Positions 1 through 64,000 of a stretch of DNA of 64,000 nt are shown here, piece by piece; the first letter of the stretch is position 1, and every line of letters begins with the position of its first letter. This DNA comes from a virus (taxonomy: Duplodnaviria > Heunggongvirae > Uroviricota > Caudoviricetes), in IMG/VR virus record IMGVR_UViG_2563366947_000002; one strand, given 5' to 3'. The position numbers were made by a program, and so were the translations under genes. The notes under the pieces were generated by a model. That model did no database searches, was not told where the DNA came from, and saw nothing but the letters and a program-made list of their open reading frames with translations.

Positions 1-1454
1 CCGAGTTCTCTTAAACCAAGGTATTGGATAACAGCAAGGACGCTTGTTTTGGCCAGAATATCGCGACCGACTGACGTTAAGTCAGTCTGAGAAACAGTGT
101 CTGTACCGGTAAAGTACGGCAATTTATTTGCGCCTGTAGCAAGACCAGCAAGCGCGGTTAAAGTTGCATCCAGAGGCTGTTTGCCTGCCAGCGCATTTGT
201 CATTGTTGTCGCAAAGTTCGGGTCATTACCAAGTGCTGCGGCAAGCTCATTCAGGGTATCAAGAGCTTCTGGTGATGAACCAACCAATGCGGATATGGCA
301 GCTCTTACATAAGCGGTCGTAGCAATCTGCGTATTATTTGTGCCCTGTGCTGCGGTCGGCGCAGTAGGGACACCCGTTAATGCAGGGCTTGCCAAAGGCG
401 CTTTGAGAGCCAGGGCATTGTTGATAGTTGTGCTGAAATTCGGATCGTTATTGATCGCAGCCGCTATTTCTTTCAGCGTATCCAATGTGCCAGGCGCACC
501 GTTGATAAGTGCCGTTATAGCTGCCTTAACAAAGGCTGTATTTGCAATCTGCGTGCTACTTGTGCCTTGTGAGGCCGTAGGCGCTGTCGGCGTACCTGTA
601 AACGCCGGGCTTGCCAAAGGAGCTTTAAGAGCCAGTGCGTTATTGATAGTTTCGCTGAACTTTGGGTCGTTATTGATGGCTGCTGCAATTTCTTTCAGCG
701 TGTCCATCGTTCCCGGAGCACCATTGATAAGCGCATTTATAGCAGCATAGACAAAGGCCGCATTTGCGATCTGTGTGTTGTTTGTACCGGGTTCAGGTGT
801 TGGCGAAGTCGGCGTACCTGACAGATGCGGACTATCGAGCGGTGCTTTTGTATCAACCAAATCATGGAGAGTTTTGACAGCCAGAGGTGTAGCCGCTTTT
901 CTTTCTTCTGTACTGCTTATTTCATTAGAGAATTCGACACCAACAGCACGGTTAACCCGGTATTTAAGCACAATCATTTCTTTAGTCACAGCCGTTGCGC
1001 CGCTAGGCACGATAACTCGACATAATTCAATTTGATTCTGCCCAATAGTATTGTCCGTACGCGCGTAAATTCTTGCAGCGCTGACAGAAGATGCGCTATC
1101 TACCTGTGTCGTTTTTACACCATGTTCAAAATTGGCTTCCAGCACAATAATGTTGGTAGCCCCAGCCTTTACCAAGACAGTCACATCTTCTATTTGCTGA
1201 ACGGATATCTGAACATTATTTACATCTACTGAAGCAGCCCCTTTACCTTCTGAGTTTTCAGAAGTTATACGGACGCTCAACCCTGTGCCGGGAACTGGTT
1301 CAAATCCACAGTAAAAGCCAGGCAAAACAATATTTTTAAGTTTTCTGTTAAGAGCCGAACTACTATAGAGTTCGAAATATTGAACATCAGCAAGCAACGG
1401 CTGTGAGACACCAGAGGATAGTGTCATTATGTTGTTCGTTTTATCAGCCCCCAT
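1..1454 (-). CDS. tail fiber protein (P1 S-like); C-terminal part runs off the window start
   Basis: Minus-strand ORF from ATG at 1452-1454 (GAGGG 7 nt upstream), open to position 1; absent from ORF track because truncated. Translation has three ~50-aa repeats (NGAPGT.DTLKEIAAAINNDP) typical of side tail fibers. Confidence 0.7.
   Translation of the reverse strand, partial: MGADKTNNIMTLSSGVSQPLLADVQYFELYSSSALNRKLKNIVLPGFYCGFEPVPGTGLSVRITSENSEGKGAASVDVNNVQISVQQIEDVTVLVKAGATNIIVLEANFEHGVKTTQVDSASSVSAARIYARTDNTIGQNQIELCRVIVPSGATAVTKEMIVLKYRVNRAVGVEFSNEISSTEERKAATPLAVKTLHDLVDTKAPLDSPHLSGTPTSPTPEPGTNNTQIANAAFVYAAINALINGAPGTMDTLKEIAAAINNDPKFSETINNALALKAPLASPAFTGTPTAPTASQGTSSTQIANTAFVKAAITALINGAPGTLDTLKEIAAAINNDPNFSTTINNALALKAPLASPALTGVPTAPTAAQGTNNTQIATTAYVRAAISALVGSSPEALDTLNELAAALGNDPNFATTMTNALAGKQPLDATLTALAGLATGANKLPYFTGTDTVSQTDLTSVGRDILAKTSVLAVIQYLGLREL
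150..800 (-). repeat. three tandem ~150-bp repeats inside the tail-fiber gene
   Basis: Repeat seen both in the minus-strand translation and as repeated Ala-rich antisense ORFs at 97-312 and 340-750; boundaries approximate. Confidence 0.5.
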
Positions 1455-1456
1455 AA

Positions 1457-1903
1457 TCAACCCTCAACTTGCTCGATTGTCATGAGAATACTGTAACGTT
1501 TACCTTTATAGAGGGTATCTTGCTGGGTGCAAAGCACACCAAAAGCCTGTTCCTCAGCATCAACAAGCACAAGCGTGTTAAAGTCGTAAGGCGTGTTATC
1601 CGGCATTCTTTCTTGAGGGAAGGCTGCATTGATAGTGATAATCCCATCCACACTGGACAATATCAGATCGGACACTGCAAACTGTTGAGCATCACTCAAT
1701 TTAAAATCGAGTGGAATGTCAGCTATATTCCAGCCTCCTGCACCATTAGCAGTTACCAGACTAGATTTGCACCAATACGCCTTAGAGATAACAAAACGCG
1801 CACCTTTGCCGATCGCCGACTCAGCGCGGCGTGAATAATAGTAGGAAAGCAATTGCGCCTTATACAGGCGGTTACCATCTCTTGCCTTTAAATTTTCAGC
1901 CAT
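1457..1903 (-). CDS. tail-fiber-associated protein (positional analog of P1 R)
   Basis: 148-aa ORF ending 3 nt before the tail-fiber start; position only. Confidence 0.4.
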   Translation of the reverse strand: MAENLKARDGNRLYKAQLLSYYYSRRAESAIGKGARFVISKAYWCKSSLVTANGAGGWNIADIPLDFKLSDAQQFAVSDLILSSVDGIITINAAFPQERMPDNTPYDFNTLVLVDAEEQAFGVLCTQQDTLYKGKRYSILMTIEQVEG

Positions 1904-1997
1904 ACGAACATAGCCCCTTCATAAGCAATGAACCAAAGGAGAGTATGCTCAGTTTGTGATTTCCGTTGTTCTTCCCCCAAATGCGGGGGAAGAATTA

Positions 1998-2843
1998 TTA
2001 AACAGGTTGAAGGTGGTAATCCAAAGGCCACGCATCGAGTGGGGTTACATCAAGATGTAATTGCTTTTCTGCCGTTCGGTTCGGTATGGCGTTAAGAGAA
2101 ATATTGTCTACCTGGCAGGAGGTATCACTACGGGATAGCATATCAGCCATACTCTCAGTAACATAAACACCTTCAATTACCGAAACATCCGTAGACAAGC
2201 AATTTAGTATTTCTGCCACTTCAGGGAATACAGCACTAAGCCGAAACGAGACGCCATCAAAAACAATATGCAATGGCAACAAAGGGGCTATTACTGTTTC
2301 GAAGTCAGATAACAATTTCTGCACAGCGGCTTCTTTATCCTGCTCTCCATATGAGCGATATAGCTTGTTCTGATCAACAACGACCAGCCCCCTTGATGTC
2401 AGGAAGAGCTCACCGAATTGAGCCTGTGCCGTAGGTATTTCTATTTCGGTCGCAAAATATGAACCATAGGGGTGTTTTTCTATATTTACAGGTGCATATA
2501 GCGGTTCCCAACTAACAGGAATACAACCGAATTCACGCCAGAATGTCTGCTCAATAGGCAAGATAGTGCCTTTAAAGTGCACTTCATCTAAACGTTGCGC
2601 CAGCAGCATTGGCCTACGGGCCTTATCTTTTTCAGTGATAACGAAAAAACGCCCGTATTCAGCAATGCGGGCATCCATATCCTCACTGTCCATAGTGAAG
2701 AAGGATTTTCTGTTACTTATTCTTGTTAATATTGGTTCTACTGCCTCATTCCAGACATCTTGCAAAGCGTCTATAAAGGCACTCCAGAGATGGGAATCCT
2801 GTTTTACTTTAGTTAATCGTTCCTTAAGCCAATTATCTTTCAT
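1998..2843 (-). CDS. baseplate-associated protein (positional analog of P1 gp16)
   Basis: 281-aa ORF inside the baseplate/tail-fiber operon; no motif recognised. Confidence 0.4.
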   Translation of the reverse strand: MKDNWLKERLTKVKQDSHLWSAFIDALQDVWNEAVEPILTRISNRKSFFTMDSEDMDARIAEYGRFFVITEKDKARRPMLLAQRLDEVHFKGTILPIEQTFWREFGCIPVSWEPLYAPVNIEKHPYGSYFATEIEIPTAQAQFGELFLTSRGLVVVDQNKLYRSYGEQDKEAAVQKLLSDFETVIAPLLPLHIVFDGVSFRLSAVFPEVAEILNCLSTDVSVIEGVYVTESMADMLSRSDTSCQVDNISLNAIPNRTAEKQLHLDVTPLDAWPLDYHLQPV

Positions 2844-2853
2844 GCTAACCTCA

Positions 2854-4284
2854 TTACGGGTAAGAAATGTTGAACGTTGAAGATTTCACGTCAAGATAAA
2901 TGAAGTCATTAAAGTAAACAGCATCTTTCATATTTTGTATTGTTATGTCGTAAGACAGAAACATATCCAGAGACTCTATTACTCGCCAAATATCTTTAAC
3001 TTTTACCTGTGCATAACATTGCTGGGAATCATCATCACTCTGTAGTAATAAACTGAATGATGACGAATCACGACCAAAATTATCTTCCAACGCTGCTTTA
3101 ATAGCATTTTGAGCATCGTCTATCAGAACATTTTTACGTGCAATACCTATAAAATTTATAGTAAATGGCTGTTCATTTGTATCTACATACTCGAACCGCT
3201 TGTTTAACTCATTTGGAACATTCTCTAGAGCTTTCAGTATTTCTGATTTTAGCTGAGCCTGGCTTACACCCGGCTTATGTCCGCAAAAGAAAATTTTGTT
3301 GATGTTTCGAACGTCAAACCCAGTTATTTTCTCTTGTAACGCTTCGCCCCAAACGTTCAACCATGAAGTTCCATGAACAACATTCTGAATGAATTGGCGA
3401 TAATCACCGCCCCATACCACTTGTTCATCGTATGCAACATAATACTGAGCACGATTTCGAGTTTCTTCTGTAGTTTCCATACCACTACCACCGGTAATGA
3501 TCGAATCAGTTTTAAACTCTAGTGACTCCACATATTGAGCGATATTTCCAGCCGGTTCTAACTTTTGTCCTTCAGCCAAAGTATAGTCGCCAAGGCTAGC
3601 CATAACATCGATTCGAACCTGACAGCCTGCTGGAGGCATCATACCCATAGAACCATCACCAAACTTGACTCCAAGTTGTTCTGTAGGTTTATATGCCAAT
3701 GAATAGTGCTTACTCTTGTCTCTGGACATTCTAAATAATGGGTTATATGTCCATTTTTCTTCTACGCCATCTGTAATAACATAAACATCCAGGCTAGAGA
3801 CTTCTTTTGTTAACTCTCTGGAAAGCAACAATGTCAGAAATAAAGTTTCCTTCTCAATATCAAATGTAACGCTAACAGCTTCATGCTGTTTAGTTTCTAC
3901 GCCAGAAACAGTTCCTCCAGCAGGAATTACAACACTGTTAATAATTGCCAAAGGTGTTTGGTCATTGGCAAGCAATTCAGCCCCGGCTGGTAACGTAATA
4001 TCCCGATCAGTTTTATTGGTTATAGACGTTGTTCCGTATGAAGCACTAACAAATCGCCCTACGTAGCTACGGTCTTCAGCAACCGCTAAAATACTTGAGC
4101 GGCGCGTAGCCGTTGAAATAAGTCCCTCAGTGAGGCCGCGGCTTGCAAATGTACGGGCAATATAAATAAGCTGTGATCCGAATATAGCGTGCATCTGCAC
4201 AAACTGACTATTTACAAATCGTGACCACCATGTGTTTTCATTTAACTTGGCATTAAATTTGTCCAGTAATTCTGTAATCGTCAC
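2854..4284 (-). CDS. baseplate protein (BplA/gpJ-like)
   Basis: 476-aa ORF overlapping the upstream gene by 4 nt; position between gp25-like and tail-fiber genes. Confidence 0.45.
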   Translation of the reverse strand: MTITELLDKFNAKLNENTWWSRFVNSQFVQMHAIFGSQLIYIARTFASRGLTEGLISTATRRSSILAVAEDRSYVGRFVSASYGTTSITNKTDRDITLPAGAELLANDQTPLAIINSVVIPAGGTVSGVETKQHEAVSVTFDIEKETLFLTLLLSRELTKEVSSLDVYVITDGVEEKWTYNPLFRMSRDKSKHYSLAYKPTEQLGVKFGDGSMGMMPPAGCQVRIDVMASLGDYTLAEGQKLEPAGNIAQYVESLEFKTDSIITGGSGMETTEETRNRAQYYVAYDEQVVWGGDYRQFIQNVVHGTSWLNVWGEALQEKITGFDVRNINKIFFCGHKPGVSQAQLKSEILKALENVPNELNKRFEYVDTNEQPFTINFIGIARKNVLIDDAQNAIKAALEDNFGRDSSSFSLLLQSDDDSQQCYAQVKVKDIWRVIESLDMFLSYDITIQNMKDAVYFNDFIYLDVKSSTFNISYP

Positions 4285-4655
4285 GCGCCCACCCCACTTG
4301 ATTTCTGCATAACAATATCCATGCTCCCACCTTTCGCATAAAAACTAATTAATAAAGAATCTTCAGAAATTGATGTGCAACGAATCCCCTGCACATCCAA
4401 ACCTGGCAAGTCTTGTCGTAGTTTTTTCATCATTCTCCCTTCAATAGCCACTTCAACTATGTGCGAAGTTTCAGAGCCGAATGGTTCATGCTTAAATTCT
4501 TCCATTGGATTCCCCCAAGAGGGTAAACCATAAACACTCCCTTCAGGGGTTCGTAGCCACTCGTCAAGTCGGGCCATCCATGCTGCGGAACTTCCTTCTG
4601 CAATAATGACACCGCTCTCATTCGTTTGAAGTCTTGCGTCTATTTCATAAAGCAT
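4281..4655 (-). CDS. baseplate wedge protein, gp25/GpW-like
   Basis: 124-aa protein of the size and context of gp25-like baseplate lysozyme-fold proteins, directly downstream of the large tail protein. Confidence 0.45.
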   Translation of the reverse strand: MLYEIDARLQTNESGVIIAEGSSAAWMARLDEWLRTPEGSVYGLPSWGNPMEEFKHEPFGSETSHIVEVAIEGRMMKKLRQDLPGLDVQGIRCTSISEDSLLISFYAKGGSMDIVMQKSSGVGA

Positions 4656-4660
4656 CTTTA

Positions 4661-7600
4661 TTAATCCTCAAGCAGAGCATCCAGCGACGGGTCATTAATA
4701 GTTGTGCTAGCACGTGGTCGCGGTTGCGGCTGCGATGTTTTGACAACCTTATCCGGATCGCCTTTTGTATTGTTCTTGTTCACATTCAGAAGATCGTTCA
4801 GGATAGAGCAGATGTTATCCAGCGCCTTCAACATAGCAGGATCGTTATTTATAGTGTCAGTAGTTAATGGTTGTCTTATTCCGCTTCGTGCGAGATCTGT
4901 TACAGTAGGAAGCTGTGGTGGCATAGCAAGAAAAGGTTCTTGCACGGCTGACGCAGAGCCAAATATGGCATTATTGGCTTCGTTTGATATACCTCTAATG
5001 CTATCTGCGGTTTGTTGAATACCATTATTCAGCCAACTACCGGCGCTCCTGGTAAGCGGGCTAATAGCCCTAGCAATTGTTGAGTTCTGCCCAGTAGCCT
5101 GATAAACCAAATCATTAACAATGCCAGTGCCATCTACCCCACCAATAAGTCGTGAAACGTTATCGCCAATTGCAGGTAACACAGCAGAGCTAATACGTTT
5201 CAGACCTGTTAATGACGAGTCAAACAAAGAGCCAAGCACCCCCTTATCTTCACCATCAATTACCTTGTATCCATTGTCATAAACTGGAATCCCCCTTGAG
5301 TTTACAGGGATTTTTTCACTCTCACTTGCCGAAGAAACACCGGAAAGAAGATCCACTGAAGGCATATCGCGTTCAGCTTTTGGTCTTTTTTGTAAAGCGT
5401 CTCTTATATCAGTTACCTGGCTTGCTTTTTGAAATCCAAAAGATTTACCGGTTAAGCTGGATATCTTTTCAGTAAGAGCCTGATCCATTCCTTTCGCTTT
5501 TTCGGAAAGCGAAGATATAGAACCAAACGAAGTCGCCGACGCAAAATCCTTAATCAGGCCAAGGCTTGTACCAGCAAGGCTGGTAGCCGCACCTCCAAAT
5601 AAATTACCTACCCCGCTGTCATTTATAGCGATTAATCTCTCAAGCAGACTTGATGGAGAGCCAGTATTAACATCAACGTTCTCTGGATTAATCGGTTGCG
5701 ATTGATTGCCTGTTTTTTGTGGCTTTTTGACTGCCTGGGCATGTTGTGCAACCTCAATTGGCTGTTGTGTTGCTGTCGGAACGGCATTCAAAACTGGTTG
5801 AGCTGGAGATTTTCCATTAACATATTTTATCTTGCGACCAACACTATATTGCGAATCGCGGGCAATTAGCTGACCACCATTTTCTTTCTGAATTTTATTA
5901 ATCCGCGCCAATGTTTCGTCAGAGAATTGTCCCTCCCATCGACCAGTATTTGTGTTAAATGCCCCAAGAGCATTCTTTATGAACTCATTGTTAACCGCCG
6001 GGTTTCCACCTTCTTTCGTCGCTATTGCACGAACTAATTGCGTCATAACCTCTGGGTTGCTGACGTCTATTTTTTCATTAGGCGAGACGCCAAGATATTT
6101 GCTGACGTTATCAATATATTGATTAGTATTATTCTCCTTTGGGGGTGCCCATTTGGAAATAATACTGGATACCGTCTGTAGCTTCTGATACCCAGCAGCG
6201 GCGCTGGTGCCGTTGTAATAGCTTGACACCTGGTTTGCCAGCGCCCTGATCCCTTCTTCAGGCGTGTTAAATCGCGCAAAACGTTGTTCACCTTTTGCAT
6301 TTGGCGCTTCCAGCGTCGCCCCTTCCTGATTAGCGAAAACAAGGTTGCCGAGATTATTATTCCGGTAATTGCGGTTTTTAGCGTTGCTGCCGCCAATATT
6401 CAGATCCGCTGCAATGGTGTTGCTGGTAGGGGCATTAAATTCAGCCGGGGAAGTATACCCGTGCTCACCAACACCATCTTCACCATCACGCCCGCCTTGT
6501 AGTTGTCGGCCCAGGTCATTAATTGCGGCTACCGTTTGCTTGGTGCCATCCTCAACGGCTTTCTTAACCTGCGCAGTGCCTTCGCTGCTTGATGAGAACG
6601 ATTCTTTTAGGCTGCTGAATACGGTTTTTGTCGTGTCTATAGAACTATTTATGTCACGAGCAATATCTCCGGTGTCAAAATTCTGAAGTTTTTCACCTGC
6701 CCTTTCGAAGCCTAACGCAGAAATCCCTTTGCCTATCAGGTTGGTTGCACCCGACACTAAGCCGCCCATATCAAGCACATTAGCTGTTGCATAAGCGGTT
6801 TTTTGCTGTGTGGATACAGCATTATCATCACTTAAGCCAAAGGCTGCCTTTTGCGCCTCTGCATCAGTGTAACCGTCTATAGCATCGTATCCTGCCATAG
6901 CGATATTTCCGATAATTGGGATTCCTCTGACGCCAGCCCTTACGGCTGCACCACCGGCAGCTTTTAATGCAATTTTACCTGCCTCTTTTTTTGCGAGGTT
7001 CTCCCCTGTTGCGATAGCTACTTTCTCAGTAGTTGCTTCAGTTGCAGCTTTGGCTATACCGGTACTGGCCGTTTTTCTGGCCCCTTTATCTGCAACTTTC
7101 TCCGTCGTTTTTGAGGCGTCACTGATAGCCTCTTTTCCGGCGTTTCGGGGTTGGCGGTTTTCATTTTTAGCGGAATCATTTTTGCTATTTTGTTGTTTTT
7201 TCTCAACTTTATCTTTTGGTATTGATGTATCGCCTTTTTCCGTTGCAGTTGTTTTAATCTTGTTCTTTTTTGCTTCAGGGCTTTTATCAACTCTTCTATC
7301 CCTTTTAGACTTGTTTTTGTTTCGATTTGTTTTATTCCGATTACGATTTGAAGTAATGCGATCTCTGTTTCGACTAAAAAGATCGCTTAACTTAATCCCA
7401 TTACCTTTTGTTTTCATGGATTTGCGGAGTTTTACTATTTCATCTGAAACATTCTCCAGCTCATCTATGATTCGAGCATCATTGGATTGAAGAACTTTGG
7501 TTTGTTCTTCAACTACTCGTACTGACTTTGCTTCAATCGCGTTGTTAAATGCTGCTGAGGAAACTGAATTTTTTTCATTTCTTGGCGCAGGGTAAGTGAT

Positions 7601-8479
7601 CGCTGGCGATTTCGCTTCGTGATCTGGTGGATTATCTACCCACTCCTTAAGAGATTTTGTTTTCCCTGTAATCTCTTTTGTTATGTCATACATGCCGCGA
7701 GCTGCCATCCATAACGGGCCACCAGCACCGACACCAGCAGCATTTGTTATGGCTTCTTCACCTGCAGACTGATGGCCATCCATCCCCATAATGGAACCTA
7801 GTTTTCGGAGGAAGCCTGCTTGTAATTCTGCGTCGGCTTTACGTGCGTTCTGCAATTCTTTTTTTCTGGCTACATCCTCATTGCTTTTTTGGGATACAAA
7901 ACGTCCATTACTATCCCGCAGCGGGCCTTTTAGACTTTGGGGGGATTGTGGTTCAAGAGGGGCTGAATTAGCCGCTACCGGTATAAAACCGTCCGATTTT
8001 CGGATGGTCTGACGTGATTGCACGGAGCGAACACTTTCTGGTGTGTTCGTTGCAACGATAGCGCGGTCCACGGTTTGGTTTATCGGTGCCCTTTCCTTTT
8101 TAGCAGGGAGACGTTTTTTATATGGGTTAGTTTGGGCATCTCTAACGCTATCAGATGTACTTTGCTCGTAGTCTTTACGCCTGCGTGATAGTCTGTTGCT
8201 AACTCTGCCTTGCCTTTCGTCCTGTTGAGTTATGGTGCTTGCCCCAGAAAGAATGGCGTCTTTTACCTCAGCAAGAGCTTTAAGTTCGTTTGTGCTCGCT
8301 TCCTGAATAGCGTCAATTATTGCGATACGGTCTTTATTCTCTTTCAAAATAACCTCTCTTTTACCAGCGCGATCAACGTTTCCCAGCTTGAGCTTTGTAT
8401 TTTTCTTCCAGGGCTTTTGACATATGGAGTGCTCGCCATTGCGGTAATTGTTCAACGTCGCTAACGGGCTGATATCCAT
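4661..8479 (-). CDS. large tail injection / tape-measure-like protein (P1 Sit-like)
   Basis: 1272-aa ORF with a Lys/Asn/Arg-rich low-complexity segment and Gly-rich stretches; position upstream of baseplate genes as in P1 sit. Confidence 0.55.
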   Translation of the reverse strand: MDISPLATLNNYRNGEHSICQKPWKKNTKLKLGNVDRAGKREVILKENKDRIAIIDAIQEASTNELKALAEVKDAILSGASTITQQDERQGRVSNRLSRRRKDYEQSTSDSVRDAQTNPYKKRLPAKKERAPINQTVDRAIVATNTPESVRSVQSRQTIRKSDGFIPVAANSAPLEPQSPQSLKGPLRDSNGRFVSQKSNEDVARKKELQNARKADAELQAGFLRKLGSIMGMDGHQSAGEEAITNAAGVGAGGPLWMAARGMYDITKEITGKTKSLKEWVDNPPDHEAKSPAITYPAPRNEKNSVSSAAFNNAIEAKSVRVVEEQTKVLQSNDARIIDELENVSDEIVKLRKSMKTKGNGIKLSDLFSRNRDRITSNRNRNKTNRNKNKSKRDRRVDKSPEAKKNKIKTTATEKGDTSIPKDKVEKKQQNSKNDSAKNENRQPRNAGKEAISDASKTTEKVADKGARKTASTGIAKAATEATTEKVAIATGENLAKKEAGKIALKAAGGAAVRAGVRGIPIIGNIAMAGYDAIDGYTDAEAQKAAFGLSDDNAVSTQQKTAYATANVLDMGGLVSGATNLIGKGISALGFERAGEKLQNFDTGDIARDINSSIDTTKTVFSSLKESFSSSSEGTAQVKKAVEDGTKQTVAAINDLGRQLQGGRDGEDGVGEHGYTSPAEFNAPTSNTIAADLNIGGSNAKNRNYRNNNLGNLVFANQEGATLEAPNAKGEQRFARFNTPEEGIRALANQVSSYYNGTSAAAGYQKLQTVSSIISKWAPPKENNTNQYIDNVSKYLGVSPNEKIDVSNPEVMTQLVRAIATKEGGNPAVNNEFIKNALGAFNTNTGRWEGQFSDETLARINKIQKENGGQLIARDSQYSVGRKIKYVNGKSPAQPVLNAVPTATQQPIEVAQHAQAVKKPQKTGNQSQPINPENVDVNTGSPSSLLERLIAINDSGVGNLFGGAATSLAGTSLGLIKDFASATSFGSISSLSEKAKGMDQALTEKISSLTGKSFGFQKASQVTDIRDALQKRPKAERDMPSVDLLSGVSSASESEKIPVNSRGIPVYDNGYKVIDGEDKGVLGSLFDSSLTGLKRISSAVLPAIGDNVSRLIGGVDGTGIVNDLVYQATGQNSTIARAISPLTRSAGSWLNNGIQQTADSIRGISNEANNAIFGSASAVQEPFLAMPPQLPTVTDLARSGIRQPLTTDTINNDPAMLKALDNICSILNDLLNVNKNNTKGDPDKVVKTSQPQPRPRASTTINDPSLDALLED

Positions 8480-8493
8480 ATAGAGTCAGGTTG

Positions 8494-9315
8494 TTAATAA
8501 TGGTTAGCCATCCATTCAGATCTAATTGATGGGATAAACTCTCTATTGAGAAAGGGGACGTACAGTGTGGTTGTCACATCTGCACCCTCCTTAGCGTTTT
8601 TGCAATGTTGCGGAGGCAGGATCAGTCGGCTTGTGCCTCTCTCAATAGACATTTTCAGGCCGTGGCGTAGGTCTTTTTGCATAAGCTGTATGCGAGCCAC
8701 AAGCGGAGTAAATTCGGTTTCAAGCGCCATGCTTTCAATGATGTCAAAGCGTCGGTTAGCGGCCTGCGTGAAGTCCTCCGGATCGTCTTCAAGCGCCGTG
8801 CATAAAGCGAGTTCAGCAATTCGCATCCGTGCCACGCCAGCACTGTATTCGGGGCTTTTCATATCAGGAAGTGACGCTCGCATTCGTTCAAGGAGTTCCG
8901 CGCCTTTCCCGGTTAATGGTTTAAGTATCCAGTCAGTTGGTACTCCATTTACTGGTACGTTGGTTTTCACGTAAGGAGGTACAGTGAGTATTTCTACTGT
9001 TTGGGCCAGGTCGCTCAGGTTAATATCTGCATGATGCGTATTACCGCAGTGACTGCACTCATAGGAGTAGGTCATTACCGCATCGGGGCGCGAATTAACA
9101 AATATCCACCAAAGAGCAGTTCTGCGATCCTGAACTGTCCAGTTAGCACTGTCGTTAATTTCACCATCCTGCATAGAGTTAAGGTACTCTGTAGTAGTTG
9201 CCTCATCTTCTGCCGGGTTCAGGTCAGAATATTTCAGCGCATCCTTCACGGTAGGGGCGTGGAACTGAATTTCTGTCTCAGGACGGGAAGGCAATGGAAA
9301 TTTTGGAATGTTCAA
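8494..9315 (-). CDS. hypothetical tail-associated protein
   Basis: 273-aa ORF, first gene of the minus-strand tail operon; contains CSHCGNTHH. Confidence 0.4.
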   Translation of the reverse strand: MNIPKFPLPSRPETEIQFHAPTVKDALKYSDLNPAEDEATTTEYLNSMQDGEINDSANWTVQDRRTALWWIFVNSRPDAVMTYSYECSHCGNTHHADINLSDLAQTVEILTVPPYVKTNVPVNGVPTDWILKPLTGKGAELLERMRASLPDMKSPEYSAGVARMRIAELALCTALEDDPEDFTQAANRRFDIIESMALETEFTPLVARIQLMQKDLRHGLKMSIERGTSRLILPPQHCKNAKEGADVTTTLYVPFLNREFIPSIRSEWMANHY

Positions 9316-9421
9316 TTATTCCTCCGAAAAGCAGGTATCTGTTCATTTTCCAGAGGATAGGGAGTGTGTGATTTGCGATGGGGACTGAATGAAGATCTTT
9401 GCCGGTCGAGAAGCGATTATT

Positions 9422-9680
9422 GAGGGTGATTTTTACACCTTAAGTGACGCTACTCACATATCCACAGAGTATTTTTATAAACCTTTTTCCATTTTTAATC
9501 CTTTTTAGATCCTTTTTAGGCGTCGCTGGAGCCAGTAGTGGCGCGGGCTGTAGAGGAGGCTGGTGTAAGATTTGCCCTCAATTAAATACGATCGGTGTAA
9601 GATTTGCCCTCAAAAGGTGTAAGATTTGCCCTCAAAAGGTGTAGTAATTGCCCTCAAAGTGATGTAAAAATTGCCCTCAC
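9422..9680. repeat. replication-origin iterons (one inverted plus five direct ~21-bp copies of GGTGTAAGATTTGCCCTCAA)
   Basis: Direct repeats at about 9561, 9594, 9616, 9638 and 9660 and an inverted copy at 9422-9439, immediately upstream of repA; AT-rich tract with GATC sites at 9470-9520. Confidence 0.75.
9458..9466 (+). promoter_or_regulatory. DnaA-box-like 9-mer (ATATCCACA)
   Basis: 8/9 match to TTATCCACA next to the iteron array. Confidence 0.35.
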
Positions 9681-9703
9681 CATTTGAAGGATCACACAGG
9701 GTT

Positions 9704-10459
9704 ATGAACAGAGCGGAATTAACAGCAAAAGCCGTCAGCCTGATTGAGTCAGCGACACCTATTAGTCGTAGTTTGGCACAAGCCAATGAGATCACGGAGG
9801 CTGCTTATCACCTGACTCGCGACCAAAAGCGACTGTTGTTTATTGTGGTGGGAAGACTTCGCTATGCTTCTAAGGATGGCGTTCTTGGTTCAGGTGCCTG
9901 TGAGTTGACGGTCAACGAATATGCAGAGATGTATAATTTGCCCTCTGCTGAAGCCAGCAAGGATATTCGTAAGGCCATTTCAGGTCTTAGCGAGAAGAAA
10001 GTTACGATATATAACCCTGATGAATCGACCGAATCAGAAGACAGTTATGAGTCTTATCCTTGGATGATTAAGGATGCCTATTCACCACGGCGCGGGACTT
10101 ACATTATTCATCTTAATCCATATCTCATGCCGTTTTTTACTCTGCTTGATAAGAGATTCACAAGGCTGAATTTTACCGAAGTATCTCGCCTTACAAATCC
10201 TTATTCTATGCGGCTTTATGAGTCCTTATGCCAGTACAGGAAGGATGATGGAAGCGGCTTTGCCATACTTGGCGTCGAATGGATGCGGGAGCGTTATGGG
10301 TTACCAAAAAGCTATCAGCGGTATGCCGAATTTAAGAGAAGTTTTTTAACGAAGGCTGTAGCAGAGATTGAAAAAAATACAAAAATGAAAATAGTCTTCT
10401 CAGAGGTGACGGAAGGCGGCAAAGTTACCAGGATAAAATTTACCTATCAGCAGTCTTAA
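9704..10459 (+). CDS. repA: iteron-binding replication initiator, RepE/RepFIB (Rep_3) type
   Basis: Translation aligns with F-plasmid RepE (EAAYHLTRDQKRLLF, NPYLMPFF, NPYSMRLYESLCQYRK). ORF track starts at TTG 9671; the ATG at 9704 is preferred but its RBS is weak. Confidence 0.85.
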   Translation: MNRAELTAKAVSLIESATPISRSLAQANEITEAAYHLTRDQKRLLFIVVGRLRYASKDGVLGSGACELTVNEYAEMYNLPSAEASKDIRKAISGLSEKKVTIYNPDESTESEDSYESYPWMIKDAYSPRRGTYIIHLNPYLMPFFTLLDKRFTRLNFTEVSRLTNPYSMRLYESLCQYRKDDGSGFAILGVEWMRERYGLPKSYQRYAEFKRSFLTKAVAEIEKNTKMKIVFSEVTEGGKVTRIKFTYQQS

Positions 10460-10790
10460 GGGCAATTTTTACACCCTTCTCAAGGTGTAGAATTTGCCCT
10501 TAACGATCGGCAATTGAGGGCAATTTTTACATCTTAATTGCATGTATCTTGTTATTAGCAAGTTGTGTTTTTATATAACGTATTGATATATAAGGGTTAT
10601 GTAAAAATCACCCTCAACCAATATCGTGCGTATCGTGCATTCTTATTGCGCTTTTTTATTATCATTCACTGTGTTAACTGATTGATATTATTGAAATGTG
10701 TAAAGAATGCCTTCATTACAGATGAATTGATGATGTAAAAAATGCCCTCAAAATTGCGCTACCTTCCCTACCCGCTATCGTTGAGGGCGT
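10459..10790. repeat. downstream iteron cluster (incA-like copy-control locus)
   Basis: At least five further copies of the iteron core (GGGCAATTTTTACA / ATGTAAAAA.GCCCTCAA) in both orientations after the repA stop. Confidence 0.6.
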
Positions 10791-10840
10791 GGGTGCTGAC
10801 GGGAAATGAGCAACCCTCCAGCACACATAATTAAAGCGCT

Positions 10841-11548
10841 TCAGAATTTAATCACTCCACTCACAGCTCCCTTTAACGCACTTGTAGCCATGCCTGCGGC
10901 ACCGTTGACCAAAGCAGAAACACCTGAGCCTGCGGATGTGTATTTCTGGAAAGTGATTGGGTATGACAAGAACTCTGACACCTGATCACGTGAGCGAGTG
11001 ATTTCCCCAAGTTGTGTAGGAAATACGCGCATTTCTTCTTCCAGTTCTTTTCCGCCGTCCTGAGTTACCCGGTAGACACGGATTTTCATCAGATATTCCG
11101 GAGGAAGGTTTATTGTTCCATCAGGATTTGTTACACGAGAACGACGCTCTTTGAACCAGTCCATGATCTTGCCATCTTCGGTATCCCTCACGGTCATAGT
11201 GACCGGTCCGGCGCTAACATAGGTTGGCTTGCTGAATTCTACGCTGCCGATCACCTTGCTTTCTGTCTCGATGTTCCCACTGCTGTAGGTGATATCCTTC
11301 ACGAACATATCGAAGCCGTTCAGACCATCCACTTCAACGGTCCACTGCCACCCCTGGGCGTAACGGATACGCATAGCGGCAGCAACAATATTTTTCCCGT
11401 AGGCAATATCGCTACTGTAATTCCCGCTTACCCCGCCGCCTGATATGGCTTTATCAAGAATGTCGCTAATGAGGTTGCTGGTGAATGATTTCGTGTTAAA
11501 TGACAATGCGGTGGTCAACGTTCTACCAACGCTGCTGAAAATACTCAC
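10841..11548 (-). CDS. hypothetical virion protein
   Basis: 235-aa ORF in the minus-strand structural operon. Confidence 0.4.
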   Translation of the reverse strand: MSIFSSVGRTLTTALSFNTKSFTSNLISDILDKAISGGGVSGNYSSDIAYGKNIVAAAMRIRYAQGWQWTVEVDGLNGFDMFVKDITYSSGNIETESKVIGSVEFSKPTYVSAGPVTMTVRDTEDGKIMDWFKERRSRVTNPDGTINLPPEYLMKIRVYRVTQDGGKELEEEMRVFPTQLGEITRSRDQVSEFLSYPITFQKYTSAGSGVSALVNGAAGMATSALKGAVSGVIKF

Positions 11549-11563
11549 TCTGCGCCTCCAGCG

Positions 11564-12115
11564 TTAAAAAATGGTAGCCCCCGGAATAATGGCCCGGTTT
11601 GAGGACATTTTTTCCTCAATCTCCTGCACGCGGGCATATAGCGTGGCTTCATCGGGCAGATCGGAGTAGTCAAATTTCCCGTCGATGGATGCTCTACGCT
11701 GCCGGGCGACATTTCTTACGTTGATAAGCGCCTCCAGATATTCCTCCAGCATTCCAATGATTGCAGGAGGCACTTGCCATTCATCCAGCTTTCTGTCGCG
11801 TAGATTAACCAGATACAGCATTCGAAAAGGCCAGCGTTCTGAACCTGTTAGCTCTAATTCAATAAAGCCGGATAATTCATCCGAATAGACCAACAGGCCG
11901 TTGTTGTCGGTAACATGAACCAGAGAGAGATAATCTTCTGGCAACGGGATTGCAGTACCACCAGCTCTTTCAAGTTTTAACGTTTTCACTACCCCTGCCC
12001 TGTCCTGATACGTGGTCAGAGCTTTGATCAGGAATGCTTTCAACGTTTCTTCTTCACGCACAAGCAGCGGATTAAATCGCTCTTTAACGCTTTCTAATAA
12101 TTCAATTGGTGTCAT
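11564..12115 (-). CDS. hypothetical virion protein
   Basis: 183-aa ORF in the structural operon. Confidence 0.4.
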   Translation of the reverse strand: MTPIELLESVKERFNPLLVREEETLKAFLIKALTTYQDRAGVVKTLKLERAGGTAIPLPEDYLSLVHVTDNNGLLVYSDELSGFIELELTGSERWPFRMLYLVNLRDRKLDEWQVPPAIIGMLEEYLEALINVRNVARQRRASIDGKFDYSDLPDEATLYARVQEIEEKMSSNRAIIPGATIF

Positions 12116-12169
12116 TGTTGCCTACAACTCAATAACAAGGATGTTCCCGCCACAAGGGCGGGATAGGGA

Positions 12170-12661
12170 TTATTCCGCCCAGTTGTAAACAATGCGCAGG
12201 GAAGGTTTAACGACCGCCGTTACGTCTTCGGATGAGAAGTCCACGGCGTCGGAATACACTTTGCAATGAGAATATGTGCGGATCAGACCTTTATGGTTAC
12301 CGCTATTCGATTCAGCCGCCGCCTGTAAGGTAATTTCCAGATATTCTTTTCCGTATACCATCTGTTTTACAGCGGCGAGAACTGCGCCTTCGATAGTTTC
12401 CGCGCATGTGACCTGAAATTCACCAGAGTTGCGTAATGGTCCGTGCTGGTTGAATTTCATGCCACCAGGGGCGTAATCCTCCACATCTTCACGTGTCATT
12501 TCTGGTAACTGAGCTGTACGAACTAGTACAGACAGATGTTCGTAACCCTTAATGGTCATCCAATATTCAGAACCAATAAGTTTTTCGCCTGCAGCCAGGT
12601 TTTTATTAAACCGGGATTTTAGAAAGGCCATATCGGCTTTTGTATTTGCAAAACCGGACAT
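12170..12661 (-). CDS. hypothetical virion protein
   Basis: 163-aa ORF in the structural operon. Confidence 0.4.
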   Translation of the reverse strand: MSGFANTKADMAFLKSRFNKNLAAGEKLIGSEYWMTIKGYEHLSVLVRTAQLPEMTREDVEDYAPGGMKFNQHGPLRNSGEFQVTCAETIEGAVLAAVKQMVYGKEYLEITLQAAAESNSGNHKGLIRTYSHCKVYSDAVDFSSEDVTAVVKPSLRIVYNWAE

Positions 12662-12669
12662 AAATACTC

Positions 12670-13260
12670 CTACACAAAAACAGATGAGATATTGCTACGG
12701 TTGATCGATGTGTTACCGCTGCATTGCAGGGTTACCGTGTTATGAGTGAAATAGCCTTCCGGTGTGCGCGGGGCGTCCAGTTGGTAACTCACGCTTTTGA
12801 TAACAACGTCGGTAAGGGCTATGTTCCTACCTATGTTTAACGTTACTGTCTCCGGGCGACGACCGAATGGCGCTACATTGTTCAGTTCCGGCGATTCCAT
12901 CTTCAGCAATGCTGTAATGGCTGCGTTCACTTCAAGTTGCGCATTCACTGTCGCCATGAAATCAATTACCAGATTAAATTCAGGCGGTTGCTGACCTTCC
13001 CAAACAAGCATTGAGTTGAAGAGGGTTTTTGTTGTTACGCCGGTTGCGGTCTGAAGCGTATCTGCAAGAGAGCCAGCCGCAGCGCTAATACCGCCAAGCA
13101 AACCTCCTACTGACTGGTTTTCAAATGGTGATTGCCACATTGATGACAGTTCTGCGGTAGATCCTTCACCGATATAACCGACGACCATATCCTCTGAAGA
13201 GAGGATATAAACCTTCATTAACGGACTTATTCCGTCAGGCATTATCGCGCCGCAAATCAA
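12670..13260 (-). CDS. hypothetical virion protein (possible tail tube, by size and position)
   Basis: 196-aa ORF downstream of the putative sheath gene. Confidence 0.35.
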   Translation of the reverse strand: MICGAIMPDGISPLMKVYILSSEDMVVGYIGEGSTAELSSMWQSPFENQSVGGLLGGISAAAGSLADTLQTATGVTTKTLFNSMLVWEGQQPPEFNLVIDFMATVNAQLEVNAAITALLKMESPELNNVAPFGRRPETVTLNIGRNIALTDVVIKSVSYQLDAPRTPEGYFTHNTVTLQCSGNTSINRSNISSVFV

Positions 13261-13309
13261 ACGCTATTTCTCCCAGGTAGAGGCCACCTTTGCAGGCGGC
13301 CTGTGTCAC

Positions 13310-14050
13310 TTACAAACCGCGTTTTTTGCGAATGCGCATTGATTTTTTGCGGTTGATATTCGCTACGGATGTATGTGCTTTGCGGCGTGCTTTTTTCAGC
13401 GCCTGTTTTTGCAATGACGTCATGCGGCGAGGACGCGGGCGTTTACGGATGATGGTAACCTTGCCATCACGAACCACTTTTTTACGTACCGCTTCCAGCA
13501 TTGCGCTATCACCACCAGCAACGGTGTAAATGGCAATAGCTGTTTCCATCATGTCGGTGTCGCTTTCGGAAAGAGCGTCATAAACACGTTCGGCAGCTGA
13601 GTCATCTTCATCGTCGATCATTTCGGTTACATCGTCCTGATCAGCGCCAAGCGCAACAGCTGCATCAGCAAGAGCTGCGAGAGCATCGTTATAAGCATCG
13701 ATTTGCTCATCGGTGAAATCGGTGTCTTCATCGATATCAGCCAGGCCAGCCATAGTGATTGCTAATGCATCAAATGAGTCAGCCTCCGGATCACCATCTT
13801 CAACCCAACCAGCAAGCATGGAAGCTGCCAGGCTGCGCATATCACCTTGTGCACGGGATTCAACCGCTTCCATCATCGCGGTTTCAATGTCGTCTTTGGG
13901 CTTTGGTTGAGTGTCCTTTCCTTTCTGTCCTGCGCTTTCCAGCATGGCGTTATCATTATTGTCCTGCGTGGATTTATCACCGCTTTCAAAGCAGCCAGAA
14001 CCGAAAATCGCACGCATAAAAGGATCAGCAGTATAATTTTTCATATTCAA
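13310..14050 (-). CDS. acidic protein with strongly basic C-terminal tail
   Basis: 246-aa ORF, Asp/Glu-rich body, C-terminus KKARRKAHTSVANINRKKSMRIRKKRGL. Confidence 0.4.
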   Translation of the reverse strand: MNMKNYTADPFMRAIFGSGCFESGDKSTQDNNDNAMLESAGQKGKDTQPKPKDDIETAMMEAVESRAQGDMRSLAASMLAGWVEDGDPEADSFDALAITMAGLADIDEDTDFTDEQIDAYNDALAALADAAVALGADQDDVTEMIDDEDDSAAERVYDALSESDTDMMETAIAIYTVAGGDSAMLEAVRKKVVRDGKVTIIRKRPRPRRMTSLQKQALKKARRKAHTSVANINRKKSMRIRKKRGL

Positions 14051-14087
14051 ACCTCTCTCCCCCGCATCATTTAGCGGGGGTTATAAA

Positions 14088-15746
14088 TCAGCGCATCAGA
14101 ATTGGCTTACCGACGATTCGGCGAGCTGTACCGGTCGGACAAACAGACCAGGACACTTCCCACAGATCGATGTCCTTTTGGACAACCTGAACAACATATG
14201 GATCTTCACCCTGGGACTTGTCACGTGGAGTAACCAGCGCACCGGCTGCAACGTAACGGTCAAGCAATTCAGTCATTGCTTTCATTAGCGTTTCTTTGGT
14301 AATGCCATCCGGTTCGTGCTTAATCGCCTGAGCTACTTCATAGAAATCTCTGGCGATGGCGTTCATCAAGGAAGACACATGCTGGAATCGCAGATAGTTG
14401 TTTTTGCTGTAAGTTGTTAAAGAGTCGTCAATGTAAACGGACCCGTCAGCAGCAACTGAAACTGGATTAATGCGCGCAAGAACGAACGCTTCACGATCAA
14501 CTGCACCGATATTTGGAATTCGGGCAATGTTCTGTCGATCAATAATCGCGCGTGATATACCTGCCGGTGCGTAATGCCAACCACCAACATCCGGTACCAG
14601 CGCCACTCCTTTTGCTTTCGCTACGAATGCGTCGCAGCTAATGCCATAGACGACATTCATTCCAGTGAAAGTATCTCGGCAGGAGAGCGGGAAGTAGTAA
14701 CGGCTTGGTTGATGTGAGCCGCCAAAACTATGGCTTTTCGCTTCTGAAATAGCGTTTTCAGGTGTCTGGTTGCCCTTCAGGTCATAGAACATGTCTACGC
14801 GAACATCTTCAGCCAGCTTTTTGATTGCGGCTAAGGCGGATGCGTCATAACAACCCAGTGACAGCAATGCGGTGTAATTAACCTCTGAAGCTTCGAGAAC
14901 CTTTAATGCTTCCAGATAGTCTTCAGTGTCAATTTCGGACAGATCTCCATCAGTACCACCTTCAAAAGCTACATCCTCAAAAATGAGTTGAGCAGCGGAT
15001 GCTTCTGCATTATCTGCCAGTACGGCACCAATGCGAGTGGACTGGCTTTCAAGCAGTGTCGGAATCCATGCTGGTTGGCCCATGTCGTTAGTGCCTTCTG
15101 GATTGAAAGACACTTGGTGGCTTTCCAGCACCTCAATGGACCCATCGGTTTGTTTTTCTTTCAGCGTCAGCGTAAAGAGTTCGCTTTCTTCATCATCGCG
15201 AGTTAGTGATAACGTGCGATTTTGAGATGCATCACCATCTTTGATGAAGAATAATGCCTTCTCTTCACCTTTAATCTGGGGCGTCTCTTTGGGTGTGAAG
15301 GACACTGATTGAGTCGTTGCAGTTGAAGCAACACCAACGCTTAATGTGTCACCTGGATTTACTGTGGTTTCAGTAGGTTCAACGGAAAGTTCTTTGCTCG
15401 CCTTTGCCGCTTTTGCTTTGCCCACAACGGAAACAGAAATACCCGGCACCTTCATGTCTTTAGCGCAAACTCGAACGACATATCCAGATCCGCCTTTTAC
15501 TGCACGCTCCACGTGGCGATATGGTTCAAATGCCGCGCCCTGGCGAGGGTGAATCGGTGAACCTAATACGCTTTGATAAGTCGTATCGTCAACTTTCAGT
15601 ACCTTACCCGGTGCGCCACGACGCGATATTACAAGCCCAGCAAAGACGGATGCGCCACCGCTGGTATTGGTGAGGGTAGCGTCAGCATTTACTGACATTA
15701 CAGCAACGCCAGCTGCCTGCCCTACCGAAAAACTAATCTTATTCAT
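14088..15746 (-). CDS. putative contractile tail sheath protein
   Basis: 552-aa ORF; size matches P1 gp22; weak C-terminal resemblance to P2 FI-type sheath proteins by eye. Confidence 0.5.
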   Translation of the reverse strand: MNKISFSVGQAAGVAVMSVNADATLTNTSGGASVFAGLVISRRGAPGKVLKVDDTTYQSVLGSPIHPRQGAAFEPYRHVERAVKGGSGYVVRVCAKDMKVPGISVSVVGKAKAAKASKELSVEPTETTVNPGDTLSVGVASTATTQSVSFTPKETPQIKGEEKALFFIKDGDASQNRTLSLTRDDEESELFTLTLKEKQTDGSIEVLESHQVSFNPEGTNDMGQPAWIPTLLESQSTRIGAVLADNAEASAAQLIFEDVAFEGGTDGDLSEIDTEDYLEALKVLEASEVNYTALLSLGCYDASALAAIKKLAEDVRVDMFYDLKGNQTPENAISEAKSHSFGGSHQPSRYYFPLSCRDTFTGMNVVYGISCDAFVAKAKGVALVPDVGGWHYAPAGISRAIIDRQNIARIPNIGAVDREAFVLARINPVSVAADGSVYIDDSLTTYSKNNYLRFQHVSSLMNAIARDFYEVAQAIKHEPDGITKETLMKAMTELLDRYVAAGALVTPRDKSQGEDPYVVQVVQKDIDLWEVSWSVCPTGTARRIVGKPILMR

Positions 15747-15813
15747 GCTGGTTCTTATCCTCTAAAGCGAGAGAACGAGGCAAGGCTACCCACGGTTAAT
15801 GGGCAGCCTCTGA

Positions 15814-16092
15814 TCAGGATTCGCTTACCGTGAAGTTGTCGCCTACGGTTACTTCTTTCGTAGTTGGTTCAACACTGACGGCGCTTACGCTTTTAGGTGC
15901 CTCCCTAACAGTGACTGTGCACTGTGCGGTTTTATTGCCGTCATTTGTTTTGATTGTCAGCACTGCCTGCCCGGCCTTAAGAGCGGTACATGTAGTGCCA
16001 TCAACCTGGACAATTTCAGGGTGATCTGACTCAACAGTGAAAGATTTGTCTGTTGCGTCAGATGGCGTGATAGTTACTTGAATGTTTGCCAT
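15814..16092 (-). CDS. Ig-like (Big_2-type) domain protein, possible head decoration
   Basis: 92-aa all-beta, Thr/Val-rich ORF directly downstream of the putative capsid gene. Confidence 0.4.
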   Translation of the reverse strand: MANIQVTITPSDATDKSFTVESDHPEIVQVDGTTCTALKAGQAVLTIKTNDGNKTAQCTVTVREAPKSVSAVSVEPTTKEVTVGDNFTVSES

Positions 16093-16239
16093 TCTTTTCT
16101 CCTGAACGCCCCTTATTCAGGGGCGTGTTTTTGCCTTACTTCTGCTTTGTTTTTTTCTGTGCCTTTGAAGTGTTCGCGGCGATAGTTTCACCTTCATCTA
16201 CGTCAAGTGACGTTGGTGATACCGACACGTTCGCCACCA

Positions 16240-17937
16240 TCACTTTTTTTCGTTAACCTTGCCTGTCAGCATGTCGATAGCACCTTCTTTGGCACGAGTC
16301 AGACGCAGGCGGGTGAAGTAGTTTTCACCGTTGCGAGGATGTACTTCGTTGATGGCACTGCCCCAGAGAGTGGTACGGTTAACGAGAGACGGATTGGTTT
16401 CGTGCACGTAAGGGATTGCTGGGACTGCATCACCAGCAATCAGACCGGCTTTACCGATGCCTTCGCCACGCCCATAGAAGAAGATGTCATCCAGCCCGAA
16501 GTCATATCCCTGTGCCTGGAATTGCTCACAGACAGGTTGCGGCACTTCGTAAATACGAATCGTGCCAAACAGGGTGCCGATGTACTGTACATACGGCGAC
16601 TGAACGTAACCTGGTGCGATCTGGAAGTGCTGTGGAGGCAGAGAGCGCAGGAAGTTCGCGGCGTCACCACCAGCAAAGCCGCCACGAATACCCGTTGTCA
16701 GGGTACGATTTGCCATTTCTTGAGACAGAGCGTTTACTACGTGACGCAGGAGGCCGACCCAGGACTCATAGTTTTGAGCTTCCGGCAGAGCCACATCAAA
16801 TTCACGACCATAAACGGTATGGAATACCAGGGTGCGCAGACGCATGATGTCGGTTTCATGGGAGATCCAGTTACGCATCGCGGAGAACTGAAGTGCCGCT
16901 AATTCAAGGCCGTGCTCACGGCTTAAATCGGATGCGGACATTACCGTGTGTTCGGAAGCAATTACGTACTGGGACGGACGAACTTCGTACTTACGCATAG
17001 CCTGGTTGATCACCGGAATCAGGCTTGGATTGCGCTCGATGTTAATTTCGACCTGAACAGCAATTTCAGTACCTTCTGGCGGAGCCTGGGTAAATGTAAT
17101 GTCAATGACACCAGTGTCATAGGCAACTTTGGCAGTCGCTGAGAAAGCATTACCTTTGCTGTCTTTAGCATTGAAATAAAGGTTGCCATCGCCGTCGTCA
17201 ACTTTGGACGGTTTGCGGTTGATCAGCAGTTTGTTATAACCAGCGCGAAGCGGGCAGGATTGTCCCTCAAAATTTTGGATGTCGAACTGGAAGGTTTTGG
17301 TGCTGCCATCCCCTTTAGTGGAAAGGGTATACAGGCGCTTCATTTGAGAATAAACACCAGCTGACTGCATATTCAGTTCGTCACCTTGTTTGAAGGTGCC
17401 GAATTTTGTGCCTGCTACGTTGACCAGTTCATAAATATTTGACTCGTCACGATCACAAGGAACAAAAGTACAGGCATCACTGGTAGCAGCGCCCAGAGAG
17501 GCAGGCAGAATTAGAGCAGCATATTGAGCAACTTTCATTACGCCGTCAGAGCTACGCATTGATTGCGCGACAGACTCAAACATTGCCTTACCCGTGCCTT
17601 CATGGGTATCACTGGCACATTCAGTCATCAAGCGTTCAAGAGCCATGTGTGCGTTCGCCAGGATGTCACTTGCCGGGTAATGACCATGTTGACGTTTATA
17701 CTCATGCAGAGACATAGCCCACCCACCAGTGATCTGACGAGCGACCTCTGGATTTACGCCTTCAAACATAGGCACTTTCTGGATTGCTTTATCCAGGTTT
17801 TCCATCATTACTGCCTGGTCAGCAATCATGTTTCCTGCTGCATCGGTGGTCGGATCGACGGTCATAGCCATGACGCTTGCCGCCCGATTCATAATCTCGC
17901 GCTCGCGATCACGAGCTGGCTGAATGTTTTTATTCAC
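16240..17937 (-). CDS. putative major head protein precursor
   Basis: 565-aa ORF (about 62 kDa, the size of the P1 gp23 precursor), first gene of the operon, followed by an Ig-like gene. Confidence 0.5.
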   Translation of the reverse strand: MNKNIQPARDREREIMNRAASVMAMTVDPTTDAAGNMIADQAVMMENLDKAIQKVPMFEGVNPEVARQITGGWAMSLHEYKRQHGHYPASDILANAHMALERLMTECASDTHEGTGKAMFESVAQSMRSSDGVMKVAQYAALILPASLGAATSDACTFVPCDRDESNIYELVNVAGTKFGTFKQGDELNMQSAGVYSQMKRLYTLSTKGDGSTKTFQFDIQNFEGQSCPLRAGYNKLLINRKPSKVDDGDGNLYFNAKDSKGNAFSATAKVAYDTGVIDITFTQAPPEGTEIAVQVEINIERNPSLIPVINQAMRKYEVRPSQYVIASEHTVMSASDLSREHGLELAALQFSAMRNWISHETDIMRLRTLVFHTVYGREFDVALPEAQNYESWVGLLRHVVNALSQEMANRTLTTGIRGGFAGGDAANFLRSLPPQHFQIAPGYVQSPYVQYIGTLFGTIRIYEVPQPVCEQFQAQGYDFGLDDIFFYGRGEGIGKAGLIAGDAVPAIPYVHETNPSLVNRTTLWGSAINEVHPRNGENYFTRLRLTRAKEGAIDMLTGKVNEKK

Positions 17938-18070
17938 GGTTAAGCCCTAAATTCGGGCGCGGCGTGAAGGTTCTTTTGACGGGCTAACAATACCTACTTT
18001 GTGATTTAGTCAATAGATTTAGTAAAATAAAATCTATTAACACTCATGTTGTTATGTGATTTAATTTTGG

Positions 18071-18085
18071 TTTTCTAACACAAAT
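18071..18085. promoter_or_regulatory. C1-type operator-like motif (TTTTCTAACACAAAT)
   Basis: Member of a nine-site motif family; lies in the divergent promoter region between the capsid gene and 18096. Confidence 0.4.
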
Positions 18086-18095
18086 CATTAGAGTT

Positions 18096-18488
18096 ATGGC
18101 GTATCGAATCTTTGTTTCGTATAAAAATGGCGCTAAGAGCCACTCTCTGAACACAACAAGTCGCTTTCTTGTTGAGGCGCAGTTGGCATCAATTCTTGCC
18201 GAAAGTGAGATACTCTCGCTCGCTGAACGGATCGTTATCCAGTTTTCTGGTAGAGATATACTCAATGCCCCCGCCCTCACTCCGGCCTCCGAAGTTATGG
18301 AATCAATTAAATGGCCTGTATGCGGATGTCCTGCCAGGGTTGAAGAGCCGGTAACAGCAACGCTCTACATGCCGAAAGCAGTAAGAGATTGGCTTGCTAT
18401 GGTTGGTAATGGGAAAGTCAGTGCTGGACTTCGCAAGTTAATTGAAATGGCAGATATTCCTGAGTTAAAAAATGCATGGCGACAATGA
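18096..18488 (+). CDS. hypothetical protein
   Basis: 130-aa ORF downstream of an operator-like motif. Confidence 0.4.
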   Translation: MAYRIFVSYKNGAKSHSLNTTSRFLVEAQLASILAESEILSLAERIVIQFSGRDILNAPALTPASEVMESIKWPVCGCPARVEEPVTATLYMPKAVRDWLAMVGNGKVSAGLRKLIEMADIPELKNAWRQ

Positions 18489-18504
18489 GTAAACAAGGGA
18501 CAAA

Positions 18505-18963
18505 ATGAGTCACGTTAACCCATCAAAAACACAATATCGCTTAATGCTGGCGATCGCGTCAGCTATACCAACCAGCCTGAATCCCCCGGCAGGCTATCCC
18601 GCTGTTGTTGATGATTGTTTTCAGTATTACGGAGAAGACATCCTGAGCCAGTCAAAAGCGCTCAAGCAGTTATGTAAGGCAGGTATTCTTCACTGTATCG
18701 GAGATCCGGACGATTTTGTTGTTATGCTGGCGGATCGTGACTCTTTTCTACTGTCCTGGAAAGCTGGTGCGCGCGAAGCACGTTTGGGGAATGGTATTGG
18801 TTACATAGACTATAGCGATTGTCCGCTGGCATTTGCTGGTGGATATATGCATTGGCATGAGCGAAATAGGGGCCGTCAGCGTCAGTATCGTTTGAGTGAC
18901 TTTAACGTCTGTCACGGTTTCGAAGAAGCTGACAGCCAGGACATCTGGCTTCAGGAGCCTTGA
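18505..18963 (+). CDS. hypothetical protein
   Basis: 152-aa ORF, 17 nt after the previous gene. Confidence 0.4.
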   Translation: MSHVNPSKTQYRLMLAIASAIPTSLNPPAGYPAVVDDCFQYYGEDILSQSKALKQLCKAGILHCIGDPDDFVVMLADRDSFLLSWKAGAREARLGNGIGYIDYSDCPLAFAGGYMHWHERNRGRQRQYRLSDFNVCHGFEEADSQDIWLQEP

Positions 18964-19283
18964 TCCCCCTTCCCTTCCCAAATCTCCCTGTTTCTTTGGT
19001 TATTCAGTGCGTTTCGTTGGTTGCATTCGTCGATCGTGCTGAATAACTGTTCAGCGTATGTCGGATACTTGTTTAACAGCACTGGCGTGTCTTCTGGCAC
19101 TAAACAAGGGGAGTAATCAATCAGATTTGCCTGCGGCTTGCTGGTGGCTTCTACGGTAATTTTCACTGGCACGCTGGTTGATGGCTTTTGCCCGTTCCCG
19201 CTGCATCCTGATAACGTCATCAGGCACACGCACATCGTTAATCCCAGCACGGCGTAACGCATTTTCAAGGCGAGTGATTTCAT
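18951..19283 (-). CDS. outer-membrane spanin lipoprotein (Rz1-like)
   Basis: Signal peptide plus lipobox (CLMTLSGCSG); ORF overlaps the 3' end of the i-spanin gene in another frame. Confidence 0.55.
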   Translation of the reverse strand: MKSLALKMRYAVLGLTMCVCLMTLSGCSGNGQKPSTSVPVKITVEATSKPQANLIDYSPCLVPEDTPVLLNKYPTYAEQLFSTIDECNQRNALNNQRNREIWEGKGDQGS

Positions 19284-19590
19284 TCTGGCTTTCCTCTCGT
19301 TGTTTGATTAGGTTGGCATTCAGTTCTGCTGTTTTGCGCTGGTACTCCTTTTCCAGTGCTTTAATTCTTTCGTTTTCGGTCAGCATGGCTGAGCGAGCGT
19401 TCTCACTTAACTGTAATGCGGTAGAAAGCGTGTTGTTCGTGCTTTCCAGTTGTGATTTTGAGCCTTCAAGCGCTCGGACATACCTGATGTGTTCGATAAC
19501 TGCCGTCGTTGTTCGGTAAATTCCAGAAATGGCTAAAAGCGCAATTACAATCAAAATTATCTTTTTCAAAACCATCCTCTTCAGGTTCAT
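19117..19590 (-). CDS. inner-membrane spanin (Rz-like)
   Basis: N-terminal TM helix then a long coiled-coil periplasmic domain; contains the embedded lipoprotein ORF. Confidence 0.55.
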   Translation of the reverse strand: MNLKRMVLKKIILIVIALLAISGIYRTTTAVIEHIRYVRALEGSKSQLESTNNTLSTALQLSENARSAMLTENERIKALEKEYQRKTAELNANLIKQREESQNEITRLENALRRAGINDVRVPDDVIRMQRERAKAINQRASENYRRSHQQAAGKSD

Positions 19591-19645
19591 TTTCGGTGTT
19601 AAACATGTACCAAATTACATCCTTTTGTGTGCCTAAGTGGTGTTG

Positions 19646-20452
19646 CTATGGTTCCTTTTTGGTGTTCTTTTGGAGCGCATCGATAACGCCTTGTGGCATG
19701 ATTAAACTGATTGCCGGACTCATTACTGCATCATCCAGTAGAGAACCAGTTAACGTGATGGCGACAGCGTTCTCTAAACCTTTGGTTGCCTGAGTGGTTG
19801 ACGTTTTAATGCGACCTGTAAGGGCTACGACACTCTCACTTGCTGAGTTAATTTCGGAGAGTAAAGCTTCGGCGGCTGTCACTGCTTCCCGTAAAGCATC
19901 AATTTCATCCTGAGTAATGACTGGAGCCTGAGCGCCCCCAGCACCACCCTGTCCACCATTGCTATCACCACCACCAGCACTTCCGGCAGCTTCAATTTTT
20001 GCGTTAATGGCGTTCATGGCGGTTTTCAGAGCATCAAGTTTTAGCGCCGTCAATGCGTCCGTTAGAGATTGCGGAATGGAAACATTACCCATTCCCTCAA
20101 CAAGGGCGAAAGCAGGTATGGGGGTCAGCTCGTTACCTTTTGCGTAGCATTCCCAGCCAATCTTCATCTGTAACAGCTCTGATGGCTTGGTGTATGGGGA
20201 AAGAGAATCAGCCAGTAATGAAGACGCTTTGCTGGCCTCATTGAGCTGTTCAGAAAAGCCAAGCAATTGAGTAGTCCAGGCCGAAACAGAATCAGGATAG
20301 GTTTTATCGGCGTGAACTATTCCCTGTATGGCGCTGGCGAGCGATGAGGCTTTTACAGAAGCTGCCCGGCTTATGGTTATAGATTCTGGTGTAGAGATAC
20401 CGGCATCTGACAGAATTTTGAAGGCTTTAACTTCACCTATTGAATCAAGCAT
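19646..20452 (-). CDS. hypothetical Gly-rich protein, translationally coupled to the PAAR-like gene
   Basis: ORF track starts at 20551; the internal ATG (MLDSIGEV) overlaps the PAAR-like stop (TAATG), so that start is preferred. Confidence 0.45.
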   Translation of the reverse strand: MLDSIGEVKAFKILSDAGISTPESITISRAASVKASSLASAIQGIVHADKTYPDSVSAWTTQLLGFSEQLNEASKASSLLADSLSPYTKPSELLQMKIGWECYAKGNELTPIPAFALVEGMGNVSIPQSLTDALTALKLDALKTAMNAINAKIEAAGSAGGGDSNGGQGGAGGAQAPVITQDEIDALREAVTAAEALLSEINSASESVVALTGRIKTSTTQATKGLENAVAITLTGSLLDDAVMSPAISLIMPQGVIDALQKNTKKEP

Positions 20453-20736
20453 TATGCAACCTGAAAAATATCCTCGCCGTTGGCGATAACAGAACCACAA
20501 GAAAGCGGATCGCCTACACAGACAACTCCCTTTCCACCTATCGAAAACCATACTCGCGTCGATACAGCTGCCCCTGGATGTGCACTGTTACCGTCAGTGT
20601 GACTGGGAAACATGGCACCATCTACAACAATTGGCTTACCGTTAACGGTGAACCAGGGAACAGTTTCAGCTACCAGTCGCGGCGGAAATCCTCCGTGACC
20701 AGAACAAAGGGTGTCGCTGGTGGCTATTGCGCTCAT
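20452..20736 (-). CDS. PAAR-like spike-tip protein
   Basis: 94-aa Gly/Pro-rich protein with PAAR-repeat-like segments (CSGHGGFPPR, SAHPGAAV, GVVCVGDPLSCG). Confidence 0.45.
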   Translation of the reverse strand: MSAIATSDTLCSGHGGFPPRLVAETVPWFTVNGKPIVVDGAMFPSHTDGNSAHPGAAVSTRVWFSIGGKGVVCVGDPLSCGSVIANGEDIFQVA

Positions 20737-20789
20737 TCTTCACCTCCTGGTTATCCTCCTATTGTCATCACTTTGTTATTTCGTCATTC

Positions 20790-20980
20790 AAACTGAGAGT
20801 TAAATTTCGGAATATTTTTGTATTCTCAATTCATTCTCAAATAAATCTCACTGTCAGATCATCATTCATTGGGTGATTAAGATATTCTCAAAGTGAACTC
20901 AATAAGCGCTCTTTTTATCTCGTTTGGTGTGGATTTTTGGGTGCTTCTCTTTTAAAATTACATTTTGATTCTCAAATGTG
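20790..20980. repeat. parC-like centromere repeats (ATTCTCAA iterons) upstream of parM
   Basis: At least four copies of (T/C)ATTCTCAA at 20822, 20833, 20883 and 20967. Confidence 0.4.
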
Positions 20981-21001
20981 TCTCAGAAGTGGAGCAAGAA
21001 G

Positions 21002-21958
21002 ATGCGCATTTTTATCGATGATGGTTCAACCAATATCAAAATGCTGTGGGAGCACGACGGGGAAACCCGCACTCACATCAGCCCTAACAGCTTTAAGCGC
21101 GGATGGTCAGCAACATTTGGTGCTGGCAAGCCGTTTAACTATGTCATTGACGACGAAAAGTATTCGTATGATTTGATCTCGCCAGATGTTCTGCCGACGA
21201 ATAACGTGGAATGGCAATACAGCCCGCTTAACGTCCTGGCTGTTCACCATGCCCTGCTGACAAGCGGTATTGAGCCGCAGGAAGTAGAAATTGTGGTCAC
21301 GCTGCCTCTGGCAGAGTTTTACGACGACGACGCGCAATACAATCTCGATAACATCGAGCGCAAGAAAGCCAGTCTTATGCGCCCCGTCACGCTGAATAAA
21401 GGCAATGTGTTCACGATTAAGAAAGTTACGGTACGACCGGAGTCTATTCCGGCAGGAATTGGCCTGTGCGACAATCTGAACCCTGCCCATTCTGTTCTTA
21501 TCGTCGATTTGGGTGGAACTACCCTTGATGTTTCAATGGTCGCCGGGCAAATGACGGCAGTTTCCCGTGTTTTTGGCGATTCGAATCTTGGTGTATCACT
21601 GGTCACCAGGGAAGTAAGGCAAGCACTTGCCAGAGCCAATACCGAAACGTCAAATTACAATGTCGATCAGCTCATTATTAACCGCCACGATGAAGATTAT
21701 CTGAACGACAATATCAATGACCCATCAGCGGTTGGTGATGTGAAAAAGGCCATTGCCGCAAGCATTGACCGTCTGCGTACCCGCGTTCTTGATGTGATTG
21801 GCGACTTTAAAGGATATACGCATGTCATGGTGATCGGTGGTGGCGCACCGCTGGTGGCAGATGCAATTCGCGAGCAAGTTAATATTCGTGATGACCGTTT
21901 CTTCGTGGCGGATGACCCGCAACTTGCTCTTGTTCATGGCCTGAAAGCAATCGGTTAA
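21002..21958 (+). CDS. parM: actin-like plasmid segregation ATPase ParM/StbA
   Basis: MRIFIDDGSTNIK and ISPNSFKR match the ParM N-terminus; GGAG RBS before the ATG at 21002 (ORF track starts at 20978). Confidence 0.8.
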   Translation: MRIFIDDGSTNIKMLWEHDGETRTHISPNSFKRGWSATFGAGKPFNYVIDDEKYSYDLISPDVLPTNNVEWQYSPLNVLAVHHALLTSGIEPQEVEIVVTLPLAEFYDDDAQYNLDNIERKKASLMRPVTLNKGNVFTIKKVTVRPESIPAGIGLCDNLNPAHSVLIVDLGGTTLDVSMVAGQMTAVSRVFGDSNLGVSLVTREVRQALARANTETSNYNVDQLIINRHDEDYLNDNINDPSAVGDVKKAIAASIDRLRTRVLDVIGDFKGYTHVMVIGGGAPLVADAIREQVNIRDDRFFVADDPQLALVHGLKAIG

Positions 21959-21965
21959 CGAGGTA

Positions 21966-22310
21966 ATGTCCATGTCTCAGGAACGTAAGAAAGTGATGAT
22001 TTATCTTCGCCCAGAGGCTTATGCCAATGAAAAGGCGGCGAGCGAGAAGATAAAAAAACATAGCGATATGGCAAGAACCGCATTGTTGGCAGGGCTTGCG
22101 CTGGGAGAAGTCGATAGCAGGCTACCAGGATTACTGGCTTCCCTGCTGACCGAAGACAATAACCCGGAGCTGATCCGAAAAATGCTGGCATCCTTCCTGG
22201 AACTACCAGCTGTGATTGAGGAGCGCCCTGCCTCCATTGAGCCAGTGAAGGAGCAAGTTGTTGCCAAAAGCGCGTCGGCGCGCAATCTGGCTGACTCTCT
22301 ACCTGATTGA
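21966..22310 (+). CDS. parR: ParR-like centromere-binding adaptor
   Basis: 114-aa ORF right after parM; ALLAGLALG resembles the R1 ParR motif. Confidence 0.55.
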   Translation: MSMSQERKKVMIYLRPEAYANEKAASEKIKKHSDMARTALLAGLALGEVDSRLPGLLASLLTEDNNPELIRKMLASFLELPAVIEERPASIEPVKEQVVAKSASARNLADSLPD

Positions 22311-22330
22311 CAGAAAATGTGCTGGTTTAA

Positions 22331-22353
22331 GGCTGCAAATTGCAGCCTTTTTT
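22331..22353 (+). terminator. rho-independent terminator after parR
   Basis: GGCTGCAAATTGCAGCC hairpin followed by TTTTTT. Confidence 0.6.
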
Positions 22354-22382
22354 ATGCCTTAATGGTATCTAATCGGTGTTAA

Positions 22383-22558
22383 TCTGGAGCCAGTTAGGTG
22401 CTGTTATGATGCAATTTTGTATCTGGTTCCAATTTGGGGCTGATTTCGTGTTAAATAGGATGCAATATAAGGTGTATTTGGTTTGATTGATGTTATACTT
22501 TGCCAAACATTCATGACTCCATTATAGAGCCTGTCCCGCATCAAAAAGGCTCTTATCT
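22383..22558. repeat. three ATCTGG..CC repeats upstream of the small parA (possible operator/centromere)
   Basis: ATCTGGAGCC at 22383, ATCTGGTTCC at 22421, ATCTGGAACC at 22547. Confidence 0.3.
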
Positions 22559-22597
22559 GGAACCGTTTTGATACCAAAATCACACCGAGGAACGGAT

Positions 22598-23239
22598 ATG
22601 ATTATATTGGTAGTCAGCCAAAAAGGTGGCTGTGGAAAATCAACCACAAGCGTAAACATCTGTGCGGAGCTTGCCCGCGCAAATAAGGATGTAGTGTTAC
22701 TAGATGCAGATAAGCAAGGAACAGCTGCCCGCTGGGCAGCTGACCGTAACACGGCAGAGGTTTCTCCTGTTATTCATTGTGTCCAGAAGTTTGGTAATAT
22801 TCGAGAAACACTTCTCGATCTGGATAAGCGTTATGAATTTGTTGTTGTTGATACAGCCGGGCGCGATAGCAAAGAGATGCGTACAGGCATAACCGCTGCA
22901 GATATTGTGTTGGTCCCATTCAGACCATCTCAACCAGATTTAGACACGCTGGCACACTTTGTTGAAGTGTTTGAAGAGGCTTTGGACCTGATGCCTAATC
23001 CTAGCATTAAGGCGTTCGCAGTCTTAACAATGGCCCCATCCAATCCGGTTGTGAATGAAACCAATGAGGCCAAAGAGTACCTGGCTGAATATCCGCAACT
23101 GAAGTTGCTGAAAACCATCATTCGTGATCGTAAGGTTTACCGCGATTGCATGGCTGAAGGGAAGGGCGTTGTTGAGATGGACAACGGGAAAGCTAAAGGT
23201 GAAATCCAGATGTTGGTTAAGGAGTTATTAAGTGATTAA
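22598..23239 (+). CDS. parA: small Walker-type ParA partition ATPase (type Ib, ParF-like)
   Basis: Deviant Walker A (VVSQKGGCGKST), about 213 aa; GAGGAA RBS before the ATG at 22598. Confidence 0.8.
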   Translation: MIILVVSQKGGCGKSTTSVNICAELARANKDVVLLDADKQGTAARWAADRNTAEVSPVIHCVQKFGNIRETLLDLDKRYEFVVVDTAGRDSKEMRTGITAADIVLVPFRPSQPDLDTLAHFVEVFEEALDLMPNPSIKAFAVLTMAPSNPVVNETNEAKEYLAEYPQLKLLKTIIRDRKVYRDCMAEGKGVVEMDNGKAKGEIQMLVKELLSD

Positions 23240-23519
23240 GCCTCGTAAATCGGTAAAAGCCCCCGAAGTAAAAGACCCCGATCTTGAACGCCGAATTGAG
23301 GATTTTGCAAGTAAGGCTGATTTGGTGCCGGGTGAGCAACCAGAAGACAACAAAGTGCTCGATAAGGACGCTCCACGTGATTTTAAATCTATTCGTGTTG
23401 GTTTCAATGAATACGAGTACCAGTTACTTGATGCGTTAAGTAAAAAGCATAATCGCAGCAAATTGAATATGATCCGCCATGCTATCCTCATGTTAGCGGA
23501 GTCTGAGGAAGCAAAATAA
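23232..23519 (+). CDS. ParG-like partition protein (ribbon-helix-helix candidate)
   Basis: 95-aa ORF overlapping the parA stop by 8 nt; charged N-terminal tail, C-terminal region compatible with RHH. Confidence 0.5.
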   Translation: MIKPRKSVKAPEVKDPDLERRIEDFASKADLVPGEQPEDNKVLDKDAPRDFKSIRVGFNEYEYQLLDALSKKHNRSKLNMIRHAILMLAESEEAK

Positions 23520-23787
23520 AGCCTTTCAGGTTGGTTTTAGAACTTAAAAAGTCTTGAACCAAAGGTGCACCAATACACCACTAATTTGGTGCACCTTTAC
23601 ATCCTTTTTGGTTCCAATTGTGTACCATTTGTCATTAATTTACTTATGCGCAAAAGTGGGCTTCATGAAAAAGCTCATTATTGAAATAACGATAGAAAGC
23701 AATTTCTAATCAACTAGTGGTTGTCAGCCTATTCGGCTTATAAGATCATACGCTGTTATACGTTGTTTACGCTTTGAGGAATCCACA

Positions 23788-25449
23788 ATGAGTGAGGCAG
23801 AAGCCCGCCCGACTAACTTTATTCGTCAGATCATCGATGAAGATCTGGCCAGTGGTAAGCACACCACAGTACATACCCGTTTCCCGCCGGAACCGAATGG
23901 CTATCTGCATATTGGTCATGCGAAATCTATCTGCCTGAACTTCGGGATCGCCCAGGACTATAAAGGCCAGTGCAACCTGCGTTTCGACGACACTAACCCG
24001 GTAAAAGAAGATATCGAGTACGTCGAGTCGATTAAAAACGACGTTGAATGGTTAGGTTTTCACTGGTCTGGCAACATCCGTTACTCCTCCGATTATTTTG
24101 ACAAACTCCATGCCTATGCTGTTGAACTGATCAACAAAGGCCTGGCGTATGTTGACGAACTGACACCGGAACAGATCCGCGAATACCGCGGCACCCTGAC
24201 GCAGCCGGGTAAAAACAGCCCGTACCGCGACCGCAGCATTGAAGAGAACCTGGCGCTGTTCGAAAAAATGCGTGCCGGTGGTTTTGAAGAAGGTAAAGCC
24301 TGCCTGCGTGCGAAAATCGACATGGCTTCGCCGTTTATCGTGATGCGCGACCCGGTGCTGTACCGTATTAAGTTTGCTGAACACCACCAGACTGGCAACA
24401 AGTGGTGCATCTACCCGATGTACGACTTCACCCACTGCATCAGCGATGCGCTGGAAGGTATTACGCACTCTCTGTGTACGCTTGAGTTCCAGGACAACCG
24501 TCGTCTGTATGACTGGGTACTGGACAACATCACCATTCCTGTTCACCCGCGCCAGTACGAATTCTCGCGCCTGAATCTGGAATACACCGTGATGTCCAAG
24601 CGTAAGCTGAACCTGCTGGTGACCGACAAGCACGTTGAAGGCTGGGATGACCCGCGTATGCCGACCATTTCCGGTCTGCGTCGTCGTGGTTACACTGCGG
24701 CTTCTATTCGTGAGTTCTGCAAACGCATCGGCGTGACCAAGCAGGACAACACCATTGAGATGGCGTCGCTGGAATCCTGCATTCGTGAAGATCTCAACGA
24801 AAACGCCCCGCGCGCAATGGCGGTTATCGATCCGGTGAAACTGGTTATCGAAAACTATCAGGGCGAAGGCGAAATGGTCACCATGCCGAACCATCCGAAC
24901 AAACCGGAAATGGGGAGCCGTCAGGTGCCGTTTAGCGGTGAGATTTGGATTGATCGCGCCGATTTCCGCGAAGAAGCTAACAAGCAGTACAAACGTCTGG
25001 TGCTGGGTAAAGAAGTGCGTCTGCGTAATGCTTATGTGATTAAGGCAGAACGCGTCGAGAAAGATGCCGAAGGTAATATCACCACCATCTTCTGTACTTA
25101 TGACGCCGATACCTTAAGCAAAGATCCGGCAGATGGTCGTAAAGTGAAAGGCGTTATTCACTGGGTGAGCGCGGCACATGCGCTGCCGGTTGAAATCCGC
25201 CTGTACGATCGTCTGTTCAGCGTGCCGAACCCAGGTGCTGCGGATGATTTCCTGTCGGTGATTAACCCGGAATCGCTGGTGATCAAACAGGGTTTTGCTG
25301 AACCGTCTCTGAAAGAAGCGGTAGCGGGTAAAGCATTCCAGTTTGAGCGTGAAGGTTATTTCTGCCTCGACAGCCGCCATTCTACGGCGGAAAAACCGGT
25401 ATTTAACCGCACCGTTGGGCTGCGTGATACCTGGGCGAAGTTAGGTTAA
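23788..25449 (+). CDS. glnS: glutaminyl-tRNA synthetase
   Basis: 553-aa translation is near-identical by recall to E. coli GlnS over its full length (HIGH motif [17 protein letters not shown] motif); own upstream region and terminator. Confidence 0.95.
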
Positions 25450-25475
25450 TAGGTATTTCGCCACATAAAAAAGTA

Positions 25476-25499
25476 AACGCCGCTACTGCGGCGTTTTTT
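25476..25499 (+). terminator. rho-independent terminator after glnS
   Basis: AACGCCGCTACTGCGGCGTT hairpin plus T-run; abuts the dam-like stop codon. Confidence 0.7.
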
Positions 25500-26403
25500 A
25501 CTTCATTATTGCAATTATATCGTTAGCAACTACACGTGTTGACGCCTTGCAGGACACCGACCGTCTGGCTGCCATATGATGTACTTTAAACCCGTTTCCT
25601 TCATATAGTTCACGGATGTTTGGCGCACCACTATTTGTTATCACTACCTTAGCGCCGCGCTGGTGGGCTTCCACCAATAGAGATACCAGCCGTTTCTGTT
25701 CGTCGAAACGGAAGCTATTTCCTGAATAACTGGTAAACCCTTCTGTATCCGGCAGCGGTTCATACGGCGGATCGCAAAAAATCACATCGCCTTCACCAGC
25801 CGCCTCGATGACGCCAGCAAAGTCACCTGATACAAAGGACGTGTTTTTGAGTACGTCATCAGCCAAAAATGCCTCCATCTCTGCATGTGGGAAGTAGGGC
25901 GCTTTGTATTTGCCATACCCCACGTTGAACTCGCCATTTTGGTTGTACCGCGTTACGCCATTAAAACAGTGCCGATTAAGGTACAAAAAGGCGGCAGCAT
26001 GATGTAGCTGGTCATACTTTCCTCTGTTAAATGCCTCACGCACTTCGAGGTAAGCGTCAGCGTTGTTGTAATTTTGGAAAAAACTATATGACAGCGTGAC
26101 AAGCGAATGTCCTTCTCGCTGCAATGTCTGATAGAAGTTAATCAGGTCACCGTTAATATCATTAAGCAGGTTGTGGCGAAATCCTGCATTCGTAAATACG
26201 GAACCGCCACCAACGAATGGTTCTATTAACCGCTTACCGTGTGGTAGATGCTCAAGCACTGTAGGCAATTCTGAGAATTTACCACCTACCCATTTGAATA
26301 TCGGACGCTCATATTCATCCGGAGTCCGAATGGTGCGCATATAGCTAATTTCAGCCATCGTATCCTGTTTTTCTATGGCTATGCTTGCTATAGATTTACT
26401 CAT
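25498..26403 (-). CDS. N6-adenine DNA methyltransferase, Dam family (Dmt Dam-like part)
   Basis: FKWVGGK and DPPY motifs; preferred start is the ATG at 26401-26403 with AAGGGGG RBS (ORF track extends to 26499). Confidence 0.75.
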   Translation of the reverse strand: MSKSIASIAIEKQDTMAEISYMRTIRTPDEYERPIFKWVGGKFSELPTVLEHLPHGKRLIEPFVGGGSVFTNAGFRHNLLNDINGDLINFYQTLQREGHSLVTLSYSFFQNYNNADAYLEVREAFNRGKYDQLHHAAAFLYLNRHCFNGVTRYNQNGEFNVGYGKYKAPYFPHAEMEAFLADDVLKNTSFVSGDFAGVIEAAGEGDVIFCDPPYEPLPDTEGFTSYSGNSFRFDEQKRLVSLLVEAHQRGAKVVITNSGAPNIRELYEGNGFKVHHMAARRSVSCKASTRVVANDIIAIMK

Positions 26404-27148
26404 AGAGCACCCCCTTATTCGCTTCGAAAACTGCCTTTGCGAATCCATGTGGAGTAGCACTTCGAAAATTAGCCCTGTCAGGCCCTGGTGGCGCGGCATG
26501 GATTCTGTTATCTGGCTTGCCTAATGATTCGTCCATTAGGGCATCAGGCATGACAAAGCCCTGGCCGCTCCAGAGGCATGTTTTTTTGGTGTAGTTATCT
26601 TCCTGACAATATGCAGTGAAGAAGTAAGGGTGAAAGATGTGATCTGGCTTACGCCAGAATGTCGATATTTTGCTGACCGGATTTTCAATCATGTACGGAC
26701 AACCGATCATCTTTGCAATGTCATAACACTGCCAGACAACCTGCATTGCTTTGAACTGGAAAACCGGATCTTTATTAGCCTTGTCCGAAAACCAGCGCGC
26801 GCCGGAAACAGCCAGGTCAGTACACGGTGGGAACCCGGCCAGAAACACGATGCGCTGCAAATTCTTACGGAGAAAAGCGTATACTTCATCGCTATCGATG
26901 ATCGCACTAATACGCGTCAGAACGGCACCTGATTGCATCCGCTCGTCACTGGTCGATAAGTGCTGTGGATCGACGATAGCGGCATCGACACCGTATTCCA
27001 GCCAGGGGGCAACCATTGCCCCCGTAAAATCACAAAGACTCACAACAAGCGGTCGGTTATTATCGTTCTGCTTCACCGCCAATGGCCTCCACCAGCGCGT
27101 TAAACAGTGCAGATAATTCGCCCGTAAAGAGCACGAAATCAGCATCAA
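26396..27148 (-). CDS. putative C5-cytosine methyltransferase-like protein (Dmt second part)
   Basis: Motif-I-like [10 protein letters not shown] motif [12 protein letters not shown] and ENV-like IENPV; only about 250 aa; 5' end overlaps the rdgC 3' end, so the true start is uncertain. Confidence 0.5.
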
Positions 27149-27965
27149 ATCGTTGTGCTACATCCTCCCGGTCGATATCGTCGTTCTGGTCATAGAGATC
27201 ATCACAGAATGTCAGGGCTTTGATACTCATATCATCGTTGACTCTGAACGACGCGCGGTCCATCCAGTTAATTGCAACGGTCGTAGCTACTTTCCCCGCC
27301 TCAATGTGAGACATAATCTCGTCGGACTGTAGATCAATTTTGTTGCAGCGAACGGCACCACCATTATCGAGCAGACCCTTTAATGTGGCGTCTTCACCTG
27401 CTGTAAATCCGGCAGGGAAGCCGTTTTTAAACCACTCGGTCATTGTAATTTCCAGCGGTTCGCGTGGTGTGAATGGAATGACAGGCAGGCTGCCGAGCGA
27501 TTTTCGCAATAAAGCCAGCTGGTCCTCTGCCTTTTTGGCGCTGCTTGCCTCAACGAATACCAGATGGTTGCTGCGGTCGATCAGGATTTTGGCGAGTGAT
27601 TTTCTCGTGAAAGCACGAGGAAGAAGAGAGTGAAGCACTTCATCCTTCAGCGAATCTTTTTCGGTCTTCTTCAGCTTTCTGTCTTGCTCTTCTTCAAGTG
27701 TCAGGATTTTTTTCTGTAACTCTTCTTTGAGCACTTGAGAAGGTAGGATTTTTTCCTCTCGTTTATGCTGTATCAGAAGAAAACCCTGGTATTCATGGGT
27801 GAGGTTGTCACCAAGAACGGAGGTCCAACCAGCTTTAGCCATATCCTGAGAACCGCATGGGGTAAACACAAACTTGCTAAGGGCTGCATTTACTTCTGCA
27901 GTATCCCAGCTAACTTCGCGTGAAAGACGATAGATGAAGATATTTTTGAAAGCGACTGATCTCAT
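27060..27965 (-). CDS. rdgC: recombination-associated protein RdgC (P1 HrdC analog)
   Basis: 301-aa translation aligns with E. coli RdgC along its length ([49 protein letters not shown]). Confidence 0.85.
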
Positions 27966-27973
27966 GTCTCACC

Positions 27974-28013
27974 ATTTGTGTTAGAAAATACATATTAATT
28001 ATCTAACACAAAT
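27974..28013. promoter_or_regulatory. pair of inverted C1-type operator-like motifs in the rdgC promoter region
   Basis: ATTTGTGTTAGAAAA (27974-27988) and TTATCTAACACAAAT (27999-28013). Confidence 0.4.
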
Positions 28014-28024
28014 GGGTGCATTTT

Positions 28025-28678
28025 CTATCCTTTCTTGAAATCGAAGTTGCCAGCAGTGGCCTGAAAGGTTCCTCCTGCCTTGAAAGCTATGTCTCCGTTA
28101 GCGGTGACAGCTATATTTTCCCCATTAACATTGATGTTGTTGGCTGATTTGACGTTAACACTCCCTCCTGCATTCACGATTACATCAGCCGGACCAATGA
28201 TATATATCTGCCCGGACTCATTCATGCCAATCCTTGCGCCTGCTGCCGTATTGGCAATTTCATAGCCGCCACCAGCAGTTCGTACTTCAAGAATATTGTT
28301 GCGGTGAATAACGAAGTCTTTCGTTGCTGAGATTTGGGGGCGGGGAGGTGCTCCATCTACTTCCGGCGGCGTCCAGCCGTTGCCTTTGCCAGATGCTTCT
28401 GGTGCAACGTTTGGAATTCCTCCCGGTGCATCCTGAGCGGCACCAACTATCATTGGGCGTCTGGTGTCTATTCGACCGTTAACATCTAAATAAGGAAACT
28501 CTACCCAGACCAGGTCACCTTTGACTGTGGGTACAAAAGCGTTTCCGATGGGTAACAGGTATTCCGCCCAGGGTAGATCGTCATCAGGAACGCCATTCCA
28601 GTCAGGTAAAACACGGACTTGAGCACGCATAAGCCCTGCCGGGTGCACAGTTCCAACAATTTGCGCTCTACGCTTCAT
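28025..28678 (-). CDS. baseplate central spike protein, gpV/gp5-like
   Basis: 217 aa; N-terminal OB-like region then Gly/Asn/Val-rich repeats (NVNGENIAVTANGDIAFKAGG) compatible with a beta-helix spike. Confidence 0.5.
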   Translation of the reverse strand: MKRRAQIVGTVHPAGLMRAQVRVLPDWNGVPDDDLPWAEYLLPIGNAFVPTVKGDLVWVEFPYLDVNGRIDTRRPMIVGAAQDAPGGIPNVAPEASGKGNGWTPPEVDGAPPRPQISATKDFVIHRNNILEVRTAGGGYEIANTAAGARIGMNESGQIYIIGPADVIVNAGGSVNVKSANNINVNGENIAVTANGDIAFKAGGTFQATAGNFDFKKG

Positions 28679-29655
28679 TTGTTCGGCACTCCCAATATCA
28701 TTCGTGTTGTGTAGCCTACGCGGTCTTCAAAGTGCGCAACATTTTTTACTATCAGCTTACGGGGCATTGATTCATCAATGCGGTTTTCCTGGTCATAGCG
28801 GTATACGATAATCTCTATCACCATCCCCGGTTTTATATCAGGATTGCCTGCGACTTCTATATCCATTTTGGGGACGAGAGACAGCTGCATATTGCGAAGA
28901 GTTTCCATATCAGAGTCGGATATATAACGCACTGGGAGTGAGCTATCGCCATATTCGACGTAGCCATCGGTCATGGAATACCCAACAAAACGATATTGAT
29001 TCTTTGCTGTTGTCGCATGTTCCTGTTGGAGTAGGCGCATTTTGGACAAAGTGTATTCTGCTTTAGGGTTATTCCCCTCGTAGGTAAATGATGGCGTTTG
29101 CTTCATCAGATCAGCCAGGGTGTAAAAGTTAAATTCCCCCCGGCATACCCAACATAATGCACCTTTGTCTCGCGCTATCTCCGAAAGCATTTTTGACGGT
29201 TTGTCACCGGCATTCAGATGATATGTAACTGCGCGTTTTAGCACGCTGCTGGTAATTTTAAGCTTGCCGGAATATGCCTTGAATATAGCGTCTGGTGTTT
29301 TGTTGGTATGTAAATTTGTGCGCGGGGAGGGGATCTTAAACCTGCGCACGTCTTCACTGACAGCAATAACGGTAACAACATCACCAGCCAGCATTGCAGA
29401 CGTAACAAAGAAATCTGTTTTAAAAGTGCCTGCATTACCGTTTGGATCGCCCATTTCAGCCACCAGCGATGCACCGTATTTGGCTTTCCAGTCATCAATT
29501 ACGGTGCCGGTAGCGTCATGAATTTCCAGTTTTAGCAAAGGGGCTTTGAGGCTGGTTTTTTCTACATATACTGCGGTAAAAATCCAGTCTCGTGGCACTT
29601 TGTTATCGTTAATGAGCACTGACTGTAGAAAATATTGTTGTAACTCCTGGGCCAC
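28675..29655 (-). CDS. hypothetical tail/baseplate protein
   Basis: 326-aa ORF coupled to the spike gene. Confidence 0.4.
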   Translation of the reverse strand: MAQELQQYFLQSVLINDNKVPRDWIFTAVYVEKTSLKAPLLKLEIHDATGTVIDDWKAKYGASLVAEMGDPNGNAGTFKTDFFVTSAMLAGDVVTVIAVSEDVRRFKIPSPRTNLHTNKTPDAIFKAYSGKLKITSSVLKRAVTYHLNAGDKPSKMLSEIARDKGALCWVCRGEFNFYTLADLMKQTPSFTYEGNNPKAEYTLSKMRLLQQEHATTAKNQYRFVGYSMTDGYVEYGDSSLPVRYISDSDMETLRNMQLSLVPKMDIEVAGNPDIKPGMVIEIIVYRYDQENRIDESMPRKLIVKNVAHFEDRVGYTTRMILGVPNK

Positions 29656-29658
29656 TTA

Positions 29659-30426
29659 TCACCCCATAGATATCGAGGTTTCGGTAATAATACGTTTTGC
29701 GTCCAACTCCCATGCTGTGATCACGTCTGCAATCACACTTATCGGCGCTTGTGTGGCATAAATACGCTCTTCTCCAATTGGTGCTGAAACATCCGTAAAG
29801 CCGACTTCTTTGGCATCCTGTATCGAGCAAATCAGCGGGACCGGGACACGAACAAGGTGAGTGGTTGCTTCAAATTGTGTACCTGTCATCAGGCGAAGCC
29901 GTGCGCCCAGCGAATTACACATCAGACTCATGGTCGCTTTATCAGTTGCCATTAACGTAACGTCATACGTCAGAATGGCCTGGGTGTATTCCAGTTCTGC
30001 TAAAGGCATTCCGGTATCCGGTTCGCAAAAACTGGCTACTTTTTTGCGGTCAATCTGCTGATCATCGTTGATATAATTGATATCCATAGTGCGTGAGATA
30101 TTGACCAGGGGGAGAGCATCCCGGTTAATGTTCTGGTTTTCAGGTTTTCTCCCTTGCCCGGCATTTGCGCGACGAACTGCTTTAAGAAACTCGATCGCAT
30201 TGTCGAAACGGGCCACATAGACACGCTCTGCTGGTGGACGATTCAGGAATGACGCAAAGCGTTTTTCTTCCGGCGCGGGGGCCACAAGTAAGATATCAGA
30301 AAAAATGTTGCTGATTAGCGTCGCAAACGCGTTATCCACGTTTTCAAAGCCCGTGGTCTGGAATTTTCCTGTGCGTGAGGTTTGCCATTCACCTGTTCGC
30401 GCCAGGAGGGTTTTATTTGAAGTCAT
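29659..30426 (-). CDS. hypothetical tail/baseplate protein
   Basis: 255-aa ORF in the same operon. Confidence 0.4.
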   Translation of the reverse strand: MTSNKTLLARTGEWQTSRTGKFQTTGFENVDNAFATLISNIFSDILLVAPAPEEKRFASFLNRPPAERVYVARFDNAIEFLKAVRRANAGQGRKPENQNINRDALPLVNISRTMDINYINDDQQIDRKKVASFCEPDTGMPLAELEYTQAILTYDVTLMATDKATMSLMCNSLGARLRLMTGTQFEATTHLVRVPVPLICSIQDAKEVGFTDVSAPIGEERIYATQAPISVIADVITAWELDAKRIITETSISMG

Positions 30427-31226
30427 TCGATCACTCCGTTTTGAGTCGTATCAAAATTCCTGGCAGGTATGCAGTAGTAAAGCGAACCAACATGCTGTGT
30501 GCCGTAGCTAAAAATACGGTGCACGTACCACCAGCGGCGCGCTACGCCGTTTACCATCTCTTCATTCCATTCAAGAATTGAGCCGACGGGGACGTTATTT
30601 GCTGCAATACGCAGAATCAGAACATCATCGGTTAAGCCATCCTGCTCACCGTCTGCGTCAATCGCATGGAAAGAGTCACGCCCGTCAGGGTTATCCAGCA
30701 CATAAACGATTTCAGGTTCCTGGTAAGTCAGTTCGCGTTGGTTGTTATCCAGTTCAGTGAATGACTCTTCTCCTGTTTCGTCGCTGACTACCCCATATGT
30801 GCCAACATCTGGTCGATATAAGAGAGCCTGAAACGCGTCTGGGCTGGATTCAATAATCAGCATCCAGTCTGCGCGGATTTGGTCGTTAAAGGCTTTATGC
30901 CCGTTATAGCGTGCTTTTAGCTGTGGAGTTGATTCTCTGCCAGCCAGGGAAGGTGGAAGTATGGCTATATCTGATTCGCCAGCATCCGGAGTAAGGCCAC
31001 CGTTGCTATCAGCAAAATTATCATGGCTATCAGCTTTGGCGGCGGGTTGCTCTTCCAGAATGCTGAATGAATCCGAACCGGTATTGCCATGTTCCGGCGC
31101 GCCTCCTGCATTCACTTCAATCGGCGCTGGCGTTTCTCTCTGCGTGCTGTCATGTTCTGACTCCTTACTTGCCAGGTTTGCATCGTCAGCAAACCATTCG
31201 TCAAAACGGCCCATAAGCATCCTCAA
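30423..31226 (-). CDS. hypothetical acidic protein
   Basis: 267-aa Asp/Glu-rich ORF, first gene of the operon. Confidence 0.4.
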   Translation of the reverse strand: MRMLMGRFDEWFADDANLASKESEHDSTQRETPAPIEVNAGGAPEHGNTGSDSFSILEEQPAAKADSHDNFADSNGGLTPDAGESDIAILPPSLAGRESTPQLKARYNGHKAFNDQIRADWMLIIESSPDAFQALLYRPDVGTYGVVSDETGEESFTELDNNQRELTYQEPEIVYVLDNPDGRDSFHAIDADGEQDGLTDDVLILRIAANNVPVGSILEWNEEMVNGVARRWWYVHRIFSYGTQHVGSLYYCIPARNFDTTQNGVIE

Positions 31227-31376
31227 AGGTCGATCTGTCAGGTATCGAAAGGAAGATTTTCGGGAGATTGTGATTTTGGATGAAGGAGGGGAAATTCATA
31301 AAATGCACTTGCGCACAGTGCGACGGTGCGCTATAGTTATGGCATTCGGTAATCATCACGGAGGATCAAATGACTA

Positions 31377-31679
31377 ATGACCAAAAAAATTAACATAAAG
31401 GATTTCAGGGATGCGTGGCTTGATGATTTTTTTGAATTTTCAACACCACATAGAAAGATACCTCCTGATATTCATATGACATTGTCACGGAAGTTGGACA
31501 TTATCAATGCCGCAACTACCTGTAAGGATTTAAGATCACCACCAGGCAATCGGTATGAGGAACTGTCAGGGAAGCTAAATGGCTATTCATCAGTAAGGGT
31601 GAATAAGCAATATAGGTTAATTTTTAAGTGGGTTAACGGAAAGGCCGAGGACTTGTATCTCGACCCTCACAAATACTAA
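31377..31679 (+). CDS. higB: RelE/HigB-family toxin
   Basis: 100 aa; C-terminal YRLIFKWVNGKAEDLYLDPHKY resembles the HigB family; GGAGG RBS; followed by an HTH gene. Confidence 0.65.
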   Translation: MTKKINIKDFRDAWLDDFFEFSTPHRKIPPDIHMTLSRKLDIINAATTCKDLRSPPGNRYEELSGKLNGYSSVRVNKQYRLIFKWVNGKAEDLYLDPHKY

Positions 31680-31749
31680 AACAGATACCCGGTTACGGAC
31701 CGGGTTCTGACCAGAGTCCACTTAATACGCACGCTAGTAAGGGCAAAAA

Positions 31750-32088
31750 ATGAAACAGGCAACCAGAAAACCGACGACCGTAGGTGATATCCTGCTGTAC
31801 GAATACCTGGAGCCATTAGAGCTGAAGATCAACGAGTTAGCAGAAATACTTCATGTTCATCGTAACACCGTAAGTGCTCTTGTTAATAATAATCGTAAGC
31901 TAACGATGGATATGGCATATCGCCTGGCAAAAGCATTCGATACTTCTGTAGATTTTTGGATTAATCTTCAGACCGCAGTAGATCTGTGGGAAGTCGAAAA
32001 TGATATGCGCGTTCAGGAAGAGTTAAGTCGTATCAATACTGCTGAAAAATTTATTTCTCAGCGTAACCTGAATAAAAAAGCAGCCTGA
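31750..32088 (+). CDS. higA: HigA-type HTH antitoxin
   Basis: 112 aa; XRE-type HTH (INELAEILHVHRNTVSALVNN) and FWINLQ motif typical of HigA. Confidence 0.65.
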   Translation: MKQATRKPTTVGDILLYEYLEPLELKINELAEILHVHRNTVSALVNNNRKLTMDMAYRLAKAFDTSVDFWINLQTAVDLWEVENDMRVQEELSRINTAEKFISQRNLNKKAA

Positions 32089-32144
32089 TATAGTAAAACA
32101 CATACAAAAAGCCCACTTAGCAAGTGGGCTTTCCTTTGTAATTA

Positions 32145-32504
32145 ATGAACATTAAACCTATCCGTACAGAACAAGATTATGAGGCCGCACTGCGTGCGGT
32201 CGAACCGATGTTCGATAACGAACCGGAAATGAATACTCCGGAAGGTGATTTCTTTGAGGTTATGAGTCTTCTCATTGAGGAGTACGAGAAGAAACATTAC
32301 CCAATTGAGCCACCATCACCTATTGAGGCCATTAAATTCCGTATGGAACAGCAAGGGCTGACCGTGAAGGATCTGGAACCGGCAATTGGTAAGTCAAACC
32401 GTGTTTACGAAGTGCTTAATGGGACACGAAATTTGACGTTACCTATGATTCGTCGTTTACATGCCCAGTTTGGTATTCCACTGGAAAGTCTGGTTGGTGT
32501 TTAA
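32145..32504 (+). CDS. second HigA-family HTH protein (C-terminal HTH type)
   Basis: 119 aa; C-terminal IGKSNRVYEVLNGTRNLTLPMIRRLHAQFGIPLESL matches the E. coli HigA architecture. Confidence 0.55.
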   Translation: MNIKPIRTEQDYEAALRAVEPMFDNEPEMNTPEGDFFEVMSLLIEEYEKKHYPIEPPSPIEAIKFRMEQQGLTVKDLEPAIGKSNRVYEVLNGTRNLTLPMIRRLHAQFGIPLESLVGV

Positions 32505-32554
32505 GTTTGGCGGTCTGGAGGACCGCTTTTTATCTAAAATAAAAATTAGAAGGT

Positions 32555-33304
32555 TTGATAGCTTGTATGGGCAAAAATTCATCAACAGAAAACACATCTA
32601 CAATTGACTCAATCAAGGGCACAATGGATGAAGCCATAAAAGATAAATTATTTAATAAATTATTTGCATATGTGGTGGTTTCATTTTTTGTCGTTAATTG
32701 GCAAGAAATACTAATTTTGTTTAAATCTAAATATGATATATACACAACACTGTCTATAGTATGGGTAGGGGATAAATATCAAATCCCTTATTTTGGAACC
32801 TTCATTGTATCTCCGTTTTTAGCTCACTTTGTTATGCCGTTTATATATGGCACTATTGCGTCCATAGTAATGCCTTATATTACTATGCGTATATCAAAAC
32901 TAACTGGTAGAAATTATGCGCAAATAAGATACATTGACCATGAATTTGACTCAGAAGAGAAAGCAAGAGTAAAGGCGTTACTGAGAAACCTAAAGAAAAA
33001 AGAGGAAGAGCTTTTAAAATTAGAGGAACAAATAGAAGGTCAACAAAAAATACTGAATACAATCGAAGAAAAGAAGAGAGAGATTGAGAGTGCCAGAGTG
33101 GCTCTGTATCACGGTATAAAAGTAATTGTTGATATATATAAAGCAAAAGATAAAAGGATTTCCACCAAAGAAGATTTTGCCGATTTATTAAAAGCAATTG
33201 AAGGAAGTGATTTTTATAAAGACACTGGGTTGTGGGGTATTAATAATTTAATAGATGACGTGGAGACAATATATGAGTCTCAATCGACATCAAAGGACAA
33301 GTAA
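32555..33304 (+). CDS. membrane protein with two TM helices and a C-terminal coiled coil
   Basis: 249-aa ORF in a visibly AT-rich tract; start ambiguous (TTG 32555 or ATG 32567). Confidence 0.5.
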   Translation: MIACMGKNSSTENTSTIDSIKGTMDEAIKDKLFNKLFAYVVVSFFVVNWQEILILFKSKYDIYTTLSIVWVGDKYQIPYFGTFIVSPFLAHFVMPFIYGTIASIVMPYITMRISKLTGRNYAQIRYIDHEFDSEEKARVKALLRNLKKKEEELLKLEEQIEGQQKILNTIEEKKREIESARVALYHGIKVIVDIYKAKDKRISTKEDFADLLKAIEGSDFYKDTGLWGINNLIDDVETIYESQSTSKDK

Positions 33305-33337
33305 TATAAAAGGCGGGATAACCGCCTTTGTTGTAAA

Positions 33338-34534
33338 TTAAGAACCTTTCTTCACATACTCCATAAACATTTTTTCAGCTTGCTCAGGTGACGTTCCTGC
33401 CATGACAAGCGCATCAATGAACGCCTGCTTCTTCAGTGCGAACTGATCGGCAAGGCGTTGCTGAAGCTCCTTGTTTTTCTGTTTCTCACGTTGCAAGGCC
33501 GCTTCTTTTGCTGCCGCCCGTTTTTTCTGTGCGTCTGACAACTTTCTGGCTTTGGTCAATTGGTCACGTAGCTTGTCAATTTTGCCGTTGTCCTTTGCCA
33601 GTTTTGTGCTTAAAGCGGCCTGGCGCTTCTGATAGAGCCTCCATTCGCGCTTGGCAGCGTCAACGTTTGTTTTACTGTTGCGATTGCGATTAAACTCCCT
33701 CTCGTCTTCTTTTGAGAAGTGTTTGGTTGTACGGCGGCGATCGTCACCAAATGCAATTTGCGTTGCGGCCTTTTGTAACGCACGAGCAATACTCATTTGC
33801 CAACTAGCGGACTGTAACCGCGTCATTGAGTGGATCACGTGTTTACAGGCGACGCCTTGTAGCTTAGGGTTACGAACTTTTGGATAGGCGTATTCTTTTG
33901 GCGGGGCCAGGGCAAAGTTACCCGCAGTAGCGATGTAACGATACCAGTATTGATGACGACCACAGTCACAATCGAAAGACACCCGCCCGGCGCACAGTGA
34001 TTTAGTGATTTTCAGAGCTGATTTATCGTCTTCTGCGATGTCATCGACCATCTGATCCCATTCTTCAAAGCGTATCCGGACGATATGGTGCTGGTGGACG
34101 GATATATCCGATGCTTCTACGCGGATATTAATCACGTTGTGGCGAAGAGATACGGGTGTAGCTCTTTTGATACCAGATCCGTCATCCACGGCGTTATTTG
34201 CACGCTTAATATCGATTGCTTGGCTGGATGCCACCAGCTGGGCGTATGTGATGCCAGCCGTCTTGCTGTCATATTTTTCGCGTGTTTTACTCCGTAGCTT
34301 TTCGAAACCTTTCAGGTCGTCTCGCGTGAAGAACGTGCCGCCTTTTTTCTTCCCTAACTTGAGAATATCTTCGGCGGATTTGTTCCTCAGTCTACCTGGC
34401 GTCAGCGTCCGGTGAGCTTGTCGGCGCTTACGGGTTTGTTCTTTCCTGATAAGGTCGAATAAACGCGTGAAGTCCTTAGAGGACAGGCCGTCAGTGATAT
34501 AGCGCCCGTCCTGGTTTTTCAGGAAATCAGGCAT
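33338..34534 (-). CDS. SWIM-zinc-finger-like protein with basic coiled-coil C-terminus
   Basis: 398 aa; CxC..CxH pattern (FDCDCGRHQYW ... GVACKHVIH). Confidence 0.4.
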   Translation of the reverse strand: MPDFLKNQDGRYITDGLSSKDFTRLFDLIRKEQTRKRRQAHRTLTPGRLRNKSAEDILKLGKKKGGTFFTRDDLKGFEKLRSKTREKYDSKTAGITYAQLVASSQAIDIKRANNAVDDGSGIKRATPVSLRHNVINIRVEASDISVHQHHIVRIRFEEWDQMVDDIAEDDKSALKITKSLCAGRVSFDCDCGRHQYWYRYIATAGNFALAPPKEYAYPKVRNPKLQGVACKHVIHSMTRLQSASWQMSIARALQKAATQIAFGDDRRRTTKHFSKEDEREFNRNRNSKTNVDAAKREWRLYQKRQAALSTKLAKDNGKIDKLRDQLTKARKLSDAQKKRAAAKEAALQREKQKNKELQQRLADQFALKKQAFIDALVMAGTSPEQAEKMFMEYVKKGS

Positions 34535-34856
34535 TTTCTATCTCCGGTTCCGCGCTCGCGTAATCACGGATCTTGTTCCTCAGCCATGCCACATCAGGAA
34601 GAGTTAACGTGGTCCCGGCGGGCATTTCTTCCATTTCTGACTCATGGCCCACCAGCACCCGGAATACCCAGCGCAAATCTGCATTGCCATACGCCCTGTA
34701 GGCTGCAAGGTCTGAACGATATACTTCATCAATCTTTATCGTGTACTGGAAATTATCAGAGTGATACTCCGATACCCGCTTAATCATTTCCTGGTGAAAC
34801 AGCGCACGAAAAATATCGTCTTCAATGTACCTATCGTCGAGTCTGCTATAGCCCAT
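34527..34856 (-). CDS. hypothetical protein
   Basis: 109-aa ORF overlapping the downstream gene by 8 nt. Confidence 0.4.
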   Translation of the reverse strand: MGYSRLDDRYIEDDIFRALFHQEMIKRVSEYHSDNFQYTIKIDEVYRSDLAAYRAYGNADLRWVFRVLVGHESEMEEMPAGTTLTLPDVAWLRNKIRDYASAEPEIENA

Positions 34857-35184
34857 AACAAAGCCTCTCAGTCATAACCTGGGGGAAACTGTATGCAGGG
34901 TGTGAAATGCGAGAAACAGACAGGCCACCAGTTCAGGGGGATGTGGTTCATAAATTCCCTCACTGGTGACAAGTGACTTTCATTAATCTTTATGCGGGGG
35001 CCAGCTTCATTTGCTGGCATTAGATTAAAAATTAAACGGAGTGAATGACATGGATGTTATCTTCGAATTATTAATGCTAATTGATCTGTTTATGAACGCT
35101 TCATTGACCACTCAAATACTCGCGTCAATATTTTTGTTACTCTTCTACCTGGTATTGAGGGAGTTAACAAAGCTACTAATGTGA

Positions 35185-35838
35185 TCAAAGTATCACGGTA
35201 TCTTCATCAACTTCTTTCCCAGTCAGTGACTTTGGCTGGGAGGTGCCTGCTTTAACTTTTTCATGCCCAATAATGGACAGGAACGAAGCGAGTATGCCTG
35301 TTTTTTGCTCTTTCTCGACTGTACCGGTCATCTGCTCTACGTAATCCGCACTGGCAACATTGTGGTATACGGTCGCGTAGCAACACAGGATCATCAAAAT
35401 ATGCTCCGGCCTGATATCCTGCCAGTTCACCCGGTAGACTTCTTCTCCGTTACCGTTGTATTCGGTGTCAACGATGGAGTCAGGGATTTCGAAAGCACCT
35501 TTGTTATTTTGCGGCAGGGATAATAGCTTCTGGAGTTTTAACTCTCTGTATCTTTCCATCCCGACGATGATTGCTGCTCTGCCATCGGCATGACGGGTCT
35601 TGAGAGTCACCTGGCTTGCTCCGGTGCCAGCGGAGATCGTTGGCGTAATTTCGTCTACCAGTACCTTAAATTTGCTTTTCCGCAGGGCTGCTATAGCTGG
35701 AGGAATTTTTTGCTTTTGCTCCAATGCTGACGCGGGAAGGGGTTTTACTTCGTTAATAATGAGAGCACCGTCTTTCAGTATTGCAGTGAGCATTTGAGGC
35801 TTGCTGGTGGTCAGGCTGAATATTGCGATCTTTTCCAT
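35185..35838 (-). CDS. hypothetical protein
   Basis: ORF track starts at GTG 35880; the ATG at 35838 with GGAGGAAGG RBS is preferred (217 aa). Confidence 0.4.
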   Translation of the reverse strand: MEKIAIFSLTTSKPQMLTAILKDGALIINEVKPLPASALEQKQKIPPAIAALRKSKFKVLVDEITPTISAGTGASQVTLKTRHADGRAAIIVGMERYRELKLQKLLSLPQNNKGAFEIPDSIVDTEYNGNGEEVYRVNWQDIRPEHILMILCCYATVYHNVASADYVEQMTGTVEKEQKTGILASFLSIIGHEKVKAGTSQPKSLTGKEVDEDTVIL

Positions 35839-35865
35839 TGTCCTTCCTCCACGGATGACGGATAC

Positions 35866-35889
35866 AAAAAAAGGCCGCACATGGCGGCC
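35866..35889 (-). terminator. rho-independent terminator (minus strand)
   Basis: GGCCGCCATGTGCGGCC hairpin followed by a T7 run on the minus strand. Confidence 0.5.
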
Positions 35890-36106
35890 TGCTTTGGCGT
35901 TATGACTCCCTACCGCGCTTCGGCTGAAAGTTAATCGTCAAAAGAACCTTCAACGGGAGCCGTTAGCGCGATGGATTATGTGTAGTTTGTGATTTCCAAA
36001 ATAGTGTCAACCACTTTTTGTGGATTTTATTTTTTGACCGAAATTTGGCCTAAATCATGTTGATGTAGTTAATTATTTTTATAACATAAAACTTCATTTT
36101 GTTTAC

Positions 36107-36730
36107 ATGAAGGATGGTGTAGTGAAGTTAAGGGTTTTAGGGGCCGCGCTCGCGGCTATGTTGGGATGCGTATCTGTTAATACTGCCAATGCAACTGCGT
36201 TACCTGCACAATTCAGGGCAGGGCAGCAGGTTATGAATAACGCTGGTGGGGATCATTCACAAGCGGCAATTATGGACTTTTGCAAGAGGGAGGGCATTCC
36301 ATTACGGCCTGTTGGAACTCAGTTTATTGGTAAAACTGACTTTTGCGTTTTTGCATATACAGCATATCTGACGGACAAAGCTATAACAAAAACAGGTTAT
36401 TCAACCAAAGATACTCTTTCCAGATTAAGTCAGGGATGGCAGCAATTCGAAGTGTATCGCCAGCAAGGATTAGGTGAGTTATTGCAACCACTTTTTATGC
36501 TTGCGTTGGTGCCAGAGGGGCAGCAATTTTTGGTTAAAAAGGGAATGCTTCGCCAAAGTGATATTGCCGGGTTCGATAGCATGATGGCTTATGAGCGCAA
36601 ACTAACCGAGCAGCGAAATAAAAAACCATCTGCTTCATGTGTGCAAAGTAAAACAGCAGAATACAGTGCAGTAGCCGGGCCTTTAGCCAAACAAATGGCA
36701 GAGCAATGGTGTAAAAAATACGGGCAATAA
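36107..36730 (+). CDS. secreted protein (signal peptide)
   Basis: N-terminal LGAALAAMLGCVSVNTANA then a soluble domain. Confidence 0.45.
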   Translation: MKDGVVKLRVLGAALAAMLGCVSVNTANATALPAQFRAGQQVMNNAGGDHSQAAIMDFCKREGIPLRPVGTQFIGKTDFCVFAYTAYLTDKAITKTGYSTKDTLSRLSQGWQQFEVYRQQGLGELLQPLFMLALVPEGQQFLVKKGMLRQSDIAGFDSMMAYERKLTEQRNKKPSASCVQSKTAEYSAVAGPLAKQMAEQWCKKYGQ

Positions 36731-36750
36731 GTTACGCCGCGGAGGCAGAA

Positions 36751-37143
36751 TTGAAAAGATTGGCTATTGCTTTACTGGCGTCTTTCCCTTTGATCGCGAG
36801 CGCCGGAAATTTACAAGTTAAGTGCGGTCGGTTTGATATAAAAATCTATCCAGATGCCATATTTCTGAATGGGAATAAGGTTGATAACGCACACCGAAAA
36901 ACTGAATCTGACGTAATGAGCTATGTGTTCCAGGAGTATGCGGAGATGGGGGGAACTTACACGCTGTACTCGCTGGATGTTCCTTCTCGCGGTGATATGA
37001 CATTATCCCATCAATGGCAGAACGCCGATGGCGAAGCTCTGCGCGAGGTTAAAACAGAAAAATGTGGCACTTTCCATTCTTTTAAAGGGAAAGCGCCAAA
37101 TGTTAAATCTGTGCTTGAAAAACAGCGCGCAGGTGATTTTTAA
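36751..37143 (+). CDS. secreted protein (signal peptide)
   Basis: N-terminal MKRLAIALLASFPLIASA signal peptide; 130 aa. Confidence 0.45.
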   Translation: MKRLAIALLASFPLIASAGNLQVKCGRFDIKIYPDAIFLNGNKVDNAHRKTESDVMSYVFQEYAEMGGTYTLYSLDVPSRGDMTLSHQWQNADGEALREVKTEKCGTFHSFKGKAPNVKSVLEKQRAGDF

Positions 37144-37231
37144 ACTGCGTTAGAACTTTGAACATGGCGACAACACATCTTGGTGGCTGCGTTGTCGCTG
37201 TATGCTTTTATAATATAAAGCATTAAAGTTT

Positions 37232-37849
37232 TCATTTTTGTCGGATCTTTTCCAGCATATTTAATTCATTATCACTTTCTGCTGCTGAGACGGTTGGCCT
37301 CACATTTCCGAAATATTTCCTGTGAGACTCATGACTTATGTATTCACCGACAGTTTCATTCTTGAATATACGAATTTGACATATGCGAGATCCAACAATA
37401 AGTTCTACAGGGCTATTCCCATGATTAAATAACTCTAAAGATATACAGCCTCTGTACCCTGGTTGTATCATGGTATTTAATGAAAGACCAAGCCTTGTAT
37501 AGCTGCTTCTGGACAATACATCAGCGTAGCAATCTGGTGGCAAACAAACATATTCTAATGTTGTTGCCAGTACCACTTGATTCGGGTAAACAATGAATCT
37601 ATCCCCAAGATCTCTCCTTGTTTCCTGGAAAAATGTTCTGATTGGTTGATGAGTATCATTGTTTTTAGAGGGAATTAACTCTATTGACGGCTTCCTTGTC
37701 ATAATAGACACTAAAAAATCGTAACCAAGTCTAAGGTCTATGGTGAAGTTCCCAATTTGGTTTTTATTTAGAAGAGGTTCAATGAACAACGACTCAGGTT
37801 CTTCTGATTCATAATATTGCAGCAATTCAGCTTTGCTTAGGAGATTCAT
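37232..37849 (-). CDS. dCTP deaminase (Dcd) family protein, dUTPase fold
   Basis: Aligns with E. coli Dcd (SRSSYTRLGLSL vs GRSSLARLGLMV; PGYRGCISLELFNHG vs PGWSGCIVLEFYNSG). ATG at 37849 overlaps the upstream stop (ATGA), GGAG RBS. Confidence 0.7.
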   Translation of the reverse strand: MNLLSKAELLQYYESEEPESLFIEPLLNKNQIGNFTIDLRLGYDFLVSIMTRKPSIELIPSKNNDTHQPIRTFFQETRRDLGDRFIVYPNQVVLATTLEYVCLPPDCYADVLSRSSYTRLGLSLNTMIQPGYRGCISLELFNHGNSPVELIVGSRICQIRIFKNETVGEYISHESHRKYFGNVRPTVSAAESDNELNMLEKIRQK

Positions 37850-38919
37850 TGTGCACTCCATTTTTCAAGAATCATTACGTTTCGAATCGATTTTTCAACC
37901 AAATCATTTATAGTTTTTTCTATGGCTTCTTTTGACAACCCAGACCATATACCCGTAGGTTTTTCCCATTCAGAGCATAAGTACTGCCAGCTGCTGTTAA
38001 TAAAAGCATGCATTTCATTGTGGTCGCGAATAACAAAAGGACGCACATTATCAAAAGCTGATTTCACATCAAGCAAAGGTGTCGGCAATGTCAAACAAGG
38101 AGAAATAATCTGCCCACCCTTATGTAAGGCTGATATCACAGCATTGAACATGCCAACAACTGGATTTTCCACTTTGTTCAAAAAGTCGCTTACAATTTTA
38201 ACTCTATCTTCTGTGGATGGGTGAGTATAGCTTGCAGGATGAGAGCCAGCTAATTTGTATAAGAAATCTACCCCACTTTTTCCAATAAATTGGGCACTAA
38301 ATAGATCTGCAAAATATTCTCTGCAATGATTTATCCAAATAACATCAGGTAGATTACTCCATTCTGGTCCAGGAAGTGTGCCTTTGTCCTTGGAACGATA
38401 GTTAAGACAGGCAAGCTCAGAAATACCTTTGCTAATATCAACGAAATGTCCCAATTCGTGATATAAAGGTATAGAGCATAATGGTCGTCTTCTGTACATT
38501 TCAGGTAATGAAATCTGGATTAATTCGACCTCGAATTTGACATTTAAAACTTCATCAAATAAAGAATACAAATTCTTGTTTACAGACTTAAAATAAAACC
38601 CATGCATATCTGGAGATAGGGCAGTGGTTATAAGTGTTTTTTCACTTATCCATTTTTTACAGGCATCATTTAAGCAATAAACAATCTCGTAGGGAATTTT
38701 CTTTGTAGTACTGCCAGTGAAAAAATTAACTGCATCGGTGATAAAAAAAGTACAATCCGCAATTATTTTATCAGCAACATTCACATGGTTTTCATAGAGC
38801 TTATCTACCGCTTCTTGTAGAACAGCAAGATATTCATGCATGTCTTTAGAAAAATAGGGAGATTCTGATATCTCCCTTAGCTTATTTCGAACTAATGTAA
38901 GTTGTGTAAATGCAAGCAT
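37846..38919 (-). CDS. HExxH zinc-metallopeptidase-like protein (ImmA/IrrE-like?)
   Basis: 357 aa; HELGH motif then EYFADLF; start overlaps the upstream stop (TAATG). Confidence 0.55.
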   Translation of the reverse strand: MLAFTQLTLVRNKLREISESPYFSKDMHEYLAVLQEAVDKLYENHVNVADKIIADCTFFITDAVNFFTGSTTKKIPYEIVYCLNDACKKWISEKTLITTALSPDMHGFYFKSVNKNLYSLFDEVLNVKFEVELIQISLPEMYRRRPLCSIPLYHELGHFVDISKGISELACLNYRSKDKGTLPGPEWSNLPDVIWINHCREYFADLFSAQFIGKSGVDFLYKLAGSHPASYTHPSTEDRVKIVSDFLNKVENPVVGMFNAVISALHKGGQIISPCLTLPTPLLDVKSAFDNVRPFVIRDHNEMHAFINSSWQYLCSEWEKPTGIWSGLSKEAIEKTINDLVEKSIRNVMILEKWSAQ

Positions 38920-39224
38920 TAAATGTACTCTAATACATTCCGGGCCATTACGGGTTCTAACATATCTTCGCTAGTTACTTTGGTTAGCACCTGGGCGAGC
39001 GCCTTAGTGTGGCGTATCTCTACCGCGAGCGAGATGGACTCTCTGTGAGAAGGAATCTGTAATTGATCACCTTTATCTACACTTAAGTTTGAGGCTTCTC
39101 TGATCACCTCATAAACCCGTAACTTTAACTGCTGTGACACTTCTTGTTGAGATGCTATAAGCTGAAGTACAGTCTTGATTAACTTCAAAGAATCAGAAGC
39201 TTGCTGAGGAACCGCATAGAGCAT
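38919..39224 (-). CDS. small helical protein, first gene of the three-gene operon
   Basis: 101 aa; strong AAGGAGG RBS 6 nt upstream. Confidence 0.5.
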   Translation of the reverse strand: MLYAVPQQASDSLKLIKTVLQLIASQQEVSQQLKLRVYEVIREASNLSVDKGDQLQIPSHRESISLAVEIRHTKALAQVLTKVTSEDMLEPVMARNVLEYI

Positions 39225-39360
39225 AACCCCTCCTTTTCCCTTATCTATAACCGCTTTCTTTTTTCTGTGGATGTTAAAAGTAGAAGCGGTTTTTACCTTT
39301 TATAATATATATAGTGTCTAAAACTAATTTTGGCACTATATATGGCATGATATCTATGTT

Positions 39361-39406
39361 TTAAAGACACAAAAGCTCTGTTAAAACAGAGCTTTTGTGT
39401 CTTTAA
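39361..39406. repeat. perfect 20-bp inverted repeat (TTAAAGACACAAAAGCTCTG / CAGAGCTTTTGTGTCTTTAA) around a 6-nt centre
   Basis: Read directly; lies between the 95-aa gene stop and the operon promoter. Confidence 0.7.
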
Positions 39407-39550
39407 CTTGATCATTTTCTCGCTGAAGTGTATGTCAGGCTTAGCTCATAATCAAGTTGCTTCCAAGCTAAAAATGAGCTATTTCACTGAAACACCAAGA
39501 GCGGGATGTTTCATTTATTTGCGTTGGGCCTGACGGGGTGCAGATGAGTT

Positions 39551-39838
39551 TTAGCTCATCACACTATAACGACGGGGAACGGAATTCTCCATCAGGTCAC
39601 GAATTACTCCCGCTTCATGTAGTTCCTCTGTCTCCCAGTATCTGTTTGTCACCAGATCGAGGCTGGCTATGACCTTGTGCCGGTCATTCGGCATAGCCAA
39701 TTTTTCTGCTATAACCATCAGTGAAAACTCTTCATCCAGTAGAATTTGATACCAGACTTTTGACAGTTCCAACTCTCTAATGAGGGTGAAGCGCCGCTCA
39801 AGTGTGGCGGCAGAATAAGTGAAATCTATTTTTTTCAT
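39551..39838 (-). CDS. hypothetical protein
   Basis: 95-aa ORF downstream of the Rha-like gene. Confidence 0.4.
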   Translation of the reverse strand: MKKIDFTYSAATLERRFTLIRELELSKVWYQILLDEEFSLMVIAEKLAMPNDRHKVIASLDLVTNRYWETEELHEAGVIRDLMENSVPRRYSVMS

Positions 39839-39897
39839 CGTGCGGATAATCCGATTATTTGGCAGTTAAATCCCCGGAGTCGCCGGGGATGCAGCAT

Positions 39898-40839
39898 TTA
39901 ACTAACAATCCAGTCCATAGCAATAACATCCTCTGGAGCTAAATCAATAGCATGGATTTTCCCGTCCCGGATGGTGCGCCAGTGCTTTCGTGATCCACCT
40001 TCGGGCCATACCCATACACCTTCAGGCCAGGAAGAACGACGACACACTGTTGCGTATCCAGTCCTGATCTTCTCTCTGGCGGTATGTAGTGACAGATTAT
40101 CCTTTGGGCTTTCAGGCACAGGATGGTGGATTGCCTGAAACATCCCCATCTTTGGATGATACCAGCGTTTATTGCGTGGTTCTGCCTCCGACATCACCTG
40201 CTTAAAGGCTTTCCGGAAGGGGGCTAGGGCCACAATGGAGCGTCGCGCAAGCAAACCATCTGGAGTTAAAAACTCATGCGTATCGGTGGGAATCCGGTAA
40301 GCGTTGACCAGGTTTCGGCATTTGGCTTCAGTCAGGCCGCATTTCGCCGCCAGCTGGCGGTAGCCAATGTAGCCTTCCGGCATATTGCCTTTCTTTATTT
40401 GCTCGACGGTTTCAGCGACTTTGGACACTTGTGCCGATACTTCGGCTACCTGGGCATTAACAGCGTTGATCCGGCGTTCATGCTCAAGATGCATTTGCGC
40501 CATTTCAGCCAGGATTTCGGCTTTTGATTTTAACGGTCCCCTGGCATTCTCCAGTTCGCGCCAGCGGTCCACCAGCCGGGCGGTGAATTCCGGAGAGAGC
40601 TGTGCGACGACAATGATACTATCGCGCTTGCCTTGTTCGCCTTCGAAGACATAGGCTTTTGTGTATTTATTAGGGCTAAGTGATTGATTATTCTCAACTG
40701 TAGCCAATGGCGTATGTTGGATAACACCTTTAGCAACAAGTCTTTCGATGCTGCGTTTAACATCAGAGTGACGACTTCCCACCAGTTTCGCGATCTCAAT
40801 ACTGGTCATTGTCGCTTTGCGAGAGATGGGCAGATTCAT
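39898..40839 (-). CDS. Rha-family phage regulatory protein / antirepressor-like (positional analog of P1 ant)
   Basis: N-terminal MTSIEIAKLVGSRHSDVKRSIERL resembles Rha/ORF6N domains; start overlaps the upstream small ORF. Confidence 0.5.
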   Translation of the reverse strand: MNLPISRKATMTSIEIAKLVGSRHSDVKRSIERLVAKGVIQHTPLATVENNQSLSPNKYTKAYVFEGEQGKRDSIIVVAQLSPEFTARLVDRWRELENARGPLKSKAEILAEMAQMHLEHERRINAVNAQVAEVSAQVSKVAETVEQIKKGNMPEGYIGYRQLAAKCGLTEAKCRNLVNAYRIPTDTHEFLTPDGLLARRSIVALAPFRKAFKQVMSEAEPRNKRWYHPKMGMFQAIHHPVPESPKDNLSLHTAREKIRTGYATVCRRSSWPEGVWVWPEGGSRKHWRTIRDGKIHAIDLAPEDVIAMDWIVS

Positions 40840-41054
40840 CAGTGCACCTCCACGCAGTTCATCGGCAGATTCCAGTAATTGAGGATCTCCATCGCATCAA
40901 GAGTGAAGCGTGCGGCAAAAATGCAGGGTTCTTCAGGAAGGTATGAACGAGCTTCTGCTTCGGTAGCAGCCATTACGCAGATATACAGGTGTTTTTGGCA
41001 GGAATAGAAACGCCAGATAAATTCAGAATGAGTTGGGGTAGGGATAGTAGCCAT
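40839..41054 (-). CDS. small protein (positional analog of P1 icd)
   Basis: 71 aa, AGGAGG RBS, stop overlaps the Rha-like start. Confidence 0.35.
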   Translation of the reverse strand: MATIPTPTHSEFIWRFYSCQKHLYICVMAATEAEARSYLPEEPCIFAARFTLDAMEILNYWNLPMNCVEVH

Positions 41055-41237
41055 ATTGGCAGCCTCCTTTTGCTAATTTAAGGAGCTACCGCGTGAGGTT
41101 CCAATCTCAATGGCGGTAGCACTGACTGGGTTGGAACTACCGGCGCAAAAGGGAACCGGCCTGCCTTTCGGCAGCCCAGCCAGCACTACCATTGATCTCT
41201 GAGCTAAACGCTACGTATGGCTGTGCGATGGCATGAC

Positions 41238-41261
41238 ACAAAAAAAGACGCTTTCGGCGTC
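41238..41261 (-). terminator. rho-independent terminator (minus strand)
   Basis: AGACGCCGAAAGCGTCT hairpin followed by TTTTTTT on the minus strand. Confidence 0.55.
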
Positions 41262-41366
41262 TGTGTCGCCTTTTGCATTATCCGGGGTTCCAATCCCGGC
41301 ACCCGTTTTTCTAAGGTGCCGTAGAAATATACCCCACGATAATGCCAGGGCGCAACAGTCAGTATT

Positions 41367-41534
41367 TTATGCTTTGGCGGATTTTTTCCGGGCTTGCTTG
41401 CAGGCGTAGGCCATTGCTTTAGCTTTCACTTCATCCAGCTTCCCGGTGATCACTTCTTTTCCGAGAGTGACAAACCAGTCATAGCAACCGCCAGTAATGT
41501 TCTTGATTTGAAAGTTGAGGTAGCGAACAGTCAT
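41367..41534 (-). CDS. small basic protein, 55 aa (not in ORF track)
   Basis: ATG at 41532-41534 with GGGGG RBS; translation MTVRYLNFQIKNITGGCYDWFVTLGKEVITGKLDEVKAKAMAYACKQARKKSAKA. Confidence 0.3.
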   Translation of the reverse strand: MTVRYLNFQIKNITGGCYDWFVTLGKEVITGKLDEVKAKAMAYACKQARKKSAKA

Positions 41535-41854
41535 TTTGACACCCCCAGCGCGAGTAAAGAATGCAGATTATCGCGTGAGTGGTGGACGACGAGTGATGGG
41601 AAAAGACTGTAGTTGTTCATAGTGTAGTGACTCCTTGCTTTCGGAGCCGCCATCGACTGTTCCACGGTCTGGTGGCGGCGCAATAAAGGCTGGAACACCG
41701 TGAGTCAACGGGGGCTTTTCAGCCACCTATATTGCACCGCCATAGGTATGGCGGCGGCAATAATACGAAAAACTAAACAGTTTGTCTCAAAAAGTTGACC
41801 GGTGTGCCAATCGGTAGTGAATGTACATCGGGGAAATTCACAATTCAACTTAAA

Positions 41855-41868
41855 ATGTTAGAAAACTA
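41855..41868. promoter_or_regulatory. C1-type operator-like motif (ATGTTAGAAAACTA)
   Basis: Motif family member at the head of the minus-strand leader toward the icd-like/Rha-like genes. Confidence 0.4.
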
Positions 41869-42444
41869 ATTTATCATTTCAATCTCCATCTGATACAACG
41901 CCATTTCATCGGCATTGTGCCGTATGAAATCTGCTTTTCCGCCTATTTTTCCATCAGCATGAACAGGGACCAGCCAGGGATATTGTTCTCGGACCTCGGC
42001 TGGCGCTGCGTACTGGTGGTGCCATTTACACAAAGGGAGGACATATTTATGCGCGTTCTCTGCCGTTCTCCCGAAGATATGGTGCAGGGATACTACTGGG
42101 CTATGTTGCCCGTGAATATGGCAGGCAATGCAGGGGAGAGTACCGATAGCGGTCTGTATCCGGCGTTCATCGGCTGTGAGTGATCTGCCCTTCAGGCCGC
42201 GTGACGTGCGTGTTTTTTTGGACGGAGCGGATACAGCTTTCTCTTTTCTCCGCTGGTCATATTGCTTTGCTTTTTCAATTTTTTTTTGCCGATATTCAGG
42301 CGATGCGGCTTTTTCTCTCGCTCGCTGCTGCTGGCGTTGAGCTTGTTGAAGGCGCTTTGCCCTTTGTTCCTCTCGCCAGGCTGGGTCAGCCAATTTTTGC
42401 ATGGCTTTTTGTCTCTGTTTCTCCCAATAACTCTGTTTCTGCAT
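41866..42444 (-). CDS. ref: Ref-like HNH-family nuclease
   Basis: 192 aa; Lys/Arg/Gln-rich N-terminus and a Cys/His-rich C-terminal region (CIACH..HH, CKWHH) as in P1 Ref. Confidence 0.55.
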   Translation of the reverse strand: MQKQSYWEKQRQKAMQKLADPAWREEQRAKRLQQAQRQQQRAREKAASPEYRQKKIEKAKQYDQRRKEKAVSAPSKKTRTSRGLKGRSLTADERRIQTAIGTLPCIACHIHGQHSPVVSLHHIFGRTAENAHKYVLPLCKWHHQYAAPAEVREQYPWLVPVHADGKIGGKADFIRHNADEMALYQMEIEMIN

Positions 42445-42490
42445 GATGGCTGCCTCTTACTTATCAGCGATTTTTTTATGATTGATCAAT

Positions 42491-42528
42491 ATCGTTAGAT
42501 AATCAAAATTGATTTTCTAACACAAAAC
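42491..42528. promoter_or_regulatory. pair of C1-type operator-like motifs in the ref divergent promoter
   Basis: ATCGTTAGATAATC and TTTTCTAACACAAAA. Confidence 0.4.
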
Positions 42529-42716
42529 ATTAATATCTTCGCTGATAACTGTTTGGAGGACATGATGCTTATAGCTTTAAGTGCGATCCACCAGCCATCT
42601 GTGAACGAGATCGGTCTGTTCTATGTGCTGTTTTTCGGGGCGTTGGCGCTACTTGAACTTGGTATTGAGCTTTTTGCCGTGCTGATGTTTTGCGTCACGA
42701 TGCTGGGGAAATTTTG

Positions 42717-43340
42717 ATGGTGAAACGTGTTTTGAAAATTTACATCGCGGGGCCGATGACTGGTTATCCAGATTACAACCGTGCGGCGTTTGATGCGAAA
42801 GCGAGCGAGCTGATGGCTGAAGGGCATATCGTTCTGAATCCAGCTGTGTTACCTGGTGGCCTTTGTCAGAGTGAATACATGGATATTTGCCTGGCAATGA
42901 TGCGTTCTGCTGATGCGATCTATCTGCTTAAGGGATGGGATGTGTCCGCAGGAGCACGTGCAGAACACGCTCTGGCTGAAAAACTGGGGTTGACGGTAAT
43001 TTATGAAGCACCATCTGACACAGATTGCAGAATGGCAGCGCATCTTTACCGTGAACTGGTCGATGCGTTACGTGATGTTGCTATTGAATGTCACGGCACG
43101 GATCAGCTTCGCGCCCGCTTAAGCAATACCCTTTCCAGTTACCTGTCTTTAGCTGAAGGATACAACCTCCGGCAGCGGAGAATGGTCAAATTAATCACGC
43201 GTTTATCTCAATCCCTGGCAAATGCCGAACCAACTAATCCGCTACCTAATGACGCAATGAATTATCTGAAGTCATGCGGCGTTGTTTCTGAAGATGCAGT
43301 TCGTTTTGTGGAGTTTATGTCTCAGAGGATGTCGGCGTGA
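42717..43340 (+). CDS. DUF4406-like (nucleoside 2-deoxyribosyltransferase-like) domain protein
   Basis: IYIAGPMTGYPDYNRAAF N-terminus; GGGGAA RBS before the ATG at 42717. Confidence 0.45.
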   Translation: MVKRVLKIYIAGPMTGYPDYNRAAFDAKASELMAEGHIVLNPAVLPGGLCQSEYMDICLAMMRSADAIYLLKGWDVSAGARAEHALAEKLGLTVIYEAPSDTDCRMAAHLYRELVDALRDVAIECHGTDQLRARLSNTLSSYLSLAEGYNLRQRRMVKLITRLSQSLANAEPTNPLPNDAMNYLKSCGVVSEDAVRFVEFMSQRMSA

Positions 43341-43654
43341 GCTGGCGGGGGTGGGGAAGGGCAGGAATCATGATACTCCGCCAGTGCGCCGGAACTATGA
43401 CGGTCGAGAGTATTGGGAAGCTGATCGGTCGTACCGGTGATGCCGTCAGGACTAAAGCGCGAGAGCTTGGGATCAGCATGATTCTGAAAGGTGACTTTCA
43501 CCAGTCAGCCAAATACCGGCAGAGCGATATAGAGCTGGCGCGGCAGCTTCATCAGTGTGGCGTTCCCCGCCGTGAGATCGCAGAAAAACTCGAAATGCCC
43601 CTGGGCATGATTAATCAGTACGTTTATTTCGAAAGGAGAGTGTATGAAGTCTGA
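43337..43654 (+). CDS. hypothetical protein
   Basis: 105-aa ORF coupled to the previous gene. Confidence 0.4.
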
Positions 43655-44003
43655 AGGTTTAACGCCCGCACAACTGGCAGAGCGTAACGCTGAATTACCC
43701 AGGATTACCCAGGAAAAAGCCTTCCACATACTCGAACGATTAGAAACGCTCGCTACGGAGGAGGATATATCCCCGGAGAAACTGGTTGAGTTCAGCCGTG
43801 TGATATTGCGTCGCAAGAACGATATGGAGCGGCTGACATCTGGCGCTCCATCCTTATCAGTCAGTCCAGCGCTTTATTGCAGCTTCTGCAACAAATCCCA
43901 GCACACCGTTAAAAAGTTAATTGCTGGGGACGCCGTTTTCATCTGCGACGAGTGTGTGGATGCGTGCAACAACGTTATCCGGGAAGAGGACTTAAGAAAA
44001 TGA
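43644..44003 (+). CDS. small protein with a ClpX-type N-terminal zinc-binding domain at its C-terminus
   Basis: Residues about 75-119 ([39 protein letters not shown]) nearly copy the E. coli ClpX ZBD. Confidence 0.55.
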
Positions 44004-44079
44004 ATGACGAATTTGACCGCTTTGAATTTTAACGGGGCGCACCGTCGCCCCGCATGGGAGGGGGATACGATGAAAAAAG

Positions 44080-44370
44080 ATGAGGCAGAATCCAATGAAT
44101 ATCGACACGACAATAACGATCGATACGCTCCTAAATTCCGGTCTGGCACTTCTCGGTTGGTTTTACATCATGTTCAGTGCGGGGAAGTGGGCGGCCTCTG
44201 TTTTTCTAAAGCAGTGGGGAAAGCGCCGCAAACAGGAAAAACGCCAGAAAGCGTTGGAGGCGTTCTATGACGCATTTGAACTTAGCCGCATTGAACCAGG
44301 CACAACAGCCAGGATAGCGACAAAAGGCGACCTGATGATAGTGATGTTCAGACAGGAGAAAACCAAATGA
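44080..44370 (+). CDS. hypothetical membrane-associated protein
   Basis: 96-aa ORF with a hydrophobic segment. Confidence 0.35.
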   Translation: MRQNPMNIDTTITIDTLLNSGLALLGWFYIMFSAGKWAASVFLKQWGKRRKQEKRQKALEAFYDAFELSRIEPGTTARIATKGDLMIVMFRQEKTK

Positions 44371-44591
44371 CAGAACAGACGATGACAAATCGCGAACTTG
44401 TTGATGCCGCGATTGAACTTGCTGGCGATTTTTATTCCATGATGGGGTACACGCATCGCCCAGGCTTCAAATATTGGGAGTCTCCGCACCCGCAAGAGCA
44501 ACGGGTATTTCAAATGGCCTGTCGCGCTTTTGAAGTTATTCGCGGTTCTGATGTGATGGACGCGGTTGCTGATTTGGAGGATGAAGAGTGA
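44367..44591 (+). CDS. hypothetical protein
   Basis: 74-aa ORF with overlapping stop/start. Confidence 0.4.
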   Translation: MTEQTMTNRELVDAAIELAGDFYSMMGYTHRPGFKYWESPHPQEQRVFQMACRAFEVIRGSDVMDAVADLEDEE

Positions 44592-44899
44592 ACACAATTA
44601 AAGAAATGCCGGTAGAACGTGATGAATATGGCTGCTGGACACATCCGGAGTATGAAAAGTTTTGCGCAGGTCGTGAATATATATCCACTGAGGAATTTGA
44701 CGCCTGGATGAAGGAAAATAATCTTCAGTGGACTATTCGCAGTATGGATGAAGATGATTTTGATCTGGACGCAGCTGGTCCCGATATTGCCGTCTGGGAA
44801 CCGGAGCGACCAGAGGGTGAAGGCTGGTTTGTTGGCTCTATTCATGACACTGAAGATGGTCCAGTTTGTATCTGGCTGCGGGAGAAGGTTGCCGCATGA
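44588..44899 (+). CDS. hypothetical protein
   Basis: 103-aa ORF with overlapping stop/start. Confidence 0.4.
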
Positions 44900-45588
44900 T
44901 CCAGGCTCTGCATGAAGTGAATTTATATAGCCGTATTGATGGTTCAGGCTACAGAAACATATGGGTTGTTGGTGATTTGCACGGTTGCTACACCCTACTT
45001 ATGAATGAACTCCATCGTGTGGATTTTGACCCGGCGCAGGATTTACTGATATCGGTCGGCGACCTTATCGATCGCGGTACTGAAAATGTCGAATGTCTGG
45101 AACTATTGCAGATGCCCTGGTTCAGGGCAGTGATGGGGAACCATGAGCGGCTGATGATTGATGCGTTAAGTCCAGATGGCAACGTGAATAACTGGCTAAT
45201 GAATGGCGGACAATGGTTCTTCATGCTGGACACTGATCAGGAAATATTAGCCTGGGCGCTGGTGGAGCTGGTAAAGCGTCTGCCCTATATCATTGAGTTG
45301 AACACCGGGCATGAAACTATCGTTATAGCCCATGCCGACTATCCAGGTGGAGAGTACCAGTTCGGTAAGGATGTGTCGCTTTTTGATGTTGTCTGGTCGC
45401 GCAGTCGCGTCGGTGATTCGATAGATGGCATTGGTGGAGAAATCACAGGCGCAGATCGCTTTATCTTTGGGCACACACCGGTACGAAGACCAAAAGCATA
45501 CTGGAATCAGCACTACATAGACACGGGCGCGGTTTTTTGCGGAAATCTGACGCTAATGCAGGTGAAGGGAGGGCAGCTTAAAGTCTGA
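44896..45588 (+). CDS. Ser/Thr protein phosphatase (lambda-PPase / PrpA-like metallophosphoesterase)
   Basis: GDLHG, GDLIDRG and GNHE motifs; GGAGAAGG RBS before the ATG at 44896. Confidence 0.75.
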
Positions 45589-45610
45589 TCAAATCATTTA
45601 CGCACTCAAA

Positions 45611-45648
45611 ATATGTTAGAACATTGATTTTAGTTTTCTAACATATTA
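45611..45648. promoter_or_regulatory. pair of C1-type operator-like motifs
   Basis: ATATGTTAGAACATTG and TTTTCTAACATATTA upstream of the 45686 gene. Confidence 0.4.
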
Positions 45649-45685
45649 TTTTACCGCTCGGAACAAAACAGAGTCGGTATACATT

Positions 45686-46681
45686 ATGAGTGCAATAATC
45701 ACACCTCATTTCGTAAACGGAGCTGGTGTGGCTGTCTTTCCGGTAGACAAGCCCACCAGTAACTACATTGGCGCAGGTCGCCGTTTCATTATCTCCCCAC
45801 TTCCGCGCGAACAGGCTGAAAACACGCCAGATGGCGTAGTGGATCTGAATTATTCGCTGGTTGCCAACCAGTCTCTGAAACCGTTTTTTCAAAGCGAGCG
45901 CGTATTTAACGCGTTGGGCGGTGAAGATTCGCTTGTTCATTGGGTAAGTTCCAATATCCACGATTGCCAGGCGCACGATAAGCGCGATTGCAGCCACCAG
46001 CTAACCACTCATTTCTATAACGGCTCTGCCGTTCGCCTGTGCTGGAAGCATGATGCGGAATACATGATGAAGGGGTACAGCAAGCTGGACGACCAGTTAT
46101 CCCTGAATCGTGCCAACTGGGTTATGAACTGGGCTGCGAGCGAGTTAAAACTACCGCCAGAACGCGATCTGAGCATGGTTGAACTCACTTTTTGGGCCAT
46201 TCGCCGGAATCTGAAAGATGAGCTGCCAGATGAAGCCGGTCGCATTGCATTTTGTCAGCCAAAAAATGAAATCCCTACCGGTACGCTGAAAGAATCAGAT
46301 ATCACCTGGGAGCACAGTACCCGCGAGCTGGTGGACATAACCGCAGAGCAGATCGTCAACCTGTCTGTAGATGAGGATTCCGGCCTGCTTTATATGCGCC
46401 GACCAAAAGCGGTCCTCGGTAAAAGCCCGGCTTATCTCCGGTTTGTGGTTTCTCGTCCGTGTATCGGATGCGGTGGCAAAGTTAACCACCCGTTCATGTA
46501 CCGCGCCCGCTCGTTAAACGAACACGACCGCTGGGCTGTTCCTCTTTGCGATGACTGCGCCAGAAGCGCAGAAAACGATGTCCGGGCATGGGAAAAAGCA
46601 CATGGCATACGCCTTTACGTAGCCGCTAACCAGCTTTTTGACTTCGCCATCGAGCGCGGAGTGATCACTTTCAATAACTGA
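45686..46681 (+). CDS. hypothetical protein
   Basis: 331-aa ORF; C-terminal Cys cluster (CIGCGG ... CDDCARS). Confidence 0.45.
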   Translation: MSAIITPHFVNGAGVAVFPVDKPTSNYIGAGRRFIISPLPREQAENTPDGVVDLNYSLVANQSLKPFFQSERVFNALGGEDSLVHWVSSNIHDCQAHDKRDCSHQLTTHFYNGSAVRLCWKHDAEYMMKGYSKLDDQLSLNRANWVMNWAASELKLPPERDLSMVELTFWAIRRNLKDELPDEAGRIAFCQPKNEIPTGTLKESDITWEHSTRELVDITAEQIVNLSVDEDSGLLYMRRPKAVLGKSPAYLRFVVSRPCIGCGGKVNHPFMYRARSLNEHDRWAVPLCDDCARSAENDVRAWEKAHGIRLYVAANQLFDFAIERGVITFNN

Positions 46682-46685
46682 TGAG

Positions 46686-47387
46686 GTGGATCAAAAAATG
46701 AAAGAACGCGGGATGATTTTTAACGATGAGATGGTCAGGGCCATCCTCGAAGGAAGGAAGACGCAGACTCGCCGACCTGTAAAAAATGTCAGGGCCGATA
46801 ACTGCCTGGTTATCCGTAAACCGACAAAGAAACGCAATGGTGTCTATACCCACGTTATGGATGCACCTGAACATGGTTTATGCCCGTTCGGTAACGTTGG
46901 TGATCGCATATGGGTCCGTGAGGCGTGGGCGATATTAGGCAATGAGGATGGTTGCAGTGTGGACTGGAACGACAACCTTTGTCGTGGCGATGAGAAGAAC
47001 GCAGCAAGGATTTATCGGGCCAGTTGTGAGCAAAAGCCGGGTGATTACGGCTTGTGGTCGATACCCGATGATGCCGACTGGAAACCTCACACTGTGAATG
47101 AAAAATTTGATGGCGGGTGGTGTCCATCAATTCACATGCCGCGCTGGGCATCGCGCATTCTTCTGGAAATTACCAACGTGCGCGTTGAGCGGTTGAACGA
47201 TATCAGCGAATGCGATGCAAGGGCTGAGGGCGCACCAACAGAATCGACCCTCATTGGCGATAAGCATTACCCATGTTTCCGTAGCCTATGGAAATCAATT
47301 TATGGCGAAGATAGTTGGAACGCTAATCCTTGGGTGTGGGTAATCGAGTTTAAGCGTATTCAGGGGGCAACCAGTGAGCAAGATTGA
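46686..47387 (+). CDS. ASCH-domain-like protein
   Basis: N-terminal MVRAILEGRKTQTRR is a typical ASCH signature. Confidence 0.45.
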   Translation: MDQKMKERGMIFNDEMVRAILEGRKTQTRRPVKNVRADNCLVIRKPTKKRNGVYTHVMDAPEHGLCPFGNVGDRIWVREAWAILGNEDGCSVDWNDNLCRGDEKNAARIYRASCEQKPGDYGLWSIPDDADWKPHTVNEKFDGGWCPSIHMPRWASRILLEITNVRVERLNDISECDARAEGAPTESTLIGDKHYPCFRSLWKSIYGEDSWNANPWVWVIEFKRIQGATSEQD

Positions 47388-48021
47388 TTATCAAAAGCTT
47401 CGTGAAATCGCTGAAAAAACAAAAATTGCTGGTGAAGCACCTGTAATGCCTTTCGATCAGCGAATTAATGCGCTTAACGATTTTATGAAGCACTTTTCGC
47501 CAGATATCGCGCTGGCATTGTTGGATGAACGGGAAAGAAACCTGCAATACATCAAAAGCCGCGATCAGGAGAACGAGGATATTGCGCTAACGGTAGGGAA
47601 GCTGCGTGTTGAGCTGGAAGCAGCAGAGAACAACCTTATTGATAGTGAATGCCATGTTGCTGAACTGGAAGAAGCTCTACGCGATAAGCAGGCGTTACTT
47701 GAAGCATCAGAAAAGCGCATAGCAGAACTGGAAGCACGGGAAATAAAACCAGCCAAAGGTGAAGTTCTTGTCGTTGTTTCTGGTTTTACTGGTTGCGGAA
47801 AAAGCGCCATCGCCGGGGAAATAGAAATCGCGATGAAGGCTATTGGTGTACCGGTTAAGTGGACTAATGGCGATGCAGAAAAGCGCATGACTGGCGCTGA
47901 CTGGCTGACAGCGATTGAGATGTACAAACCAACAGTGCGCATCGTGGAAGTTAATGTGCCACGCGTCGCTGGCATTTGCATCAAAGGAGACGCAGGAGAG
48001 CAAAACGATGAAAAACCGTAA
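47374..48021 (+). CDS. Ead/Ea22-like protein with P-loop-like motif
   Basis: N-terminal MSKIDYQKLREIAEK and a coiled coil; GFTGCGKS; GTG start. Confidence 0.4.
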   Translation: MSKIDYQKLREIAEKTKIAGEAPVMPFDQRINALNDFMKHFSPDIALALLDERERNLQYIKSRDQENEDIALTVGKLRVELEAAENNLIDSECHVAELEEALRDKQALLEASEKRIAELEAREIKPAKGEVLVVVSGFTGCGKSAIAGEIEIAMKAIGVPVKWTNGDAEKRMTGADWLTAIEMYKPTVRIVEVNVPRVAGICIKGDAGEQNDEKP

Positions 48022-48200
48022 AGCTAAGATGCTTATCTCCCGTGTATACAGACTTTGCTATCCCAGCCAGTGGTTGAGAGTTAGCAATCGTCGTGTGGTG
48101 TTGTTTTCATTTTCTGGAATTGCCAGAGAGGGAGTCCGAGATAAGGGCAGCGCGGCGCAAAACCGCTGGAAAAACCACCTGCGCACTAAAGGAGACTGAT

Positions 48201-48416
48201 ATGGCTATTGCCGCAAGTTACACCATGCATCTCTACTGTGATTGTCGCCAGTGTACAAATGGTAAATATCAAACGCCAGACTTCGGTGAGTATATCGGTA
48301 CGTCATGGGCTGGCTGTGCAAAAGAGGCGCGCAAGGATGGCTGGCGAATAAGCGCCGACAAAACGCGTGCTTTTGCGCCAGGTCATAAAATTTTGAGGAT
48401 CAACAAAGGAGAGTGA
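48201..48416 (+). CDS. small Cys-rich protein
   Basis: AGGAG RBS before the ATG at 48201; CDCRQC motif. Confidence 0.4.
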   Translation: MAIAASYTMHLYCDCRQCTNGKYQTPDFGEYIGTSWAGCAKEARKDGWRISADKTRAFAPGHKILRINKGE

Positions 48417-48417
48417 T

Positions 48418-48873
48418 GTGCCGACATTATTCAGAAAAGAATATCCGCGAAGAAGCAGGGCTATAGAACTCTTGTTTCTCATTCTGTTTATCGTGCTGCT
48501 GATACCGATATCCTCAATATTAGTGACTGTTCTAGTGGGGAAAGCATTTGAACCGTTAGTTGACCTGTATATCGATATAGTGTGTAAACCATTCGGGGCA
48601 CTACACAATAAAATTAACCCATACAAGGAAACTGATATGGCAACTTTGACAAAAGAAGAGAGTTTTACCAAAAAACAAATCGCCGAGGCAAAAATCCTCG
48701 ACAATAACGGAACCTACTTTATCAACGGCTCCATCCTTCCTGTTTATATCAATGAAAATGGCGACACTTACCTTATTGAAGAGTACGAAAAAGGCAAGCC
48801 GAGCGAACACCTCATTAAAGACTTATTCGCCGACGGCGTTCTTGTTGCTGTTAATCCGATTGGCTACAACTGA
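48418..48873 (+). CDS. hypothetical membrane protein
   Basis: GTG start after an AGGAG RBS; N-terminal TM helix. Confidence 0.4.
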   Translation: MPTLFRKEYPRRSRAIELLFLILFIVLLIPISSILVTVLVGKAFEPLVDLYIDIVCKPFGALHNKINPYKETDMATLTKEESFTKKQIAEAKILDNNGTYFINGSILPVYINENGDTYLIEEYEKGKPSEHLIKDLFADGVLVAVNPIGYN

Positions 48874-48883
48874 GGCATAAATT

Positions 48884-49528
48884 ATGACCGTTTTAACCGA
48901 CAAAGAACTGATTAAAGAAATCAAAGAGCGCATAGGCAGTCTGGACGTTCGAGACAATATTGAGCGCCGTGCTTATGAAATTGCGCTGGCATCGCTGGAA
49001 GCAGAGCCTGTTGGTGAGTTTTATGAATACAAACCGGATGACTGGTATCAGCGTTCGGTCGGGGATAAAGCACCAAAGTGGGTGCCGTTATATGCTACTC
49101 CGCCAGTTCGGGAATTGCAGGCTGATGTCGCGCAAGCAATTGAAAATCTCAAGCAGAAGTTAGTGGAATGCAATCGCTATAACTACTGCGCAGATGCCGT
49201 TAAAGGTGTTGAGGATGCCAGCCGCGTCTTGGCACTCCAAAATCAAAATATGTCAGCGCCGATAACGCCGGAGGCCATTGAAAACGCAATTGAATACATC
49301 CGCAGTATCGCTTTTCACATCGATGAAGACGATTACCACGGCAAACATATTGCGTATTTCATGCGACAAGCATTGGCCTGGCTGGAAGGGCATTCATGCA
49401 GCAACGACAGACTGGGTAAAGCCGATAATCAACCAGTACGCGGCAACCAGGCTGCCGAATCCAATCGCGGTAATGAGTGGACCGGCAATCCTGATATTGA
49501 TACGCCATCATCATGCTCGATCGCATAG
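48884..49528 (+). CDS. hypothetical protein
   Basis: 214-aa ORF. Confidence 0.4.
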   Translation: MTVLTDKELIKEIKERIGSLDVRDNIERRAYEIALASLEAEPVGEFYEYKPDDWYQRSVGDKAPKWVPLYATPPVRELQADVAQAIENLKQKLVECNRYNYCADAVKGVEDASRVLALQNQNMSAPITPEAIENAIEYIRSIAFHIDEDDYHGKHIAYFMRQALAWLEGHSCSNDRLGKADNQPVRGNQAAESNRGNEWTGNPDIDTPSSCSIA

Positions 49529-49965
49529 ATACGCTGGAAAATTGCGATGATGACCGTATTGAGGCTGTTAAGGCCGTTTTGCGTAGACTGGCTGGCAACT
49601 ATCCGGATATTCCGGATAGTTCGGTGCCAGCGCCAGGAAAGGGCGTCACCGGTGAACGTATCCGCATTAAGCCGCATGTTTATCGCGAACTGGTTAACCG
49701 TCTCCACGATACAGCGATCAAGTGTGCTGGCACCCAGCAATTACGAGAAAGAATTAGCCGTGTTTTGGGCGACGTTATTACGCCATATCATCATAAACAA
49801 GCCGAGAAAAGCGGTCTGGAAAGGTGTCATCTTGAGGCAGCATTAAACATTAAGCCGGGGCATACGCTTGGCATTATTGATGCACTATTGGTTCATAAGA
49901 TGGCCAGGGCTTTATTGCCGCTGGTGGCTGAAAAGCATGAGGCGGACCATGCCAACGAAAGCTGA
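49513..49965 (+). CDS. hypothetical protein sharing a domain with the C-terminus of the 42717 protein
   Basis: HVYRELVNRLHDTAIKCAGTQQLRERI vs HLYRELVDALRDVAIECHGTDQLRARL. Confidence 0.4.
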   Translation: MLDRIDTLENCDDDRIEAVKAVLRRLAGNYPDIPDSSVPAPGKGVTGERIRIKPHVYRELVNRLHDTAIKCAGTQQLRERISRVLGDVITPYHHKQAEKSGLERCHLEAALNIKPGHTLGIIDALLVHKMARALLPLVAEKHEADHANES

Positions 49966-50233
49966 ATTACAGGTGCGCGTAGATGAGCTTGAAAAAGAGA
50001 ACGCGAGCCTCAAAAAAATGCTGTCGCGGGCGGAAAGGGAATTATCAGGCAAATTATTGCCAGAAGAACTGCCACCAGCAGATATACCTGATCGAGTGTC
50101 CTGGTGGATGAAGTATTTCCGTGCACCGTGGGAGGCGTTTTGGTGCTACGACCATCGCAGATGGTGTGATGAACTTGATAGCAGTTTTCCCTACTTTGCG
50201 GAAGGGAACACCTGCCCTCAATGCAGGGGATAG
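49937..50233 (+). CDS. hypothetical coiled-coil protein with C-terminal CPQC
   Basis: Start uncertain (ORF track 49868; internal ATGs at 49937 and 49949). Confidence 0.3.
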   Translation: MRRTMPTKAELQVRVDELEKENASLKKMLSRAERELSGKLLPEELPPADIPDRVSWWMKYFRAPWEAFWCYDHRRWCDELDSSFPYFAEGNTCPQCRG

Positions 50234-50568
50234 CATTTGACGAAATCGATCACCCTATCCTGAACTTCAGAAAGAAGGTCTTTTTCACGCGCCAGGACGT
50301 CAGGATATTGACGTTCTGGCCTTACTAGATGCCGGAGCTTCCCATTAAGCAGAATGGCCTCAGAAAACACTTTTACGCTGTGCTTTATCCCCTCTGTTTC
50401 ACTTTTCAGCGTCAAAATAAAGCGCAATTGCTTATTAGCCTGATTCAGATTCAATACACGAATTTGCAGTTCGTCTATGCTGTTTCGCAATGGGATTGAT
50501 GCCACCACACTGGTGCAGTCTCTGATTGTCTGAATTGAACGGCTAACATTGAGAACGTTATTGTGCAT
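50218..50568 (-). CDS. hypothetical protein
   Basis: 116-aa ORF convergent with the upstream operon. Confidence 0.4.
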   Translation of the reverse strand: MHNNVLNVSRSIQTIRDCTSVVASIPLRNSIDELQIRVLNLNQANKQLRFILTLKSETEGIKHSVKVFSEAILLNGKLRHLVRPERQYPDVLAREKDLLSEVQDRVIDFVKCYPLH

Positions 50569-50720
50569 GTGCCTGATCCACTAACTCCTGGAGGTTTCTT
50601 GTGTCAGATCGAAATATAGCAGCTAAAAGCCAGGAAGAGCGAGACAAGGTGAACGTAGACCTTGCCGCCAGCGGCGTTGCTTACAAACCCCGCTTTCACA
50701 AACTATGCCTTTTCAATGTA

Positions 50721-50740
50721 TACTGTATGAATAAACAGTA
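50721..50740 (+). promoter_or_regulatory. LexA (SOS) box TACTGTATGAATAAACAGTA
   Basis: CTGT-N8-ACAG palindrome, about 20 bp upstream of humD. Confidence 0.65.
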
Positions 50741-50758
50741 TCATTGAGGTAAAACGCT

Positions 50759-51148
50759 ATGGGCTTCCCTTCTCCTGCGGCGGATTATGTTGAAAGCCGA
50801 ATTTCTCTTGATCAGCAACTAATTAGACATCCATCAGCAACCTACTTCATGCGGGCAGCTGATAGCCATCACCGTGAGGGAATATTGCAGGGTGCTTTGC
50901 TGGTGGTTGATTCCTCACTTACTCCGGTTGATGGCTCACTGCTTATATGCGCTATGGAGGGGGAATATCGCGTAAAAAGATACCGGAAGTATCCGCGCCA
51001 GCACCTGGAGGATTTAAGCACCGGGAAGAAAGAGGCGTTACCAGTAGATGACGATGGTTACACGGGTAGTAATGCTGTTTTTGGTGTGATCACTCATGTC
51101 ATCAATGATGCCCGGAGTGGGGAGTTTGATGATTGTCCGGTCATTTAA
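50759..51148 (+). CDS. humD: UmuD-like SOS mutagenesis protein homolog (P1 HumD)
   Basis: 129-aa UmuD-prime-like sequence without the cleavable N-terminus, as I recall for P1 HumD. Confidence 0.75.
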   Translation: MGFPSPAADYVESRISLDQQLIRHPSATYFMRAADSHHREGILQGALLVVDSSLTPVDGSLLICAMEGEYRVKRYRKYPRQHLEDLSTGKKEALPVDDDGYTGSNAVFGVITHVINDARSGEFDDCPVI

Positions 51149-51220
51149 GCTGCAAAGTGCTGGTGCTTTATGCCTGTGAAGTTTATAATTGTGTACACAT
51201 AACGAGTACACGAGGTGTTT

Positions 51221-51442
51221 ATGCAATCCATTAACTTCCGTACCGCGCGCGGCAACCTTTCTGAAGTGCTCAACAATGTTGAAGCCGGGGAAGAGGTTGA
51301 AATCACCCGCAGAGGCCGTGAGCCAGCAGTAATTGTTAGCAAGGCTACTTTTGAAGCCTACAAAAAAGCGGCGCTGGATGCCGAATTTGCATCCCTGTTT
51401 GACACCCTGGACTCCACCAACAAGGAACTGGTTAACCGATAA
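51221..51442 (+). CDS. phd: Phd antitoxin
   Basis: Translation from the ATG at 51221 matches P1 Phd as I recall it. Confidence 0.9.
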
Positions 51443-51822
51443 TGAGGCATATATCACCGGAAGAACTTATTGCGCTTCATGATGCGAATATAAGCCGCTA
51501 CGGTGGCCTGCCGGGAATGTCAGATCCGGGTAGGGCAGAGGCCATTATCGGGAGAGTTCAGGCCAGAGTTGCCTACGAAGAGATCAGCGACCTTTTCGAA
51601 GTCTCCGCCACCTACTTGGTGGCTACAGCGAGAGGGCATATATTCAATGATGCCAATAAGCGTACCGCGCTAAACAGTGCGCTGCTATTTCTACGCCGTA
51701 ACGGGGTTCAGGTATTTGATTCACCTGAACTGGCAGACCTTACTGTAGGCGCTGCGACTGGCGAGATATCTGTATCTTCTGTCGCCGACACGTTACGTAG
51801 ATTGTATGGTTCTGCGGAGTAG
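51442..51822 (+). CDS. doc: Doc toxin (Fic-fold kinase)
   Basis: 126-aa translation matches P1 Doc as I recall it; ATGA-type overlap with phd. Confidence 0.9.
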
Positions 51823-51826
51823 ATTA

Positions 51827-52024
51827 ATGGCACGTAAATACAACAAGTTGTCCCGTGAAGCGTTAAAGATGCTTCTTGATGGCGTGAGTCGCCGCGAGGT
51901 AAAGCAATACCTGGTTGGTAAGCAAATTGGTGCCAGGACCGCTATTGCTGTGTTATGCCGTCAGGAAATGGTTGTGCTTAAACAGAGAATGCTTGGTAGC
52001 AGACAAAGTGCTTCCAGTATTTGA
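51827..52024 (+). CDS. small hypothetical protein (post-doc position)
   Basis: GGAG RBS before the ATG at 51827. Confidence 0.35.
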   Translation: MARKYNKLSREALKMLLDGVSRREVKQYLVGKQIGARTAIAVLCRQEMVVLKQRMLGSRQSASSI

Positions 52025-52056
52025 AAAGAAGCCCGCCATACCAAGCGGGCTTTTTG

Positions 52057-52833
52057 TTATTCCACCTCTTCTGCCGCTGTATCATTGGACTGTTCTTCTT
52101 TGGCCCGTTCTGCAATCGCCGCACGGCATTTCGCCCTGGCTGTAGCGATTGCTTCTGCTCGCACATCGTCTGGAATCGTTGACGTGATATACATATCCAG
52201 TTCTTCGGCACGGAATACTGTTTGGTCCAGATATTCGCGTAGCATCCAGGTAAATTCGAAATCACACGCGATAATCTCTGCGCCACATTCTGCACCATTT
52301 GGGAAATGAATAAATGCCTGTTTAGCCAAACCGATAACACGACATGCGGTTGCCAAAACAGCGACAACCAGGTTTACATTTTCACACGCTACGGGCTGAT
52401 TAACGCCGGAGATTACTCCATTTAACTGTCGGTTATATGGAAGGTAGTTTGAGATGCGTTCTACGCGCCATGTGCCAGTCAGGCTGCCATTCTTAAAGAT
52501 AATTGGTGTAACGGATAGCCCAAGCTCGCGTATAAGTCGTTGCGCTATAGCAGGATCATTAAACATGTCTAATGCTACACATTCGAAAGACTGTGCAAGG
52601 GTAAACAGTTCTTCCAGAGAGTAGTCTTTGCCCCTGGCGGTGATGTAACGATGAACGCCGCTTTCTGCATCGCTCCATATAGCTACGCCATGCTCTTCAT
52701 TCAGTTCTTCATTAAAGCCGAGATATGTCATGATAGTGCGTTCAATCGTGTCAAACGGCAGTGACATGTCGGCGTTAACAGCCACCAGCAGGCCATTACG
52801 CAAGCGGTATTGAATTGCTTTAGTATTTTCCAC
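52057..52833 (-). CDS. hypothetical protein
   Basis: 258-aa ORF. Confidence 0.4.
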   Translation of the reverse strand: MENTKAIQYRLRNGLLVAVNADMSLPFDTIERTIMTYLGFNEELNEEHGVAIWSDAESGVHRYITARGKDYSLEELFTLAQSFECVALDMFNDPAIAQRLIRELGLSVTPIIFKNGSLTGTWRVERISNYLPYNRQLNGVISGVNQPVACENVNLVVAVLATACRVIGLAKQAFIHFPNGAECGAEIIACDFEFTWMLREYLDQTVFRAEELDMYITSTIPDDVRAEAIATARAKCRAAIAERAKEEQSNDTAAEEVE

Positions 52834-52839
52834 GTTAAA

Positions 52840-53280
52840 TCACTCCACCACAAACCAGTCACATGCCAGTAAGTCGCCTACAGAAGGAACCCACGGAACA
52901 ACTACACCTTGTGCATTTTTTAAGGCGAAATAAGCACCATACGGAACGAGGTCGCCGGGGAAATATCCCTTAATGGCTTCCATTCGTGCCGGGTACTGTC
53001 CTTCAGGAACCAGCCAGCAGAATTGGTTTTCGCCGTTCCACCCGCGTCGAGCAACTTTCTTGCCATCCTTCAGCCACATCAGCGCGTCAGAAAAGTCGGC
53101 TGCTTCAAGGTCGATTTCTTCTTGCTGGGTGGTGATGCCACCAGCAGAAATAGTTACGCTCCCGGTAAGATTAATCATCACGCCGTTGTCATCCGTAATG
53201 ATGACCGTGGTTCCATTTTTTTTGTGAGCTTTGTATTTTGGAAGGAACTTAAAAAGCTCTTTCGTTGCCATGTTATTCAT
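52840..53280 (-). CDS. hypothetical protein (DUF2829-like C-terminus)
   Basis: C-terminal PWVPSVGDLLACDWFVV motif. Confidence 0.4.
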   Translation of the reverse strand: MNNMATKELFKFLPKYKAHKKNGTTVIITDDNGVMINLTGSVTISAGGITTQQEEIDLEAADFSDALMWLKDGKKVARRGWNGENQFCWLVPEGQYPARMEAIKGYFPGDLVPYGAYFALKNAQGVVVPWVPSVGDLLACDWFVVE

Positions 53281-53294
53281 AGTCTTTTCTCTGC

Positions 53295-53789
53295 TTATAA
53301 CTTTTCGTACTGAAGCGGTGAACGCTTAATTTCAAAGTGGCCTTCCGATGTGCTACCAAAGCCACCATCACCACGTTCCGTTTCGTTGAGTTCCTCAACC
53401 TCGACTAGTGAGACTTGTTCAACACGCTCAAAAATTCCTTGCATGACAGCCATTCCAGGCTTGAGACAAACGCCTTCCCCGCCGGGATCAGTAATCAGTT
53501 TTGCCATGATTTCGCCGCGATAATCGGAGTCGATAATTCCTACGCAGTTAGCCAGGCGAGTATGTTTTTTGCAGCCCAATCCGGATCGCGGATAGAGTTT
53601 CAGACACCAGCCGGGCGGGATCTCCATAGCCAATCCGGTGTACACCCACCAGCTTGAGGAAATTGCACCATTGCTATCGACACATGGTTTTATTTCAACA
53701 GCCTCAAAATCCATCGCCGCCGATCCGGAGGTGGCATAAGCTGGAAGTTTTGCTGCCGGATGTAGGCGTTTCACTTTTACGTAAATCAT
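53295..53789 (-). CDS. dut: dUTPase
   Basis: Classic dUTPase motifs GIIDSDYRGEI and RGDGGFGSTS. Confidence 0.8.
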   Translation of the reverse strand: MIYVKVKRLHPAAKLPAYATSGSAAMDFEAVEIKPCVDSNGAISSSWWVYTGLAMEIPPGWCLKLYPRSGLGCKKHTRLANCVGIIDSDYRGEIMAKLITDPGGEGVCLKPGMAVMQGIFERVEQVSLVEVEELNETERGDGGFGSTSEGHFEIKRSPLQYEKL

Positions 53790-54262
53790 TGTTTTTTAGC
53801 TCTCTGCGTGAAGGTGTAAACCCGACGTTTGATATGTGGAACGGTTGGAACAGGAAGACAGGAACTTTCAATAACTCCTTGCTCCTCCAGCGATCGCACC
53901 GCCCGCAAGAACTGCGACGTGTCGCCGCCAAACTGGCGGGCATAGGTGCTGCCGTTATGAAGTATTTGAGCTATTACCCGAGCTTTTGTCTGGCTGTCAC
54001 GATATGCGAATAGCCGCACGGCCTCTTCTGGCGCAATCGATAACTGATAGCCTTTACCGGCACGGTGTCGAATGAATCCATGCGCCAGTAGGTTTTTGAG
54101 TTCGTTACGAGTGCGAACAGATCCGTAATCCAGGAAGTGTGGATTGATAACGACTGGCTTAAACCATTCCGTAGGTGCTTTAGCTAATAGAGCTAACAGC
54201 TTCCCGGACAATCCTGGATAGGAAGACGGGTAACAATTCAGAGATGGGTAATAAGTTTTCAC
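53786..54262 (-). CDS. hypothetical protein
   Basis: 158-aa ORF coupled to dut. Confidence 0.4.
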   Translation of the reverse strand: MKTYYPSLNCYPSSYPGLSGKLLALLAKAPTEWFKPVVINPHFLDYGSVRTRNELKNLLAHGFIRHRAGKGYQLSIAPEEAVRLFAYRDSQTKARVIAQILHNGSTYARQFGGDTSQFLRAVRSLEEQGVIESSCLPVPTVPHIKRRVYTFTQRAKKQ

Positions 54263-54615
54263 CGACGCCCCCTTGCCGGATATCGACCTGCATTAGTATC
54301 CGGTGCAATAAAGCCGGTAGTGGGGCGAGTGAAAGCGAGATTAATCTTCTCGACCATAGTGCGATAATTTTCCTGATAGTGGGCCAGGAGTTTTTCGGCG
54401 GCAATGATGGTTACTTTCCGGACGTAGCTTTCTGCTTCCTCCAGATTTCGCCAGTTTTTTTCGAGGGTAAACACAGGGACGGCCTCAAGCCCGGTCATGA
54501 TGCCGAATACAACGACAGCATGACTGTTCTTAACACCAGCGGCGAAGGTTACGGTGTAACCATCCACCGTGAAGCGTCTTGATTCCGTGATTTGACTCTG
54601 CAAAGCACCCTCCAA
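54259..54615 (-). CDS. hypothetical protein
   Basis: 118-aa ORF. Confidence 0.4.
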   Translation of the reverse strand: MEGALQSQITESRRFTVDGYTVTFAAGVKNSHAVVVFGIMTGLEAVPVFTLEKNWRNLEEAESYVRKVTIIAAEKLLAHYQENYRTMVEKINLAFTRPTTGFIAPDTNAGRYPARGRR

Positions 54616-54656
54616 AATAGGCGAGGGTACTTTACAGCAAAGATATCAATCTAAAA

Positions 54657-54674
54657 AGATGTGTTAGAAATTTA
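54657..54674. promoter_or_regulatory. C1-type operator-like motif (GATGTGTTAGAAATTT)
   Basis: Motif family member upstream of the 54615 operon. Confidence 0.35.
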
Positions 54675-54676
54675 AT

Positions 54677-55705
54677 TTATGAATCCATCAAGCGGCTATT
54701 AGCCCCCACAGACACACCGCCACGGCGCAGATACCGCATAAGTGTTTCCGGTTTCTTCCAGGTTCCTTCCTGCATAATCTCCACCATAGACACCTGCTTT
54801 TCAGCCATATCGATAGCGGCCCCGACACGAGCACTATGCCCGGTCCACGTCCGGTATCTCCCTTTGTTTGGCGTGGCATCCCTTTTATTCAGCAACACCC
54901 AGGCGTCGCTGAATATTTTCTCCATTGCAGGTGCAGTAAGGGGCGTTGTCGTAATCCTGGCCTTATTGCTACGGTGTATCGGCGGGAACAGCACCGCGTC
55001 AGGATGTTCACGAAGCCCGGAAACATCCAGCCAGTCATTCAGCACAGCAGTAGTGCGACGGGAAAGCACCTTATCAAGCCCGGCGGCGGTCGTTATTGTC
55101 TTCGTGTGTGAAATATGTAGCGTGACAGTGTCACCTGTTTGGTCCAGATCTCCTACACGAATACGCGAGATTTCCGACATACGCATCAGCGTATTGTATG
55201 CAACAAAGAGAAAAGCCCGGTTGCGCAGGTCCACCAGCCGTTCTGACCTGGACAACAGGACGTCGAGCAGTTTCAGGTCGTCCCATCGCAGCGGTATAGC
55301 CTGGCCTGTTCGTTCGCCTTTTTCCGTTGCCGCTTCGCGCCGGATACGCCGCATAGCCAGAGAAACACTTTTATCATCCGAAAGTGGCGGAAGGCCACAA
55401 TGAGAAAGCAGCATGTTAAGCATGGCGTAGTGCTTATCAATGGTGGTCGAAGCCAGATCGGCATCATGCAACTGAAGAAAATACTCGCGGGCCATTTCTG
55501 GTGAGATCGGAAACCAGGCAAGCTGGCGAGCGTGACACCAGCGCGCCCAGGAATGAAACACCAACCGGAGGTCGCGCAGAGTATTCGGCGCATAAGCACC
55601 CTGATCATTCATGAACCGCATAAAGTTTTCTGCGGCTTCCTGGTACTCTTTGCCAATGTTGCGCAGAAAACCACCGGAACTGCCAGAGATAATTAATTCA
55701 CTCAT
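54677..55705 (-). CDS. dre: Cre-family tyrosine site-specific recombinase (Dre-like)
   Basis: 342 aa, alignable with P1 Cre along its length (LVMRRIRKE vs LAMRRIRRE, SGHSARVGAA conserved); begins MSELIISGSSGGFLRN as I recall for phage D6 Dre. Confidence 0.9.
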   Translation of the reverse strand: MSELIISGSSGGFLRNIGKEYQEAAENFMRFMNDQGAYAPNTLRDLRLVFHSWARWCHARQLAWFPISPEMAREYFLQLHDADLASTTIDKHYAMLNMLLSHCGLPPLSDDKSVSLAMRRIRREAATEKGERTGQAIPLRWDDLKLLDVLLSRSERLVDLRNRAFLFVAYNTLMRMSEISRIRVGDLDQTGDTVTLHISHTKTITTAAGLDKVLSRRTTAVLNDWLDVSGLREHPDAVLFPPIHRSNKARITTTPLTAPAMEKIFSDAWVLLNKRDATPNKGRYRTWTGHSARVGAAIDMAEKQVSMVEIMQEGTWKKPETLMRYLRRGGVSVGANSRLMDS

Positions 55706-55857
55706 GAAACCATTTCACCTCTATATACAGATGACGCTACGCGAAAAATATAAAAATGACAGGGTAGCTATAAGTTAATTTTCAAAATACAAGCCTTTGA
55801 TTGGAGGCACGTATTTTCAGTGATGTCAATACTGTTCATCTACACATGATTATAGCC

Positions 55858-55889
55858 TAACTTTAAATAATGCCAATTATTTAAAGTTA
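55858..55889. other. rox-type recombination site: 14-bp inverted repeats TAACTTTAAATAAT / ATTATTTAAAGTTA around GCCA
   Basis: Perfect 32-bp palindrome with asymmetric 4-bp spacer, about 150 bp upstream of the recombinase start. Confidence 0.85.
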
Positions 55890-55988
55890 TAAAATGCCGA
55901 TTTTTTTTAATCCATCATAGATTGATGATGACCAGTAACACGTTGCCTTCATGGTCTTTAATTAGCGAAGTGTGGTTTCTACGGTTGG

Positions 55989-56087
55989 TTTTCTAAAATT
56001 GATGACAAAAAATCACAGTTCGATCCTTTACTCACTCTGTTATTCGACATAAATTTGTCATAGTAATTTTATGTTAGAAAACTAAAT
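55989..56087. promoter_or_regulatory. two C1-type operator-like motifs upstream of the 56100 gene
   Basis: TTTTCTAAAATTG (55989-56001) and ATGTTAGAAAACTA (56070-56083). Confidence 0.4.
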
Positions 56088-56099
56088 CGAGTAGGAATA

Positions 56100-57137
56100 A
56101 TGAGTAAGAAGTCGATCGAGAAAGAGTACAAACGGTTCCTGCAAACCGCTGAACGGTGGAAAGAGCTGGTGGTCGCAAACTCTGTTTTCCATGATACCAG
56201 TTATGCTGGCGAGGAATTCCGCCATGTTGCATTAACGCATGACCAAAACATATTAGAAGAAGCTGAAAAATGTCTTGCTGAATGGAAAGCCTTCGTTGAC
56301 ATGTGCCGCGATGCCGACGGCAAAGCGTCGAACATTGTTGAGTCTGTATATTCTCCGATCCCATTCATCATTGAGGACACCAATCAAAGCACGCATGTCG
56401 TTGTGCAAAGCGCTACAACAACACGTACATTTACACGTGAACAATTGCTAAAAAAATACGACAAAATCATAAAGAAAAGCCTGAAAAATAGGGTTTTTTC
56501 TCAAATCGTAGGTGCTCTTGAAGAAGAACAGCGCTTCTTTGAAGCTGAGCCTGAAGGCGAGATCTACCGGGCGCGTAAAGAGGCATATACAGATGTTGTG
56601 CTGACAACAAACATCGAAGGCAGCAATGCCCTTTCTCGCTTTAGAGTTGGCGCACATGGCGCATTGGTTTTCGCAAGACAACCGAAGACAACGATCCCCG
56701 TTGTCAATAATGTTGGTGAACGCCGGAGCATTACAATTTATTCTGGCGTCGAATCGGTACCTTGCAGCCTTCTCGGCGATTTTAACTTATATCGTGTTCG
56801 TGACCTGGAAAAACACCAGCCAAGCTACGTTGCGAAGTCGTACATCTTAAGGAACATCGATATTCGCAATGAAAGCCTTAAGCAGAAATCCGCTAAGATG
56901 CTGGAGGATGCCGATCCGGCTATTCGCCATATCATTGAGCGTAAGATACGTACATCACGTGAAGCAATGGCAAGGCTGGATAAAATGGATCTGGAATTGT
57001 TAGACGTAATGATGGCCTCTGGAGACGACCTGACCGGCATTAAACTGAATGAAGCTCGTAAAAAATACGGCAAAGCAATCGAAGAACGTTACGGATACAC
57101 ATTCCCCCAAACGCAGTACGCCGCGAAGCTCTGGTAA
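56100..57137 (+). CDS. hypothetical protein; possible immunity repressor by position (P1 c1/coi slot)
   Basis: 345-aa ORF divergent from the recombinase across rox, convergent with pacB, preceded by two operator-like motifs; no HTH recognised. Confidence 0.4.
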   Translation: MSKKSIEKEYKRFLQTAERWKELVVANSVFHDTSYAGEEFRHVALTHDQNILEEAEKCLAEWKAFVDMCRDADGKASNIVESVYSPIPFIIEDTNQSTHVVVQSATTTRTFTREQLLKKYDKIIKKSLKNRVFSQIVGALEEEQRFFEAEPEGEIYRARKEAYTDVVLTTNIEGSNALSRFRVGAHGALVFARQPKTTIPVVNNVGERRSITIYSGVESVPCSLLGDFNLYRVRDLEKHQPSYVAKSYILRNIDIRNESLKQKSAKMLEDADPAIRHIIERKIRTSREAMARLDKMDLELLDVMMASGDDLTGIKLNEARKKYGKAIEERYGYTFPQTQYAAKLW

Positions 57138-57164
57138 TCACAACCGGCCCCGCATCGCGGGGCT

Positions 57165-58673
57165 TTATATATCCAGATCCGGCATTTCGATATCCGCCAG
57201 AACCTGATCTCGGAAAGTTGCCATTTCGGCACCAATATCTTCATTAGCAGGCACATAGTCCACCAGCATAGTGAAGCAGTAGGTATCCCATCGGTCAGGC
57301 GATTTGATGTTTAGCTTTTGCCGCATGTGCTCTTTGCGCATCATCGCCATTTTCCCTTCTTCATTCAGTAAAAAGGGGATTTTTGACGCTTGCTCTGCCG
57401 TTTTAGGGTCACTGTCTATCCGCATACGCCCTGACTTTATGGCATCACGCGCCATAATATTTGCGTAGGCACGCTGATTAACAAATCGCTCCCTGTCTTT
57501 GTTCGCAAACATGGGTTTTCCCCACCGAATACGTACCGGGTTCGCACCACGACGCACCAACTGCGCACACGTATCAGAACCAAAACCATCAGCATCAACC
57601 GCGATTGTTATATTCGGGTATTTTTCCGGCGTACATTCGTTATATATGAAGTCAGCAAAGGCCAATGGGTCCATAGTGCCAGGCATCTCCATTACCTTAA
57701 AGTTAACAACGCGCCGCTTATCCCTGTGACCTGATACCTTGCAGATGTTGAGGACCGACTTATCTCGCCCATTACCAACGTCAGCCGTTGCCACCCATCC
57801 CCAGTTTTTCTCCAACAACACCTTGCGGCGAGCAGCGCGATCGCATTCATCACGACCAAGCAAATAGCCGTTAATTTCTCGTGGGAACTGACCAAGCACC
57901 TTGACCATGTACTCAATAGAATCGCGCCCGCCATATTCCAGAAGCTTCTGCTTGATGAATTGTGGTGTGACGAACGGTGATTCTTCCGAGTTAAGAACAA
58001 TTGCTGTCCAGATCCCTTTCGGGTTGTCTGGGGTTTTTGCTTGAGAATGGTGCGAATCGTAGAAATAACCACTTGGCCTTGTTGGCTGGGATAGCATCAA
58101 CATCCGGTTATCTTCTTCAGTAAGAGCACCGGTCATTACGCCGATCGCCTTATCAGATATACCAGATGCTTCATCCAGAATTAGAAGCAAATGTGCCGCG
58201 TGTTCCCCCGCCAGCGCTTCTTCGTTGCCGAGTCGATAACCTTTGCAGAGAACTTCCCAAATCCCCTTACGGGAGCGCTCATAAAACATGGTGTCAGAGA
58301 GGACAAAATAGGTCTGCAACCACCCATGACGCTTAACTGCATTCGCCCAATACTGTTTAACGTATTTGAATACGCCTGTTTTTACCTGGCCTATCTTGTT
58401 AGCAACAATGATGACACGGGCATCGGGGAACAGGATCATGAAAATCAACAGCAACATCGCGGTAAGGGACGACTTCCCCGTTCCGTGTCCGGACGTGACG
58501 GTCGTCCTACTCCCCGTTTCCTGCACGGACTGAATGATCTGCTGCTGCTGGTGGGAGGGGAACATCCCAAAAATATCGACAACAGCTTGGGTAAAGTTGT
58601 AGCGGTATTTGATTACCATATCGCGCCAGCGTGGATCGCTGGTGACGCATTTAATCTTGCGCCCTCCAGCCAT
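57165..58673 (-). CDS. pacB: terminase large subunit (PacB-like)
   Basis: Walker A TSGHGTGKSS and Walker B LLLILDEAS; 502 aa. Confidence 0.8.
   Translation of the reverse strand: MAGGRKIKCVTSDPRWRDMVIKYRYNFTQAVVDIFGMFPSHQQQQIIQSVQETGSRTTVTSGHGTGKSSLTAMLLLIFMILFPDARVIIVANKIGQVKTGVFKYVKQYWANAVKRHGWLQTYFVLSDTMFYERSRKGIWEVLCKGYRLGNEEALAGEHAAHLLLILDEASGISDKAIGVMTGALTEEDNRMLMLSQPTRPSGYFYDSHHSQAKTPDNPKGIWTAIVLNSEESPFVTPQFIKQKLLEYGGRDSIEYMVKVLGQFPREINGYLLGRDECDRAARRKVLLEKNWGWVATADVGNGRDKSVLNICKVSGHRDKRRVVNFKVMEMPGTMDPLAFADFIYNECTPEKYPNITIAVDADGFGSDTCAQLVRRGANPVRIRWGKPMFANKDRERFVNQRAYANIMARDAIKSGRMRIDSDPKTAEQASKIPFLLNEEGKMAMMRKEHMRQKLNIKSPDRWDTYCFTMLVDYVPANEDIGAEMATFRDQVLADIEMPDLDI

Positions 58674-64000: not shown

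Follow-up and report, generated by a model that had tools for sequence, protein, structure and literature searches.

In phages P1 and P7, the antisense RNA C4 is the trans-acting determinant of immunity, and the two phages are heteroimmune. Their immI regions (RF01695, RF03163, icd, ant1/2) have a layout in which an operator and promoter(s) are followed by a1, b1, a terminator-like hairpin, C4, a2, b2 on the icd ribosome-binding site (RBS), icd, and an overlapping ant, and specificity is carried by the 7-8-nt a and b sequences, which are ~2 nt apart between immunity types. In the isrK - orf45/STnc1160 - anrP locus of Gifsy-1 (Salmonella), an isrK element with its own promoter and terminator lies ahead of an RNA of the C4 family and a gene resembling antirepressors; the mRNA arises by read-through, and its translation is activated in trans by the short RNA (PMC4825925). 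IsrK supplied in trans raises translation ~100-fold, a processed RNA of ~80 nt exists, and experiments support two conformers (PMC4825925). The description of IsrK as an Hfq-associated short RNA activating a read-through mRNA in trans comes from Gifsy-1 only, and the authors of that work compared the locus with P4 CI, not with P1 C4 (PMC4825925). In P4 immunity (CI RNA, seqA, seqC), the CI RNA makes transcription of the replication operon terminate prematurely (PMC4825925). For D6-like plasmids, homologues of c4, icd, and the antirepressor have already been reported, along with a second c4 + icd region in pYU39_89 (PMC6799933).

The window analyzed here, the whole 64,000-nt stretch of a virus record (IMGVR_UViG_2563366947_000002), is ~97% identical to the D6 plasmid prophage, with 96.6% identity and the same gene order across the locus under study. 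This locus is very probably a P1-type immI (secondary immunity) region of a D6-like plasmid prophage, built from two tandem C4 antisense-RNA modules on the minus strand (Table 1). The original prediction, that icd and an antirepressor are controlled by a C4-type antisense RNA as in immI, is supported by the Rfam C4 match, the fold, the targets, Icd, the Rha-type antirepressor, and the recurring candidate operator; the features it listed were all recovered from the minus strand, at most a few bases from where it had placed them. The comparison with P1 that it proposed revealed a layout equal to the annotated P1 order Oc4-P2c4-P1c4-a1-b1-c4-a2-b2-icd-ant. Nevertheless, the region behind the operator, which had been read as a mere leader, contains a second C4-like module instead. 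The locus also differs from P1/P7 in adjoining ref rather than kilA-repL, where D6 has a separate P1-syntenic immI. The mechanism, in which C4 blocks translation of the anti-repressor operon, is already known and is unchanged by our findings; the locus, ordinary in kind, stands out for its unannotated upstream C4-like copy, for which the evidence is good but incomplete, and a target specificity unlike that of D6.

Table 1. Features of the immI-type locus and its presumed trans-acting partner (coordinates in the window; C4* denotes the upstream C4-like RNA)
Feature	Position	Strand	Remark
c1 repressor homologue	56100..57137	+	99.7% identity to D6 C1; presumed trans-acting partner of operator
Candidate C1-type operator ATTAGTTTTCTAACATTT	41870-41853 (motif TTAGTTTTCTAACAT at 41855..41869)	-	Overlaps distal promoter -10
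Distal promoter-like site TTGAAA-16-TAACAT	41855..41882	-	Consensus scan; analogue of P1 P51a/P2c4
Candidate a1*/b1* anti-element UUGGCACACCGGUCAAC	41795..41810	-	Complementary to C4* loop and junction
Proximal promoter-like site GAGACA-17-TATTAT	41760..41788	-	Consensus scan; directly before C4*; analogue of P1 P51b/P1c4
Hairpin CCGCCATACCTATGGCGG (CCGCCAUA-CC-UAUGGCGG)	41737..41754	-	3' arm is 5' strand of C4* closing stem
C4*, divergent C4-like RNA	41668..41747	-	Rfam C4, 40.2 bits, below gathering score 45; E = 5e-6 over 1 kb
a2* UGGAACA	41658..41664	-	Complementary to C4* junction (exact 7-mer), 4 nt after C4*
AAGGAGUCA, orfA Shine-Dalgarno with b2* GAGUCA (41633-41628)	41628..41636	-	Complementary to C4* loop, exact 6-mer
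orfA, 29-aa leader ORF in icd position	41531..41620	-	Overlaps orfB by ATGA (coupled)
orfB, 55-aa protein	41367..41534	-	phrog_7786
isrK-type promoter TTGCGC-18-TATATT, putative	41326..41355	-	6 nt before isrK 5' end
isrK-type RNA	41241..41319	-	Rfam RF01394, 62.5 bits, gathering score 50
a1 UUGGAAC	41293-41287	-	Upstream of C4, within isrK match
b1 GCAAAAGG	41276-41269	-	Upstream of C4, within isrK match
C4 antisense RNA	41109..41196	-	Rfam RF01695, 76.7 bits, gathering score 45; full-length model match 1-87
Alternative hairpin GCUACCGC...GCGGUAGC	41085..41120	-	Loop presents a2; 5' arm is C4 stem 3' strand
a2 UUGGAAC	41104-41098	-	Perfect complement of a', just downstream of C4
b2 GCAAAAGG	41073-41066 (feature 41063..41073)	-	Overlaps icd Shine-Dalgarno AGGAGG 41068-41063
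icd homologue, 71 aa	40839..41054	-	NF033153, 49.4 bits, cut-off 25
Rha-type antirepressor, 313 aa	39898..40839	-	PF09669, 32.6 bits, cut-off 29.9

The downstream module appears canonical, with its parts identified here and its mechanism read by analogy from P1/P7 and Gifsy-1. The Rfam C4 search that had been proposed was positive, and folding of the RNA returned the family structure as the minimum free energy (MFE) structure (-46.4 kcal/mol, z = -5.5), consisting of a long closing stem, two hairpins, and a single-stranded junction, alike to the C4 fold of P1/P7. The segment b' CCUUUUGC (41152-41145) is located in the loop of hairpin 2 and a' GUUCCAA (41137-41131) in the junction; the mature RNA is predicted at 41190-41112 from the annotated ends of P1 c4, with which the ends align, and its 3' tail is NCC. 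Each side of C4 contains perfect complements of a' (7 nt) and b' (8 nt), namely a1/b1 and a2/b2, and the true specificity elements are GUUCCAA/UUGGAAC and CCUUUUGC/GCAAAAGG. The inverted repeats GCTACCGC (41120-41113) and GCGGTAGC (41092-41085), the GAAA-loop hairpin (41174-41161), and the AGGAGG were recovered as predicted, and the repeat TTGGAACC was found at 41293 and 41104 with the 7-mer GTTCCAA at 41137, although the 8-mer GGTTCCAA is absent from the minus strand.

Upstream of C4, the a1/b1 RNA scores as isrK rather than as the c4-a1b1 element of P1/P7 and comprises hairpin 1, hairpin 2 with a1 in its loop, b1, and an intrinsic terminator (41262-41246) with a U-run. The terminator had been correctly anticipated, but it ends an isrK-type RNA with its own conserved promoter and not merely a leader. 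This promoter was missed by the consensus scan because its -35 element matches at only 3/6 positions, and its geometry is common to Stx phages, phiP27, P4, and P1 (P1c4/P51b). The c4-a1b1 model (RF03163) scored below threshold at 41279-41332 (22.4 bits against a gathering score of 46.7), overlapping isrK; it passes in P1, P7, Klebsiella phage 020009, the repL-side locus of D6, and Gifsy-1, and wherever it passes it overlaps isrK, and therefore both Rfam models describe one element. The P4 immunity region likewise gives an isrK match (seqA region) and a C4 match (CI RNA) with a/b complements on both sides, albeit with an RNA that does not control icd-ant. The Gifsy-1 locus of PMC4825925 has isrK, c4-a1b1, and C4 matches in that order before its antirepressor; it differs from the present locus in being without icd, in a leader ORF, orf45, that is read across the C4 sequence, and in an output directed to AntQ expression, with no adjacent Q-type antiterminator here. 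Among experimentally studied loci, Gifsy-1 comes nearest as a model of what the a1/b1 RNA does.

The Icd homologue shares 63% identity with P1 Icd (E = 2e-18), and the start of the downstream gene overlaps the icd stop (TGATG), indicating translational coupling. This gene matches phrog_63, 'anti-repressor Ant' (E = 2e-61), and is of the Rha type, in contrast to P1/P7, to whose Ant1/2 it is not homologous. Pfam gave no match for icd or for either of the small ORFs described below (orfA and orfB), and for small proteins the assignments that Pfam did not provide were supplied by NCBIfam and PHROGs.

The a and b elements change in concert. In 12 phages, including P1, P7, P4, and Stx phages, a1/a'/a2 and b1/b'/b2 co-vary at constant offsets, and 38 D6-like loci sort into four concerted a/b types of specificity, the window being of another type than D6: a' is GUUCCAA and a1/a2 are UUGGAAC in the window, against GUCUCAA and UUGAGAC in D6. 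From this concerted a1/a'/a2 change, an immunity specificity different from that of D6 is predicted. In the D6 record (NC_050154), C4, isrK, and C4* are unannotated, and a probably spurious CDS covers them. The leader alone matched 119 plasmid records.

The upstream module has a candidate operator that differs from that of P1/P7 in sequence and lies ~530 nt upstream of the downstream module, with the second C4-like module in between. The operator listed earlier is indeed present as a C1-type motif, and its further occurrences at 45629 and 56069 bring the matches in the window to 3 against 0.07 expected, with 10 copies of its 13-nt core against 1.9 expected. The copies are all intergenic and just before gene starts, one of them 15 nt ahead of the c1 homologue, and in a distant relative (L053) three copies precede the 55-aa gene. 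These recurrences suggest that C1 binds the motif. No match to the P1 C1 operator consensus ATTGCTCTAATAAATTT was obtained when up to 3 mismatches were allowed, and the c1 homologue has weak similarity to P1 C1 (NF041318); an operator sequence different from that of P1 appears consistent with a C1 only distantly similar to P1 C1. Of the two promoter-like sites, the distal one keeps its position in E. fergusonii-type elements, and at the proximal one GAGACAAA and the -10 remain unchanged or conserved throughout the 6 aligned elements while the flanks diverge. On the basis of consensus and recurrence, both sites are putative promoters and the C1-operator assignment a candidate one.

Immediately behind the proximal site lies C4*, which, with its sub-threshold score, is C4-like and not a certified RF01695 member; across D6-like elements it scores 36-42 bits. 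Its parts are a closing stem (41744-41726 / 41689-41673), a GAAA hairpin, the loop UUGACUCA (41708-41701), and the junction UGUUCCA (41697-41691), its fold has z = -4.6, and the mature RNA is predicted at ~41741-41671. Complementary sites follow in the family arrangement: a2* is invariant in the alignment at the same offset (+4) as the family a2, b2* lies at +35, the same offset as the family b2, and a pair in the right order arose in 20/20000 shuffles. On the 5' side, the candidate anti-element at 41795..41810 pairs with C4* in the long-transcript MFE (duplex -21 kcal/mol, z = -2.75, 28/2000 shuffles); in another element, L014, it gave z = -2.24, and its conservation is partial. Cross-pairing between the upstream and downstream modules was not significant in the duplex-energy test.

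The presumed C4* target is the Shine-Dalgarno of orfA, which is coupled to orfB. A 55-aa ORF with a strong RBS had been predicted, and the ORF was confirmed, whereas the strong AAGGAG (41636-41631) belongs to the 29-aa orfA. Its start at ATG 41620 is favored because this codon stands behind AAGGAG and is conserved; the alternative starts GTG 41698 (55-aa ORF) and ATG 41653 (D6 orf86) both overlap C4* or its flank and were rejected. In a large protein search, homologues of orfB were found only in D6-like elements of ~90 kb, and scanning genome contigs with the 55-aa protein gave no confirmed match. Its AF2 model (pLDDT 84.5) comprises four strands and a helix, and structure comparison gave no decisive fold match. 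In elements from E. fergusonii and S. dysenteriae, the orfA position is occupied by an intact 61-aa Icd-like gene, and the fact that C4* in relatives stands by itself before an intact Icd-like gene and the 55-aa ORF speaks for the upstream module.

An alternative, which we consider rather improbable, is that only the downstream module works and that the upstream C4-like sequence is a degenerating remnant of an ancestral immI unit (C4 - icd - 55-aa gene) in which icd has shrunk to 29 codons and the CCGCCAT hairpins persist without a regulatory role. The sub-threshold score of C4* would fit such decay, as would the shortening of the icd-like ORF to 29 aa from the 61 aa of the E. fergusonii type, and the most distant relative, L053, in which neither C4* nor orfA was found. 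The b2* match is just 6 nt, and C4* paired with its downstream target no better than shuffles (z = -0.46) in a duplex-energy test that allows one duplex with limited interior loops and cannot hold both target sites together. Covariation in C4* was not significant either: 96.7% of cells pair, but 217/500 shuffles equal this value, and, orfB being found only in D6-like elements, there are therefore no distant relatives for this test. No specificity variants with altered loop or junction were found among D6-like elements. Conservation nevertheless points the other way, as C4* is the best-conserved leader segment, at 90-94%, exceeding the neighboring protein-coding sequence (88%) and far exceeding the flanking leader (54-59%). 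Moreover, the substitutions in its stem all keep pairing, including those at one position that goes from U.U through U-G to C-G; a2* and b2*/RBS do not vary in elements that look functional, the sole disruption being in the Salmonella pSa1423 copy, which is visibly degraded; and orfA with its ATGA coupling to the 55-aa gene is retained in a diverged 31-aa variant. These observations argue for C4* as a working part of the upstream module.

Still less probable as the main mode of control is alternative mRNA folding in cis, following the Gifsy-1 IsrK model, in which a1/b1 would pair with a C4 segment, the RBS would be sequestered, the short RNA would displace the strand, and free C4 acting in trans would not be the key repressor. 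The locus is homologous to Gifsy-1, where experiments back both the two conformers and IsrK activation in trans (PMC4825925), and strands able to compete are present on both modules, namely the hairpin GCUACCGC/GCGGUAGC after C4 and CCGCCAUA/UAUGGCGG and UGGCGGC around C4*, where GCCGCCA ... UGGCGGC (41652-41646) is the counterpart of the arrangement after C4. Predicted folds of the upstream transcript also shift with the start point, the hairpin at 41754-41737 forming in the long-transcript MFE and not in a transcript starting at ~41753. In the predicted folds of the 291-nt and 201-nt downstream transcripts, however, C4 keeps its own fold and is unpaired with a1/b1. C4 acts in trans in P1/P7, with targets annotated in P1, and the strict co-variation of a1/a'/a2 in near-identical elements is what is expected of a determinant acting on incoming genomes. 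Control by C4 in trans is our preferred reading, and the two views are not mutually exclusive.

The CCGCCAT/ATGGCGG strings occur 4 times within 650 nt, a number matched in 0/200 whole-window shuffles, and had been read as antisense-target pairs; that reading was rejected, since the strings fall on closing stems (mostly that of C4*, and also the 3' NCC end of C4) and on flanking competitor strands. The CCGCCAT hairpin of the original prediction does exist at 41754-41737 on the minus strand, but the string quoted for it was plus-strand text and 2 nt off. That the short complements arose by chance, or as generic GC-rich leader hairpins without antisense function, is ruled out for practical purposes: a single 7- or 8-mer match to the unpaired segments of C4 appears in 1-3% of shuffles, but all four (a 7-mer and an 8-mer on each flank) occurred together in 0/5000 dinucleotide shuffles, a check that had been proposed at the outset, two Rfam families exceed their gathering thresholds, and the sites co-change across many phages.

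Collectively, we propose that the constitutive isrK-type promoter would produce a 79-nt RNA with a1 and b1 that ends mostly at the terminator, and that read-through transcripts would contain C4, from which excision by RNase P is expected as in P1. Free C4 would then pair through a' in its junction and b' in its loop with a2 and b2 on the mRNA, covering the icd RBS, so that neither icd nor the overlapping Rha-type antirepressor gene would be translated; premature transcription termination is also expected, as in P1. The short a1/b1 RNA, offering the same two targets, would titrate C4 and turn icd-ant on, matching the action of IsrK in trans in Gifsy-1, and the precise a and b sequences would determine immunity specificity. 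By analogy with P1/P7 and Gifsy-1, we presume that C4 is processed and acts in trans, that polarity is Rho-dependent, and that a1/b1 serves as a decoy. Upstream, the C1-operator-controlled and proximal promoters would lead into C4*, whose junction and loop match a2* and b2* on the orfA RBS, such that C4* would keep the orfA/orfB pair off in the lysogen; the CCGCCAT/ATGGCGG strands would form the closing stems of C4 and C4* and their competing hairpins.

More tentatively, and with some doubt on our part, the two modules may constitute a two-tier antisense switch. C4* from the proximal promoter, which would be constitutive, would silence the D6-specific 55-aa effector by way of the coupled leader ORF, whereas C1-repressed distal transcripts, carrying the anti-element (41810-41795) and the competing hairpin at 41754-41737, would prevent C4* formation or action and read into isrK/C4/icd/ant, adding a1/b1 decoy. 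If so, loss of C1 would turn on the 55-aa protein, the added decoy would commit the element to lytic growth by feed-forward, each D6-type element would possess as many as three C4 systems that differ in specificity, and natural swaps of a/b type would define immunity groups among near-identical phage-plasmids.

E. coli, Salmonella, and Shigella commonly carry D6-like phage-plasmids, and in public records, including that of D6, the RNA genes are unannotated and CDSs are sometimes called over them. The Rfam matches in P1, P4, D6, and Gifsy-1 together, as far as family models go, equate IsrK with the a1/b1 element and identify 'orf45/STnc1160' of Gifsy-1 as a C4 RNA. The literatures on P1 C4 immunity and Salmonella IsrK, still kept separate in a 2025 review, are thereby joined. 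The four a/b types among near-identical elements predict which D6-like elements may superinfect or coexist, as is the case for P1 and P7.

The region is a known kind of system, and the original prediction of an ImmI-like locus recognised it correctly. Searching it against Rfam at gathering thresholds returned two RNAs on the minus strand: the proposed C4 antisense RNA (41109-41196; 76.7 bits against a threshold of 45) and isrK (41241-41319; 62.5 bits against 50). Folded alone, C4 reproduced the family model exactly (z = -5.5). Its unpaired segments, a' and b', have perfect complements upstream (a1, b1) and downstream (a2, b2), and all four matches occurred jointly in 0 of 5,000 dinucleotide shuffles of the flanks, placing the complementarity beyond chance. 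The inverted repeats GCTACCGC/GCGGTAGC and TTGGAAC(C)/GTTCCAA, the GAAA-loop hairpin, and the AGGAGG before the icd-like ORF are all present on the minus strand as described, and the terminator lies within a few bases of its predicted place. The product of the icd-like gene is recognised by the curated Icd model and is 63% identical to P1 Icd, and the next gene, whose start overlaps the icd stop, encodes a Rha-type antirepressor. This is the annotated P1 immI layout (Oc4, P2c4, P1c4, a1, b1, c4, a2, b2, icd, ant). Layout, complements, and the Icd and Rha-type homologues thus agree with control of icd/ant by a C4-type antisense RNA and its targets; by analogy with P1/P7 and Gifsy-1, processing, repression in trans, decoy action, and C1 control would also operate in this element. 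A 39-aa ORF (41073-41192, minus strand) lies wholly inside C4, its equivalent in an E. marmotae plasmid (L017, 2180-2299) is annotated as an "ash family protein," and D6 orf84 (L001, 4492-4791) spans isrK and C4 on the opposite strand. Protein-coding calls over these RNA genes are probably spurious.

What had been described as a leader does contain hairpins, but rather than being passive it forms a second module with its own C4-like RNA, here called C4* (41668-41747, minus strand). A permissive Rfam search gave C4* a full-length match to the C4 model at 40.2 bits (E = 5e-6), under the Rfam threshold, and its fold had z = -4.6. C4* recurred in all D6-like elements examined, scoring 36-42 bits, and no other part of the leader is as well conserved: its identity to the types found in E. 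fergusonii and S. dysenteriae is 90-94%, against 54-59% in the flanks and 88% in the 55-aa gene. Its downstream targets, a2* and b2*, sit at the family offsets, an arrangement equalled in 20 of 20,000 shuffles; the b2* match covers 6 nt only, and the energy of C4* with its downstream target was not significant in a single-duplex test. The CCGCCAT and ATGGCGG elements, proposed as antisense/target pairs, proved instead to be both strands of the C4* closing stem (ATGGCGG...CCGCC), and the fourth copy of CCGCCAT belongs to the downstream C4, as its 3' end. In the predicted hairpin, an upstream strand (41758-41747) pairs with the 5' arm of the C4* stem; the 3' arm has a further possible partner in UGGCGGC (41652-41646). 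Substitutions in the stem preserve pairing (U-G to C-G, A-U to G-U, U-G to U-A, and U.U to U-G to C-G) but are too few for significance, and no C4* specificity variants were seen among the D6-like elements compared. In L053, the most distant relative, three operator copies are followed directly by the 55-aa gene, without C4*.

Features of the two C4-type modules (C4*, upstream C4-like RNA; coordinates in the window)
Feature	Position	Strand	Remark
Second promoter-like site, GAGACA-17-TATTAT	41788-41760	-	conserved directly before C4*
Palindrome CCGCCATACCTATGGCGG	41754-41737	-	predicted hairpin, present
a2* UGGAACA	+4 from C4*	-	complement of C4* junction UGUUCCA
b2* GAGUCA	+35 from C4*	-	complement of C4* loop UGACUC; inside AAGGAGUCA ribosome binding site
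29-aa ORF	41620-41531	-	overlaps 55-aa ORF by ATGA
55-aa ORF	41534-41367	-	
a1 UUGGAAC	41293-41287	-	loop of isrK hairpin 2; perfect complement of a'
b1 GCAAAAGG	41276-41269	-	perfect complement upstream of C4
Intrinsic terminator and U-run	41262-41246	-	
b' CCUUUUGC	41152-41145	-	C4 hairpin-2 loop
a' GUUCCAA	41137-41131	-	C4 single-stranded junction
a2	41104-41098	-	perfect complement downstream of C4
b2	41073-41066	-	perfect complement downstream of C4; overlaps icd Shine-Dalgarno

The proposed operator-like sequence was located at 41870-41853 (minus strand). Its motif, TTAGTTTTCTAACAT, recurs in the window far above chance, every copy being intergenic and just 5' of a gene start (one lies 15 nt before c1), a distribution matching the scattered C1 operators of P1. 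Further copies with 0-3 mismatches lie at 18067, 27995, 36073, 42509, 45613, 45630, 54661, 55985, 56071, and 60504, preceding c1, a cre-like gene, a mat-like gene, a divergent DUF4406 operon, and others. The copy at 41869-41855 overlaps a promoter-like TTGAAA-16-TAACAT. In predicted folding, a transcript starting at ~41753 forms C4*, whereas one starting at ~41848 forms the palindromic hairpin instead, and an upstream element (41810-41795) base-pairs to the loop and junction of C4* (z = -2.75 in the window, -2.24 in the compared sequence L014). The predicted fold thus varies with the start point, and the upstream pairing is suggestive only.

Escherichia phage D6, a P1-like plasmid prophage, is 96.6% identical to the region over 1.1 kb and shares its gene order (Ref-like nuclease, small ORFs, icd-like gene, antirepressor). 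The C1 repressor gene (56100-57137) encodes a product 99.7% identical to D6 C1, and three tRNA genes (61960-62032, 63573-63645, and 63651-63723, minus strand) are the counterpart of the D6 tRNA cluster. Outside the window, D6 carries a second complete immI (L018, 19986-21170: c4-a1b1, C4 with P1-type a' CUGUCAA, icd, Roi-like ant) adjoining repL, syntenic with P1; D6-type elements thus hold up to three C4-type RNAs, counting the sub-threshold copy. Across P1, P7, P4, phiP27, five Stx phages, Klebsiella phage 020009, Ayreon, 673R5, and D6, every C4 carries a' and b' sequences particular to it, and the matching a1/b1 and a2/b2 keep constant offsets (a2 at +1 to +7, b2 at +30 to +38). Four types of the downstream module were distinguished in 38 D6-like loci of plasmid or viral-contig origin: a GGAAC combined with b CAAAAGG (the window), GGAAC with TCAAAGG, GAGAC with CAAAAGG (D6 itself), and GGTCT with TCAAAGG. 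Each case that was parsed had its three partner sites in agreement. Between the window and D6, a1, a', and a2 therefore differ in concert, by 2 nt; the heteroimmune phages P1 and P7 are separated by a change of this kind. The junctions of C4 (41131-41137) and C4* (41691-41697) share GUUCCA in the window, not in D6, and their a sites are cross-compatible at 6 of 7 positions; duplex tests gave no significant cross-pairing between the modules.

Our comparison also revealed that isrK and a1/b1 are one element. P1/P7 and the isrK-scoring phages have an identical layout of σ70 promoter, two hairpins, b1, terminator-like hairpin with U-run, and spacer before C4. The Rfam family c4-a1b1 (RF03163, in C4's clan) matches P1 and P7, overlaps isrK in Klebsiella phage 020009, the D6 repL-side locus, and Gifsy-1, and reaches at most 22.4 bits in the window. 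At the experimentally studied Gifsy-1 locus (L056, 34131-34329), overlapping isrK and c4-a1b1 matches precede a C4 match of 69 bits, in the order isrK, C4, antirepressor-like gene, isrJ. The published "orf45/STnc1160" segment, conserved in nucleotides rather than amino acids and processed to ~80 nt (PMC4825925), is therefore a C4 homologue. Short IsrK supplied in trans raised translation of the Gifsy-1 read-through mRNA ~100-fold (PMC4825925); read by the P1 model, the a1/b1 RNA would titrate C4. We did not find the IsrK-C4 connection stated in the literature that could be read; the IsrK paper (PMC4825925) does not draw it, and a 2025 review handles P1 C4 immunity and Salmonella IsrK separately.

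The predicted 55-aa ORF exists, but the strong ribosome binding site assigned to it, AAGGAG, serves the 29-aa ORF. The 55-aa protein belongs to phrog_7786, a family without assigned function, occurs only in D6-like elements, and is predicted with good confidence to form four strands and a long helix; the search for structural relatives found no decisive one. Plasmids of E. fergusonii and S. dysenteriae carry the C4* module on its own, and behind it come an intact 61-aa Icd-like gene and the 55-aa ORF, in that order. Other D6-like contigs lack exactly the isrK-C4-icd-ant block, which therefore behaves as a cassette. Comparison of L041, L045, L014, L016, and L043 with window 39898-41355 shows that D6-like elements either have the whole block or lack it; in L041 a homologue of window gene 39551-39838 directly follows the 55-aa ORF, and L042 retains the block with icd truncated and ant fragmented. 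In two E. coli D6-like contigs (L054 and L055, 2172-3861), an IS200/IS605-type element (TnpB and Y1 transposase) at the 3' end of the 55-aa gene replaces the protein's C-terminus. In Stx phages GER2 and TL-2011c, sRNA-Xcc1 (RF02221, ~80 bits) lies just 3' of the Rha-type gene (L006, 2223-2306; L008, 2215-2298), and another structured RNA has thus joined the same cassette in lambdoid phages.

Homologues of c4, icd, and the antirepressor, together with a second c4 + icd region, have already been reported for the D6-like plasmid pYU39_89 (PMC6799933). Our analysis adds the exact anatomy, a specificity type unlike that of D6, and a C4-like module that is conserved, scores below threshold, and, by analogy, would control the pair of small ORFs.

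Follow-up and report, generated by a model that had tools for sequence, protein, structure and literature searches.

A small, presumably early protein encoded in the window (the whole 64,000-nt stretch of DNA analysed here, from a P1/D6-like phage-plasmid) ends in a domain, about a third of its length, which, on both sequence and modelled structure, is a genuine ClpX-type zinc-binding domain (ZBD) with a treble-clef fold, carried behind a helical N-terminal domain specific to its family. The reading that we favour, with a confidence somewhat short of even, is that the protein is a trans-acting ZBD mimic competing for the adaptors or substrates that dock on the ZBD of host ClpX. No published characterisation of this protein was found, and the function discussed below is offered as a proposal. 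The gene and its parts are arranged as follows:

43633..43638, plus strand: Shine-Dalgarno sequence AAGGAG, 5 nt 5' of the ATG (direct sequence reading)
43644..44003, plus strand: complete ORF of the ZBD protein, 119 aa plus stop (ORF list and sequence)
43644..43703, plus strand: chimeric leader, codons 1-20 (blastn of the window against D6)
43704..43841, plus strand: helical hairpin forming the family-specific N-domain, residues 21-66 (alignments, AF2 secondary structure)
43842..43871, plus strand: disordered Ser/Pro-rich linker, residues 67-76 (AF2 pLDDT <50 at residues 69-73; variable in the alignment)
43872..43988, plus strand: ClpX-type ZBD, residues 77-115 (Pfam PF06689, PDB hits, superposition, position table)

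The ClpX-like peptide quoted in the first-pass annotation was recovered from the ORF at residues 77-115, and the near-match to the E. coli domain was borne out, 30 of its 39 residues (77%) being identical to residues 13-51 of K-12 ClpX in a pairwise comparison. All four zinc-ligand cysteines, likewise claimed beforehand, were kept with CxxC-18-CxxC spacing (C79, C82, C101 and C104, corresponding to ClpX C14, C17, C36 and C39 in mature numbering) and were invariant across the 30 distinct ZBDs of the family. The Pfam family zf-C4_ClpX (PF06689) was matched over profile positions 2-39 of 39 with 62.1 bits (gathering cut-off 27; E 4.6e-17), 2ds5 and 1ovx, both entries for the ClpX ZBD of E. coli, were the top PDB sequence matches (E ~3e-17), and no zinc-finger family other than the ClpX type scored for the domain. 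A generic C4 ribbon was ruled out by the retention of the ClpX-specific residues L12, F16, K19, the KLIAG strand, V33, F/Y34-I35, V40, N44 and I47. When residues 77-118 as modelled by AF2 (pLDDT ~90; a predicted and not an experimental structure) were compared with the solved ClpX ZBD (2ds5, 2ds8 and 2ds6), they superposed with an rmsd of 0.5 Å over 38 columns and a TM(target) of 0.85-0.92.

The phage domain thus resembles that of E. coli ClpX in fold, zinc site, beta-hairpin (KLIAG...V[FY]IC), C-terminal helix and F16, but differs from it in being detached from the AAA+ module and placed at the C-terminus of a small phage protein, which terminates 4 residues past the ZBD helix. The NCBIfam ClpX models (TIGR00382 / NF003745) reached 44-45 bits against cut-offs of 359-371, over profile positions 5-48 only; the AAA+ module is absent, and the phage protein itself therefore cannot unfold substrates. 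Neither Pfam nor NCBIfam returned a match to an SspB-type adaptor family, and none of the PADLOC-DB defence models was matched at E 0.01 or better. The C-termini of the family (EEDLRK, QRESA or GTQGAGR) are not XB (LRVVK-like) tails as in SspB-type adaptors, and an LRRK motif was located not in a free tail but within helix 44-65 as predicted by AF2.

The region preceding the ZBD, previously taken for a single unrelated 70-aa N-terminus, proved to be composite, made up of a chimeric leader (20 aa), a conserved helical domain (46 aa) and a disordered linker (10 aa). Codons 1-17 of the leader are the start of phage D6 orf91, an Ea22-like neighbour gene; in the blastn comparison with D6, window positions 43326-43693 matched orf90 plus the orf91 start, and positions 43704-44100 matched orf93 from nt 22 onward. 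These alignments indicate that a deletion of ~1 kb removed orf91-orf92 and joined the orf91 start in frame to the ZBD gene, which is 98% identical to D6 orf93 over nt 61-360 and 100% identical in the Salmonella plasmids pSL26_91 and CP123682. A 5' end made by deletion, the lack of a CDS at this position in the gene table of the identical plasmid pSL26_91, and frameshifted or read-through versions at some loci (L042, L043, P0130-P0132) could be taken to mean that the gene is functionless, being either a fragment in decay or an artefact of annotation. That explanation is barely credible, as dozens of phage-plasmids and prophages carry an intact ORF (49-99% identity) with invariant zinc ligands, dN/dS is below 1, and the gene, which starts with ATG and shares 11 nt with the stop-codon end of the preceding ORF, shows a good Shine-Dalgarno sequence and translational coupling. 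Moreover, the leader chimera is itself widespread, being found in clusters P0001-P0004 with 176 member sequences among them.

The protein matched PHROG 6797, a family of unknown function, with an E-value of 1.2e-55, its residues 16-118 aligning with positions 3-105 of the 107-position profile. Members of the family are 107-121 aa long with the ZBD at the C-terminus, are labelled by PGAP as "ClpX C4-type zinc finger protein" or, in error, as "carboxylate--amine ligase", and occur in D6-like phage-plasmids and P2-like prophages, within early or accessory operons. The contig scan matches listed were dominated by genuine clpX genes, and two apparently longer matches among them (L096 and L127) were ordinary clpP-clpX loci. 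Within the window, no paralogue or second ZBD gene copy was found.

The N-domain, predicted by AF2 to form helices at residues 23-39 and 44-65, is acidic overall and carries eight charged residues that were invariant in the alignments (E24, K25, R32, E34, E39, E40, R57 and D60). A Pfam search (E up to 10), a profile search of the PDB and Foldseek against PDB and BFVD gave no significant match to it, and in an exhaustive HMM search of 1.84 billion representative proteins it occurred only adjoining this ZBD; a eukaryotic repeat protein returned by that search (P0127) was a spurious match. Being conserved and seen only with this ZBD, the N-domain may be the real effector. Both domains are overall under purifying selection (dN/dS <1), yet the median dN/dS was 0.61 for the ZBD part, with some close pairs above 1, against 0.28 for the N-domain, and the phage ZBD has evolved much faster than the housekeeping ZBD. 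This speaks against competition for docking partners, as the opposite would be expected if the ZBD surface engaged conserved adaptors.

The same asymmetry would suit a protein in which the ZBD is merely a zinc-stabilised dimerisation scaffold and the helical N-domain acts as effector on a target unrelated to ClpX docking partners. The eight invariant charged residues of the N-domain are of surface type, the ClpX ZBD is a constitutive dimer by crosslinking (PMC7226468), and other phage ORFs link coiled-coil helices to a C-terminal ZBD; in addition, the positions of the phage ZBD that are invariant are mostly core residues and zinc ligands, while surface positions invariant in ClpX drift. However, such a scaffold leaves unexplained why unrelated phages should repeatedly have chosen the ClpX ZBD, including in proteins of 56-65 aa that consist of it alone, why F16 and the hydrophobic character at positions 42 and 46 are kept, and why the N-domain was never seen without a ZBD among the 1.84e9 representatives. 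We regard a pure scaffold as unlikely.

Comparison of the 30 distinct family ZBDs with true ClpX showed which parts of the docking surface have changed. F16, which together with I46 belongs to the hydrophobic docking pocket in which TF, lambda-O, SspB and RssB bind (PMC7804408), was invariant in the phage family. Position 46 was V or I in 27 of the 30 and position 42, L in ClpX, was V, A, L or I in 27 and D in the remaining 3, which form one clade, so that both positions are still hydrophobic in most members. The proline found at position 31 of true ClpX was replaced by D or E in 27 of the 30, other ClpX-invariant positions were also altered (D45 to R, S or N; E23 to A or T), and S20 was changed to P in half of the family. 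The alterations at P31, D45, E23, L42 and I46 argue against a simple copy of ClpX; being systematic, they suggest that the docking surface has been re-tuned, and it cannot be taken for granted that the classical partners still bind.

A further explanation is that the phage ZBD would hetero-dimerise with newly made host ClpX ZBD and place the N-domain atop the ring, as a poison cap or, in a hijack, as a recruiting adaptor. With 77% identity to host ClpX in core and helix residues, mixed dimers are conceivable on steric grounds; the conserved charged surface of the N-domain suits cargo binding, and hijacking of Clp machines by phages is known, for example by SPO1 Gp53 with ClpCP. We nevertheless consider it quite improbable, since ClpX ZBD dimers are constitutive and stable, making exchange into existing hexamers unlikely, and the substitutions in the C-terminal helix at L42, D45 and I46 may disfavour mixed dimers.

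At the nucleotide level the ZBD region was 67% identical to E. coli clpX, with matches at 19 of 39 third codon positions, close to random; these values, together with a blastn E-value of 5, ruled out a recent capture from the host and point to an ancient capture from a proteobacterial clpX. Differences that might reflect tracking of the host by phage ZBDs were in the expected direction, amounted to just 1-2 residues, and were not decisive.

Stand-alone ZBDs were also found outside this family. Examples are a small ORF of Caulobacter phage Cr30 bearing the M44 signature of alpha-proteobacteria, gp081 of Pseudomonas phage PP9W2 (65 aa), gp258 of Bacillus phage G, ZBD-only phage proteins of 56-65 aa with no second domain, and bacterial proteins of ~125 aa that combine the ZBD with a second Cys4 module; many IMG/VR contigs carry stand-alone ZBDs as well, including ORFs joining coiled-coil helices to a C-terminal ZBD. 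The phage examples sit in early or nin-like regions. All of these share with the present family a ClpX-type ZBD without the AAA+ module and differ from it in their N- or C-terminal extensions, and in the HMM search none of them had the helical N-domain. They are probably independent captures, and the occurrence of ZBDs with different flanks in unrelated phages suggests repeated selection for a free ZBD. In full-text searches of the literature, no paper on ZBD proteins that stand alone or come from phages was found.

Upstream of the gene, the following features were recorded:

42494..42521, no strand assigned: 28-bp palindrome GTTAGATAATCAA-AA-TTGATTTTCTAAC (inverted repeat, 92% complementary)
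42690..43654, plus strand: upstream genes of the same operon, encoding a DUF4406 protein (42690..43340) and a 105-aa HTH-like protein (43337..43654) (ORFs, Pfam DUF4406, PHROG 323 'transcriptional regulator', pSL26_91/D6 annotation)

The reading frames of the DUF4406 and HTH-like genes overlap. The palindrome lies in the divergent promoter region between ref, on the minus strand, and the accessory operon that holds the ZBD gene, and its half-site TTAGAWAATCAA occurred 7 times against 1.0 expected, with copies upstream of two genes identified through collinearity with D6, the c1 homologue (55985) and lpa (60507). It is a candidate operator of a D6-type C1 repressor, a role suggested by these positions; no match to the P1 C1 operator consensus ATTGCTCTAATAAATTT was found with <=3 mismatches. 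Motifs of this kind are the source from which early expression of the gene is inferred. In P2-like prophages the family gene is located after the replication gene A, and in one Salmonella P2-like prophage it adjoins the gene for an Ogr/Delta zinc-finger activator. Early-operon contexts were seen in three phage types, and no partner gene was conserved across the D6-like, P2-like and other contexts, which fits a conserved host target.

The HTH-like gene preceding the ZBD gene and the neighbouring Ogr/Delta gene might instead point to a phage zinc-finger regulator that binds nucleic acid or is associated with transcription, unconnected to proteolysis; the treble-clef fold is versatile, and PF06689 is reported to be fused to some cyanobacterial sigma factors (PMC11119718). 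This is very improbable: no DNA-binding family matched the protein, its N-domain is acidic, and the neighbouring genes vary among phages. To our knowledge, moreover, DNA binding by the ClpX ZBD itself has not been described.

Taken as a ZBD mimic, the protein would be expected to act in several steps. We infer that the phage ZBD would fold and homodimerise as the host domain does, displaying the same hydrophobic and beta-hairpin docking surface free in the cytoplasm, where it and the ZBDs carried by the ClpX hexamers of the host would be rivals for adaptors (SspB, RssB and UmuD among them) and for lambda-O- or MuA-type ZBD-dependent substrates. Adaptor- or ZBD-dependent proteolysis by ClpXP would thereby be selectively blunted or re-routed in lytic development, leaving pore-recognised (ssrA-type) degradation intact, and the conserved N-domain might contribute specificity or avidity, through oligomerisation or a particular partner. 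A precedent exists in vitro: the E. coli ZBD alone binds RssB and, supplied in trans in purified form at 5-20 µM, inhibits the RssB-mediated breakdown of sigma-S by ClpXP, acting as a weak competitor in the µM range (PMC7226468). This precedent, together with the invariance of F16, the lack of a conserved partner gene, the early-operon contexts and the recurrence of stand-alone ZBDs, is what leads us to favour a mimic. Should the phage ZBD bind RssB as the isolated ClpX domain does, its point of action would be that of the anti-adaptors IraD, IraM and IraP, which block the delivery of sigma-S by RssB, and the ClpX-docking surface of RssB has been proposed to overlap the IraD site (PMC7226468). 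Unlike these anti-adaptors, to which it is unrelated in sequence, the phage protein would mimic the docking domain of the protease in place of using a dedicated anti-adaptor fold.

No ClpX-directed phage inhibitor, whether built from a ZBD or of any other kind, was found in the searchable literature. Phage modulators of other host AAA+ proteases are known, namely T4 PinA and T7 Gp4.5 for Lon, lambda CIII for FtsH and SPO1 Gp53 with ClpCP. The present protein resembles them in being a small early phage protein with no enzymatic domain and a presumed effect on the targets of a protease, but they are unrelated to it in sequence and fold, and none of them is known to copy a domain of the protease itself. 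A broader proposal, which we hold to be on balance somewhat doubtful, is that stand-alone ClpX-ZBD proteins are widespread phage mimics, repeatedly and independently captured, that reprogramme ClpXP selection through adaptor or substrate docking or through hetero-dimers, the fast-evolving ZBD of the enterobacterial lineage then reflecting an arms race.

ClpXP controls the fate of lambda-O-type initiators, MuA, the Phd antitoxin, UmuD', RpoS (via RssB) and FtsZ. If the phage protein does act as a ZBD mimic, it would constitute a clean natural case of domain mimicry drawn from the docking domain of the protease itself, and would provide a genetically encoded tool that switches off only the adaptor- or ZBD-dependent branch of ClpXP. 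A mimic of this kind could further account for the protection of labile early proteins by P1/D6- and P2-like phages, or for a blunting of abortive infection triggered by antitoxin degradation.

The ORF at 43644..44003 (+) is real, and its start overlaps the stop of the preceding ORF by 11 nt.

43644..44003, + strand: ORF of the zinc-binding domain (ZBD) protein, ATG start, 119 aa
5 nt upstream of this ATG, + strand: Shine-Dalgarno sequence AAGGAG, read from the sequence

Residues 77-115 read as quoted in the first-pass annotation, which had described them as a near-copy of the ClpX ZBD, and their assignment to ClpX was borne out. PF06689 (zf-C4_ClpX) was the sole family matched in a Pfam scan of the protein (62.1 bits, gathering threshold 27, E 4.6e-17), and among sequences of solved structures, 2ds5 and 1ovx, both of the E. 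coli ClpX ZBD, ranked highest (E about 3e-17). Alignment with E. coli K-12 ClpX gave 30/39 identical residues, with ClpX-specific residues kept. In an AlphaFold2 model based on 20 family members, residues 77-118 reached a pLDDT of about 90 and superimposed on 2ds5/2ds6/2ds8 at 0.5 Å across 38 columns; the nearest non-ClpX zinc fingers (LIM, PHD, RING) were much weaker (E above 0.6). Taken together, the Pfam, solved-structure, identity and superposition evidence identifies the domain as a ZBD of ClpX type, as opposed to a generic C4 ribbon. The AAA+ module is absent, which excludes an unfoldase role.

The resemblance had already been flagged by automatic database annotation, relatives being named "ClpX C4-type zinc finger protein" or "carboxylate--amine ligase" in RefSeq. 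The latter name, also found in GenBank (protein clusters P0001-P0030, D6 gp034, P88 gp19), is clearly wrong, since these proteins carry only PF06689 and no ligase domain. The PHROGs family, phrog_6797, is listed as of unknown function. The ORF is 100% identical in the Salmonella plasmids pSL26_91 and CP123682, and the gene table of pSL26_91 has no CDS at its position. No paper on a phage or stand-alone ZBD protein was found in a full-text literature search. The domain family itself is known; the two-domain phage family and a wider set of stand-alone phage ZBDs have had no functional characterisation.

By sequence comparison, the window is assigned to a D6-like (P1-related) phage-plasmid: positions 41000-47000 were 96% identical to Escherichia phage D6, and 55874-64000 correspond to D6 coordinates 1-8127, bearing c1, pacAB and lpa. 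In D6 the gene order is DUF4406, orf90, orf91, orf92 (Ea22-like) and orf93, the last encoding the canonical ZBD protein (106 aa, starting MTTSHSAITQEKAF...). With respect to D6 (L002 3959-5001), the window has a deletion of ~1 kb and lacks orf91-orf92 (Ea22-like).

43644-43703, + strand: chimeric leader, residues 1-20; first 17 codons from D6 orf91, in frame with codon 8 of orf93

The first 20 residues arose by accidental recombination. Among plasmids of Salmonella and E. coli this deletion chimera is frequent (clusters P0001-P0004, 176 member sequences together). The N-terminus previously taken for 70 unrelated residues resolved into this recombination-derived leader and a conserved, family-specific N-domain (residues 21-66; 49-95% identity across the family), whose invariant residues in family alignments include E24, K25, R32, L33, E34, E39, E40, R57, D60 and L64. 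Helices were modelled at 8-17, 23-39 and 44-65, followed by a disordered Ser/Pro linker (66-76) and the ZBD, and the low pTM (0.36) indicates two modules predicted to be independently mobile. Neither Pfam nor a PDB profile search nor a fold search gave a match to the N-domain. It never occurred without the ZBD when 5.8 billion clusters were searched by word index and 1.84 billion representatives exhaustively by HMM; these searches returned only N-domain+ZBD proteins, frameshifted fragments of them and one repeat protein, judged spurious. The family is slightly widened by two divergent viral-contig members (L059 and L050). Further forms are recombinant or damaged: in P0032 (115 aa) an Ea22-like coiled-coil N-terminus (…AAENAGLK) is joined straight to linker and ZBD, and in the 282-293-aa ORFs of L042 and L043 the frame departs from the ZBD after ICDEC and runs into the next gene, with loss of the fourth Cys and the helix.

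At the nucleotide level the ZBD was 67% identical to E. coli clpX over 117 aligned bases, with 19/39 third codon positions matching and the same codon in 15 of the 30 residues conserved with E. coli ClpX; blastn from the gene reached clpX at E = 5 only. These low values mark the capture from clpX as ancient. Those family members that diverge furthest (Salmonella P2-like P0030, P0129, L059 and L061) have the most ClpX-like ZBDs, a pattern pointing to a clpX of enterobacteria or gamma-proteobacteria as ancestor.

A set of 30 distinct family ZBDs was compared with 14 distinct ZBDs of genuine ClpX, the latter recognised by the downstream motif PxEI...L[DN]xYVIGQ.

ZBD positions kept and changed in the family (E. 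coli ClpX mature numbering)
Kept: L12, C14, S15, F16 (invariant), C17, K19, V24, L27-I28-A29-G30, V33
Kept (further): F/Y34, I35, C36, D37, E38, C39, V40, C43, N44, I47
Changed, (nearly) invariant in ClpX:
S20 to S/P
E23 to A/T
K26 partly to L/Q
P31 to D/E (27/30)
S/T32 to D/A/G
L42 to V/A/L/I; D in one clade
D45 to R/S/N/E
I46 to V/I

F16 and I46 make up the ClpX ZBD's hydrophobic side pocket, used by TF, lambda-O, SspB and RssB (PMC7804408). Pairwise Nei-Gojobori comparison of 23 distinct coding sequences put the median dN/dS at 0.28 in the N-domain and at 0.61 in the ZBD, where some close pairs exceed 1 (e.g. 8 non-synonymous vs 1 synonymous changes); the region being short and recombining and the pairs non-independent, these values are indicative only. 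They do indicate that the fold and the key aromatic residue of the pocket are preserved and the surrounding surface is being re-tuned. The domain is thus of ClpX type, as first annotated, but it is a derivative that has diverged and evolves fast, not a drop-in copy. That the protein is a nucleic-acid-binding regulator is quite improbable, and that its gene is dead hardly credible, the evidence for either being thin.

Stand-alone ZBDs were surveyed by scanning IMG/VR and a phage collection.

About 35 enterobacterial contigs: full N-domain+ZBD family
L060, L064, L068, L069, L071, L072, L074, L080 (loci): coiled-coil helix with C-terminal ZBD, 80-133 aa
L062, L065, L073, L084, L089, L093 (loci): ZBD-first proteins, 56-169 aa
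L014 2983-3180: gp081 of Pseudomonas lambdoid phage PP9W2, 65 aa, nin region, right after replication genes
L013 1522-1761: ORF of lytic Caulobacter phage Cr30, about 70 aa, ZBD with alpha-proteobacterial LCM(D/E)I (M44) signature
Bacillus phage G gp258: stand-alone ZBD

The annotated Cr30 start (41-aa CDS) probably truncates the ZBD. The N-domain is not shared by these other phage stand-alone ZBD proteins, which therefore look like independent captures. Their recurrence as ZBD-only proteins speaks against a scaffold role, in which the ZBD would merely dimerise a helical effector (the N-domain); the stronger constraint on the N-domain and the drift of ClpX-invariant ZBD surface residues speak for it, and overall we consider it unlikely, if a serious contender. 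Bacterial metagenomes also held P0033, P0034, P0035, P0040 and about 45 similar proteins (117-180 aa) with an N-terminal ClpX-type ZBD and a non-ClpX tail; in P0033 and P0034 the ZBD is present twice in tandem, and some (e.g. P0035, P0040) have a second Cys-rich module near the C-terminus. Metagenomic proteins of about 125 aa combine the N-terminal ZBD with a second Cys4 module.

In the window, the ZBD gene comes fourth in a compact cluster of same-strand ORFs divergent from ref. The cluster opens with a 54-aa ORF, followed by DUF4406, an HTH-like protein, the ZBD protein and DUF4752; then come two small ORFs, a phosphatase of Ppp/NinI type and a pdcB-like gene.

43337-43654, + strand: 105-aa ORF (D6 orf90) just upstream; PHROG 323 'transcriptional regulator, D5-like', profile positions 145-248/319
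42494-42521: 28-bp palindrome GTTAGATAATCAA-AA-TTGATTTTCTAAC, ref/operon intergenic region
18067-18078, 27980-28007, 55985-55996, 60507-60518: further motif sites, some upstream of c1 and lpa homologues

The 105-aa ORF is a DNA-binding protein according to PGAP and had no Pfam match; its translational coupling to the ZBD gene exists in the window only because of the deletion. The window has 7 occurrences of the half-site TTAGAWAATCAA, with 1.0 expected. In P1, c1, lpa and ref are under C1 repressor control; the window has no match to the P1 C1 operator consensus, and the palindromic motif is a candidate operator of a D6-type C1 repressor. We infer that a lysogen would keep the operon repressed and that its expression would be early.

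Elsewhere, the family gene lies between Ea22/EaA-type accessory genes in phage-plasmid PhiR41_1, between A and ogr in a Salmonella P2-like prophage, and, in P2-like phages (P88, PhiR44_2, many prophages), behind replication gene A plus a ParM/StbB pair and ahead of the portal gene; no neighbour gene was conserved across the D6-like, PhiR41_1 and P2-like settings. The pair that lies between A and the ZBD gene in L004-L008 and L011 (P2-like prophages, P88) codes for a ParM/StbA-like actin plus a StbB-like partition protein, which integrated P2-type phages do not usually carry. In PhiR41_1 (L012), the accessory cluster that contains the ZBD gene also includes a umuD homologue (7892-8281), about 3.5 kb further downstream. 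UmuD of the host docks on the ZBD as an adaptor and delivers UmuD' to ClpXP; the proximity may be coincidence. About 130-190 of 5,426 complete E. coli genomes have a copy of the family gene, mostly plasmid-borne.

The ClpX ZBD, a constitutive dimer, is where SspB, RssB, TF and ZBD-dependent substrates, e.g. lambda-O, dock (PMC7804408, PMC7226468). With ClpXP at 0.6 µM, sigma-S degradation that depends on RssB is inhibited by purified ZBD supplied in trans (5-20 µM), and the purified ZBD cross-links to RssB (PMC7226468). Given this docking role and inhibition in trans, the simplest reading, which we hold tentatively, is that the ZBD protein would act as a free ZBD mimic competing with ClpX; the decoy or inhibitor role proposed in the first-pass annotation is a reasonable interpretation with in-vitro precedent. 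Hetero-dimerisation of the phage ZBD with nascent ClpX, yielding a cap or a hijacking adaptor, has a slim chance. Park et al. 2007 reportedly found that the ClpX ZBD strand next to the hairpin turn pairs with the SspB tail; speculatively, the acidic turn of the phage domain (P31/S32 to D/E-D) beside this strand could favour basic XB-like motifs (LRVVK, LKxh). As a free mimic, the ZBD protein would compete with ClpX for adaptors or ZBD-dependent substrates in early lytic development, and this competition would spare labile phage or host proteins as pore-recognised degradation goes on.

Follow-up and report, generated by a model that had tools for sequence, protein, structure and literature searches.

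A Cre-like recombinase gene and its adjoining 32-bp site match the known Dre/rox system of D6-type P1-like phage-plasmids

The window, by which we mean the whole 64,000-nucleotide stretch of viral DNA analyzed here, carries a gene for a Cre-like tyrosine recombinase, dre, on its minus strand (Table 1). The recombination site rox lies just upstream of dre, inside the pac-c1 (immC) region, as annotated in AY753669.1. The prophage repressor gene c1 diverges from dre across rox, with 210 bp between c1 and rox. On the other side, 152 bp separate the dre ATG (55705) from rox (55858), in good agreement with the spacing of about 150 bp estimated in an earlier reading made from the sequence alone. The interval singled out in that sequence-only reading, 54677-55889, coincides exactly with the stretch bounded by the dre stop codon and the far end of rox.

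Table 1. Features at and around the dre/rox locus, with positions in the window
Feature	Position	Strand	Basis or remark
dut, dUTPase	53295-53789	-	Downstream of dre; annotated in AY753669.1 and MF356679
orf3	53786-54262	-	Downstream of dre; annotated in AY753669.1 and MF356679
orf2	54259-54615	-	Downstream of dre; annotated in AY753669.1 and MF356679
dre, Cre-like tyrosine recombinase	54677-55705	-	342-aa ORF
dre 5' leader	55706-55848	-	GAGGTG ribosome-binding site ~10 nt before ATG
Putative sigma-70 promoter for dre	55849-55876	-	11/12 consensus match; 16-nt spacer
Putative promoter, -10	55854->55849	-	TATAAT
Putative promoter, -35	55876->55871	-	TTGGCA
rox recombination site	55858-55889		Reads TAACTTTAAATAATGCCAATTATTTAAAGTTA on the + strand; 32/32 match to published wild type
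rox, arm	55858-55871
rox, spacer	55872-55875		GCCA
rox, arm	55876-55889
c1, prophage repressor	56100-57137	+	ORF; annotated in AY753669.1 and MF356679
pacB, terminase	57165-58673	-	ORF; annotated in D6 records
pacA, terminase	58673-60037	-	ORF; annotated in D6 records

The product of dre had been described as a Cre homolog, and database comparison bore this out: the 342-residue ORF matches every Cre crystal-structure chain in the PDB (E ~5e-69, residues 22-341) as well as the Pfam family Phage_integrase (PF00589, E 5.3e-17). In a global alignment, the protein was 40.5% identical to P1 Cre (translated from AF234172) over 338 aligned positions. All 7 of the Cre active-site residues were kept: R173, E176, K201, H289, R292, W315, and Y324 of Cre align with R175, E178, K202, H290, R293, W316, and Y325 of Dre, and these are the positions given in PMC4777119. 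The more specific proposal, that the protein is Dre itself, was likewise supported by alignment. All 342 residues are identical to those of GenBank Dre (AAV84949.1, from AY753669) and of D6_118 (ASR76376.1, from MF356679), and no differing published Dre or rox sequence was found. The AY753669.1 record annotates dre as "tyrosine recombinase; similar to the P1 Cre recombinase." At the nucleotide level, a megablast search of window positions 54300-56300 against ~50,700 phage records returned three matches only, all of them phage D6; AY753669.1 ("Enterobacteria phage D6 immC region") is 100% identical to this segment over 2001 bases. The Dre/rox system of Escherichia/Salmonella phage D6 was reportedly described by Sauer and McDermott in 2004.

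The site itself has the 14-4-14 architecture TAACTTTAAATAAT-GCCA-ATTATTTAAAGTTA, an exact match at 55858-55889. Published accounts isolate Dre first from phage D6 and give rox the same 14-4-14 organization (PMC12331466; PMC4777119). The window site is identical at 32/32 positions to the wild-type roxP oligonucleotide of PMC4777119, TAACTTTAAATAATGCCAATTATTTAAAGTTA, and AY753669.1 carries a misc_recomb feature, "region of crossover (rox) site for Dre recombinase," whose positions correspond exactly, so that the match to rox proposed in the sequence-only reading proved correct. That reading had also called the site a perfect 32-bp palindrome. This description holds for the arms, which form a perfect 14-bp inverted repeat, but not for the GCCA spacer, which is not self-complementary (reverse complement, TGGC). 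Because the spacer is asymmetric, the 32-mer as a whole is not a perfect palindrome, and the rox site has a direction.

Within the 64-kb window, the rox 32-mer occurred a single time even with three mismatches permitted, and it was seen in 0/100 dinucleotide-preserving shuffles of the window; the D6 genome also holds one copy. In a search blind to any knowledge of rox, the site emerged as the second-longest perfect short-loop inverted repeat in 64 kb, with arms of 14 bp versus a maximum of 11 bp in 20 first-order Markov simulations. A search of the window for extra rox half-sites found one two-mismatch match only (39180), where 0.68 would be expected by chance; the window holds no pseudo-rox sites beyond chance. 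The origin of the MF356679 record falls mid-rox, and both resulting halves (MF356679.1 positions 1-16 and 91144-91159) are labeled "right half of rox site," a small annotation slip.

We scanned public collections for both rox arms flanking any 4-nt spacer. In IMG/VR, 23 viral contigs were recovered, with spacer GCCA in 21, GCTA in one, and CCCC in one. In 20/23 contigs, the distance from the site to the start of a Dre homolog is 152-153 bp, and the relative orientation is unchanged; in the other 3/23, the rox site lies at the edge of the DNA examined. Most homologs were 99-100% identical to Dre, two were 94% identical, and one was 69.9% identical. The most divergent homolog (2527-3552), in IMGVR_UViG_3300009011_000012, accompanies a site with identical 14-bp arms and spacer GCTA (locus L012, 3706-3737). 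The CCCC spacer lies beside a 99.4%-identical Dre in IMGVR_UViG_2579778873_000001 (locus L019, 12405-12436), and may reflect genuine variation or an error of assembly. These natural relatives are consistent with a module whose components evolve together.

Among 185,579 representative genomes, the same scan gave one rox-arm match, on the chromosome of an uncultured Clostridia metagenome-assembled genome (MAG) (OZ007016.1; locus L006, 6381-6412). Here exact rox arms surround the spacer TAAT, the whole being embedded in a longer A7...T6 palindrome, and tblastn detected no Dre homolog within 8 kb of the arms. We rejected this match as a rox site on account of its spacer, its longer A/T palindrome, and the lack of Dre; it is probably a chance AT-rich hairpin. 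The Clostridia example indicates that AT-rich hairpins of rox type can arise independently, and it thereby lends something to the idea that the inverted repeat in the window is itself such a hairpin (a terminator or chance palindrome) or a c1 operator, functionally unlinked to the recombinase. We consider that idea extremely improbable for the window. Its site is identical at 32/32 positions to an experimentally validated rox, and excision by Dre at a pair of such 32-mers has already been published for the identical sequence. The arms together with the 152-153-bp spacing to dre are fixed in all 20 related contigs whose examined DNA includes dre, while the c1-side flank varies. Moreover, a scan for terminator-like structures did not list the rox stem, which departs from the terminator pattern because it contains only two G-C pairs.

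Taking the protein and the site together, sequence comparison makes it almost certain that the module is the known Dre/rox site-specific recombination system of a D6-type P1-like phage-plasmid. The dre/rox stretch is already known and is identical to published genome-engineering tool sequences. Published work on the same protein and site reports excision and integration by Dre at rox, though not at loxP, with no need of accessory proteins (PMC12331466; PMC4777119). Nothing in the analysis spoke against the identification. One Dre monomer would occupy each 14-bp rox arm, and two occupied rox sites would then be brought into synapsis as a tetramer. Strand exchange would proceed via a Holliday junction, with Tyr325 as the nucleophile alongside R-K-H-R-W catalytic residues and no accessory proteins, and the asymmetric GCCA spacer would set the direction of rox.

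Pfam gives the protein only the generic Phage_integrase family, an assignment that a conventional phage integrase would share. Such an enzyme would insert the element at a chromosomal attB, with the inverted repeat as the attP core, and 10/253 places where the element was found in complete E. coli genomes are indeed chromosomal. Several observations leave this account with a negligible probability. The protein is identical to Dre, which works on the minimal 32-bp site without accessory factors (PMC12331466), and the site is a simple 14-4-14 repeat around which no arm-type repeats were found. The remaining 243/253 places are on plasmids of ~90 kb, and genes for plasmid replication, partition, and addiction are present on the element.

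Cre/lox of P1 resolves plasmid-prophage dimers and circularizes terminally redundant DNA after infection. Acting at its single site, Dre/rox would similarly resolve dimers of the plasmid prophage, favoring faithful segregation of a low-copy plasmid, and would circularize terminally redundant phage DNA after infection. We regard dimer resolution and circularization as probably the natural roles of rox, and the location of 243/253 E. coli places on plasmids fits a role in dimer resolution.

The relationship of the window to phage D6 extends well beyond the recombination module. By BLAST against the doubled D6 genome, the window is collinear with MF356679 from 36396 through 91159 to 8127, across the record origin. 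About 91% of the window aligned at 88-99.6% identity, with most blocks at 97-99.6% and one block at 91%; the first 598 bases of the window (tail-fibre gene S, adjoining cixR) were 88% identical. Window parts that lacked an MF356679 alignment were 6899-7631 (inside sit), 32740-33345, 36159-39612 (the simB locus), and 46684-47362, and replaced segments total ~5.5 kb. Inside the dre/rox module there was no difference from the MF356679 genome; elsewhere the two differ by ~0.4-3% plus the replaced segments. AY753669.1 is 99.5% identical to the window over 7.3 kb and shows the same neighbors in the order dut-orf3-orf2-dre-rox-c1-pacB-pacA-lpa. Thus, the claim that the window is D6-like was confirmed, as was the expectation that much of the backbone would probably already be described, given the coverage by D6 and the fact that the replacements are known from D6-like prophages.

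These close relatives include the D6-like plasmid prophages of Salmonella and E. coli pYU39_89, pSL26_91 (CP032492), and CP123682.1. The 5 kb surrounding dre/rox were 99.8% identical to CP123682.1 and were present at ≥80% coverage in 108 PLSDB plasmids and 95 complete E. coli genomes. D6-like plasmid prophages, pSL26_91 among them, diverge at simB and sit, which are divergent regions of the window too (PMC6799933). The cassette that replaces simB in the window was 100% identical to CP123682.1 and 99.7% identical to pSL26_91. None of the records in the searched collections was identical to the window over 25 kb; the best was CP123682.1, with 92% coverage at 98.7% identity and with ISVsa5. On these alignments, the window represents a variant of the D6-type phage-plasmid and not the MF356679 isolate, and its closest relative is the Salmonella plasmid CP123682.1.

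Several window segments were also 91-95% identical to P1, P7, and RCS47, a resemblance that would be expected if the element were P1/P7 itself, with Cre/lox. Either this or an unrelated new Cre-like system, in place of a D6-type element, is very hard to reconcile with the comparisons, and we assign both together next to no probability. The recombinase shares only 40.5% identity with Cre, the dre region matches only the three D6 records in the phage collection, and the window is collinear with D6 at 97-99.6%. No loxP site or cre gene was seen in the window.

Other features of the window deserve description beside these comparisons. The 3.4-kb cassette at 36159-39612, in place of the D6 simB region, contains five or six ORFs. 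One of these, on the minus strand at 37232-37861, is a dCTP-deaminase-like gene (Pfam PF22769, 1.3e-30) in an apparent three-gene operon with genes for 357-aa and 101-aa proteins lacking a Pfam or PADLOC match. A PADLOC scan of this non-D6 cassette gave no matches. Because the cassette sits at the position of the P1-family superimmunity locus, it might contribute to phage exclusion or to nucleotide metabolism. The longest palindrome in the window, a perfect 46-bp palindrome at 39361-39406 with 22-nt arms (TTAAAGACACAAAAGCTCTGTT/AACAGAGCTTTTGTGTCTTTAA), lies in a segment that has no D6 match, flanked by a "transcriptional regulator" ORF (39551-39838, minus strand) on one side and by the dcd operon, which starts at 39224, on the other. 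The palindrome may serve as an operator or as a bidirectional terminator. ARAGORN detected four tRNA genes on the minus strand (61957-62032, 63018-63104, 63570-63645, and 63648-63723), the products being a CAT-anticodon "Met" tRNA, Ser-TGA, Thr-TGT, and Asn-GTT. Despite its collinearity with the window, MF356679 annotates three tRNAs here, on the plus strand and with no CAT-anticodon tRNA, a discrepancy that is probably an annotation gap or strand error.

A consensus scan for sigma-70 promoters pointed to a putative promoter for dre that overlaps rox (Table 1). Its -35 element, TTGGCA, consists of the rox spacer together with a single base from either arm, and its -10 element, TATAAT, lies three bases outside the rox arm. 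This combination, TTGGCA-16-TATAAT, was the sole match of at least 11/12 to the consensus within the 64-kb window, where chance predicts ~1.2 such matches per 64 kb, both strands counted, and ~0.0014 for the rox interval and strand. Promoter-like sites in the region as a whole numbered 2 versus 2.6 in shuffles, with no excess. TATAAT was found at a constant offset in all 23 of the related viral contigs, including the one with the 70%-identical Dre homolog. The spacer variants carry a weakened -35, TTAGCA in IMGVR_UViG_3300009011_000012 and TGGGGA in IMGVR_UViG_2579778873_000001. When six diverged intergenic regions were aligned, the rox arms and TATAAT were invariant and the c1-side flank was mosaic. 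The 70-85 nt of the leader adjoining the dre ATG (~55706-55790) were nearly invariant among diverged homologs, and beside the 70%-identical Dre homolog the conservation of this leader block exceeded that of the coding sequence.

Also present in the dre leader is AATTAACTT-5 nt-TACCCT, whose TACCCT part coincides with the -10 of P1 LPpac. An Lpa-dependent late promoter of P1 type found no support in this leader: the pattern AAGTNACTT-N3-6-TANNNT, built on a -22 box consensus, had 2 sites in the window versus 2.45 expected.

If the overlapping element is functional, a sigma-70 promoter with its -35 in the rox spacer would drive transcription of dre. Since the putative -35 overlaps the rox spacer, Dre bound at rox could occlude the dre promoter and so repress its own synthesis by negative autoregulation. 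The invariant -10 in 23/23 contigs suggests Dre autoregulation. Nevertheless, we lean slightly against the full proposal, in which rox doubles as the operator of the dre promoter and bound Dre shuts off its own transcription, and put it forward tentatively. If true, the 4-bp spacer would be under a double constraint from strand exchange and promoter strength. A full-text literature search, whose coverage did not extend to the primary D6 papers, returned nothing relevant on a promoter or autoregulation at rox.

A further motif, [GA]TTTTCTAACA[TC], was noted at 18070, 27978, 41855, 42512, 45613/45633, 55988, and 56071. With up to two mismatches allowed, it had 13 matches in the window versus 6.8 expected, and a count of 13 was reached in 3/100 shuffles. 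The region upstream of c1 has a copy on either side, and the copies at 45613/45633 are inverted relative to each other; a weaker copy, TTTCTAACA, follows directly after the dre stop codon at ~54661-54675. The motif resembles the core of the P1 C1 operator (CTCTAATAAAT), which makes these sites candidate D6 C1 operators.

The Dre/rox match thus fixes the window as a D6-type P1-like phage-plasmid, and its value lies chiefly in annotation, with rox serving as a landmark and as the conventional genome origin. Dre/rox is in standard use for genome engineering and shows no cross-reaction with Cre/lox (PMC12331466), and its rediscovery in a natural element adds no new biology. Mildly new are the overlap of rox with a promoter-like element and the spacer and recombinase variants seen in nature, among them the 70%-identical Dre that keeps the rox arms. 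These findings are modest and putative but may be of use to recombinase engineers and to P1-family specialists.

The system in the window is best understood by comparison with Cre/lox of P1. Read along the minus strand, the window has the order lpa-pacA-pacB-c1(reverse)-rox-dre-orf2-orf3-dut, and P1 has the order lpa-pacA-pacB-c1(reverse)-coi-imcB-imcA-lox-cra-cre. P1 and D6 therefore have in common the order pacA-pacB-c1-site-recombinase. In both, the canonical site orientation is opposite to the sense strand of the recombinase gene, and the record origin falls inside the recombination site. In contrast, D6 lacks cra between the site and the recombinase gene, where it has 152 bp versus 418 bp in P1 (lox end 17, cre start 436), and it lacks coi and imcAB between c1 and the site, where it has 210 bp versus ~700 bp in P1. 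Promoters are annotated beside lox in the P1 record, none of them inside it, whereas in D6 a promoter-like -35 lies within the rox spacer. In P1, the pac site is marked by a cluster of TGATCR hexamers (Dam-site), but pacA of the window (58673-60037) contained one copy (59445) and no cluster; across the window, TGATCR occurred 84 times versus 75 expected. The lack of a cluster in pacA implies that the packaging signals of D6 differ from those of P1, and the D6-type pac site is thus probably distinct. At the level of the recombination system itself, Cre and Dre share a fold family and catalytic residues, and the sites differ in both arms and spacer, with rox built as 14-4-14 (32 bp) and loxP as 13-8-13 (34 bp). 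Together with the 40.5% identity to Cre, the 32-bp site sets the window apart from P1 Cre/loxP. Judged by these sequence comparisons, the module in the window is one that works like Cre/lox yet is distinct from it.
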